Source: Cenarchaeum sp. (GTDB taxonomy: Archaea; Thermoproteota; Nitrososphaeria; Nitrososphaerales; Nitrosopumilaceae). From it: a stretch of 32,000 nt of DNA. The DNA is taken from the NCBI GenBank assembly GCA_963693095.2, contig OY843768.1, positions 174,715 to 206,714 on the forward strand. The letters are read 5' to 3'. Position 1 is the stretch's first letter. Every line of letters begins with the position of its first letter. The translations under genes and the position numbers were made by a program. Positions 1 through 32,000 of this stretch are shown here, one piece after another. A model generated the notes under the pieces. The model made no database searches and was not told where the DNA came from. It was given only the letters and a program-made list of their open reading frames with translations.

Positions 1-104
1 GCACAATGGTTTCGTGTTCACTATTAACTTGTCAACCAATGCGCAACAACACTGCCAAATGCAATATGCCTGCAAACCATCTGCCGTATGTCGTTGACGA
101 ACTC

Positions 105-632
105 TTACTGCCTGTCTGGGGGCATAAAGTCGTGCTCTTCGGATATGTCATACGCCTTTGACCTAAACTCGGCGACATATGTCCTTCCATCCTCTATTGG
201 AGTTGCGATAAACCTTGATGACTCTACACCGTCAACTAGAATCCTCGAGTCAGACTCGAGCATGTCGCGCAGCGGAAACTCCCACACCCACAAAAAGTGC
301 CCAATCTCAAACGGGTACGCCTCCTCCCATGACCCATAGATTGTCCCGTCGGCTGTGAGCGTATAGAGCGACCTCTGGCAGCCGCCCTCCTCAAACCCAA
401 TGTTGGCGGGAATCTCGGCGCGCTGGCCGTCGACATACAGCTCGAGGGATGCGCTAACGGTGTATGGCGTCACCCTCTCGTTTATGCAGATCTTGAGCGG
501 GTCATTGGCGGAGATCTGCGAGAGGACGAGGCTGCTTCCGACGCCGACAGATATGCCGATGCCTGCGGTGATCACTAGGAATATGAGCGTCTTGCGCCGC
601 TTTGTGGGATCGCCCATTCCCGGCCAGAACAT
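105..632 (-). CDS. hypothetical membrane-anchored protein (one N-terminal helix, ~140-aa soluble domain)
   Basis: ORF 105..1178 trimmed to the in-frame ATG at 630-632 (MFWPGMGDPTKRRKTLIFLVITAGIGISVGVG...). The upstream ~180 codons are Pro/Arg/Gly-rich shadow-like sequence. A TATA-like box (653-665, revcomp GATTTAAGTAAAA) lies ~25 nt upstream of this ATG. No family recognised. Confidence 0.5.
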   Translation of the reverse strand: MFWPGMGDPTKRRKTLIFLVITAGIGISVGVGSSLVLSQISANDPLKICINERVTPYTVSASLELYVDGQRAEIPANIGFEEGGCQRSLYTLTADGTIYGSWEEAYPFEIGHFLWVWEFPLRDMLESDSRILVDGVESSRFIATPIEDGRTYVAEFRSKAYDISEEHDFMPPDRQ

Positions 633-977
633 GGCATCCGCGGCGCATGGCGTTTTACTTAAATCTGCTTGCCGGGCGCCTGCGATGCCCTGCATGAAAC
701 GTGGTGGAGTGGGCAGGAATGCCCGCCTGGGGCAGATCCGGACCCCCTGGTGGCTCCCCTGCCTGCCCCGTGGGCTCGCAGCCACGCCTGGATCGCCGTG
801 CTGAGCCACACCCAGTGTGGGGCCTTTCGTGGCCATGATCGCACGGCTCGTGCCTGCCACGATCGGCCATCCTGCGGCACGCCGACCCAAAAATGGCCCT
901 AATGGCCAATTCGTGCCTACGTATTTGTGCAGAATCGCGAAAGGGTTAAAAGGCTCTGATATTCGCGGGGGACGCAG

Positions 978-1340
978 ATGACTCTTCCAAAAGGGTTCGG
1001 CTCCGCCGGCGGCGGGGGTGCTGGTGCGGCAGATGTAGAGAAGATGATCGGCAGGCGTGTGGAAAACATGACTGGCATCATCACGATCTCCTACATTGCA
1101 GCCTGGCTCGCCACGTTCGCCGGCACTGCCGCGGGGTACTTTTACTACCCGTGGGCATATCCGACACCTAGCGGCCACTATGCACTCATAGTGTTGACGA
1201 TAGTAGAAGCCATCGGTTACCTCTTCTCCGTGAAGGTGTGTGAAGAGGGCTCCTCGAAGAACAGCAATGGCATCATTGGTGTCACGCTTGCGGCCACTGC
1301 GGTCGGAACGCTGCTCATATCGCTCTACGTCGGAAACTAG
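978..1340 (+). CDS. amoX: small integral membrane protein, probable AmoX (AMO-associated subunit)
   Basis: Lies directly upstream of amoA in the same orientation. Three hydrophobic helices (IITISYIAAWLATFAGTAAGYFYY, HYALIVLTIVEAIGYLF, IIGVTLAATAVGTLLISLYV). The call rests on synteny with amoA in ammonia-oxidising archaea and on membrane character, not on remembered sequence. Start uncertain (ATG 978, 1044 or 1068). Confidence 0.55.
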   Translation: MTLPKGFGSAGGGGAGAADVEKMIGRRVENMTGIITISYIAAWLATFAGTAAGYFYYPWAYPTPSGHYALIVLTIVEAIGYLFSVKVCEEGSSKNSNGIIGVTLAATAVGTLLISLYVGN

Positions 1341-1440
1341 GCGGGTATCCTGCCTACTATTTTTGCCATGTCACAGCGTTAGCTGCGATCATGGCCTGTC
1401 GGCGTGTCCTGCGATCAGGGCAGATCGGCGCGCCTGCGCC

Positions 1441-1456
1441 TAAAATTATATATACT
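1441..1456 (+). promoter_or_regulatory. TATA-box-like element of amoA promoter
   Basis: TAAAATTATATATACT in an otherwise GC-rich spacer, ~25-35 nt upstream of the amoA ATG (1478). This spacing fits an archaeal leaderless transcript. Confidence 0.5.
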
Positions 1457-1477
1457 AGCCTTCTGGCGAGGGGGGCA

Positions 1478-2128
1478 ATGGTCTGGCTAAGACGCTGTAC
1501 GCACTACCTCTTCATCGTGGTAGTTGCCGTCAACTCCACACTGCTGACAATCAACGCAGGAGACTATATCTTCTACACTGATTGGGCGTGGACGTCGTTC
1601 GTGGTATTCTCAATATCGCAGACGCTCATGCTCGTCGTCGGTGCGGCGTACTACCTGACATTCACTGGAGTGCCGGGAACTGCGACGTACTATGCGCTGA
1701 TAATGACAGTCTACACGTGGATAGCAAAGGGCGCATGGTTTGCCCTCGGCTACCCGTATGACTTCATCGTCACGCCGGTATGGCTCCCATCTGCAATGCT
1801 GATGGACCTTGCATACTGGGCGACAAAGAAGAACAAGCACTCGCTGATTCTGTTTGGTGGTGTGTTGGCCGGCATGTCGTTGCCACTGTTCAACATGGTG
1901 AACCTGATAACGGTGGCCGACCCGCTGGAGACCGCGTTCAAGTACCCGCGACCCACACTTCCCCCCTACATGACACCAATAGAACCGCAGGTGGGCAAGT
2001 TCTACAATAGCCCAGTCGCACTGGGCGCTGGAGCCGGGGCCGTGCTGTCCGTGACTATGGCCGCGTTGGGCTGCAAGCTCAACACGTGGACATATCGCTG
2101 GATGGCCGCCTGGTCGAAATGGGACTGA
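1478..2128 (+). CDS. amoA: archaeal ammonia monooxygenase subunit A
   Basis: 216-aa product MVWLRRCTHYLFIVVVAVNSTLLTINAGDYIFYTDWAWTSF...YPYDFIVTPVWLPSAMLMDLAYWATKKNKHSLILFGG...RWMAAWSKWD is recognisable as thaumarchaeal AmoA. ORF 1391..2128 trimmed to the ATG at 1478, which sits behind the TATA box. Confidence 0.95.
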   Translation: MVWLRRCTHYLFIVVVAVNSTLLTINAGDYIFYTDWAWTSFVVFSISQTLMLVVGAAYYLTFTGVPGTATYYALIMTVYTWIAKGAWFALGYPYDFIVTPVWLPSAMLMDLAYWATKKNKHSLILFGGVLAGMSLPLFNMVNLITVADPLETAFKYPRPTLPPYMTPIEPQVGKFYNSPVALGAGAGAVLSVTMAALGCKLNTWTYRWMAAWSKWD

Positions 2129-2140
2129 TACGCACCATAC

Positions 2141-2160
2141 CTCCTTTTTCATTTTGATTT
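2141..2160 (+). terminator. oligo-T tract downstream of amoA (archaeal-type terminator candidate)
   Basis: CTCCTTTTTCATTTTGATTT begins 13 nt after the amoA stop. Archaeal termination commonly uses T-runs. Confidence 0.35.
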
Positions 2161-2253
2161 CCTAGCGTGCCCTGCGCACGTGCTCAACAAATACTGCGCG
2201 CATGGTGATCTTTTGTTGCCCTGTTATACCTTCAAAACGCGCCGAACCATTCT

Positions 2254-3108
2254 GTGTTGGCACAGCAGCACGCGTGTGAGGCAGCCGGACCCTTCGTAAA
2301 GTGGGCAGGCGGAAAGAGGCAGCTCCTCGCCGAGCTGCGCGCCCGCGCGCCGAACAAGTTTGGCGTGTACCACGAGCCGTTCGTCGGTGGCGGCGCGCTT
2401 GCCTTTGAGATACTCTCGTCGCGTCCCGGCTCGCACTGCTCGCTCTCTGACCTCAACTCTGATCTTGTCCTCGCATACGTCACCGTGCGCGATCGCGTCG
2501 ATGACCTTGTCCGCTCACTCCGGCGCCACGCCGACGCATATGCGCAGGATCCAAAGGCGTACTATTACGCGACGCGCGCGGCGACTCCGCGCACACAGGT
2601 CGAAAAGGCATCGCGCCTCCTGTTCCTCAACCGCACGTGCTTTAACGGCCTGTACAGGGTCAACTCTAGCGGCAAGTTCAACGTCCCGATGGGCGGATAC
2701 GACAACCCCAACATCATCAACGAGGATGCGCTGCGCGCGGCAAGCCGCACCCTCTCCTCAGGCAACGTCTCGATCCAGTGCGCCGACTTTGGGGCTGTCC
2801 TGCGCACGGCAGAGCGCGGCGATTTTGTCTACTTTGACCCGCCATACCAGCCGGTGAGCCGCACGGCCGCATTTACGGGCTACACCAGCGCGTGCTTTGG
2901 GGAGCGTGACCTAGAGCGCCTCGCCGGCGCATGCGAGGAGCTTGCGGGCCGCGGATGCCACGTGCTCGTCTCCAACTCGGACACAGGCGAGGTCCGGTCC
3001 GTGTTTGGCCGCGGGTGGAGCGTTGATGAGATCGGCGCGTACCGCCGGATCAACTCGGATGGCGCGCGAAGGTCGGGCCACACGGAGCTGATGATCAGGA
3101 ACTATTGA
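2254..3108 (+). CDS. dam: Dam-type (D12 class) N6-adenine DNA methyltransferase, no adjacent restriction gene
   Basis: FVKWAGGKRQLL near the N-terminus, EPFVGGGA (SAM motif), FLNRTCFNGLYRVNSSGKFNVP and FVYFDPPYQP (DPPY catalytic motif), in the order typical of Dam/alpha-group MTases. GTG start at 2254. Confidence 0.85.
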   Translation: MLAQQHACEAAGPFVKWAGGKRQLLAELRARAPNKFGVYHEPFVGGGALAFEILSSRPGSHCSLSDLNSDLVLAYVTVRDRVDDLVRSLRRHADAYAQDPKAYYYATRAATPRTQVEKASRLLFLNRTCFNGLYRVNSSGKFNVPMGGYDNPNIINEDALRAASRTLSSGNVSIQCADFGAVLRTAERGDFVYFDPPYQPVSRTAAFTGYTSACFGERDLERLAGACEELAGRGCHVLVSNSDTGEVRSVFGRGWSVDEIGAYRRINSDGARRSGHTELMIRNY

Positions 3109-3110
3109 AG

Positions 3111-3184
3111 AGCTCCGAGTGGGATCCGAACCCACGACCTTTACCTTACCAAGGTAACGCTCTACCAGGCTGAGCTATCGGAGC
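3111..3184 (-). tRNA. tRNA-Thr (anticodon GGU)
   Basis: Reverse complement GCTCCGATAGCTCAGCCTGGTAGAGCGTTACCTTGGTAAGGTAAAGGTCGTGGGTTCGGATCCCACTCGGAGCT folds by hand into a cloverleaf. It has a 7-bp acceptor (GCTCCGA/TCGGAGC), a D arm (GCTC/GAGC), an anticodon stem (TTACC/GGTAA) with loop TTGGTAA, and a T arm (GTGGG/CCCAC). No encoded CCA. Confidence 0.9.
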
Positions 3185-3305
3185 GCTCGAGCCCGCGCAC
3201 GCTGCAATCCTTATAATCCTTGGTCAACCCCGCCAAGGCCAACGCCGACTGGGCTCTCGCGCCATGTCGTGTGGGCAGGCCGGCCCACGGCGGCCCAATG
3301 CTCCT

Positions 3306-3320
3306 AAAGTTTAATATATC
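3306..3320 (+). promoter_or_regulatory. TATA-box-like element upstream of the acyl-CoA synthetase gene
   Basis: AAAGTTTAATATATC lies ~25-39 nt upstream of the ATG at 3345. Confidence 0.45.
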
Positions 3321-3344
3321 TACAGCCGAGCGCGTGCGCTGGAA

Positions 3345-5471
3345 ATGAACGCGCGCGTCCGGCGCATCTTTGATGAGACGATACAGACCGACCACAAGGT
3401 GATAACTGAGGATGTCTCAAAGTCCATTCTGCGATCATATGGCATCAAGGTTCCGCGCCACACGCTTGCGACCACTCCCGAGGAGGCCGCGCGCGCCGCG
3501 CGCTCGATCGGCTTCCCGCTCGTGATGAAGGTCGTCTCGCCGCAGATACTCCACAAGACTGACATTGGCGGCGTAAAGGTCGGCATCAGCAGCGCCGCTG
3601 AGGCCAAAAAGGCCTTTGGCGAGATGATGCGCAACGCGCGCCGCGTCAAGGGCGCCGAGATCAAGGGCATACTCCTCGAGCAGATGGCCGGCAAGGGCGT
3701 CGAGCTCATAGTTGGCCTGCAGAACGACCCGCAGTTTGGCCCCGTTATCATGGTCGGCATGGGCGGCGTCATGACCGAGGTGATCAAGGACGTCGCGTTT
3801 CGCATGCTGCCAATCACGGCCAAAGACGTCAGGTCGATGATCTCGGAGCTAAAGGGCTCAAAGCTCCTGCAGGGATTTCGCGGCTCTGCGCGCGTTGACA
3901 TGGCAATGCTCACAAAGGCCCTCCTTGCTATAGGCCGCCTCGGAGTCGAGAACGCGTCGCACTTTGAGAGCATTGACTTTAACCCCGTCATCGTGCAGCC
4001 GCGCTCGTACTCGGTCGTTGACGCAAAGATAATCCTGCGCAAGAGCCCTGATCCGGATGCGATCTCGCGCGCCAGGCCCGACTCGTCGCACATGGAGACG
4101 TTCTTTACGCCAAGGTCAATAGCGCTAGTCGGCGCGTCGGCCACAAAGGGCAAGATAGGCAACTCTGTACTTGACAGCCTCACGCGCCATGACTACAAGG
4201 GCAAGGTGTACCCGATCAACCCAAAAAAGGCAAGCATCCTCGGAACAAAGTGCTACCCTTCAATATCGGCAATACCGGGCAAGGTTGACCTCGTTGTCGT
4301 CTGCGTCGACCTGTCAGTGACGCCGCCGATACTCGAAGAGTGCGCCAAAAAGGGAATCCACAGCGTCGTTATCGTGTCTGGCGGCGGCAAGGAGCTCGGC
4401 GGCGAGCGGGCAGCATACGAGGCCGAGATAAAGCGCCTCTCACAGGAGCACAAGATTCGCATAATAGGGCCCAACTGCATTGGCATGTTCAACGCCGCAA
4501 ACAGGCTAGACTGCGCGTTTCAGGGGCAGGCGCGCATGGTTCGCGCGCGCCTGGGTCCGGTCGCGCTCCTCTCGCAGAGCGGGACGATGGGCATCAGCTT
4601 TCTGGAGACTGCTGACACGTTTGGCCTCTCAAAGATGGTCAGCTATGGCAACAGGTCTGATGTTGATGAGGCTGACATGATATGGTACCTTGCCGATGAC
4701 GCGCAGACCAGGGTCATTGCGCTATATGTCGAGGGCTTTGGCGACGGGCGCAAGTTCATCGAGACTGCAAAGCGCGTCATGCGCGACAAGAAAAAGCCCG
4801 TCGTGATCTGGAAGAGCGGGCGCACGGAGATGGGCGCAAAGCAGGCCGCCTCGCACACGGGCTCACTTGGCGGCTCTAACGCGATAATAATGGGCGCGCT
4901 GCGCCAGGCCGGAATCATATCAGTCGACAGCTATCAGGAGCTCGCCGCAGTCACAAAGGCCCTGGCGTGGCAGCCTGCGGCGGCCGGTGGTGCTGCTGCG
5001 CTCACGAGCAACGGCGCGGGTCCGATGATCGGCGCAATGGACCACTTTGAGCGCCTCGGCATATCGCTTGCCAAAATATCGCCGAGAAGCCTAAAGTCGA
5101 TGGTTGCGCACTTTCCAAAGACGTATGTCATCGGCAAGGGCAACCCCGTGGACGTCACGGGCGGCGCGACGGCTGAGGACTATCAGTATGTCATAAAGAC
5201 GTTCATGGCCGATCCGGCCGTGGACATTGTCATGCCGTGGTTTGTCTTCCAGGACGACCCCCTCGACGAGGTCATCATAAAGTACCTCGCCGAGTTCTCC
5301 AAGAGGCGCAAAAAGCCGATCCTCGTGGGCGGCAACGGCGGCCCCTACACGGCGCGCGTCTCGGCGATGATAGAGGCCAACAAGATACCAGTCTATGACG
5401 ACCTGCGCGACTGGGTTGCGGCCGCCTCGGCCCTGGCCCAGTGGGGCGCACGCGGGGGCCACAAGAGATGA
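3345..5471 (+). CDS. ADP-forming acyl-CoA synthetase (fused ATP-grasp + CoA-binding/ligase domains); candidate 3-hydroxypropionyl-CoA synthetase of the HP/HB cycle
   Basis: 708 aa. N-terminal ATP-grasp ([25 protein letters not shown]), then a CoA-binding Rossmann fold ([18 protein letters not shown]) and a succinyl-CoA-synthetase-like part with the phosphohistidine context ASHTGSLGG. The specific role is inferred from adjacency to a crotonase, as in the Nitrosopumilus HP/HB gene pair. Confidence 0.8.
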
Positions 5472-5505
5472 CATTTATGGCGGCATACGGGAGCCCTGGC
5501 ACATA

Positions 5506-6267
5506 ATGGCGCTCGTAGAGCACTCGACAACCGAGTCTGTCTGCACGGTAAAGATCAACCGCCCCGACAAGCTCAACGCGATGAACATGGACGTCGCGCG
5601 CGAGCTCATTCGCACGTTTGAGTCCCTTGCGCTCGACGAAAAGGTTCGCGTTATAATCCTGACCGGTGAGGGTGACAGGGCCTTTTCGGCAGGCGCCGAT
5701 ATAGAGTACATGTCACGCATCACGCCTGATGAGTCAGTAGAGTACGCAAAGCTCGGGCAGCTCCTCACGCAGACAGTCGAGCTTGTCCCGCAGCCGACGA
5801 TAGCGGCAGTCAACGGGTACGCGCTAGGCGGCGGATGCGAGCTAGCAATGTCATGCGACATACGCATTGCCGCCGAGACTGCAAAGCTCGGGCAGCCCGA
5901 GGTCACGATAGGCATACCGCCGGGATGGGGCGGCACGCAGAGGCTCATGCGCATTGTCGGAATAGCAAAGGCAAAAGAGCTCGTCTATACGGGCAAGGCC
6001 GTAAAGGCCGAGGAGGCCCGCGAGATAGGCCTCGTCAACAGGGTCGTCCCGCTAGAGTCACTCGCCGAGGAGGCTAACTCAATGGCGCGCGCGATCGCGG
6101 CAAACTCGGATATGGGCGTTCGCATGTCAAAGGTGTCGATAAACACCGGCCGCAACGCCGACCTGGCAACCGGACTTAGCGTCGAGCTGCTCGCGTGGCG
6201 CAACTGCTTTACGCACGAGGACCGCAAGGAGCGCATGACGGCCTTTGTCAACAAGTCAAAACACTAG
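5506..6267 (+). CDS. enoyl-CoA hydratase/crotonase family; candidate 3-hydroxypropionyl-CoA dehydratase / crotonyl-CoA hydratase
   Basis: [27 protein letters not shown]...FSAGADI...[20 protein letters not shown]...[17 protein letters not shown] are crotonase-fold signatures. ORF 5395..6267 trimmed to the ATG at 5506, because the upstream codons overlap the preceding gene. Confidence 0.85.
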
Positions 6268-6285
6268 GCGCGCGCCGCACATGCC

Positions 6286-6831
6286 ATGGACCTTGGGCTT
6301 CTGAGGGCATCGCTCTCGACGCGCATTGGTGCTGATGTCGCATCCTCCAACCGCGCCCCCTCGGCGGTCCTGCTCACGTTTCACGGTCCGGGCGAGCCGT
6401 CTGTCATCATGACCGTAAAGCCGCAGCACATGAGGCAGCACGCCGGCGAGGTCGCCTTTCCGGGCGGCAAGCGCGAGGAGGGCGACGCTGACCTCCTCGA
6501 GACTGCCCTGCGCGAGACCCGCGAGGAGCTCGGCCTGGAGATCGGCAGGGACGAGATCATCGGCCAGATGGGCGCCGTCGAGACGCAGAGCACGGGATAC
6601 GTCATTGCGCCCTTTGTCCATATCCTGGAGGACTCGCCTAACCTGCGCCCCAACGCCGAGGTCGCCGAGGTCCTGCGCATTCCGCTCGGGCCGTTCCTGG
6701 CCACGCTCAAGACCTCAGGCCAGATGGGTCCCACACTCACGCACGGGCCCCACACGGTCTGGGGGGCGTCTGCGAGAATCCTCGCCGAGGTCTCCGGCAG
6801 GCTGCGCCTCGCAGGCGGGAGCTTGGTTTAA
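6286..6831 (+). CDS. Nudix hydrolase, CoA-pyrophosphatase-like
   Basis: Nudix box GGKREEGDADLLETALRETREELGLE, preceded by HAGEVAFPGG as in the CoA-pyrophosphatase subgroup. Confidence 0.7.
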   Translation: MDLGLLRASLSTRIGADVASSNRAPSAVLLTFHGPGEPSVIMTVKPQHMRQHAGEVAFPGGKREEGDADLLETALRETREELGLEIGRDEIIGQMGAVETQSTGYVIAPFVHILEDSPNLRPNAEVAEVLRIPLGPFLATLKTSGQMGPTLTHGPHTVWGASARILAEVSGRLRLAGGSLV

Positions 6832-6859
6832 AAAGAGCCGTCGGGGAGGCGCCACCCTG

Positions 6860-7018
6860 ATGGCAGCGCGCAAGAGCTCGGCTCGCAAGATCCGCCTTAT
6901 CAGAAAGGCAAAGCAGACATCGCCGGTGCCAGCATGGGTGATACTTCGCACAAAGCGCGGGGTTCGAACAAACCCAAAGCGCCGCGCCTGGCGCCAGACG
7001 GACGTGGATGTGGGCTAG
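6860..7018 (+). CDS. rpl39e: 50S ribosomal protein L39e
   Basis: 52-aa basic product MAARKSSARKIRLIRKAKQTSPVPAWVILRTKRGVRTNPKRRAWRQTDVDVG. Only the last part of ORF 6605..7018 is used (ATG at 6860). Confidence 0.85.
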   Translation: MAARKSSARKIRLIRKAKQTSPVPAWVILRTKRGVRTNPKRRAWRQTDVDVG

Positions 7019-7649
7019 ATTGGCCGACGATTCTGAGCGCGTCTACACGATACCATTGGGCAAGGTTCTCCTCTCTCCGGACAACCGCCGCGCGATGCGC
7101 GCAATCAACATGATCCGCGAGTTTGCGCGCCGCCACATGAAGGTCCAGGAGATAAAGATAGACCAGTCGCTCTCGCATGAGATATGGGCCCGCGGGATAA
7201 AGAGCCCGCCGCGCAAGGTCCGTGTCCGCATGTCAAAGACCGAAGAGGGTCATGTCCTCGTCTCGCCGTACTCGCTTGGAGCCGGTCCGGATGACGGGGC
7301 AGGGGGCAAGGACGACGCCGCGAAGGACGAGAGTCCGGCCGTGGAGGATGCGCCCGGCGATGACGTTGCGCCAGAGGCTGAGACTGCCGACGCGCCAGAG
7401 ACTGATACTGCCGATGCTGCTGACGTTGCAGTAGAGCCAAAGGGAGATGACGCCAAACCTGCAGATGCTGCTGATGTGCCAGCCGGGCCAAAGGGAGATG
7501 ATGCCAAACCTGCCGATGCTCCTGCCGCCAAGCCCAAACCAGCAGATGCTCCTGTTACCAAGCCCAAGGCTGCCGGTGGCAGCGCAAAGCCTGATGTGGC
7601 CAAAAAGGCAAAGTCTTCAGCACCTGCTACAAAGAAAAAGTCAAAGTAA
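7008..7649 (+). CDS. rpl31e: 50S ribosomal protein L31e with ~120-aa low-complexity C-terminal extension
   Basis: N-terminal ~90 aa (ERVYTIPLGKV...RRAMRAINMIREFARRHMKV...IKIDQSLSHEIWARGIKSPPRKVRVRM) is L31e-like. The remainder is an Ala/Asp/Pro/Lys-rich repeat. Overlaps the L39e stop by 11 nt. Confidence 0.8.
   Translation: MWARLADDSERVYTIPLGKVLLSPDNRRAMRAINMIREFARRHMKVQEIKIDQSLSHEIWARGIKSPPRKVRVRMSKTEEGHVLVSPYSLGAGPDDGAGGKDDAAKDESPAVEDAPGDDVAPEAETADAPETDTADAADVAVEPKGDDAKPADAADVPAGPKGDDAKPADAPAAKPKPADAPVTKPKAAGGSAKPDVAKKAKSSAPATKKKSK
7437..7520 (+). repeat. in-frame tandem repeat inside the L31e tail (33-nt unit, two copies, 51-nt period)
   Basis: CCAAAGGGAGATGACGCCAAACCTGCAGATGCT (7437-7469) and CCAAAGGGAGATGATGCCAAACCTGCCGATGCT (7488-7520) differ at 2 positions. 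Both encode PKGDDAKPADA. Confidence 0.8.
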
Positions 7650-7682
7650 CACTTGCACGGCCCTGATGGCCGTGTGAAAGTC

Positions 7683-8621
7683 CTAGCGCTCTATCTGGTC
7701 AATGTCGAGGCTGCACGGAACGCTAGACTCGGCCTCGGCCCAGTCAAGCGTCATGTCCGACGGTATTGCGCCGAGTGGATCGTATGCGTCAAACTTTGAT
7801 GCGCCGCGCAGCTCCGAGACTACGACAATGCCCTCCTTGCCCGTGCCAGTCGGCATTGCAGTGGCCTCGCCGCCTGTCATGCCCGAGACTGCCTCCACTG
7901 TCTCGGCGATTGCGCCAACGGGCACGTCATCGCCGGTGACGTGAATGAGCGAGCCGCCGATCGTGCCGTTCGCGGCCCCCTCGTGGATCATCTTTATGGC
8001 CTCGCGCAGCGACTCCTCGAGGCCGGCGCCCGCACTCGATGCGGCGACCATGCTGTCGCCGCCAGGGACGCTGCCGGCGCCGATCGAGCCAACAACGTGC
8101 ATGATTGCCGCATTTGCCATCTCTATGCAACTGCGCGCCCCCAGGTTTGGGTTGCCCTCTAGCATTGCGTCATTGTCTACGATGATCGAGCAGTCGCTTG
8201 CCTCACGCAGCCTCTTTAGGGCGATTCCGGCACCGAATATGCGATCGTGCTCATAGCCAAAGGGCATTATCGCAACCGAGATGACGCGCTTGCCGGCACT
8301 GGCCGCAGCGGCGGCCACCATGGGGGCGATTCCGGCCCCAGAGCGGCCCGCGAGGCCTGCCATTATGATGACTGTCCGGGTGTCTCTGGCGGCCTCTAGG
8401 ACGCGCTCGGCCTCCCTGCGCGCTGCGGCGCGTATGACGTGAACCGTGGGATTGATGACCGGTGCCGTGGAGACCTCTATGGAGGCCTCGCCGTGGAGGT
8501 CAGAGGCGACGTTGCTCACGAGTACGTGCCCTGCGCCTAGCCTCGAGGCGGCCTCTGGCGCTAGCCTCGAGCCCGCGCCGCCTGCCCCGACGATCATGAT
8601 CGGCTCCAATACTGTGGTCAC
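7683..8621 (-). CDS. FtsZ/tubulin-superfamily protein with degenerate GTP-binding signature (thaumarchaeal FtsZ-like)
   Basis: Aligns by eye to FtsZ. IMIVGAGGAGSRLA matches IKVIGVGGGGGNAV. IIMAGLAGRSGAGIAPMVA...VISVAIMPFGYE matches FIAAGMGGGTGTGAAPVVA...VAVVTKPFNFE. IIVDNDAML matches ITIPNDKLL. GTG start at 8621, with a TATA-like box at 8641-8655. Confidence 0.7.
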   Translation of the reverse strand: MTTVLEPIMIVGAGGAGSRLAPEAASRLGAGHVLVSNVASDLHGEASIEVSTAPVINPTVHVIRAAARREAERVLEAARDTRTVIIMAGLAGRSGAGIAPMVAAAAASAGKRVISVAIMPFGYEHDRIFGAGIALKRLREASDCSIIVDNDAMLEGNPNLGARSCIEMANAAIMHVVGSIGAGSVPGGDSMVAASSAGAGLEESLREAIKMIHEGAANGTIGGSLIHVTGDDVPVGAIAETVEAVSGMTGGEATAMPTGTGKEGIVVVSELRGASKFDAYDPLGAIPSDMTLDWAEAESSVPCSLDIDQIER

Positions 8622-8695
8622 TGCATAGGGGGCTGCGCGGTTTGGATAAAAAAGCTTCCCGTGTAGCCTTAATCATACCTGCGATCTAAAGTTTT

Positions 8696-10060
8696 TTAGC
8701 TCATCGCCACGGCCAAGAGGCAGTGAGTCGTCGCCCTGGTCACCTCGGCCTCTAGGCGCTCTCCTGCCGGGGCACTGCCGCACCCATCAACGTCGAGCTG
8801 CCTGTAGGCCCCGTTGCGGCCCACCATGCCTCGCTCGCCCCTGCCGGTGAGCCTGACCTGGCCCTTCCAGCCGACCCACGCCTCGCTGGCCTCGAGTACG
8901 ATCCTGCCGGCCAGGTCGTGTATCTCCTTGCTGCGCCGCTTGACGGCCCGCTCGTCGGGGCGCTCGAGCAGGGCCGCCTCGGTGCCCGGCCTGGAGCTGT
9001 ACCTGGAGAGGTTTACAATGTCAGGCCGCGTCTCCTCGAGGAGGCGCACGGTCTGCGCATGGTCATCGTCAGTCTCGCCGGGATAGCCGACGATGATGTC
9101 AGTGGCCACGGTAAATCTCGCAAAGCGCCGCCTCATCGTCTCGCACGCGCGCGCAAACGTCTGCGCCGTGTGACCACGCTTCATCGCGCCGAGGATGGCG
9201 TCGCTTCCGCTCTGGACGGGCATGTGGAGGAATCGGTATATGCGCGGATCGGCCTCCATGGCGTCTGCAATGCCGTCAAGCGTGCGACCCGCGTACATTG
9301 GGTTCATCATGCCAACGCGCACGCCAAAGTCGCCCTCGACGTCGCTTACTGCGCGCAATAGCTCCGGCAGGCTCGAGTCGATGTCATGCCCATAGCACCC
9401 GTTGTCAGTCGACGTTAGCCATATCTCACGGCACCCGTCGCGCACATCGGCGCGAACCTGCCTGACGATATCGCCGACGCGATAGCTCTGAAGTCCACCC
9501 TTTGCGAGCTTTGTCTGGCAGAATGAGCACTCACTCATGCACCCGCTTGCAATCTCGACTATTCCCACCAGTGGATCCAGGCGCACCTTTGGCAGGCCGA
9601 CCTTTGTGTCTGTCCCGTCAAGCGCAACGCGCCGCTCGCCGACAAGGGCTGCATTGACAAGCTCGCCGGCGCGCGATATTGCTCCCGGCCCCATCATGCC
9701 GGCCTGCGGCGTAATCTTGCGCACGGTCTCTGGCTCGGCCTTTGCCATGCATCCGGCAACGACTAGTGGTCTTGAGGAGAGGTGTCGCATTCGCTGGATC
9801 ATGCGTCTTGCCGTGGCGTCCTTTACCGAGCACGTGACGATGACACTAGCGTCGGCATCGCCCTCGCCGTCAGCTATCGTGTGGCCCTCTGAGCGCAGGA
9901 CACCGGCGATCATCTCCGAGTCGGCCCTGCTCGCCGAGCACCCGTACTCTTCAATGTGGACCCTCGCCGTGGCCGCCTCACCTGAGTAGCGCGTCCATCT
10001 CGGCGCTCGTTGCAATCCCGCCGGCGACTGCAAGCTCCCTGATCGTCTTGCCTGTTGCAA
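8696..10060 (-). CDS. MiaB/MtaB-family radical-SAM tRNA methylthiotransferase
   Basis: N-terminal UPF0004 cysteines (EEYGCSAS, VTCSVKD, VAGCMAK), radical-SAM CMSECSFC motif and a C-terminal TRAM-like region. Start uncertain. Only TTG codons (10060, 10033, 10015) precede the conserved VHIEEYGC, and all overlap the 3' end of the upstream gene. Confidence 0.8.
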   Translation of the reverse strand: MQQARRSGSLQSPAGLQRAPRWTRYSGEAATARVHIEEYGCSASRADSEMIAGVLRSEGHTIADGEGDADASVIVTCSVKDATARRMIQRMRHLSSRPLVVAGCMAKAEPETVRKITPQAGMMGPGAISRAGELVNAALVGERRVALDGTDTKVGLPKVRLDPLVGIVEIASGCMSECSFCQTKLAKGGLQSYRVGDIVRQVRADVRDGCREIWLTSTDNGCYGHDIDSSLPELLRAVSDVEGDFGVRVGMMNPMYAGRTLDGIADAMEADPRIYRFLHMPVQSGSDAILGAMKRGHTAQTFARACETMRRRFARFTVATDIIVGYPGETDDDHAQTVRLLEETRPDIVNLSRYSSRPGTEAALLERPDERAVKRRSKEIHDLAGRIVLEASEAWVGWKGQVRLTGRGERGMVGRNGAYRQLDVDGCGSAPAGERLEAEVTRATTHCLLAVAMS

Positions 10061-11339
10061 GTGACTCCTTGAAGAGGGCCGCGGCCCTCTGGTAGCCTAT
10101 CTTTGGCGCGAGGAGCGTGACTATGACGGGGCTGCCCTCTATGCGCCCGCGCATCTTGGCCTTGTCAGCACCTAGGCCGTCGATGAGGTTTGCTGCAAAC
10201 TTTGGCCCAAAGCCGGCGAGCATGTCTAGTGAGTCAAGCGTGCGGTCGATCATGACGGGAAGCATGACGTTGAGCTCAAACTGGCCCGCAGACGCCGCTG
10301 CGGCGACTGCGGCATCGTTGCCAGATATTGCGATGCAGACCATGTTCATGCACTCGGCGAGTGACGGGTTTACCTTTCCGGGCATTATCGACGAGCCCGC
10401 ATGGACCGCCGGTATCGAGAGCTCTGCAATTCCGGCGACAGGGCCTGACGCCATGAGCCTAATGTCATTTGACACCCTGCCTAGCTCGACGGCGAGGCCG
10501 CGCAGCGCGCCGGAGAGTGACGCGATGGCCTGCCTGCTCTGGAGGCCATACTGCATGTCTGGCTCGGGGCGCAGTTTTAGCCGCGACACGCGCGCAAGCT
10601 CGGCGACTGCAGCACGCCTGTAGCCGCGCGGAGTGTTTGCGCCAGTTCCTACTGCCGTTCCGCCAAGTGCTACGGCCTCTAGCGGCCTGGCAGCGGCCGC
10701 TATAGAGTCGCGCGCCGACTTTATCGCAGTCGCGTACGCGCCAAACTCGGCGCCAAGCGTGACGGGAAGCGCGTCCATTAGGTGCGTGCGCCCGAGCTTT
10801 TTGTGCGAGGAGAATGCCCTTGACTTTTTTCGCAGCGAGGAGACTATGCGGTCTATGGCCGGAAGCGTGGCCTTTGTGGCGCCGAGTGCGGCCACGTGCA
10901 TTGCTGTGGGAAACGTGTCGTTGCTTGACTGTGACATGTTGACATGGTCGTTTGGGTGGAGGTGCCCGTACTCGCCGCGCCTCTTGCCGAGCTTTTCGAG
11001 GGCGACGTTTGCGATGACCTCGTTTGTGTTCATGTTGAGCGCCGTGCCGGCCCCCGAGTTTATCGCGTCGACTGCAAAGTCCCCCATGTGCTCCCCGCCG
11101 AGTATGGCGTCACACGCCCTGGTTATCGCGCGACCCGTGGACTTTGGAAGGGCGCCGACGCGCATGTTGGCGACAGCCGCTGACCTCTTTGTCATTACAA
11201 ACGCCCTGATGAGGCCGTCATGCGACCTCCTTCCAGTGACCGTGTACTGGGCGATCGCCCTGGCCGTGAATGGCCCATAGTATGCCGAGTATGGCACCTT
11301 TACGTCGCCTAGCGAGTCCGTGTCGGTTCGCGTCTTCAT
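9978..11339 (-). CDS. class II fumarate hydratase / aspartate ammonia-lyase family protein
   Basis: GSSIMPGKVNP signature, SQSSNDTFPTAMH, TDSLGDVKVPYSAYYGPFTARA at the N-terminus. I cannot separate fumarase from aspartase by eye. Confidence 0.85.
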   Translation of the reverse strand: MKTRTDTDSLGDVKVPYSAYYGPFTARAIAQYTVTGRRSHDGLIRAFVMTKRSAAVANMRVGALPKSTGRAITRACDAILGGEHMGDFAVDAINSGAGTALNMNTNEVIANVALEKLGKRRGEYGHLHPNDHVNMSQSSNDTFPTAMHVAALGATKATLPAIDRIVSSLRKKSRAFSSHKKLGRTHLMDALPVTLGAEFGAYATAIKSARDSIAAAARPLEAVALGGTAVGTGANTPRGYRRAAVAELARVSRLKLRPEPDMQYGLQSRQAIASLSGALRGLAVELGRVSNDIRLMASGPVAGIAELSIPAVHAGSSIMPGKVNPSLAECMNMVCIAISGNDAAVAAAASAGQFELNVMLPVMIDRTLDSLDMLAGFGPKFAANLIDGLGADKAKMRGRIEGSPVIVTLLAPKIGYQRAAALFKESLATGKTIRELAVAGGIATSAEMDALLR

Positions 11340-11389
11340 GCAGCCGCGTCGCTGCGCGTCCCGTTAATCACTCTTTGCGGCCCGTCTGC

Positions 11390-11500
11390 GTATGAGGTCA
11401 GCACCCTCGCCTGTTCATGCCTGGGCAGACGCCGCAGTGGCAAGTCGATATGCCGGATCACGCCCATTTGGTCAAATGGGCAGAGGTGCTGACCTCATAC
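11390..11500. repeat. repeat element A: 111-bp unit with perfect 16-bp terminal inverted repeats and one palindrome-containing ~50-bp unit
   Basis: GTATGAGGTCAGCACC (11390-11405) is the exact reverse complement of GGTGCTGACCTCATAC (11485-11500). Inside, 11462-11481 is the 20-bp palindrome GCCCATTTGGTCAAATGGGC. Confidence 0.75.
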
Positions 11501-11506
11501 TGGTAG

Positions 11507-12829
11507 CTAGAGCATTGCCGGAACCTTGAGCCGCTCGAGCGCATTGTGCGCCTTTATGCGATATAGCGCAGCGTCGCGCTCGGCCTCCACAAAGTCAAGG
11601 CGCCTGACCATGTCTGGCAGGTCGGGTATGAGCGCAGACCCCTCGCACTTTTCCTGGTAGTGATTTGCGTTGACCCGAACCCATTCGGAGGCGACCGAGG
11701 CGAGGAAGAGGAGTCCGTCGTATCCAAGCGCTGACTCAAGTGCCGCAGAGAATGACTCGCGGTTCGCATTTGCGCTCCACCGAACTGCCATGTCGCGCAG
11801 GCGCGATATCTCGCCTGCGTGGCTTGTGAGATCCCTGGTAATCGCATCGTCAGGAAACGATGCTCCACTGGCGTCGCGCATTCTGCCATGTAGGTCAAAA
11901 AGTATGTGGAGCTCTATGACCATCTGCTTGACACAGTTGAGGATCTTGTGGCGCTCTAGTCGGTTCCACAGTGGCGAGAGCGTGTTGCCCATCGACTGCA
12001 CCTCGTTTTGCAGCCTGTGCCGACCAAGTGCGTCATACAGCGCACACCTGATCCTGATCAGCTCGGAGGCGGTGTGGATTGCGCCATCTCCCATCTGGTC
12101 ATAGTCAGCACAGTGGGTTGGGTTCTGCGCCACATACGCGTCTATCCTGCTGGAGAGACTTGCCCAGTCAGACAGCCCGATTGGCGCCTCGGAGGGAATC
12201 TTGGAGAGTGCGGCGCAGAATGACTCTGGCATTGCGTGCAATAGCCCATCAAGCAGCGCCAGGGCCATGGTTGCGCACGCAAAGTACGGCCGTTCTGCAC
12301 CGTGGCTGGCCACCATGGCGCTGTCTGGTGACTGGCCTACCTCGACCATTCCGTTGCCCGGACTGGCTATCCTGTCACGCATGTCAGGCATCCCCAAGAC
12401 AAGTTTGCGCACCTCGTCAGATAGCGGCTGCAGGTGTGAGAGTTCGACCTTTGCGTCCTTAAGCTGTGAGAGCAGCCCGTCATACATGTCGACGAACCGG
12501 TGGAGGTCGAGCGCAAGGTACTGCAGGCTAGACTTTATCAGGCAATGATCCTCATCAGACGTTCCCGGCACGAGGCCTGCCGCCTCGCGCAGCGCAAAGT
12601 CCAGCCCAATGCGAAACTCAAACATGTCAACGAGCGTCCGGTCAAGCTTGCCCTGTCTCCCGCTGCCTGACGTGGGGGCCATGTATGCGGCGTGGGTACG
12701 GTGTATGGGCGAGGCGCACTCGGCCCCGCAATCGGCACTGCACTCGCCTGGCGCCTCATCAAGCCAATAGTCCCACATTAGCGATTGCCCCCGTGTGAGG
12801 GCGTGACATCCGTCATGCCACTGCCGCAC
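11507..12829 (-). CDS. hypothetical protein, 440 aa, mostly helical, Cys-rich N-terminus; no family recognised
   Basis: Long ORF with genome-typical GC; the ORFs on the opposite strand are shorter shadow ORFs. N-terminus has ECSADCGAECASPIH. Start is GTG 12829 or ATG 12778. Confidence 0.6.
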   Translation of the reverse strand: MRQWHDGCHALTRGQSLMWDYWLDEAPGECSADCGAECASPIHRTHAAYMAPTSGSGRQGKLDRTLVDMFEFRIGLDFALREAAGLVPGTSDEDHCLIKSSLQYLALDLHRFVDMYDGLLSQLKDAKVELSHLQPLSDEVRKLVLGMPDMRDRIASPGNGMVEVGQSPDSAMVASHGAERPYFACATMALALLDGLLHAMPESFCAALSKIPSEAPIGLSDWASLSSRIDAYVAQNPTHCADYDQMGDGAIHTASELIRIRCALYDALGRHRLQNEVQSMGNTLSPLWNRLERHKILNCVKQMVIELHILFDLHGRMRDASGASFPDDAITRDLTSHAGEISRLRDMAVRWSANANRESFSAALESALGYDGLLFLASVASEWVRVNANHYQEKCEGSALIPDLPDMVRRLDFVEAERDAALYRIKAHNALERLKVPAML

Positions 12830-13074
12830 ATGGTCACCCCGGTGCGATGATCCCTGCAGCCCATACCGCGCAAATCTCCAACATTATGTTATATGTTTTG
12901 CTGCATGGACTAGCCTCGCGAATTCGCGTGTCGGCCGCATTGTGGCGGCGTTGGAAGCGTGTGCCAGCCTCAACACGCCATGCTGCTGCGATCATGCGGC
13001 GATGGCGGGCATTTGGCAAGCAGGCGGCTCGGATCCTTGCGATCAAAAAGCTTTAACTAGAAGCGGATCGAAGT

Positions 13075-13611
13075 GTGGGCAGTGAGGTCATACGACGCAT
13101 GAGCGACAAAGGTCAACCAGATCACGGGAGCACGTCTGTGGACAGGCATGAAAGTGAGGACGTGTGCCGTACACTTGAAGCGACCATGGGCATAATCGTT
13201 CGTGTTGGACGCATAGATTATGATGTTGCAGAGTATCTTGCATGCACACAAGCAAGATCAGCCGAAAATATGCGTGGCGAAAAACGTCGGAAAATCCTGA
13301 GGCATGTTTATAGTATGAACGCGGTGATACGATACAACAATGTCAGAGGAGACCTGAATCGTAAAGACATTGACAACTCACTGAAAATGGTGAGGCGAGT
13401 ACGAAACGGCCTGGCTCATTGTGTAGAACAGATAACCCCAGACGGAGTAACGGGCAATTATGAGGTTCCGATAAGCTATAGCGCAAAATATCTGAGGCAG
13501 GTATTGAAGACTGCCGATTTATGCTCAAAAGACATAACAAAATCATTTCTGAAAAAACAACAATATGTCAAATGGAAGGAGATCGGCAAGTCAGAGACAA
13601 AAGTTGCATAG
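13075..13611 (+). CDS. hypothetical protein with RNxxxH (HEPN-like) motif, encoded in an AT-rich islet
   Basis: 178-aa ORF in a visibly AT-rich stretch (~13050-13700). The motif SLKMVRRVRNGLAHCVEQ (RNGLAH encoded at 13402-13419) matches the R-[N/polar]-x3-H HEPN ribonuclease signature. Start is GTG 13075 or ATG 13099. A TATA-like AAAAAGCTTTAACTAG lies just upstream. Confidence 0.5.
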   Translation: MGSEVIRRMSDKGQPDHGSTSVDRHESEDVCRTLEATMGIIVRVGRIDYDVAEYLACTQARSAENMRGEKRRKILRHVYSMNAVIRYNNVRGDLNRKDIDNSLKMVRRVRNGLAHCVEQITPDGVTGNYEVPISYSAKYLRQVLKTADLCSKDITKSFLKKQQYVKWKEIGKSETKVA

Positions 13612-13779
13612 GGCGGGGATTTTGACCCCCCCATGATATCTTTATTGGCGTTTTGTCTAGAACTATCTCGACAGGACCTGTATTTCACATTGAAATGATG
13701 GCGAAGGACTCGAATGGGCGACCACTACTTTCCGTGCAAAACAAGAGACGGGGCTTTGTCCACAATGATCCCTCAAAAG

Positions 13780-14063
13780 GTATGAGGCCAGCACCACGTG
13801 TGATCATTTGACCAAATGGATGCACCTTGTCCATCTACTTGCCACTGCGACGTCTGTCTAGGCACGAACGAGCGGTGGTGTTGACCAGGCCCGGCGCCCT
13901 AGAGAGATCCTCGATGGCCTCGATCCTGCCGTTGAGCTGCGCCACCATGCTGTCCGGGTTCCGGTCCTGTTGCCCCGTCACGCCCCTGGGGCAGGCGTCG
14001 CGGCAGATGGATCGGCAGGATCACGCCTATTTGGTCAAATGGGCAGGGGTGCTGACATCATAC
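13780..14063. repeat. repeat element B: 284-bp unit bounded by two inverted copies of the ~50-bp palindrome-containing unit
   Basis: Left copy 13780-13826 (GTATGAGGCCAGCACC...CATTTGACCAAATGG) and right copy 14013-14063 (...CCTATTTGGTCAAATGGGCAGGGGTGCTGACATCATAC) are in inverted orientation. The terminal 16-mers are complementary at 14/16 positions. Confidence 0.75.
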
Positions 14064-14080
14064 CCCAAAACCCATGATCC

Positions 14081-14092
14081 CCTTATATATGG
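14081..14092 (+). promoter_or_regulatory. TATA-box-like element of the nirK-like gene
   Basis: CCTTATATATGG lies ~20-30 nt upstream of the ATG at 14112 and 18 nt downstream of repeat element B. Confidence 0.5.
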
Positions 14093-14111
14093 GCCAAATG
14101 GGGGCGTGGCA

Positions 14112-15494
14112 ATGAACACAAGACAACTACGCACGCTACTCCCCGTGGCCGCAGTCGCGGCAGTGGGGATGACGCTGCTAGGAAGCTCCTACACGCAGAC
14201 ACAGATATCGGGCATGACGCTAGACACGTCAGCACTAGACATTGACGCCATACAGCAGATCCACGACATGGGCGGCCTCAGGCTAGTCATGCCGGAGGCA
14301 TTCGCACAGATGGACTGTGGCGACCTTGACACATCAGGGCGCGACATAGTCAACCTGGACCTAATCGGCGAGAGCGTAATGCTGCCGATCATGGGTCACA
14401 CCGCAGAGAACCCAAAGACATTCCATGCAATGACCTTTAACGGCCAGGTGCCAGCACCTACGCTGAGGGTCACGCAGGGCGATGTTGTGAGGATGACGCT
14501 GACGATTCCGGACGGTGAACTAACGCCGCACGGCAACGACATGCACGCCTCACAGATATCGGCAACAAACTTCGATGCGGTAAACCCAGGCGAGTCAGCA
14601 ACGTACTGCTACATAGCACACGTTCCAGGCGTCTTCAAGTACCACTGCTCGGGCGTTAACGTCGCGGCTATGGACCAGCACGTCCTCTCGGGCATGTATG
14701 GCATAGCCATCGTCGACCCGCTCGACGGCTACAAGAGGCTCATGGTCGAAAAGACGGCAGTAGAGAACGGAGAGGTCGTAAAGGACAGGATGTTCTATCC
14801 GCCTGACGCACTCGAGTTCCAGCTGCAGTACAACCAGCTCTACCTGACTGACTCTGGCACATATGACAGCACGGCAATGTTCAAGCACCAAAACACGCAG
14901 ACAGTCGTCAACGGAATGCAGTTCGGATACGTCCCCAACGAGACGCACAACACCCTAGTCAAAGATGATCCCAAAAAGAACATCTTTGTGGCACAGCCAT
15001 GGAACTCCGAAGACCTCGCACAGTACCAGTCGCAGCTCCTCTTCGTGGAGACCGACCAGCACGTGAGGTTCTTTGTTGAGAACCAGGGCAACGAGCCGGT
15101 GTTCTTCCACATTGTCGGCGAGATCCTAGACAGGGTCACGCAGGGCAACAGAGTCCAGTCCGGGCCTACCGAGACGTGGCTCCTTGGAGGATCGCAGAAC
15201 ATGATCGTCGACGTCGTCTTTGACGAACCGGGCGTATACGTCGCAGTCAACCATGACTATGCGGCGATATTCTCTGGTGCGGCGACGATCATAGTGGCTG
15301 GAGACCCCTTTGGCCTGGTCGAAAAGCACGACCTGCCAGATGCAGTGTCCAAGTCATACGCGTATGCGCTAGGAAACCCGAGTGACGCAGTCCCTCCGAT
15401 GGGAGATCAGAGCATGGAGCACCCAATGGTGAACCTGCACGGCCTCTACACCGACGAGCGGGCTGCAGAGCTCAGCACACAGCTCGGCCTATAG
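14112..15494 (+). CDS. nirK: NirK-like two-domain multicopper oxidase (copper nitrite reductase family) with signal peptide
   Basis: MNTRQLRTLLPVAAVAAVGMTLLG signal-like N-terminus. PHGNDMHA matches NirK HNIDFHA (T1 and T2 His). YHCSGVNVAAMDQHVLSGM supplies the His-Cys...His...Met ligands. FFHIVGE and VAVNHDY are in domain 2. ORF 13827..15494 trimmed to the ATG at 14112, because the upstream part is repeat element B. Confidence 0.8.
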   Translation: MNTRQLRTLLPVAAVAAVGMTLLGSSYTQTQISGMTLDTSALDIDAIQQIHDMGGLRLVMPEAFAQMDCGDLDTSGRDIVNLDLIGESVMLPIMGHTAENPKTFHAMTFNGQVPAPTLRVTQGDVVRMTLTIPDGELTPHGNDMHASQISATNFDAVNPGESATYCYIAHVPGVFKYHCSGVNVAAMDQHVLSGMYGIAIVDPLDGYKRLMVEKTAVENGEVVKDRMFYPPDALEFQLQYNQLYLTDSGTYDSTAMFKHQNTQTVVNGMQFGYVPNETHNTLVKDDPKKNIFVAQPWNSEDLAQYQSQLLFVETDQHVRFFVENQGNEPVFFHIVGEILDRVTQGNRVQSGPTETWLLGGSQNMIVDVVFDEPGVYVAVNHDYAAIFSGAATIIVAGDPFGLVEKHDLPDAVSKSYAYALGNPSDAVPPMGDQSMEHPMVNLHGLYTDERAAELSTQLGL

Positions 15495-15564
15495 CCAACA
15501 GCACACTATCTTCATTTTTCATCTCCCAAATCGTTATAACCCGTGCGCACGCCCCTCGGCCACG

Positions 15565-16494
15565 TTGGCCGCAAACTCTGCCCTGATATGCGACAAGGTT
15601 GACCCCATACTCAACAAGATACTCTCCGATAACGGGATTGAGGTGACCTACGAGCCAGAGATCACGCCTGAGGCCCTCCTCGAGTCAGTCGCAGACTGCA
15701 CGATAATCGTCGTGCGCAGCCGCACAAAGGTGACCTCTGAGGTCATTGCGCGCGCTACGTCATGTAAGATAGTCGCGCGTGTCGGAGTCGGCCTAGACAA
15801 CATCGACACTGAGGCGTGCAAGGCGCGCGAGATACGCGTCCTCAACGCAGTCGAGGGCGCGATGAACGCCGTCGCCGAGCTCGTCCTGGCTCTCATGCTC
15901 TCGATGGCACGCCAGATACCACGCGCCGATGCTGCCCTGCGCGAGGGGCGCTGGCTCAAAAAGGAGCTCGTGGGCAGCGAGCTGCGCGGCAAGTACCTCG
16001 GGATCGTCGGCATGGGCAACATTGGCAAGCGCCTCGCGCGCCTCGCGCGCTCGCTAAACATGAACATAATCGGCTATGACGTCGTGCCCATCGACGCCGA
16101 GCTCTCGCGCGAAGTTGGGCTGATGAAGGCCGACCTTGACACGCTGTTCCAGAGCTCCGACTATGTCTCGCTCCACGTGCCCCTCCTCGACTCGACGAAA
16201 AACCTCGTTGATGCGCGACGCCTTGCGATGATGAAGCCGACTGCACGCCTCATCAACACGTCGCGTGGGGGAATAGTTGACGAGGATGCGCTATATGACG
16301 CAGTCTCATCAGGCAAGCTTGCCGGCGCGGCACTTGACGTCTTTGATGTCGAGCCGGCCACGTCTAGCCGGCTCAGGGAGCTCGAGCAGGTTGTCCTCAC
16401 GCCGCACATGGGCGCGCAGACGGCCGAGGCCCAGGGACTTGCGGCCAACGTCATTGGCGAAAAGATAGTGCAGGCAGTGCGCGGCGTCATCTAG
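15565..16494 (+). CDS. D-isomer-specific 2-hydroxyacid dehydrogenase, SerA-like (short form, no ACT domain)
   Basis: VARVGVGLDNID, NAD motif GIVGMGNIGKRLARLA, HVPL, and RLINTSRGGIVDE...LDVF...E...TPHMGA catalytic region. TTG start at 15565, with a TATA-like GTTATAAC ~28 nt upstream. Confidence 0.8.
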   Translation: MAANSALICDKVDPILNKILSDNGIEVTYEPEITPEALLESVADCTIIVVRSRTKVTSEVIARATSCKIVARVGVGLDNIDTEACKAREIRVLNAVEGAMNAVAELVLALMLSMARQIPRADAALREGRWLKKELVGSELRGKYLGIVGMGNIGKRLARLARSLNMNIIGYDVVPIDAELSREVGLMKADLDTLFQSSDYVSLHVPLLDSTKNLVDARRLAMMKPTARLINTSRGGIVDEDALYDAVSSGKLAGAALDVFDVEPATSSRLRELEQVVLTPHMGAQTAEAQGLAANVIGEKIVQAVRGVI

Positions 16495-17260
16495 CGCGGC
16501 GCGCAATTCGCGCAGCAGCGGCCCCGCCGCCGATTCCATTGTCAATGTTCACCGTTGCGAGTCCCGGCGAGCAGCTCTGCAGCATGGATGCCAGCGCGGC
16601 GGCCCCGCGGCCGGCATGGCCGTACCCGACTGACGTCGGGATGCCGATGACGGGTATGTCGACTAGCGAGGAGACTACTGTGGCGAGGGCTCCCTCCATT
16701 CCGGCCACGACAATGATCGCCCCAACGTCACCTTTGGCCATTTGCTCCACTGCCGGAAACACCCTTCCGAGGGCCGCAATCCCTACGTCGTACTCGGTTG
16801 TGCACTTGCAGTCCATGGCCTCGCACATGAGGCGGGCCTCCTCGGCGACGCCAATGTCTGACGTGCCGGCGGCCATTATGCCGACGCGCCCGAGCACGCG
16901 CCGCCTGCGCCCCTTTTTTGCCAGCACGGCAGTCGAGCGGCGCGCAAGCGTGACGCTTGCGCCCAGTGACCTGAGGTGGGCTGCCAGCGCACCCCTCTCC
17001 CTTGCGCGAACCCTTGACACCAGCGCGACGCCCGAGCTCTTGAGGAGCCTTGATGCTATGGCCCTAGTCTCGGCTGCAGTCTTTGTCGAGGCGAGGACTA
17101 CCTCGGGTGCGCCGGTTCGATCGCGCCTTGATGTGTCAACGCGCGCAAACCCGCCTACGCGCTCTATGGAGTTGAGCGAGATTAGCGTTCGTGCGCGCTG
17201 CGCGCCGATGCGCCCTGACTGCAGCGACTCTAGTATCTCGTCGAGCTCCATCGCGCGCAT
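16487..17260 (-). CDS. larB: LarB-like (PurE-related) nickel-pincer cofactor biosynthesis carboxylase/hydrolase
   Basis: ~120-aa N-terminal domain followed by a PurE-like domain (VGIMAAGTSDIGVAEEA...VVAGMEGALATVVSSLVDIPVIGIPTSVGYG). This matches the COG1691/LarB architecture, and larC and larE are nearby. Confidence 0.75.
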   Translation of the reverse strand: MRAMELDEILESLQSGRIGAQRARTLISLNSIERVGGFARVDTSRRDRTGAPEVVLASTKTAAETRAIASRLLKSSGVALVSRVRARERGALAAHLRSLGASVTLARRSTAVLAKKGRRRRVLGRVGIMAAGTSDIGVAEEARLMCEAMDCKCTTEYDVGIAALGRVFPAVEQMAKGDVGAIIVVAGMEGALATVVSSLVDIPVIGIPTSVGYGHAGRGAAALASMLQSCSPGLATVNIDNGIGGGAAAARIARRAR

Positions 17261-17282
17261 TCTGAGCTGTGCGGATAAATAC

Positions 17283-18191
17283 CTAGATGCCGGCTATGGC
17301 CGCCTTTACGCTAGCTGCTGCAGCATCAAGGACACCGCGCTCGGCCTCGTCCAGGTCGAGCTCGACTATGCTCTCTACGCCGTTGCGCCCTATGATGGCC
17401 GGCACGCCAAGCGCAATTCCCGAATGACCATACTCGCCCTCGAGGGGAGTCGAGACCGGTATGAGCTGCTTTTTGTCGCGCACGATCGACTCGATGAGCG
17501 CGGCTATGGCGTTTCCGGGGGCGTGAACAGTCGCGCCCTTTAGGGATATGACCTTGGCGGCGACCTTTTTTGTCGACTCTACGATCTCGTCTAGCTTTTC
17601 GCGCGGGAGCATGTCAGTCAGCGGTATTCCGGAGACTGAGGAATGGCGGACGAGGGGCAGCATGTTCACGCCGTGCTCGCCGATGACTAGCCCCCTTATC
17701 GAGTCGCGCGACTTGCCAGTTGCCCCGTGTATGAACTCCCTAAAGCGCGACAGGTCAAGCATCCCGCCCATGCCCACGATGCGGCTCCTCTCAAAGCCTG
17801 ACTCCTTGTGGGCCACGTGAACCATGGGATCAAGCGGGTTTGTCACCGGTATTATGATCGAGTCTGGCGCGTGCCTTTTCGTCTCGGCCACGACGCTTGT
17901 GACGACCTTTGAGTTTATCTTTAGGAGGTCCATGCGCGTCATGCCGGGCTTGCGACCTGCGCCGGCCACGACGACCACAATGTCCGAACCGGCCATCTCG
18001 GCATAGTCGTTGGAGCCGCGGACATTGACGTCGATTCCCAGCTCGGCTAGCGCGTGGCTCGTGTCCATCGCCTCGCCCTGCGGGAGGCCTTCTGCAATGT
18101 CGAGGAGGAGTATCTCGGTGTCTAGCCTGCGCAGCGCGCTAAAGAGGGCAGCGTCGCCGCCGACCTTGCCAGAGCCCACAATCGTGATCAT
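17283..18191 (-). CDS. mdh: malate dehydrogenase (LDH-like MDH family)
   Basis: [12 protein letters not shown] Rossmann start, [15 protein letters not shown] (Arg at the substrate-discriminating position), IGEHG. ORF 17283..18260 trimmed to the ATG at 18191, which has a TATA-like GGTTTAATTAC ~25-35 nt upstream. Confidence 0.85.
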
Positions 18192-18298
18192 CTGTGCGCA
18201 GGGGCTCTGTGCTGCGTAATTAAACCTAGTGTGGTCTTTGAGTGTGGGGCCGGCACCCATGTCAGCCTATGCCCGAATAGGCGTAGCGGCCAAGTAAA

Positions 18299-18336
18299 CC
18301 GGCAGAATCAACGCCCATTTGACCAAATGGACATTG
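18299..18336. repeat. repeat unit C (palindrome-containing unit, 3' part missing)
   Basis: CCGGCAGAATCAACGCCCATTTGACCAAATGGACATTG matches the 5' two-thirds of the family consensus. It ends 1 nt from the stop codon of the 18338..18937 gene. Confidence 0.7.
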
Positions 18337-18365
18337 CCTAGAGTGAGAATTCTCGATATTCTTGT
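18337..18365 (-). pseudogene. remnant of the 5' end of the 3-TM gene, fused into the C-terminus of the 18338..18937 ORF
   Basis: GAATATCGAGAATTCTCAC (minus strand) matches GAATATCAAGAATTCTCAC at the start of the 19092..19682 gene (MRISRILT). The ATG is lost, and homology stops at repeat unit C. Confidence 0.5.
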
Positions 18366-18937
18366 GCCTGCGCGCTCTGTGTTCCGAGCAGAGACCCCGC
18401 AATGTCATCATACACCCTGGGCACGCGCTCTTGGTTGATTATGAACCAGCCGCGCGCCTCCTCGATCATCTCCTCGCGCGTGAGCGTCCTGCCCCCTGCG
18501 CGCATCTTGTCCTCAATATAGCACAGCGTCGAGGCGATCTCGAGCCACTCGACGTCATCGATGCGCTCGCGCGCGAGCTCAACAAACTCTTCTCTGCGGC
18601 TCCATTCCTGCGCGGGCTCTGAGTGCAGGTCCTTGAGCCCCCAGATGTCAACCTCGAACCCAAACGCGTGGGGGCTGGTCATGCTCCAGTCATAGACGTA
18701 CCTCTCCAGGTTGGGGCAGTCGAGCCTATGCTTTGCAAAGTAGACGAGTATGTTCAGGGACAGGCGCGTGGCGTTGCTCTTCCAGCTCTGATACATGTCG
18801 CACGGGATGACGCCGGCGTCACAGAGGACATGAAGTATGGGAACCGGGGATCCAGGGACGATCATGCCCCCGTTGGGGAGCGACTCGGTCGGCACCATCC
18901 TGTACCCCTCGACATTGACGTATCCCCGATCCTGCAT
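18338..18937 (-). CDS. hypothetical protein, paralog 1 of a duplicated unknown family (199 aa)
   Basis: MQDRGYVNVEGYRMVPTESLPNGGMIVPGSPVPILHVLCDAGVIPCDMYQSWKSN... is close to nine-tenths identical by eye to the 19679..20254 product. Own TATA-like box 24-33 nt upstream. Confidence 0.6.
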   Translation of the reverse strand: MQDRGYVNVEGYRMVPTESLPNGGMIVPGSPVPILHVLCDAGVIPCDMYQSWKSNATRLSLNILVYFAKHRLDCPNLERYVYDWSMTSPHAFGFEVDIWGLKDLHSEPAQEWSRREEFVELARERIDDVEWLEIASTLCYIEDKMRAGGRTLTREEMIEEARGWFIINQERVPRVYDDIAGSLLGTQSAQAQEYREFSL

Positions 18938-19091
18938 CGGACAGGAAACGGCCCCTGGAGCTTATAATCCTATCCTGAGATACTGCTTTAACCACGAATG
19001 TGCACGGGCAGTCGTCTCCCAAAGACTGACTACCGGATGGTGGAGTATTCGGGATTGGCCGCCATCTCTGCCACATGGCACAATATCTGGG

Positions 19092-19682
19092 CTATGCGCG
19101 CGCTAGATCCTCGCGCACGTTCTTGCCCCGTGTCTCTCTAATGTACTTGGATATTTTCATTGCAGACCCTTGAATCCACTGGATATCGGAGACGTGGACG
19201 GTGTCTTTTTGCAGGTTGCTTATCATCTGATCGACTATACGGAGCGGCTTTGTCTTGAAGCTGCGCTCCACCCTGGCGCTGACCACTGCACTCTTTATGC
19301 TATAGACGTGCATTATGAACATCACCCTGTGGTGATCTGGGACAGTTGCCCTTTGTGGTTCTATAGACGACTTGAAGAGTGCCTCTATGGTACGCTGGCA
19401 CATCTTGTGCAGGGTTGATAGTGACTGGAGCACAGAGTCAGTCTCCTCGCCATACCGAAACCTCTCTGCCTGTTGGGTTATCGTGTAGCTGAACACGCCT
19501 AGCACGTATGCATAGTATCCGCATATGACGGCCACCCCTAGCGCCATCAGGGACGTTAGCAGCGAAATGGCGCCATAGACGCTTCCTGTTGCGATCAGCG
19601 TGCTCCAATAGATCGCCACTAGCCCGCCGCCTATGACTCCGGCGGGAAGCATTCCCAGGGTGAGAATTCTTGATATTCTCAT
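19092..19682 (-). CDS. hypothetical membrane protein (three N-terminal TM helices + ~120-aa soluble C-terminal domain)
   Basis: ILTLGMLPAGVIGGGLVAIYW, SVYGAISLLTSLMALGVAVICGYYAYVLGVF, then a charged domain. Its ATG overlaps the TGA of the upstream paralog-2 gene (ATGA at 19679-19682). More AT-rich than its neighbours by eye. Confidence 0.6.
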   Translation of the reverse strand: MRISRILTLGMLPAGVIGGGLVAIYWSTLIATGSVYGAISLLTSLMALGVAVICGYYAYVLGVFSYTITQQAERFRYGEETDSVLQSLSTLHKMCQRTIEALFKSSIEPQRATVPDHHRVMFIMHVYSIKSAVVSARVERSFKTKPLRIVDQMISNLQKDTVHVSDIQWIQGSAMKISKYIRETRGKNVREDLARA

Positions 19683-20303
19683 GGCTGTGTACCCCCAGTT
19701 CCGAGCAGCGACCCCACAATGTCGTCGTACACCTTGGGCACGCGCTCTTGGTTGATTATGAACCAGTTGTGCGCCTCCTCGATCATCTCCTCGCGCGTGA
19801 GCGTCCTGGACTCTGCGCGCATCTTGTCTTCAATGTAGCACAGCGTCGAGGCGATCTCGAGCCACTCGACGTCATCGATGCGCTCGCGCGCAAGCTTGAC
19901 AAACTCTTCGCTCCTGTCCCACTCTTGCGCGGGCTCTGTGTGCAGGTCCCTGAGCCCCCAGATGTCAACCTCGAACCCAAACGCGTGCGGGCTAGTCATG
20001 CCCCAGTCATAGACATACCTCTCCAGGTTGGGGCAGCCAAGCCTGTGCTTTGCAAAGTAGACGAGTATGTTCAGGGCCAGGGACACGGCGTTGCTCTTCC
20101 AGCTCTGATACATGTCGCACGGGATGACGCCGGCGTCACAGAGGACGTGGAGTATGGGAACCGGGGATCCAGGGACGATCACGCCCCCGTTGGGGATCGA
20201 CTCAGTAGGCACCATCCGGTATCCCTCGGCATTGACGTATCCCTGATCCTGCATCGGACAGGAAGCGACCCCTGGAGCTTATAATCCTACCCTGAGATCC
20301 TGC
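19654..20303. repeat. 650-bp segmental duplication, copy 2
   Basis: See copy 1. The right boundary (20303) abuts repeat unit D (20304). Confidence 0.85.
19679..20254 (-). CDS. hypothetical protein, paralog 2 of the duplicated unknown family (191 aa), translationally coupled to the 3-TM gene
   Basis: MQDQGYVNAEGYRMVPTESIPNGGVIVPGSPVPILHVLCDAGVIPCDMYQSWKSN...; stop/start overlap with 19092..19682; TATA-like box GGATTATAAG upstream. Confidence 0.65.
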   Translation of the reverse strand: MQDQGYVNAEGYRMVPTESIPNGGVIVPGSPVPILHVLCDAGVIPCDMYQSWKSNAVSLALNILVYFAKHRLGCPNLERYVYDWGMTSPHAFGFEVDIWGLRDLHTEPAQEWDRSEEFVKLARERIDDVEWLEIASTLCYIEDKMRAESRTLTREEMIEEAHNWFIINQERVPKVYDDIVGSLLGTGGTQP

Positions 20304-20357
20304 GTATGGGAGCCGACACCACTGCCCATTCGGTCAAATGGGCATTGATCCTGCCGG
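20304..20357. repeat. repeat unit D (full-length palindrome-containing unit, inverted orientation)
   Basis: Reverse complement CCGGCAGGATCAATGCCCATTTGACCGAATGGGCAGTGGTGTCGGCTCCCATAC aligns along its full length with units at 11453-11500 and 14013-14063. Confidence 0.7.
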
Positions 20358-20390
20358 TGCGCTGGCATTATCATCGGCCACGCCCACAAC

Positions 20391-20400
20391 AATTTATATC
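20391..20400 (+). promoter_or_regulatory. TATA-box-like element of the larC-larE-nifS operon
   Basis: AATTTATATC lies 24-33 nt upstream of the larC ATG (20424) and 33 nt downstream of repeat unit D. Confidence 0.45.
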
Positions 20401-20423
20401 ATTTTTGTCGCGCACGGCCAGCC

Positions 20424-21638
20424 ATGGCGCTAGTCATAGACGCACAGGTTGCCGGAATATCCGGAGACATGCTCCTGTGCTCGCTGGTTCACATGGGGGC
20501 CGACCCCGCAAGGATAGAGTCTGCGCTCATGCGTGCGGCCTCTGGCCTCCAGGGCGAGGAGGTCAAGGGCATCTCCTTTGAGCGCGTGAGGCGCCATGGG
20601 CTCGAGGCTACTGCGCTGCGCGTTGACTCGTCTGGCGCGCCACACTCGCGCGCCGCCTCGGAGCTCGCAGCGCACATTGCGTCCTCGGCCGCATCATGCA
20701 AGATATCAGGGCAGGCCGCCTCGTTTGCCTCGCAGAGCGTCCAGACGCTCATCGCCGCCGAGTCGGCAGTTCACGGCGTTGGCGCATCGTCGGTTCACCT
20801 CCACGAGGCTGCCGGAGTCGACACGCTCATTGACATACTCGGCACGGCAATTGCACTCGATGACCTGGGCCTCCTCTCGGAGCGCATAACATGCACCCCC
20901 GTGGCAGTCGGCGGGGGACTCTTAGAGTTCTCACACGGCGTCGCATCCAACCCCGCCGGCGCGATACTCGAGATATTCCGCCGACGCGGCATTGAGATCC
21001 GCGGCGGGCCGGCCGGCGTGGAGCTCACGACACCGACTGGCGCTAGCATGCTCGTCAACCTCGCCTCCTCGTGCGAGCGGTTCTACCCGCCACTCTCGCC
21101 GACTGGCATCGGATATGGCGCCGGCAGCGCCGAGCACGACGCGTTTGCAAACGTTCTCAAGGTCGTGCGCGGGACCGAGTCTGCCGCGCTTGCAGCCGAC
21201 ACGGTCCGCGTGCTTGAGACCAACCTCGATGACGTCACCGGCGAGCTCCTCGGCCACGTCATCGACGAGCTCATGCGCAAGGGTGCGCATGACGTGACTG
21301 TCTCGCCGGCGGTCACAAAAAAGGGGCGGCCCGCAAGCTTGCTGACTGCAATATGCGACGCGCGCTCGTATGATGACGTGCTGCGCGCGCTAGTCGAGGA
21401 GACCGGAACGCTCGGCGTGCGCGTGCGCGACTCGAACAGGGTTGTCGCAAGGAGGGACTCGGCGACTGTCAGGGTCACCGTGGAGGGCAGGCAGTTCGAT
21501 GTGCGCCACAAGGCAGCGCGCGGTGGCATTCCAAAGGTGGAGCACGACGACGTGGCCCGCGTGGCCTCTGAGCTCGGCATGCCGCTGAGGAGAGCACGCC
21601 GCCTCCTCGATGATGCCGTGTCAGGGGGTCGGCAATGA
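20424..21638 (+). CDS. larC: LarC-like (DUF111) nickel insertion protein for the Ni-pincer nucleotide cofactor
   Basis: N-terminus MALVIDAQVAGISGDMLLCSLVHMGADP matches the LarC/UPF0272 start (...GISGDM.LGAL.D.G). ~400 aa, single ORF. Followed by larE with an ATGA overlap. Confidence 0.85.
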   Translation: MALVIDAQVAGISGDMLLCSLVHMGADPARIESALMRAASGLQGEEVKGISFERVRRHGLEATALRVDSSGAPHSRAASELAAHIASSAASCKISGQAASFASQSVQTLIAAESAVHGVGASSVHLHEAAGVDTLIDILGTAIALDDLGLLSERITCTPVAVGGGLLEFSHGVASNPAGAILEIFRRRGIEIRGGPAGVELTTPTGASMLVNLASSCERFYPPLSPTGIGYGAGSAEHDAFANVLKVVRGTESAALAADTVRVLETNLDDVTGELLGHVIDELMRKGAHDVTVSPAVTKKGRPASLLTAICDARSYDDVLRALVEETGTLGVRVRDSNRVVARRDSATVRVTVEGRQFDVRHKAARGGIPKVEHDDVARVASELGMPLRRARRLLDDAVSGGRQ

Positions 21639-22432
21639 CGCGCATCGCCGCGCTGCGATCGTGGTTTGAGGGCCATGACTGCCCGCTAGTGGCGCTCTCT
21701 GGCGGCGTCGACAGCGCGCTAGTCGCCCACGCGGCCCACTCGGTGACGCCCCGCGCAATCGCGTTCACGGCCGACTATCAGGCGCTGCCTCGCGAGGATC
21801 TCGAGGCGGCGCGCAAGACGTGCGACGAGATTGGCATCGAGCACATGGTCGTGCAGTACGACGAGCTCCTCAACGAGTCCTATGCGACAAACACGCCTGA
21901 CCGCTGCTTTCACTGCCGCACAGAGCTCGGCGAGCGCCTAGTCGAGGCCGCGCGGCGCGTCACTGCCGATGTCATAGTCGACGGGACGCATCTCGATGAC
22001 ATGGGCGACTATCGTCCCGGCCTTGAGGCCATGCGCGCTGCCGGCGTGCGCAGCCCGCTCGCCGAGTCTGGACTCACAAAGGACGACGTGCGCGAGTGCG
22101 CGCGCGCCGTCGGGCTCTCGGCGTGCGACAGGCCTGCCAACTCGTGCCTCGCCTCGCGGATACCGTGGGGCCGGCGCGTCACTGCCGAGAGGCTCGCGCG
22201 CATAGAGCTTGCCGAGAGGATTGTGCGCCAGGCCACGGGCATTGGCATCGTGCGCGTTCGCGACACGGGTGATGAGACTGCGCGCATCGAGGTTCCGCAC
22301 GACAGCATCGGTGAGCTGCGGCGCTCGATGGACTCGCAGATATCGCCGCGCCTGCGCACACTGGGGTACCTCGAGGTGAGCGTGAGCGAGCGCGGATACT
22401 CGCAGGGCGGGGCAAACGCGGGGGCGCAATGA
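21635..22432 (+). CDS. larE: LarE-like PP-loop ATP-dependent sulfur transferase
   Basis: PP-loop VALSGGVDSALVA. DRCFHCRTELGERL and ANSCLASRIPWG are LarE-like motifs. Overlaps the larC stop and the nifS start. Confidence 0.85.
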   Translation: MTRIAALRSWFEGHDCPLVALSGGVDSALVAHAAHSVTPRAIAFTADYQALPREDLEAARKTCDEIGIEHMVVQYDELLNESYATNTPDRCFHCRTELGERLVEAARRVTADVIVDGTHLDDMGDYRPGLEAMRAAGVRSPLAESGLTKDDVRECARAVGLSACDRPANSCLASRIPWGRRVTAERLARIELAERIVRQATGIGIVRVRDTGDETARIEVPHDSIGELRRSMDSQISPRLRTLGYLEVSVSERGYSQGGANAGAQ

Positions 22433-23586
22433 TCTACCTCGACAATGCCGCATCGACGCCGATCCACGAGATCGTCCTTGAGGCGATGATGCCGCACCTG
22501 AGCGCCGGCTATGGCAACCCGTCATCGATCCACCGCAGCGGGCGCGATGCGGCACGCGCAATCACTGCGGCGCGCGCACAGGTCGCGGCCCTCATTGGCG
22601 CCGCACCGCACGAGATCATATTCACGTCGGGCGGGACCGAGTCCAACAACATGGCGATACTCGGCCTCGCGCGCGCGCAGCCGAACTCGCATGTGATAAC
22701 GACGCAGATCGAGCACGAGGCGGTTCTTGAGCCGTGCGCGCTCCTCGAGTCAGAGGGCCACGATGTCACGCGCGTGCGTGCCGGCCATGACGGGATCGTC
22801 GATCCGGCCGACGTTGCGTCTGCGATGACTGACAGGACATCGCTCGTGTCAGTCATGACGGCCAACAACGAGGTCGGCACGGTTCAGGACATTGCATCGA
22901 TCGCCTCTGAGTGCGCGCGTCGCGGCGTGCCCCTCCACACCGACGCGGTCCAGGCAGTCGGCAAGATGCCAGTCAATGTCGTGGCGCTAGGCGTCTCGCT
23001 CCTCTCGCTCTCTTCGCACAAGATCAACGGCCCAAAGGGCGCTGGCGCCCTCTATGTGCGCGATGGCCTGCGCCCGTCGCCGATCGTGCGCGGCGGAGGA
23101 CAGGAACGCGGCGTGCGCTCTGGAACCGAGAACGTCGCGGCGATCGTCGGCCTGGGGGCGGCGTGCGCGCTCGCCTCGGCACAGATGGCCGATGACGCCA
23201 CGCGCGTGGCTGCTATGCGCGACGCGCTAGTCGCCGGCGTCAGGGCGCGAATACCGCACTCGTCGCTCAACGGCGATGCCGCAAGGCGCCTGCCGGGCAA
23301 CGCGCACTTTGCGTTCCTTGGCATCCAGGGCGAGGACCTGATAATAAAGCTCGACGAGTGCGGCGTCGCAGCATCGACTGGCTCGGCGTGCTCGATACAC
23401 ACGCAAAAAGAGTCGCACGTCCTGCGCGCGATGGGCATGGGCAAGGAGGCAATCGACGGCTCGCTGCGAATGACTGTCGGCCCGCAGAACACGCAGGCCG
23501 AGATCGACTCGGCCATAGGCGCACTCGAGTCATGCGTCGCGGATCTTCGGCGTGTCTCGCCGTTTAGGCAAAAGTACGGGTTTTAG
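22429..23586 (+). CDS. nifS: cysteine desulfurase (NifS/IscS class V aminotransferase)
   Basis: IYLDNAASTP, FTSGGTESNN, PLP-lysine context SLSSHKINGPKGAGALYVR, active-site STGSACS. Confidence 0.9.
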   Translation: MIYLDNAASTPIHEIVLEAMMPHLSAGYGNPSSIHRSGRDAARAITAARAQVAALIGAAPHEIIFTSGGTESNNMAILGLARAQPNSHVITTQIEHEAVLEPCALLESEGHDVTRVRAGHDGIVDPADVASAMTDRTSLVSVMTANNEVGTVQDIASIASECARRGVPLHTDAVQAVGKMPVNVVALGVSLLSLSSHKINGPKGAGALYVRDGLRPSPIVRGGGQERGVRSGTENVAAIVGLGAACALASAQMADDATRVAAMRDALVAGVRARIPHSSLNGDAARRLPGNAHFAFLGIQGEDLIIKLDECGVAASTGSACSIHTQKESHVLRAMGMGKEAIDGSLRMTVGPQNTQAEIDSAIGALESCVADLRRVSPFRQKYGF

Positions 23587-24407
23587 GCCCGCGCAAAGCG
23601 CGCCGAGGCGACAGTTGCTGCCGCAATGGAGACTGCGAGCACGACCATGACCACGGCGCCGAACTCGGGTATCACGCACGTTCCGACGACCTCTATTCTC
23701 CGCTCGCCCTCAAAAAAGCCCACGCTAAACGTGTTGGCCGACTCGCCGCGCTCGACGGTGTATCCGGCCGGCTCGTCGACCTGCCTGCCGTCAACTAGGA
23801 CGATAAAGCCCTCGTCGCTGCCCTCGCATCCGGACGACCTTGCGTCAAAGTATGACCTGCTAGCCGTGAACGATATGTTCCCGTCAGAGACGGGGTTGAC
23901 ATAGACTGTGAGGCCCAGTGCCTCGCGGCTGATCGCCATGTCCGTGACAGTCCCGCCGGATATCGTGTACGCTATGCTGCCCTCCTCGCCGTCGCCAATG
24001 TCGACTGTGGATGTGCCCTCGACGGTCTCCGGACCGACCTCGACTGGCTCGAGGCTCAGCTCAAATGACTGCCGTGCCGTGACGCCCTCCTTGTACGATG
24101 CCTGGACGCTGTACTGACCCTCCTCCCAGACGTCGCCGTCGGTGTTGATTATTGTCGCAAACGACCCGTCGCGCGAGACGTCGAGCTGGTCGACTGCTAT
24201 GACGTTGCTGCCCCACTTTACCTGGAGCGTTACGGGTATGTCCCCCACGCGCGGCTCGACGTTGCCTGATATGACGATCTTGTCCCCACGCTCATAGACG
24301 GCATCGAGCTCGACTACGGTGATGGTCTGGGCCGCTGCAGGAACGGCCATCGAGAGGGCCGCGATTGAGACAATGATTGCGAGATTTCTCACGCTGGCCA
24401 TGGCCAT
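23583..24407 (-). CDS. secreted surface protein with PEFG + TM + basic-tail C-terminal sorting signal
   Basis: Signal-like N-terminus (MAMASVRNLAIIVSIAALSMAVPAAAQT) and C-terminus ...GTCVIPEFGAVVMVVLAVSIAAATVASARFARA. Paralogous to the next gene. Confidence 0.7.
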   Translation of the reverse strand: MAMASVRNLAIIVSIAALSMAVPAAAQTITVVELDAVYERGDKIVISGNVEPRVGDIPVTLQVKWGSNVIAVDQLDVSRDGSFATIINTDGDVWEEGQYSVQASYKEGVTARQSFELSLEPVEVGPETVEGTSTVDIGDGEEGSIAYTISGGTVTDMAISREALGLTVYVNPVSDGNISFTASRSYFDARSSGCEGSDEGFIVLVDGRQVDEPAGYTVERGESANTFSVGFFEGERRIEVVGTCVIPEFGAVVMVVLAVSIAAATVASARFARA

Positions 24408-24419
24408 GCGCGCAACGTC

Positions 24420-25286
24420 CTAGTATTTTGGCATTATGCCGATGCGGCCCCTGCTTGAGGCCACAACCACGGCGATCACTGCCAAAACAAGAACCATCGC
24501 GGTGAGGGCGCCAAACTCGGGCACGACACACGCGCCGATGATCTCCACGCTGCTCGCGCCCGCAAAGAGGCTTACTGTGAGGCTGTCGCCGACCAGGCTG
24601 ATGTCATCCCACTCTTGGCCGTCGACTAGGACGATATAGTTCGTGTCGCCACACGCCATCTTGTTGGGGAATATCGTCAGTGCGCCGGGCTCTGTTGCGT
24701 CAACGTTGAGTAGGAGTGCCGTTCCGCCGCCCTCGCCGGCATACATTGCCGACGCGCCAGTCACGCTTCCGCCGCTCATCGTGTACTGCACACAGTCCGC
24801 GCCCACGCTGAGCTCGCCGGCGGCGCACTCTTGTGACATTCTCTCGGGCTCCATCATCTGCTCGTCCCTGACGGGGTTTGTTATCCCGCTGCCGGTGAGG
24901 TCGACATGAACCTTGTTGCTTGCGCCCTGGCCGACGCCATACTGGACCTTTATCGTGTAGCGGCCGTCATAGTTCCACAGGTTGCCCCCCGTGTTGATCG
25001 TCGTTGCGTACGTGTTCGTTGCGGGGTCGACGTCTAGCTGCTGGAGGTTGACGCGGTTTCCCTGCGGGCTGATGACGATTAGCGTGACGGGCGTTCCGGG
25101 CTTGTATGTCTTTACTCCACCATTGACCTCTATGGTCGAGCTGTGGCTGTACTCTTGGGCATCGGTGTGAACGGTGATTGGTATGATGACTGGCTCGAGG
25201 ATGCCGCTCTGGGCCTGGACGGGGTGCGCGCCGATGAGCGAGGCGGCCGCCACTGCCATGAAGATATATGCGACTCTGCGATCCAT
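24420..25286 (-). CDS. secreted surface protein with PEFG + TM + basic-tail C-terminal sorting signal
   Basis: MDRRVAYIFMAVAAASLIGAHPVQAQS...GACVVPEFGALTAMVLVLAVIAVVVASSRGRIGIMPKY. ORF 24420..25373 trimmed to the ATG at 25286, which lies behind a TATA-like AAATATACATAAAT. 12-nt gap to the downstream paralog. Confidence 0.7.
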   Translation of the reverse strand: MDRRVAYIFMAVAAASLIGAHPVQAQSGILEPVIIPITVHTDAQEYSHSSTIEVNGGVKTYKPGTPVTLIVISPQGNRVNLQQLDVDPATNTYATTINTGGNLWNYDGRYTIKVQYGVGQGASNKVHVDLTGSGITNPVRDEQMMEPERMSQECAAGELSVGADCVQYTMSGGSVTGASAMYAGEGGGTALLLNVDATEPGALTIFPNKMACGDTNYIVLVDGQEWDDISLVGDSLTVSLFAGASSVEIIGACVVPEFGALTAMVLVLAVIAVVVASSRGRIGIMPKY

Positions 25287-25424
25287 CAGGGCAAGCGCCC
25301 ACCTATGGCTATTTATGTATATTTGATTGGCGTGGGCAGCCCACGCGGGGACTAGCCTTGCGGGCTCACGCACAGCCTCCCCTGCGCCAAAGGGCGCCAG
25401 TCAGGCTAAAAAGTTAGAGTGTGG

Positions 25425-26000
25425 TCAGATTACCTGCCACGGGCGCGTTGCGAACGTTATCACATAGCCCACGCCGATGATTATCGACTGGTATGCGATG
25501 TTCGTGTACGGTATGGCCTTTATGATGTGCTCGCCGTCTACTATGACGGTCTGCCCCGGCCCGAGCCCCGGACCCACGCTGGCCACGTTGAGCTGCGTGT
25601 GTACGTGGTATGCGCCTGGCTCGAGTGCCATTGCGCATATCTGGTACGGCAGTATCTCGTTGCCTCCTAGGTCAAAGACGTTGCCAGGAGGATCCCTTGA
25701 GAGGATCTCCCACCTGTTTCCAGCGTTCGTCGACTCTGCGAATATGGATATCCAGCCACGCAGGTCCCTCTCCACGAGGCTGACGAGCTCGCCGCTAAGG
25801 CACAGTGTCTCGCCAGTCGTGAGGGACTGCCTGGTGAACTCCTCGTTGTCTATCTCCACAAAGCGGCTCTGGAGCTGCGCCTGCACGCCATGCGCGTCTG
25901 CGGATGGCAGGACAAACTCAACCCAGTCAAAGCCGACAGTGCCGAGCGCTAGTATTGCGCCTAGCCCGAAGACGATTGCCTTGTTGCTGTTTGCGTTCAC
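25425..26000 (-). CDS. amoB: archaeal ammonia monooxygenase subunit B (single cupredoxin-domain form)
   Basis: Signal/anchor, then ADAHGVQAQLQSRFV (N-terminal His context), VERDLRGWISIFAESTNAGNRWE, GAYHVHTQLNVASVGPGLGPGQ (the HxH...GP..GPG copper-site motif shared with PmoB/AmoB) and a C-terminal TM ending RPWQVI. ORF 25425..26060 trimmed to the GTG at 26000. Confidence 0.85.
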   Translation of the reverse strand: MNANSNKAIVFGLGAILALGTVGFDWVEFVLPSADAHGVQAQLQSRFVEIDNEEFTRQSLTTGETLCLSGELVSLVERDLRGWISIFAESTNAGNRWEILSRDPPGNVFDLGGNEILPYQICAMALEPGAYHVHTQLNVASVGPGLGPGQTVIVDGEHIIKAIPYTNIAYQSIIIGVGYVITFATRPWQVI

Positions 26001-26025
26001 GGTGCCCCGCGGCCATCGGGGCGCG

Positions 26026-26033
26026 TTATATAG
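26026..26033 (-). promoter_or_regulatory. TATA-box-like element of amoB
   Basis: Minus-strand CTATATAA lies 26-33 nt upstream of the GTG at 26000, in the short gap after the stop (26057-26059) of the upstream gene. Confidence 0.45.
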
Positions 26034-26056
26034 TTTTCCGGCTCCAGGGCCGCCCC

Positions 26057-26566
26057 TCACGCCTGAGATGCCCCCTTCCTGGCTCCCTGATCGCAGTCCT
26101 CAGGGGCCCAGCGCCTCGTTTGGGCGCCAAACCGGTACCTGAGGGGGCCCCAGACCCGTCGGCCGGCGAGGTGGTGCGGCATCGTCTCGACGACATTGTC
26201 GATCTTTTCGAGCGAGTTGTCAAAGAGGCCCCTGTCAGCCGAGTCGACGACAAAGGAGACGGCCGGCTCGCCGCCAAAGTCGAGGTTGACTATGAGCGAG
26301 CCGGCACCGCCGCCGCGCCTCCTCTTCATCTCCCTGAGGAGGGCCTTGAGCCTCTCCCACCTCTTGAACCCAAACCACGCAAAGAACTCGTCGCCAAACT
26401 CGACGGGAAGCGCGATGCGCATACGGCTCGTCTCATCGTCGGCCGGCCCGTCGAGCTCGGACTCGGAGAGCTCAAAGACTGCGCCCAGGCACTCGTGGGC
26501 GACTTCGACCTCCCAGGGCGAGATGCCGTAAAACTCGACGATTGCAGTAAGGCTGCCGCCTGCCAT
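26057..26566 (-). CDS. hypothetical protein (169 aa), no family recognised
   Basis: ORF 26057..26611 trimmed to the ATG at 26566, which has a TATA-like GGCTTTTTACAAAACG ~25 nt upstream. Soluble and charged. Sits between the oxidoreductase operon and amoB. Confidence 0.45.
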   Translation of the reverse strand: MAGGSLTAIVEFYGISPWEVEVAHECLGAVFELSESELDGPADDETSRMRIALPVEFGDEFFAWFGFKRWERLKALLREMKRRRGGGAGSLIVNLDFGGEPAVSFVVDSADRGLFDNSLEKIDNVVETMPHHLAGRRVWGPLRYRFGAQTRRWAPEDCDQGARKGASQA

Positions 26567-26612
26567 CAGGCGCCGCGCGCGCGGCGTTTTGTAAAAAGCC
26601 TTTGCCGGCACG

Positions 26613-27575
26613 CTAGGCGCGCAGCGCGTCTAGCATCGCCGTGACGTCAGTTATCGCCCGCCCGCCAGACTCCACTGCCTGCAGGGCCGGCGGGTTTTCG
26701 GCATAGTTGTGTATCTGGTCGCGTATGCGCCCGCTGTATGGCGTGACAGTCTCGTTGCGGTAAAAGACTCCCGTCGGTATGCGCTCGCCCCACTCTAGTG
26801 ACCTTGCGAGGGCCTGGCTGAGCTTTGCGTTGAGCTCGGCGGCGTCGGCAAAGTGGACTATGGGGTCATAGTCGGTGTCCTCTAGCCTGTATATGCGCGA
26901 GTGGCGCTCCCCGCCATCGCCCTCTAGCCCCTCGCCGGCAAACCAGTCGCGCGTGTTGATGTCATTGTATGTCGGGCACGGAGAGAGGACATCGACGAAC
27001 GCAAGGCCCTCGTGGCTTATTGCGGCCTTTATGATCTCCTTTAGGTGCGCAACGTCATACGAGTATGCGCGCGCGACGAACGTAAAGCCGCTAGTCACGG
27101 CAAGGCCGACGGGGTTTACGTTATAGTTGACATTTGGCGCGGCAAGGGACTTTGTCTTTGTTCCAAGCTTTAGCGTGGGTGACGCCTGACCCTTTGTGAG
27201 CCCATAGACGCCATTGTCAAATATGATATACGCCATGTTGACGTTTCTCCTTCCGGCGGCGACAAAGTGGCCAGCGCCGATGCCGAGGCCGTCGCCGTCA
27301 CCGCCGACTGCGACTATTCTCATGTTTGGGTTTGCGAGCGCTGCGCCCTGCGCAAAGGGCAGGACGCGGCCGTGGAGCGTGTGGATGCCGCTGACGTTGA
27401 CAAAGTGCGCAGTCTTGCCCGAGCAGCCTATTCCGGAGAATATCGCCGCCTCGTGGCGCGCAATGTCCATCTCGGCCAGGGCCATCTGCACGGCGTTGAG
27501 TATGCCAAAGTCGCCGCATCCGGGGCACCAGTCGTTGTGGACGTCAGTCTTGTAGTCGGCAAGCCTAGGCGCCAT
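26613..27575 (-). CDS. 2-oxoacid:ferredoxin oxidoreductase, beta (TPP-binding) subunit
   Basis: DWCPGCGDFGIL, GIGCSG, VAVGGDGDGLGIGAGH (TPP motif). Overlaps the alpha-subunit stop by 11 nt. Confidence 0.9.
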   Translation of the reverse strand: MAPRLADYKTDVHNDWCPGCGDFGILNAVQMALAEMDIARHEAAIFSGIGCSGKTAHFVNVSGIHTLHGRVLPFAQGAALANPNMRIVAVGGDGDGLGIGAGHFVAAGRRNVNMAYIIFDNGVYGLTKGQASPTLKLGTKTKSLAAPNVNYNVNPVGLAVTSGFTFVARAYSYDVAHLKEIIKAAISHEGLAFVDVLSPCPTYNDINTRDWFAGEGLEGDGGERHSRIYRLEDTDYDPIVHFADAAELNAKLSQALARSLEWGERIPTGVFYRNETVTPYSGRIRDQIHNYAENPPALQAVESGGRAITDVTAMLDALRA

Positions 27576-29487
27576 AGTCTAGAACCTCCCTTTTTGATGC
27601 CGTGCCGCCGGCAACCCTACGAAGCGCGCCGGCGACCTCTGTGCTCGTCATCGCGCGCCCCGTGTACTTTAGCACATAGTGATCCGGCTCGTGCCCCATG
27701 TTCTGCCGGAAGAGCGCGCCAAGCTGCGCCGTATAGTTTGACTCTATGTCCACTATTGTCGTTGCGCCCTCGAGGAGGTGCCTCACATAGTCGGCCGGAA
27801 ACGGGTGGAGCATCTTTACCTGCACAAACCTGATGCGCGGTCCGCCGCCGGCCTGAACCTCGGCTATCGCGTCAAGTATTGGCCCCTTCGTCGATCCCCA
27901 CCCGATGACTGCAATGTCGCCCTCGCCGTGCAGGACCGCCTGCTCGCCGTCAGGTATGGCGCGCAGCGCGAGGCTCTCCCTGGAGAGCCTCTTGCGCATC
28001 ATCTCCGAGCGCATGACGGGGTCCTCGGTTATGTGGCCCACCTCGTCATGCTCATCGCCCGTGCACCAAAACTCGCCGTTCTCGACGCCAAGGCGCGCGC
28101 GCTCTGACACGCCGTCCCCGCCGAGGGCAAACCTGCGATAGTCCCCCTCCATCTTGCCCGTGACAAGCTTGCCGCGGTCTATGGATATCCTGCCGGCATC
28201 AAAGCGCGCACAGGTCAGGACGGTGCTTGCCAGGTACTTGTCCATCATGTGTATGACGGGAACCTGGTAAACGTCCGCATAGTTAAAGCAGCGCGCCGTG
28301 TCGTAAAAGCTCTCCTCGACGTCGCCAGACGCATACACGATCCTCGGAAACTCGCCGTGGCCCGCATGGACCGCAAAGAGGAGGTCGTCCTGGCCGTGGC
28401 GCGTCGGCAGTCCGGTTGCCGGACCGCTCCGCTGGTAGAGCGTGATGACTAGGGGAACCTCGTTGATTCCTGCCCAGCCGAGGCACTCGGCCATTAGCGA
28501 AAAGCCGGGTCCGGACGTGCATGTCGAGGATCGCGTGCCGGCGATCGCGCTCCCTATGGCCATGCCTATGGCGCTCAGCTCGTCCTCGCACTGGACCACG
28601 AGCGTCGAGCCGGGCCTGTGCCCGCTGACCTCAAGTGAGGGGTGGGACTCGAGATAGACGCTCTCATCGGATGCCGGCGTTATCGGATAGTACGACTGGA
28701 AGCGGCACCCTGCGGCGATCTTGCCGATCGCCGTGCCGTGATACCCCTGCGCGAGAATCGTGCCATCCGGCGTCGCGCCACACGGTCCGAGGACGGCGCG
28801 CGCGCCGCCGAACTCGGCATCAGCTGACGCGTATGCGCGAGACGCTGCCATCTCGTTGAGCTCGGCTATTGCCGGCTTTGCGGCAAACGCGTGCCGCACG
28901 GCCTCGCGTGTGCGCTCCTCGGGAACGCCGAGGGCCTTCATAGAGAGGGTCGCGCCGATGACGTTGAACATGCGCGTCATGCCGCGCAGCTTTGGGTTGC
29001 CTGCCGACTCGGCAAGTGACGCCAGTATTGACCGGAACGAGACTGCATGCGCTGCGACTCCGGCCTCGCGCGCCGCGCTGACTGCGCCCTCGACTCCGGC
29101 AGCACGGCCTGCGCCCTCGAGTGCGGCCCGCGCGCGCGCCGCATAGTGCTCATCCATCGTGCGAACGTCGTCGATCGACGCCTTTTCCATCGCCGAGTCG
29201 TAGATTATCGTGCCGCCGTCCCGAATGTCCGTATAGTGGCGCAGGAGCGTCTCGGCGTCATATGCGACCATGATATCCGCACCGCTGACATTGGAGTGTA
29301 TCTCCTCACTAGATACCCTGACTACAAAATAGCTGTGCTCGCCCTTTATGTTGGAATAGAACTCGCGCTTGCCAAACACGTGATACCCCATCGACGCGCA
29401 CGCGCCGGCAAATATTCCGGCTGCTGACTCTACGCCGCTCCCCTGTGGACCGCCGACTAGCCATGACACGTCAACTCTATCCCCCAT
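27565..29487 (-). CDS. 2-oxoacid:ferredoxin oxidoreductase, alpha (fused gamma-alpha) subunit
   Basis: 640 aa. N-terminal gamma-like domain (VGGPQGSGVESAAGIFA) followed by an alpha domain (YPITPASD, ELSAIGMAIGSAIAGTRSSTCTSGPGFSLM). Confidence 0.9.
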   Translation of the reverse strand: MGDRVDVSWLVGGPQGSGVESAAGIFAGACASMGYHVFGKREFYSNIKGEHSYFVVRVSSEEIHSNVSGADIMVAYDAETLLRHYTDIRDGGTIIYDSAMEKASIDDVRTMDEHYAARARAALEGAGRAAGVEGAVSAAREAGVAAHAVSFRSILASLAESAGNPKLRGMTRMFNVIGATLSMKALGVPEERTREAVRHAFAAKPAIAELNEMAASRAYASADAEFGGARAVLGPCGATPDGTILAQGYHGTAIGKIAAGCRFQSYYPITPASDESVYLESHPSLEVSGHRPGSTLVVQCEDELSAIGMAIGSAIAGTRSSTCTSGPGFSLMAECLGWAGINEVPLVITLYQRSGPATGLPTRHGQDDLLFAVHAGHGEFPRIVYASGDVEESFYDTARCFNYADVYQVPVIHMMDKYLASTVLTCARFDAGRISIDRGKLVTGKMEGDYRRFALGGDGVSERARLGVENGEFWCTGDEHDEVGHITEDPVMRSEMMRKRLSRESLALRAIPDGEQAVLHGEGDIAVIGWGSTKGPILDAIAEVQAGGGPRIRFVQVKMLHPFPADYVRHLLEGATTIVDIESNYTAQLGALFRQNMGHEPDHYVLKYTGRAMTSTEVAGALRRVAGGTASKREVLDYGA

Positions 29488-29489
29488 GC

Positions 29490-29627
29490 CTAGCCGCCTC
29501 CAGTCGCCGAGTCAAAGAGCGCACACTCGCACGCGTCACGCTCGCCGCAAAACTCGCAGACGCACTTGCACGCGCTGAGCAGCTCCCCGCACGTGACGCA
29601 GCACGCATAGTCCTCCTTTTCTGCCAT
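29490..29627 (-). CDS. 45-aa cysteine-rich mini-protein (nine Cys), first gene of the oxidoreductase operon
   Basis: MAEKEDYACCVTCGELLSACKCVCEFCGERDACECALFDSATGGG. ATG at 29625-29627, with a TATA-like TTTTATACAA (29651-29663) ~27 nt upstream. Its stop lies 2 nt from the alpha-subunit ATG. ORF 29490..29765 trimmed. Confidence 0.5.
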   Translation of the reverse strand: MAEKEDYACCVTCGELLSACKCVCEFCGERDACECALFDSATGGG

Positions 29628-30068
29628 CGACGCGCGCGCGTGGGACACGTTTGTATAAAAGTGCTTGAGTTGCGTGTTGGGAATATGCCCTGCATTTGAC
29701 CACGTGTGTTGCGGGCCTGCCAAGTCTGCGGTGTGATGGAAACTGGCTCCATTTTTGTGGATCACGTCCGCCTTTCCGAATCCGCAGGACGCTCGCTAGT
29801 GCGGGCATGTTGATGAACTCGACGTTCTTGCCGGGTTGCCCGTTAGGGACCACGGGTGTGGCACTAGGCGTCCTGTTGTCGAACGCTATGCAGCCAATGT
29901 GCTGTGTGTGTGTGTACGCGGTGCGGACTAGCGCGGTGTGTCGTGTGCTTGATGGATGCAGATTCAACGAGGTGCATGTTCGCCTTCTCTGCGTGACGTG
30001 ATCGGGCAACGGGTTTATATTGATGTGGGAATTAACAATTATATATTGACGCGCATCCCCGCCTGTTG

Positions 30069-30254
30069 ATGACTGACAGCGAGACAAAGACGACAATCTT
30101 TAGCAATCACAATCATGATAACTTCATACCGGTGGCTACTGCAGAACCACAGCTATCTGGCACCACCAAAACTAACATACCTGTTCATCCCTCCATTACA
30201 CAATCTAGCCAGCCTCGTGGTAAGGTGATACGTATTGCGGGAGATTCCGAGTAA
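30069..30254 (+). CDS. hypothetical small ORF in an AT-rich islet
   Basis: ATG at 30069, ~25 nt downstream of AATTATATATTGAC. Ser/Thr/Asn-rich product. May be the N-terminal part of the next ORF if a frameshift is present. Confidence 0.25.
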   Translation: MTDSETKTTIFSNHNHDNFIPVATAEPQLSGTTKTNIPVHPSITQSSQPRGKVIRIAGDSE

Positions 30255-30705
30255 ACCTGACAGCTCTGTGTCGCTCGGCTTTGAGGTGCTCAAAGAACCG
30301 TGGAACAAATGCCAACTATCCGACGGTTCCACACTTCGAATACGCAATGTGCTTAACACCGTCCGTCGTTATATGGAAAGAAACGTTCCAACATATGCGC
30401 CGTCTGCGGCATGCTCAATTAACATAATGTGCGCACCATCGTTAAGAGGCGTCCCGACTGACCATATTCCAGATCACGACACTCAGCTACGCTCCATAGA
30501 GCAAGCCGAGGTGGTATTTAATACGCTGTCTAATGACAACAATGACTATATCTTAAGCGATGACACTCGAATAAAGCTTCATCTTAACTTGATAGAAATA
30601 TCAAGAACAACACTGTATGACACTTTCGGCGATCGAGTTTACTTTATCAACCATTCCACGTTTCAAAGTATTAAATTGGCACCACAATACCAGACCCAAC
30701 AATAA
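30235..30705 (+). CDS. hypothetical protein in an AT-rich islet, no family recognised
   Basis: 156-codon ORF (TTG 30235; first in-frame ATG at 30373) in sequence visibly more AT-rich than the window. No opposite-strand ORF was listed across most of it. Confidence 0.35.
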   Translation: MREIPSKPDSSVSLGFEVLKEPWNKCQLSDGSTLRIRNVLNTVRRYMERNVPTYAPSAACSINIMCAPSLRGVPTDHIPDHDTQLRSIEQAEVVFNTLSNDNNDYILSDDTRIKLHLNLIEISRTTLYDTFGDRVYFINHSTFQSIKLAPQYQTQQ

Positions 30706-30984
30706 TCAATTCTATCCACTCGTGTGTTATTCTGTAAAGGCGCACAAATCAACAGTCATGCTTTGACGCTTATCGCTCCTAGTTTTGTGGATATCTGTGG
30801 ATGAAATGATCACCTCTGCCCTGTCAGTCATATGCGCAGACTGTATACGCGCAAAATCCCCTGCGTTGCCCATGTTCTCATTTGAGTGATCACGCATATG
30901 CAGTTGCGTCACACAATCCAGGAACGTTTGCAAAACTTGACTAGGCAAACTTTGGCCCGTGTGGGCTTTGGAATCCCCGCACGC

Positions 30985-31296
30985 TCACATCATGCCGGCC
31001 TCGTGCATCGCCGTCGCATAGTCGCACTCGGCCCCCATGCGAAGGTACGGGATGAGGCGATAGTGTATCGAGTAGAGGTTGCCCTCGCGGAACAGGACTC
31101 CCTTTTGGGCCAGCGAGGCCAGGCCGCGAGCGGCCATGTGGACCTCGTCCCCGCTGCACTCCGCTGCCCGCCTCTTTTGGTACTGGGCCAGCGTAAAGGA
31201 CGGCTCGCCGAGCTCGAGTATGAGGGGCCATATGACGCGGGTCCACACGAGCCTCCGCCGCTCGGTCGCCAGCGCGTACTTGCCCTTGCCACTCAT
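30985..31296 (-). CDS. putative winged-helix DNA-binding protein
   Basis: 103 aa. The helix-turn-helix-wing-like stretch FTLAQYQKRRAAECSGDEVHMAARGLASLAQKGVLFREGNLYSIH is a pattern call only. Divergent from the next gene across a 40-bp spacer with two TATA-like boxes. Confidence 0.45.
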   Translation of the reverse strand: MSGKGKYALATERRRLVWTRVIWPLILELGEPSFTLAQYQKRRAAECSGDEVHMAARGLASLAQKGVLFREGNLYSIHYRLIPYLRMGAECDYATAMHEAGMM

Positions 31297-31336
31297 GCCA
31301 TTAGCGTTATAATGTCCGCTACTATATTTGGTTCAC

Positions 31337-32000
31337 GTGTCCTCGCAGGAGGAGGTGCGCGAGTCCCTCGACGCCCTCATCAAGATGGGGTGGGAAGTCG
31401 ACCCAGCCATACGGGACCTCACGCTCGGCCGGGCGACTGCAGTCTCTGACCGGACCGTGAGGGTCGGCTCGGTGACGTACCACATACCATACCTCGAGTC
31501 AGTCTCGCGCCACGTCCTCTGGAAGTGCCACTGGCCTGACTGCACCAACTGCTGCGAGCGCCAGGGCCGCCTCCCGCTCACGTCTGATGACCTCATCACG
31601 ATAGGGAGCGGCATGAAGTACGCGCGCGTCTCCGAGTTTGTCGCCGCCGAGACGCTCATCAGCACGTGGGGCGCGCAGGGCCCGTCAGGCTCCTCCTCGG
31701 CGACCATGACTAGCATCAACCTAAAGCGGTCTGCCGGCGAGACGGCCGCGCAGGACGGCACGCGCATACCGTGCCGCTTTCTTGGCAGTGATAGCGCATG
31801 CACGCTCCATCCTGGGCGGCCCGGCGTGTGCTATCTCTATCCGTTCACGACATGGCTAGAGAGCAACCATGGCGTGCCGCAGGTTCATGCGACATTCCAG
31901 TTCACGGGGGACTGTCCGGGATTCTACCTTGCCGAGTCCATTGATGACATGCGCGCCACGCTTGAGGAGTATGCAGGAATCATCCACGGGTACAACATGG
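31337..32000 (+). CDS. YkgJ/UPF0153-family cysteine-cluster protein (partial, runs off the window)
   Basis: Own translation from the GTG at 31337 is open to the window end: VSSQEEVRESLDALIKMGW...WKCHWPDCTNCCERQGRLPLTSDDLITIG...CRFLGSDSACTLHPGRPGVCYLYPF. This matches the CxxCxxCC-type putative Fe/Zn-chelating domain. TATA-like GTTATAATG ~29 nt upstream. Absent from the ORF track, presumably because it has no stop codon. Confidence 0.6.
   Translation, partial: MSSQEEVRESLDALIKMGWEVDPAIRDLTLGRATAVSDRTVRVGSVTYHIPYLESVSRHVLWKCHWPDCTNCCERQGRLPLTSDDLITIGSGMKYARVSEFVAAETLISTWGAQGPSGSSSATMTSINLKRSAGETAAQDGTRIPCRFLGSDSACTLHPGRPGVCYLYPFTTWLESNHGVPQVHATFQFTGDCPGFYLAESIDDMRATLEEYAGIIHGYNM

Follow-up and report, generated by a model that had tools for sequence, protein, structure and literature searches.

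A probable MITE-like family of 111-bp elements at the borders of accessory-gene islands in a Cenarchaeum-like lineage

Within a narrow lineage of Cenarchaeum-like archaea (Nitrosopumilaceae), a 111-bp element is dispersed across intergenic loci unrelated to one another, and in the window (the whole stretch of 32,000 nucleotides analysed) its copies bracket accessory genes, as an earlier note on this DNA had described, all four borders of both inserts being occupied. These copies probably constitute an undescribed, lineage-restricted family resembling miniature inverted-repeat transposable elements (MITEs), which builds up at accessory-gene islands and may contribute to their reshuffling. The combination of 111 bp, 16-bp terminal inverted repeats, lack of coding sequence, dispersal, decay and presence/absence polymorphism amounts to a MITE-like anatomy, and the element looks like selfish DNA more than a gene switch. 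The earlier note could assign the repeats to no known class; Rfam indeed returned no family match, even at E up to 1, but the anatomy does fit that of a MITE-like non-autonomous transposon.

The most complete copy in the window, element A (11390-11500, plus strand, nhmmer E = 1e-31), ends in perfect 16-bp terminal inverted repeats (16/16), GTATGAGGTCAGCACC on the left (11390-11405) and GGTGCTGACCTCATAC on the right (11485-11500). Between them lie a variable interior (11406-11449), a conserved GGATCA stretch and a 20-bp palindrome (11462-11481) that adjoins one terminus only; the element contains no ORF and has no coding capacity. Every terminus in the family has the form G-TA...TA-C. The terminal motif GGTGCTGACCTCATAC occurs four times in the window (at 11390 and 13780 on the minus strand, 11485 and 14048 on the plus strand) against 0.22 expected, and the palindrome core CCCATTTGGTCAAATGGG, allowing up to 3 mismatches, five times (11463, 13803, 14026, 18314 and 20325) against 0.02 expected from 100 shuffles. 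A repeat family built on the palindrome is therefore real, and all the sequences originally quoted for it are present where they had been placed. The unit, on the contrary, is not the ~50 bp first proposed but 111 bp, the pieces taken as left and right copies at A being the two ends of one element. Positions 11396-11449 of its interior recur inverted at 13833-13886 (54 nt, 81%), homology between copies ends at the termini, and the order of parts and the unit length are common to the other two copies of the first insert, to element C and to copies on two further contigs (L034 9300-9410, L031 6819-6931). The 9+2+9 description of the palindrome applies to some copies, but not to those of L034 and L031, in which the centre is GGCC and the 20-bp palindrome has no spacer; the centres GGTC (A, B) and GACC (C, D) represent one C-to-T change seen on opposite strands.

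The remaining copies in the window display varied states. B-left (13780-13892, minus strand, E = 9e-25) is full-length and inverted but decayed, with a weakened palindrome and an inner terminus reading GGTGTTGACCAGGCCC. B-right (13953-14063, plus strand, oriented as A; nhmmer 13959-14063, E = 2e-25) has a decayed left terminus and an intact palindrome and right terminus. Element C (plus strand, E = 7e-19) had been recognised correctly as a copy but with too short an extent, since nhmmer prolongs it leftwards, to 18242-18336; its left terminus is decayed (GTGTGGGGCCGGCACC), and its right one is missing, the copy being cut just past the palindrome, directly upstream of the conserved MDH promoter (GTAATTAAACCTAGTGTG), with the native flank defined by comparison with contigs L035, L037, L038 and L039. 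Element D (20304-20366, minus strand, E = 1e-9) is an inverted half copy that keeps only terminus, palindrome and GGATCA stretch, its interior and far terminus being absent; native larC upstream sequence restarts at ~20363.

The earlier note would have discarded the family had the motif been found only at this locus, which is not the case. Sister-strain contigs hold three further copies at unrelated loci, one intact in L034 (111 bp, termini 16/16 and 15/16, 83% identical to A) and two decayed in L031 (6819-6931 and ~17868-17976), and neighbouring genes differ among copies on different contigs. The element-bearing genomes sampled amount to ~100 kb, chosen via the accessory genes. The proposed intergenic placement applies to 10 of 10 copies, while only ~12% of the DNA is intergenic according to the gene table (p ~1e-9, with insertions treated as independent). 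Some copies are intact and others badly decayed, and they share 55-83% identity, which indicates an old, decaying family; neither a recent burst nor ongoing mobility is evident from these identities. GTDB representative genomes and JGI metagenome contigs produced only chance matches to the element, and plasmid and phage collections no relatives of it. The host itself is a Cenarchaeum-like ammonia-oxidising archaeon.

Presence/absence polymorphism at orthologous loci, which had been suggested as a check, is observed. Contig L029 matches the window at 95-98% identity in the parts that both contain but has neither A nor B, unrelated DNA of 1.4 kb lying exactly between the positions of their outer ends; homology to L029 breaks at 11390 and at 14072, 8 bp beyond 14063, delimiting a strain-variable block (11391-14071) made up of A, B-left, B-right and their cargo. 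This first cargo encodes a 423-aa all-alpha protein (11507-12778, minus strand) and a 178-aa protein (13075-13611, plus strand), neither with a recognised function. The second (18337-20303, minus strand), which separates the MDH promoter from that of larC, carries three genes (199 aa, a 196-aa membrane protein and 191 aa) and includes a 655-bp internal duplication. Each insert separates a pair of divergently transcribed core genes, fumarase and MCO in the first case, MDH and LarC in the second. In relatives these neighbours adjoin each other directly, fumarase and MCO in L035, L037 and L038 (L039 begins too near MCO to show the fumarase gene), MDH and LarC in L037, L038 and L039, and nhmmer found no match to the element in L035-L039. 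Other cargo occurs without any element at the first site in L029 and at the second in L035; thus, the element is not required for insertion there.

This arrangement raises the question of whether two inverted 111-bp units serve as the working ends of a cargo-carrying composite or long-terminal-repeat transposon, spanning 11390-13892 or 11390-14063, 18242-20366 and, in L031, 6819-17976. Such a reading, a special case of the MITE-like explanation and not an alternative to it, is considered unlikely. It agrees with copies being located at all four island borders and absent from the gaps between genes inside the islands (12779-13074 and 18938-19091), with a plus-strand left copy and a minus-strand right copy in 3/3 pairs, palindrome-bearing ends facing the cargo (chance probability ~0.02-0.03, assessed post hoc), and with the outermost termini of the first block being its breakpoints relative to L029. 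Nonetheless, (i) block borders show no flanking duplication (3/8 for 11390-14063), (ii) the outer terminus is missing in D and the inner one in C, (iii) homologous cargo is found without the element in L033 and with it on one side only in L034, (iv) the same sites hold other, element-free cargo, and (v) the 423-aa family, with several paralogs, some in tandem, is not a recognisable transposase and has no transposase fold. MITE-flanked composite mobilisation units are exemplified by integron mobilisation units in Enterobacteria and Acinetobacter, and share with the present loci two short non-coding copies with inverted termini bracketing accessory genes. They differ in that whole-block transposition is here only a proposal, the block ends lack a duplication, and truncation affects one or both flanking copies. 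According to PMC6563490, composite transposons carrying passenger genes had not been detected in archaea.

Regarding a regulatory role, the palindrome might bind a dimeric transcription factor acting on adjacent promoters, possibly tuned by Dam methylation of the nearby GATC, a reading judged improbable. The palindrome is perfect or near-perfect and is the best-conserved segment, even where termini are decayed (mean pairwise identity 82%, versus 56-74% for termini and interior), and TATA-like boxes are found 15-60 nt downstream of B-right, C, D and the second L031 copy. The distances reported in the earlier note are accurate, with 19 nt from B-right to TTATATA (14083) and ~33-35 nt from D to the larC TATA box (20391-20399), both boxes lying downstream, 6 nt between A and the stop codon at 11507, and 1 nt between C and that at 18338; equally correct are its GATC positions and its Dam-type methylase, a D12-class methyltransferase encoded at 2254-3108. 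Against an operator, however, the palindrome is never found outside the 111-bp element, its distance to TATA boxes and its orientation vary (19, ~34 and ~15 nt, from different sides), neither A, which lies past a stop codon, nor the L034 copy is at a promoter, and the neighbouring genes are functionally incoherent. Moreover, none of the elements includes the TATA promoters of MCO, MDH and larC, which are conserved without the palindrome in the element-free relatives L035, L037, L038 and L039. The GATC occupies one fixed position in the element consensus (GGATCA), so that its recurrence reflects common descent and not independent retention; it is lost in C, and the window contains no fewer GATC sites than expected (155 versus 114). 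The Dam-class gene belongs to the conserved core, at the same position in L037, and has no link to the repeats. The methylation-sensitive operator is thus not supported, the GATC being inherited element sequence and the core promoters being conserved by relatives without the element. A purely selfish element does not predict the better conservation of the palindrome, which makes a binding function for it possible; the site could also have been spread by the element and co-opted later.

Three further readings carry little weight. Hairpin-dependent single-strand elements, either REP/REPIN-like with a RAYT or derived from IS200/IS605 with an HUH tyrosine transposase, appear very improbable. A stable hairpin of 9-10 bp can arise from the palindrome, in a sub-terminal position ~20 nt from one end, copies are strictly extragenic and, as in REP/REPIN systems, often in inverted pairs, and IS200/IS605 elements are common in Thaumarchaeota (PMC6563490). 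On the contrary, the 16-bp terminal inverted repeats are clear here and absent from IS200/IS605 and REPs, each unit has a single hairpin instead of one per end or a doublet of inverted REPs, and the palindrome is not preceded by a GTAG-type head. Pairing is not preserved in a strand-consistent manner among variants, the loci examined contain neither an HUH nor a RAYT gene, and apparent copy density is low. Palindromes acting as invertase or integrase crossover sites that capture or flip cassettes would account for their inverted placement around each cargo block and for the 2-bp asymmetric core at the centre of some copies. Such a role seems extremely improbable, as the centre is symmetric in L034 and L031, cargo orientation does not change between the window and L029, the palindrome forms part of a larger unit that has termini of its own, and no recombinase gene occurs in the window or related loci. 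Finally, element A folds as a closed hairpin or rod (z = -5.4 to -5.7, either strand), as might a small structured RNA gene of ~111 nt. Hardly any weight is given to this interpretation: the fold amounts to the inverted termini and the palindrome and forms equally well from either strand, it is lost in decayed copies (z ~0 for the B copies) with no compensatory changes, the element contains no promoter-like box, and the Rfam search at E up to 1 was negative.

Returning to the MITE-like explanation, a transposase encoded elsewhere would recognise the termini and move copies in trans, and the palindrome might be a sub-terminal binding site for that transposase or a host factor, which would explain its superior conservation. 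Copies would persist only in dispensable intergenic DNA, a condition expected to concentrate them at island borders. Resident copies may then provide portable homology or paired ends, with recombination or co-mobilisation reshuffling the genes between them; this would explain both a strain-variable block ending exactly at element termini and intact copies devoid of flanking duplications.

Prokaryotic MITEs, such as Sulfolobus SM1-SM4 and the haloarchaeal ones, are likewise small, non-coding and bounded by terminal inverted repeats; their copies are scattered between genes, some intact and others decayed, and are present or absent between close strains. The present family differs from them in its strong 20-bp palindrome beside one terminus only, its old copies (55-83% identity) and its apparent target-site duplications in only two of four testable copies, and no parent insertion sequence with its termini was found. 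Correia, ERIC and RUP are bacterial MITEs that adjoin genes and alter their expression; they resemble the element in size (~100-150 bp), in inverted termini folding the whole unit into a hairpin, and in location between genes, near promoters and stop codons. On the contrary, no sequence similarity to them was found, the element shows no evidence of promoter, terminator or RNase-site activity, and its host is an archaeon with TATA/BRE promoters. The family is the first MITE-like one that we could find in the literature for Thaumarchaeota, a group in which 244 insertion sequences have been catalogued with no mention of MITEs (PMC6563490).

Putative target-site duplications are seen in two of the four testable copies. 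At exact junctions, an 8-bp direct repeat flanks an L031 copy (ATCTTGAG/ATCTTGCG, 7/8) and B taken as a 284-bp unit (CTCAAAAG/CCCAAAAC, 6/8), and none flanks the two most intact copies, A and that of L034. The G-TA...TA-C termini could alternatively represent a TA duplication of the IS630/mariner type. No autonomous element or transposase with matching termini was found, coverage of the source genome being the window. An intact IS630-family insertion sequence disrupts a gene in L034, which indicates active transposition in the population.

The sequences quoted in the earlier note as a family of ~50-bp palindromic units in six copies were all recovered from the positions assigned to them. The repeat family is real; its unit size is what requires correction, the stretches A-left and A-right being the two ends of a single 111-bp element (A, 11390-11500), because the DNA between them (11396-11449) is itself repeated, recurring inverted at 13833-13886 over 54 nt with 81% identity according to a repeat finder. 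The element is ordered as a left terminus T (GTATGAGGTCAGCACC), a variable interior, a conserved GGATCA stretch, a 20-bp palindrome, and a right terminus T' that in A is the perfect reverse complement of T (16/16). When up to three mismatches are allowed, the palindrome core is found five times in the window (11463, 13803, 14026, 18314 and 20325) against a shuffle expectation of 0.02, and the 16-nt terminal motif GGTGCTGACCTCATAC four times (11390 and 13780 on the minus strand, 11485 and 14048 on the plus strand) against an expectation of 0.22.

The remaining units were placed in the frame of the element by alignment and with an nhmmer profile. A, on the plus strand, is complete and has perfect termini (E = 1e-31), B-left (13780-13892, minus strand, E = 9e-25) is decayed but full length, and B-right (about 13953-14063, plus strand, E = 2e-25) has a decayed left terminus. 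C (18242-18336, plus strand, E = 7e-19) ends directly after the palindrome, and D (20304-20366, minus strand, E = 1e-9) is a half copy with its outer end missing. Each 111-bp unit holds one palindrome, preceded by GGATCAC/ACG and with no doublet inside the unit. Copies from sister strains have GGCC in the middle of the palindrome, which is then perfect and has no spacer, and the centres GGTC and GACC of the window copies correspond to one C-to-T change read on either strand. Pairwise identity among copies ranges from 55 to 83%, with the palindrome as the most conserved segment (82%), followed by T' (74%) and by T, the interior and the GGATCA stretch (56-66%), and homology between copies stops at the termini.

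The search of related genomes for the family, proposed in the earlier note, yielded further copies at unrelated loci, on contigs found by following homologs of the cargo proteins, namely the products of the genes lying between the window copies. The sister-strain contig L034 carries one (9300-9410; 111 bp, termini 16/16 and 15/16, 83% identity to A), and the sister-strain contig L031 two, one decayed (6819-6931) and one heavily so (about 17868-17976). Inverted termini are decayed in all copies other than A and that of L034. The five full-length copies measure 111-113 bp and contain no ORF. Altogether, ten copies occupy six distinct intergenic gaps in four contigs or windows, and the intergenic placement claimed for the family extends to 10 of the 10, though intergenic DNA makes up only about 12% in the gene table. 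Gene calls in relatives place the start of MDH at 18191 (302 aa) and that of the nirK-like multicopper oxidase gene (MCO) at 14112 (460 aa), mechanical ORFs (17283-18260 and 13827-15494, respectively) being over-extended, and C and B are therefore outside coding sequence. Among GTDB representative genomes, a collection that evidently does not include the source genome, the exact pattern CCCATTTGRYCAAATGGG gave 26 single matches, approximately the number expected by chance and all in unrelated bacteria, and a pattern for the junction of palindrome and terminus gave one chance match, within a coding region, in JGI metagenome contigs; the family is therefore not widespread. Pattern scans of viral contigs produced two chance matches and then none.

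According to Pfam scans, the window (G+C 60%) runs from amoA through genes for a Dam-class methyltransferase, an ADP-forming acyl-CoA synthetase, an enoyl-CoA hydratase, L31e, a tubulin/FtsZ-family protein and a radical-SAM enzyme to fumarase. There follow A, a 423-aa gene (minus strand), a 178-aa gene (plus strand), B-left and B-right, then, again from Pfam scans, MCO, a 2-hydroxyacid dehydrogenase gene, LarB and MDH (both minus strand). C, three genes of 199, 196 and 191 aa (all minus strand) and D come next, and LarC, LarE and an aminotransferase gene, identified likewise, close the order. The closest named homolog of MCO is that of a Cenarchaeum sponge symbiont (71%), followed by those of Nitrosopumilus and Nitrosarchaeum. 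Together with the G+C content, this makes the source a Nitrosopumilaceae member resembling Cenarchaeum.

Comparison of orthologous loci reveals the presence/absence polymorphism that the earlier note had proposed to look for. The strain represented by contig L029, 95-98% identical to the window, is collinear with 9169-11390 and 14072-31638 and retains C, D and the three genes between them. A and B are absent, and between its collinear parts lies unrelated DNA with a 276-aa gene and no element, the breakpoints being the outer terminus of A and a point 8 bp past the outer terminus of B-right. In more distant relatives (contigs L035-L039) there was no match to the element, and the sites, where visible, are both empty in L037, L038 and L039. 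Among those with 78-81% identity in MCO, fumarase adjoins MCO in L037 and L038 (L039 begins too near MCO to show fumarase) and MDH adjoins LarC in all three. Where MCO identity is 85%, the first site is empty in L035 and lies beyond the start of L036, which begins at MCO, and the MDH-LarC gap holds a gene pair with Pfam MJECL32 and MJECL33 domains (8081-9716 in L035, 4433-6068 in L036). No flanking repeats surround the alternative cargo at the first site of L029 or the second of L035. Since different cargo without the element is found at the same sites in relatives, the fumarase-MCO and MDH-LarC gaps, each separating divergent core genes, are hot spots where insertion recurs independently of the element. 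Elements accompany certain cargo only, within a single narrow lineage. As a separate observation, the 276-aa gene in the fumarase-MCO gap of L029 encodes a secreted-looking protein.

Orthologous promoters also bear on the speculation that the palindrome is a methylation-sensitive operator, served by the Dam-type methylase of the window. Such an enzyme is indeed encoded (ORF 2254-3108, a D12-class adenine methyltransferase), and the spacing from stop codons and TATA boxes reported with that idea proved correct on rechecking, as did the positions of GATC. The operator itself finds no support: in L035, L037, L038 and L039 the promoters of MCO, MDH and larC still have their TATA regions and contain no palindrome, and the native promoters conserved in relatives lie outside the elements (GATCCCCTTATATA before MCO, GTAATTAAACCTAGTGTG for MDH and AATTTATATCATTTTT before larC). 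The distance to the TATA box varies (19, about 34 and about 15 nt), as does the orientation of the element, A and the L034 copy lie away from promoters, and the palindrome was never seen outside the element. GATC belongs to the inherited consensus of the element and is not statistically unusual in the window (155 observed, 114 expected), and the methyltransferase gene belongs to the conserved core, with the same location in L037. The higher conservation of the palindrome is the sole observation in favour; it would be compatible with protein binding that serves the element itself or has been co-opted by the host. For annotation, the palindrome should not be taken as a regulatory motif of the nirK-like or lar genes.

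Around these features, the D12 methyltransferase gene has amoA on one side and the gene for acyl-CoA synthetase on the other. Its location is shared by L037, a distant relative, and it is therefore a conserved orphan, not part of a mobile restriction system. At 14092-14104, between the TATA box and the start codon of MCO and 30 nt from B-right, GGCCAAATGGGGG contains the palindrome half-site CCAAATGGG; this motif is partly native, L039 having TATATATGGGCATTTGAGG at the same place, and its likeness to the palindrome may be chance or a real relation. Terminator and promoter scans of bacterial type, whose models are unsuited to an archaeal host, remained at background level.

MITEs are non-coding elements of roughly 50-500 bp with terminal inverted repeats, dispersed copies, filled and empty sites, target-site duplication and a related autonomous insertion sequence. 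For the present element, structure, occurrence at multiple loci, absence from orthologous sites and termini coinciding with a strain-variable block are directly observed, and its size, lack of ORFs, inverted termini, dispersal and filled and empty sites agree with that description. Its build, its scatter over unrelated loci, the graded decay of its copies and the mix of filled and empty sites all fit a non-autonomous transposon of MITE type, and a lineage-restricted MITE-like element that marks, and perhaps reshuffles, accessory-gene islands is probably the best explanation. Copies would be mobilised in trans by a transposase encoded elsewhere, with the palindrome as a putative binding site, would persist only in dispensable DNA, and may undergo secondary recombination with one another. 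Concerning target duplication, 8-bp direct repeats were found at the exact junctions in L031 (7/8) and around B, its two copies counted as one 284-bp unit (6/8), and A and the L034 copy have no 8-bp flanking repeat; all termini read G-TA...TA-C, with which a TA duplication is also compatible. No parent insertion sequence with the termini of the element was found in roughly 150 kb, and the 423-aa cargo protein is all-alpha, without a transposase-like fold.

The sole insertion sequence seen is an intact IS630-family (DDE_3) one in L034 (11060-12168), bounded by 23-bp inverted termini that match perfectly and flanked by TA. It interrupts a paralog from the 199-aa family, leaving ORFs of 178 and 56 aa, and shows recent transposition in the population. 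This insertion sequence was rejected as the parent, its termini being unrelated to those of the element.

Other known palindromic repeats agree less well. REP/REPIN sequences are imperfect palindromes with a GTAG-like head, typically in inverted doublets, whereas here there is a single palindrome per unit and no such head, and no RAYT (HUH Y1) gene was present in the loci read. Elements derived from IS200/IS605 have sub-terminal hairpins at both ends and neither terminal inverted repeats nor target duplication, in contrast to the one hairpin and clear 16-bp inverted termini found here. Rfam gave no match at the gathering threshold over the whole window except tRNA-Thr, and none in 11300-14200 at E up to 1, plasmid and phage collections contained chance-level fragments only, and a full-text literature search returned no description of MITEs in Thaumarchaeota; on these grounds the element is filed as MITE-like, a family not described before within a class already known.

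The bracketing of accessory genes, also claimed earlier, holds at all four island borders, each of which carries a copy, internal gaps having none. Palindrome-bearing ends moreover face the cargo in 3 of 3 pairs (A/B-left, C/D and the two L031 copies). This arrangement hints at a minority reading, which we consider unlikely, namely that the inverted 111-bp pairs act in composite mobilisation of the cargo or recombine with each other. Its fuller form is slightly less likely still: the pairs would be functional ends of composite transposons with cargo, or recombination modules, by which accessory, possibly defence-related, gene blocks are inserted between core genes of divergent orientation in a symbiotic archaeon that oxidises ammonia, and the palindrome would be the protein-binding site driving this. 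Against both, the block ends lack duplication, the flanking copies are truncated, D having lost its outer end, and the same sites hold other cargo without elements. Homologous cargo has no elements in contig L033, and in L033, L034 and L031 it is not likewise bracketed, save for a loose 11-kb pair in L031. A block with both flanking copies, enclosed by intact outer ends and a single target duplication and recurring at a second locus, as expected of a composite transposon, is not seen.

Nitrosopumilaceae ammonia-oxidising archaea are usually described as poor in mobile elements. A MITE-like family in the Cenarchaeum-like lineage would mean that non-autonomous transposons had escaped notice in this group, and the element would serve as a marker of strain-level genome plasticity in sponge-associated populations; two concrete hot spots with strain-specific cargo, fumarase-MCO and MDH-LarC, would likewise be identified. 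If copies do mobilise or recombine the enclosed genes, they would provide a mechanism of accessory-gene flux in archaea that, to our knowledge, has so far been documented only in bacteria. A survey published in 2019 on mobile elements in Thaumarchaeota (PMC6563490) counted 244 insertion sequences of 13 families, with zero in C. symbiosum A, leaves MITEs unmentioned, and states that passenger-carrying composite transposons were undetected in archaea.

Some further features of the window and its cargo were observed. At 30001-31000, G+C falls to 46%, compared with about 60% elsewhere, and only short ORFs without Pfam matches occur. Two tandem 51-nt repeats (7408-7509, 84% identity) lie in a long C-terminal extension of the L31e ORF (7008-7649). 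A 655-bp direct duplication of ~90% identity (18332-18986 and 19650-20303) yields the paralogous 199-aa and 191-aa genes with their upstream regions, flanking the 196-aa membrane-protein gene; one duplicate abuts the C palindrome and the other the outer terminus of D. Three-gene clusters homologous to this cargo adjoin homoserine dehydrogenase in L033 and L034. The 423-aa protein (11507-12778) belongs to a family of ~420-aa all-alpha proteins (AF2 pTM 0.80), also encoded in L031 (5307-6569 and 10001-14030), for which no Pfam, PADLOC or PDB-fold match was obtained. Outside the lineage, contigs L041 and L042 carry no element copies, and a general association of element and family was rejected. 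In L031, four paralogs stand beside GmrSD and SNF2/PLD-type genes, and given these neighbours the family may belong to defence islands. The 178-aa cargo protein (13075-13611) contains an R-x4-H motif (RNGLAH) that, at the sequence level, recalls HEPN domains.

Follow-up and report, generated by a model that had tools for sequence, protein, structure and literature searches.

The analysed window is a 32,000-nt stretch of contig OY843768.1 from Cenarchaeum sp., an archaeon that lives as a sponge symbiont. Two groups of cofactor-synthesis genes in it, larB-mdh and larC-larE-nifS, are separated by three open reading frames: A1 and A2, encoding two related small proteins, and TM, encoding a predicted membrane protein (Table 1). 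The gene coordinates bear out the original prediction, which had placed a block of its own between mdh/larB and larC-larE-nifS. The mdh gene is 99% identical to its counterpart in the closest genome (L002), and its true start is probably the MITIVGSG start at 18191, which is also the start in L002. The sole Rfam match in the window was a tRNA at 3111-3184.

Table 1. Genes, promoter motifs and repeat copies in and around the cassette (nucleotide positions of the window)
Feature	Position	Strand	Description
E1	11390..11501	+	Full-length 112-nt element copy; 22-nt terminal inverted repeats GTATGAGGTCAGCACC...GGTGCTGACCTCATAC
E2	13781..13892	-	Full-length inverted element copy
E3	13950..14068	+	Further element copy; its end is 18 nt before the TATA box of a multicopper-oxidase gene
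mdh	17283..18191	-	Left flank; NCBIfam malate dehydrogenase, 359 bits
Element copy C	18244..18336	+	Near-complete, last ~16 nt missing; the earlier unit C is its right part
Segment S'	18337..18985	-	Duplicated segment: promoter, A1 and the start (~25 nt) of the TM gene as a remnant
A1	18338-18937	-	199 aa, pI 4.8; DarG-CTD-like putative antitoxin, second copy
TATA-like box ATTATAAG	18961..18968	-	~23 nt upstream of the A1 ATG, read from sequence
TM	19092-19682	-	196 aa, pI 9.7; putative membrane toxin
ATGA overlap	19679..19682	-	A2 stop / TM start; + strand reads tcat
A2	19679-20254	-	191 aa, pI 4.7; DarG-CTD-like putative antitoxin, first gene of two-gene operon
TATA-like box ATTATAAG	20278..20285	-	~23 nt upstream of the A2 ATG, read from sequence
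Element copy D	20304..20380	-	Earlier unit D; right ~75 nt of element, inverted; terminus GTATGGGAG abuts cassette
larC	20424..21638	+	Right flank; Pfam and NCBIfam
larE	21635-22432		After larC; Pfam and NCBIfam
nifS	22429-23586		After larE; Pfam and NCBIfam

About 18 related Nitrosopumilales loci keep both larB-mdh and larC-larE(-nifS); in these, mdh and larC adjoin each other in divergent orientation, separated by ~90 nt and without the cassette. When the segment from 18244 to about 20380 is subtracted from the window, roughly 90 nt are left, with both TATA boxes within them. Since mdh and larC adjoin in all these loci, the cassette is a lineage-specific insertion, as had been supposed when the block was first described as an insertion within a metabolic cluster. 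It is well supported that an accessory cassette of ~2.15 kb was inserted into the ancestral mdh/larC divergent promoter region in the Cenarchaeum lineage. Among the related Nitrosopumilales loci compared, the cassette was confined to Cenarchaeum-type assemblies, and it was present at the mdh/larC junction in both close genomes (the window genome and L002).

All three open reading frames are intact in L002. The dN/dS values between the window and L002 were 0.28 for A2 and 0.30 for TM, the flanking genes giving 0.03-0.13. The intact frames and these values establish the cassette ORFs as real genes, and the cassette genes are under purifying selection in the two genomes. The TM gene has a GC content of 52.6%, compared with 59.5% in the A genes and 61-68% in the flanking genes, so the higher AT content noted for it at the outset is confirmed. 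The GC3 of the A genes agrees with that of the host genome.

A1 and A2 are the two acidic paralogs of ~195 aa that had been recognised before; they are 88% identical over a gap-free alignment, and the shared motifs quoted for them occur in both. No conserved catalytic-looking residues were found in the A family. Segment S', in which A1 lies, pairs with 19654-20302 over 649 nt without gaps at 90% identity, the two copies being offset by 1317 nt. Read-through into the remnant of the TM gene accounts for the C-terminal tail of A1. A1 is preceded by its own, duplicated promoter and has no candidate toxin gene behind it; its TATA-like box is identical to that of A2, which lies 18 nt from the terminus of element copy D. 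The dN/dS of A1 between the two genomes was about 1.2 (13 non-synonymous and 3 synonymous changes against L002). A1 would have arisen later, by tandem duplication of the antitoxin gene, and with a promoter of its own it would supply extra or variant antitoxin.

Hydropathy marks two segments of TM as hydrophobic (residues ~6-29 and ~33-67), and the N-terminal helices are followed by a basic soluble domain of ~125 aa. The soluble tail of the original description was thus recovered, but its three helices were not: two N-terminal helices are most likely and three are possible. Conservation within the protein is highest in the TM region, which carries the motifs IGGGLV and GYYAYxLGVFxY. Neither the family collections (Pfam, NCBIfam, PADLOC) nor the PDB gave a usable match for TM; the only hits, to Csx27 (E 0.03) and to a PHROG (E 0.3), were treated as noise. 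A HEPN Rx4-6H motif in the tail was considered and rejected, the window sequence RATVPDH not being kept in the homologues.

Homologues of TM were found only beside A genes, in Cenarchaeum-type contigs, and the gene order A then TM is the same in L001, L002 and L003. The ATGA overlap of A2 and TM was located exactly where it had been predicted, and the two genes form an operon with a lone TATA-like box upstream of A2. Type II toxin-antitoxin modules are bicistronic operons for two small proteins in which, frequently, the antitoxin is encoded first and the stop codon of one gene overlaps the start codon of the next, and the A2-TM operon has this layout. The acidic charge of A and the basic charge of TM, together with the gene order and the ATGA coupling, fit a type II toxin-antitoxin pair.

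The cassette ends carry inverted-repeat arms at 18298-18336 and 20320-20358 (39 nt, 87% complementary), whose 16-nt palindromic core, CCATTTGRYCAAATGG, occurs five times in the window against 0.01 expected. Both arms belong to an element of ~112 nt with terminal inverted repeats of 16-22 nt (GTATGAGGTCAGCACC), of which five copies or part-copies are present in the window and one in L032; copy C can be aligned with E1, E2, E3 and with the copy in L032. Both units, C and D, are therefore partial copies of a dispersed MITE-like element and are not private to the cassette. They form an inverted repeat in which the element termini face inward to the cassette. The block had been called repeat-bounded, which holds for the inverted repeats at both ends but not for cassette-specific units, given the dispersed family and the inward termini. 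The idea that the palindromic core serves the cassette as its own operator or boundary was rejected too, because the core is part of the dispersed element and is degenerate at either end of the L002 cassette. An IS element interrupts copy D in that genome. No cognate transposase for the element was identified.

In MITE-flanked composite cassettes, cargo genes lie between two miniature inverted-repeat elements. The A-TM-A cassette is likewise bracketed by two inverted copies of the ~112-nt element around ~2 kb of cargo. E1 and E2 bracket neighbouring cargo, and a larger segment there is present or absent between close genomes: L002 lacks the 2.7-kb segment 11382-14063, which E1 and E3 delimit. 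Its right breakpoint is no more than 4-5 nt from an element terminus (homology resumes at 14064, the terminus being at 14068); instead of a clean empty site, L002 has 232 unrelated nt there. A-TM-A departs from such composites in the truncation of copy C, in the loss of the outer half of copy D and in having no target-site duplication, which was found at none of the element copies. The flanking element was probably the vehicle of the cassette, or is at least the marker of an insertion site prone to recombination.

Searches of Pfam, NCBIfam, PADLOC and PHROGs gave nothing usable for A1, A2 or TM, and the three proteins had no match in PADLOC-DB v2 at E<=1. Nothing meaningful was returned by PDB sequence searches with A2, the family member P0012 and the TM alignment. 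The standard family libraries recognise neither protein. Profile and structure comparisons point to a remote likeness of A to DarG. The PADLOC DarG model matches the distant family members P0012 (E 2.6e-4) and P0016 (E 5e-3), but not A1 or A2 themselves, and these matches cover model positions 181-286 of 329, in the C-terminal part. An AF2 model of A2 reached a pLDDT of 80 with a 16-sequence alignment, which was used in place of a 4-sequence alignment giving an unusable pLDDT of 47. The top Foldseek match of this model, 7yk3_B, extends over the full length with a probability of 0.96, an E of 0.13 and a TM-score of only 0.42; it was the best and sole meaningful structural match, and a Foldseek search against viral structures produced noise only. 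The A-family profile matches 7yk3_B too, on the KLxYF...YGPYS motif, in a PDB profile search.

Comparison of the A family with eight plasmid DarG C-terminal domains by hhalign gave a probability of 67% (P 5e-5) over a confident region of ~48 columns only, the controls (macrodomain, reversed and 30 shuffled) remaining at <=1.6%. The reliable A/DarG alignment is a core of about 50-115 residues with 11-17% identity. The four DarG signals are independent and each is weak alone; on these comparisons, the A family may provisionally be regarded as remotely related to the C-terminal, toxin-binding domain of DarG. That domain is a DarT-binding inhibitor homologous to Panacea/DUF4065 (PMC13621843). The Pfam DUF4065 model (PF13274) matches 0 of 21 A-family members at E<=1, and it also misses the plasmid DarG C-terminal domains, so the link of A to Panacea is second-hand, via DarG.

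The toxin-binding domain of DarG is acidic and helical, as is A, and in DarG it binds and blocks the toxin (PMC13621843). It is, however, part of a larger antitoxin with an N-terminal macrodomain, whereas A is an archaeal, stand-alone protein without one (no Pfam match; hhalign probability of 0.1% against the DarG macrodomain). The partners differ as well: in DarTG it is the DarT/DUF4433 ADP-ribosyltransferase, and in the genuine DarTG loci retrieved for comparison DUF4433 was found beside DarG, whereas the partner of A is a membrane protein with no Pfam, NCBIfam or PADLOC match. A similar layout is that of PanA/PanT (PMC8832971), a two-gene operon of a soluble antitoxin, whose fold is related to the DarG C-terminal domain, and a toxin with TM helices, like A2-TM. 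Panacea/DUF4065 antitoxins neutralise many unrelated toxins, including three validated PanT proteins that depolarise membranes (PMC8832971), to which TM is likened by description only. The reuse of the Panacea antitoxin domain with unrelated partners has a counterpart in the A family, which is found with TM in Cenarchaeum and in a HEPN/AbiV context elsewhere. TM, with 196 aa and a large soluble tail, is larger than typical small membrane toxins, and A-TM differs from PanA/PanT in the duplication of the antitoxin gene.

A second copy, in the order A-A-TM, is present at an unrelated site next to homoserine dehydrogenase, and both copies are found in the genome to which L002 and L003 belong. A and TM are neighbours in all four independent loci of Cenarchaeum type, which represent two chromosomal sites. 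The surroundings of the A-TM loci contain IS copies and MITE-like repeats. In distant A homologues the TM partner is replaced by a conserved HEPN/AbiV neighbourhood. Homology of the 178-aa and 440-aa ORFs of the window to the AbiV-context proteins of these distant loci was rejected, since BLASTP found none.

The ~2-kb stretch between the two cofactor-synthesis gene groups most likely carries a membrane-toxin/antitoxin pair with a spare antitoxin copy. Because A is DarG-like and Panacea antitoxins neutralise membrane toxins, the best explanation, to which we give about an even chance of being correct, is an inserted, MITE-flanked type II-like toxin-antitoxin module consisting of a DarG-CTD-like antitoxin, A2, a new membrane toxin, TM, and the duplicate A1. 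A2 would be a small acidic cytoplasmic protein, translationally coupled to the basic TM with its cytoplasmic tail. It would bind TM directly and hold it inactive, as in type II toxin-antitoxin pairs, and free TM would damage or depolarise the membrane. TM would be released once A is lost or titrated, for example when the locus itself disappears, under stress or during virus infection. The original reading of the locus as a toxin/immunity or phage-defence module gains from the remote DarG-domain kinship of A, but its defence side found no backing in PADLOC, which matched none of the three proteins.

A non-toxic pair is an unlikely, if still serious, alternative. TM would then be a lineage-specific sensor, anchor or sponge host-interaction factor, A its cytoplasmic partner or adaptor, and the DarG-CTD-like fold a generic protein-binding module. 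The sizeable conserved soluble domain and the strongly conserved helices of TM suit a structured membrane protein equally well, no known toxin or defence model matches TM, and sponge-associated Thaumarchaeota have many lineage-specific genes (PMC7848895). However, the sole detectable relatives of A are antitoxin domains. A coupled operon with the antitoxin first, charge complementarity and repeated antitoxin duplication are typical of toxin-antitoxin modules, as are the variable, defence-rich and IS-rich spots in which the loci lie.

The type II-like module could also act as a dedicated anti-virus abortive-infection system, in which a viral trigger removes or titrates A and TM kills the infected cell. 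This is a functional refinement compatible with the best explanation, and taken by itself it is quite improbable. In L001 and L003 the second copy directly follows PbeA-like, MzaB-like, SspA, SspB and SspC genes, at the edge of a defence island, and the HEPN_AbiV neighbourhood of the distant A homologues points in the same direction. A role in phage defence has been reported for DarTG and Panacea-type modules. Against this, PADLOC misses the three proteins of the window, the gene trio of L032 stands without Ssp genes, and the window copy lies among metabolic genes. The defence association of A-TM rests on few loci.

It is very improbable that the locus is a virus or mobile-element remnant in which TM is holin-like, in a lysis or egress cassette regulated by A. 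A small membrane protein with a soluble partner, the lower GC of the TM gene and the IS copies and MITE-like repeats around the loci would suit such an origin. But neither the close nor the distant A subfamily has a relative in 2.9 million viral contigs, PHROGs gave no hits, and the surroundings are devoid of virus hallmark genes. The host-like GC3 of the A genes and the purifying selection in two genomes also speak against it. The absence from viral contigs is neutral for the toxin-antitoxin reading and lends no support to mobility through viruses. A tblastn search of phage genomes with a distant A member gave nothing useful. A function in the lar (nickel-pincer cofactor) pathway, for instance as nickel transporter and chaperone, is suggested by the position between larB-mdh and larC-larE-nifS but is hardly credible and was rejected as contradicted by synteny, since about 18 related loci retain the lar genes but have no such genes at the junction, and since the genes recur at the unrelated site by homoserine dehydrogenase, with both copies in the genome behind L002/L003.

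The toxin-antitoxin and repeat evidence can be joined in a wider reading, which is tentative and on balance rather unlikely. In Cenarchaeum-type sponge symbionts, inverted pairs of the ~112-nt element would package ~2-kb toxin-antitoxin or defence cargo and insert it into the promoter regions of housekeeping clusters, with two such cases in the window (A-TM-A, and a HEPN-like ORF with the 440-aa ORF). The A family would be an archaea-specific, unrecognised DarG-CTD/Panacea branch associated with a new class of membrane toxin bearing the IGGGLV and GYYAYxLGVFxY motifs.

For the host, the lar cluster is here interrupted by foreign DNA and gains no new pathway genes. The archaeal variant is new, while selfish or defence modules of this kind are already known; in ammonia-oxidising archaea, toxin-antitoxin and defence modules are almost unstudied. 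Surveys based on Pfam and COG (such as PMC7848895) would miss A-TM, as no Pfam model recognises either protein. If the toxin-antitoxin reading is true, the promiscuous DarG-CTD/Panacea antitoxin fold would reach into the Nitrososphaeria and one new family of membrane toxins would be added, and the locus would offer a concrete case, from a host-restricted symbiont, of conserved operon junctions receiving accessory cassettes through small repeat elements.

The cassette consists of three minus-strand genes placed between mdh and larC in high-GC archaeal DNA (60.5 % GC). A1 and A2 encode paralogous small acidic proteins (pI 4.7-4.8; 88 % identity, gap-free) and TM encodes a basic membrane protein (pI 9.7). 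The stop codon of A2 overlaps the start codon of TM as ATGA, and the same TATA-like box ATTATAAG lies about 23 nt before the ATG of both A1 and A2. These genes, their overlap and the inverted repeats around them, all noticed in the original prediction, proved to be real (the repeats measuring 39 nt), as did the higher AT content of the TM gene (52.6 % GC, against 59.5 % in the A genes and 61-68 % in the flanks). Of the three membrane helices and soluble tail predicted for TM, the tail (approximately 125 aa) stood, but two hydrophobic stretches were counted (approximately residues 6-29 and 33-67).

Coordinates of the cassette genes, flanking genes, repeat elements and neighbouring ORFs (window positions, except for the copy in the related locus L032)
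Feature	Position	Strand	Remarks
A2	19679-20254	-	191 aa
TM	19092-19682	-	196 aa
A1	18338-18937	-	199 aa
mdh	probable true start 18191		flank of cassette
larC	start 20424		flank of cassette
E1	11390-11501	+	full length
E2	13781-13892	-	full length
E3	13950-14068	+	reaches right terminus; left terminus diverged
C	18244-18336	+	right end cut off exactly at start of duplicated segment
D	20304 to about 20380	-	right ~75 nt only
L032 copy	7302-7410	-	full length, ~330 nt upstream of A promoter (~7717-7750)
440-aa ORF	11507-12829	-	no detectable family
178-aa ORF	13075-13611	+	textbook HEPN-type RNGLAH motif; weak Pfam HEPN match (E 0.077)

A LarC metagenome scan provided 22 loci (41-53 % identity) belonging to more distant relatives, whose junctions were mapped by tblastn. 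In every scanned locus reaching the junction, larB(-) mdh(-) and larC(+) larE(+) (nifS) were direct divergent neighbours, usually with a spacer of about 90 nt, and neither A nor TM was found there. Elsewhere, the cassette occupied this site only in L002, a locus of Cenarchaeum sp. MAG OY843584.1, the nearest relative of the window in the collections, which also carries the related locus L003. The cassette proteins of L002 and the window were 93-96 % identical, in comparison to mostly 99 % for the flanking proteins (larB and nifS about 96-97 %). When 18244 to about 20380 is taken out, the remaining stretch is about 90 nt long and contains both TATA boxes, matching the ancestral spacer. The cassette as an insertion between mdh and larC, already put forward in the original prediction, is thus well supported.

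In one more distant clade (L024, L025, L026 and L028) the spacer holds a different 189-aa ORF (L025 5373-5942) with an N-terminal signal or anchor, so the mdh-larC junction is variable in more than one lineage. The divergent larB-mdh and larC-larE-(nifS) cluster is conserved in about 18 Nitrosopumilales loci (window 16487-23586; L010-L030) and is followed in Nitrosopumilales loci by PEFG-CTERM-type paralogous surface proteins. A D-2-hydroxyacid dehydrogenase gene (15565-16494) adjoins it in the window, and neither in the window nor in L010-L030 was a larA-like gene seen next to the cluster.

The units C and D were found at both ends of the block as inverted repeats, but these ends are not unique: the window contains five occurrences of their palindromic core, and both are parts of a dispersed ~112-nt element whose terminal inverted repeats measure 16-22 nt (GTATGAGGTCAGCACC...GGTGCTGACCTCATAC). 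The cassette is enclosed between C(+) and D(-), whose core-proximal termini point towards it, and a neighbouring cargo of 2.3 kb is enclosed by E1(+) and E2(-) in an identical arrangement. A role of the palindromic core as a conserved operator was ruled out since in L002 it is degenerate in both C and D. The elements are interpreted as MITE-like repeats by which the cassette was delivered or which mark the site where it was inserted; no target-site duplication was found at the element copies and no transposase for the element. A TATA-like box follows 18 nt downstream of the core-proximal terminus (...CATAC) both at E3 (14068-14115), before a multicopper-oxidase gene, and at D (20254-20304), before A2; E1 and E2 do not have this spacing. 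Its identity at E3 and D may be due to chance, to a target preference or to the element contributing to the promoter.

L002, although collinear elsewhere, lacks the 2.68-kb segment from E1 to E3 (11382-14063) and has 232 nt of unrelated sequence in its place; the right breakpoint is no more than 4-5 nt from the element terminus (homology resumes at 14064; terminus at 14068). The segment contains the 440-aa and the 178-aa ORF listed above and probably represents a second toxin or defence cassette bracketed by repeats. In L002 an IS element (8784-9866) encoding an rve-type (DDE) transposase of 344 aa (8814-9848) is inserted into copy D; its ends TACGAAAAGTAGTAGACT are inverted, and an apparent 19-bp duplication, GCGTGGCCGACGATAATGC, accompanies it. 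Its right end resembles, by eye, a ~47-nt remnant at about 13697-13745 of the window, and its left end resembles window 685-759 (77 % identity).

Within the cassette, the 649-nt segment 18337-18985 is a gap-free repeat of 19654-20302 (90 % identity, period 1317 nt); it spans the promoter and the A gene and reaches ~25 nt into the TM gene. The ATGA is lost in the A1 copy, so A1 reads through into the TM remnant and acquires its ...EYREFSL tail. Since dS of the A1/A2 pair (0.22) exceeds that of the window/L002 orthologues (0.03-0.13), the duplication predates the window/L002 split. A second, diverged locus with the order A-A-TM (identity to the cassette 54-58 % for A, 46 % for TM) is situated upstream of homoserine dehydrogenase. 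The A copies are more alike within a locus type (88 % and 67 %) than between types (about 55 %) and the gene arrangements differ; on these sequence comparisons the putative antitoxin gene seems to have undergone two independent duplications, unless gene conversion has homogenised the copies.

The dN/dS values between the window and L002 (A2 0.28, TM 0.30, flanking genes 0.03-0.13) indicate real genes under selection relaxed relative to the housekeeping flanks. For A1 the ratio was about 1.2 (13 non-synonymous versus 3 synonymous changes, small counts), and A1 may be drifting or diversifying. The A family is very rare: 3 matches were obtained in 5.8 billion proteins by word-indexed search and 18 in 1.84 billion representatives by exhaustive profile search. 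Three assemblies supply the five members of the 90 %-identity cluster to which A1 and A2 belong, and TM homologues occur in the same lineage only.

The A proteins had been described as unrecognisable. This held for A1 and A2 in the standard family libraries, where neither had a match, but not for remote comparisons using distant members, structure and profiles, each of which returned the C-terminal domain of the antitoxin DarG. The family profile matched 7yk3_B in the PDB (E 0.9, rank 2) on exactly the motif KLxYLA..F....Y..YGPYS present in more distant members. An AlphaFold2 model of A2 (16-sequence alignment, pLDDT 80, pTM 0.79) had 7yk3_B as its sole credible Foldseek match, over the full length (probability 0.96, E 0.13, TM-score 0.42). 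The PADLOC DarG model matched the family members P0012 (E 2.6e-4, model positions 182-286 of 329) and P0016 (E 5e-3). Finally, hhalign of the A family against aligned C-terminal domains from eight genuine plasmid DarT-DarG loci gave a probability of 67 % (P 5e-5), versus 0.1 % for the macrodomain, 0.1 % for the reversed control and at most 1.6 % for 30 column-shuffled controls. These four independent, individually weak tests converge and point to the DarG C-terminal domain as a remote relative of A. This helical domain binds and inhibits the toxin DarT and is homologous to DUF4065 (PMC13621843), the "Panacea" antitoxin domain, which counteracts dozens of unrelated toxins by binding them directly, among them three experimentally validated, membrane-depolarising TM toxins (PMC8832971). 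The Pfam DUF4065 model did not match the A family, and A is therefore named DarG-CTD-like and not a Panacea member.

In L001 and L003 the second A-A-TM locus directly follows a phosphorothioation-type defence island (L001 1-9063, L003 15-8925) of genes for a PbeA-like helicase, an MzaB-like HATPase, SspA, SspB and SspC, all strong PADLOC matches; neither SspD nor SspE turned up in the 10 kb examined. In L032, from the same metagenome, the site is occupied without the island genes, and an IS630-like transposase separates the A copies from TM.

The distant A homologues P0008, P0025 and P0026 lack TM and share a conserved neighbourhood of an HEPN_AbiV protein, a 472-482-aa protein (475 aa in L007, where its N-terminus is weakly AbiV-like), A and, in convergent orientation, a 279-345-aa protein. 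HEPN proteins commonly act as toxins or as effectors of abortive infection. Such a change of partners would be expected of a promiscuous antitoxin domain, although the argument here is guilt by association only. The convergent ~280-aa protein (L004 8722-9558, L007 8719-9561, L033 3162-4001) carries Walker-A-like GPGVGLT and Walker-B-like VLVLDAMES motifs reminiscent of a terminase-type ATPase and had no Pfam or PHROG match.

TM itself had no homology to anything known in the family libraries or the PDB search. Its membrane region is the most conserved part across four loci (IGGGLV, GYYAYxLGVFxY, then AExFR..EETDS), which suggests that the helices may do more than anchor the protein, for example self-associate. 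As in the pairs of PanA with membrane PanT toxins, TM is basic where A is acidic, is translationally coupled behind an antitoxin-like gene and strictly co-occurs with A. The toxin/immunity reading of the original prediction gained from the convergent but remote homology of A and from this context, the function of the pair being still a predicted one: it is plausible, on sequence and modelled structure, that the cassette encodes an archaeal DarG-CTD/Panacea-like antitoxin, its gene duplicated, together with a new putative membrane toxin.
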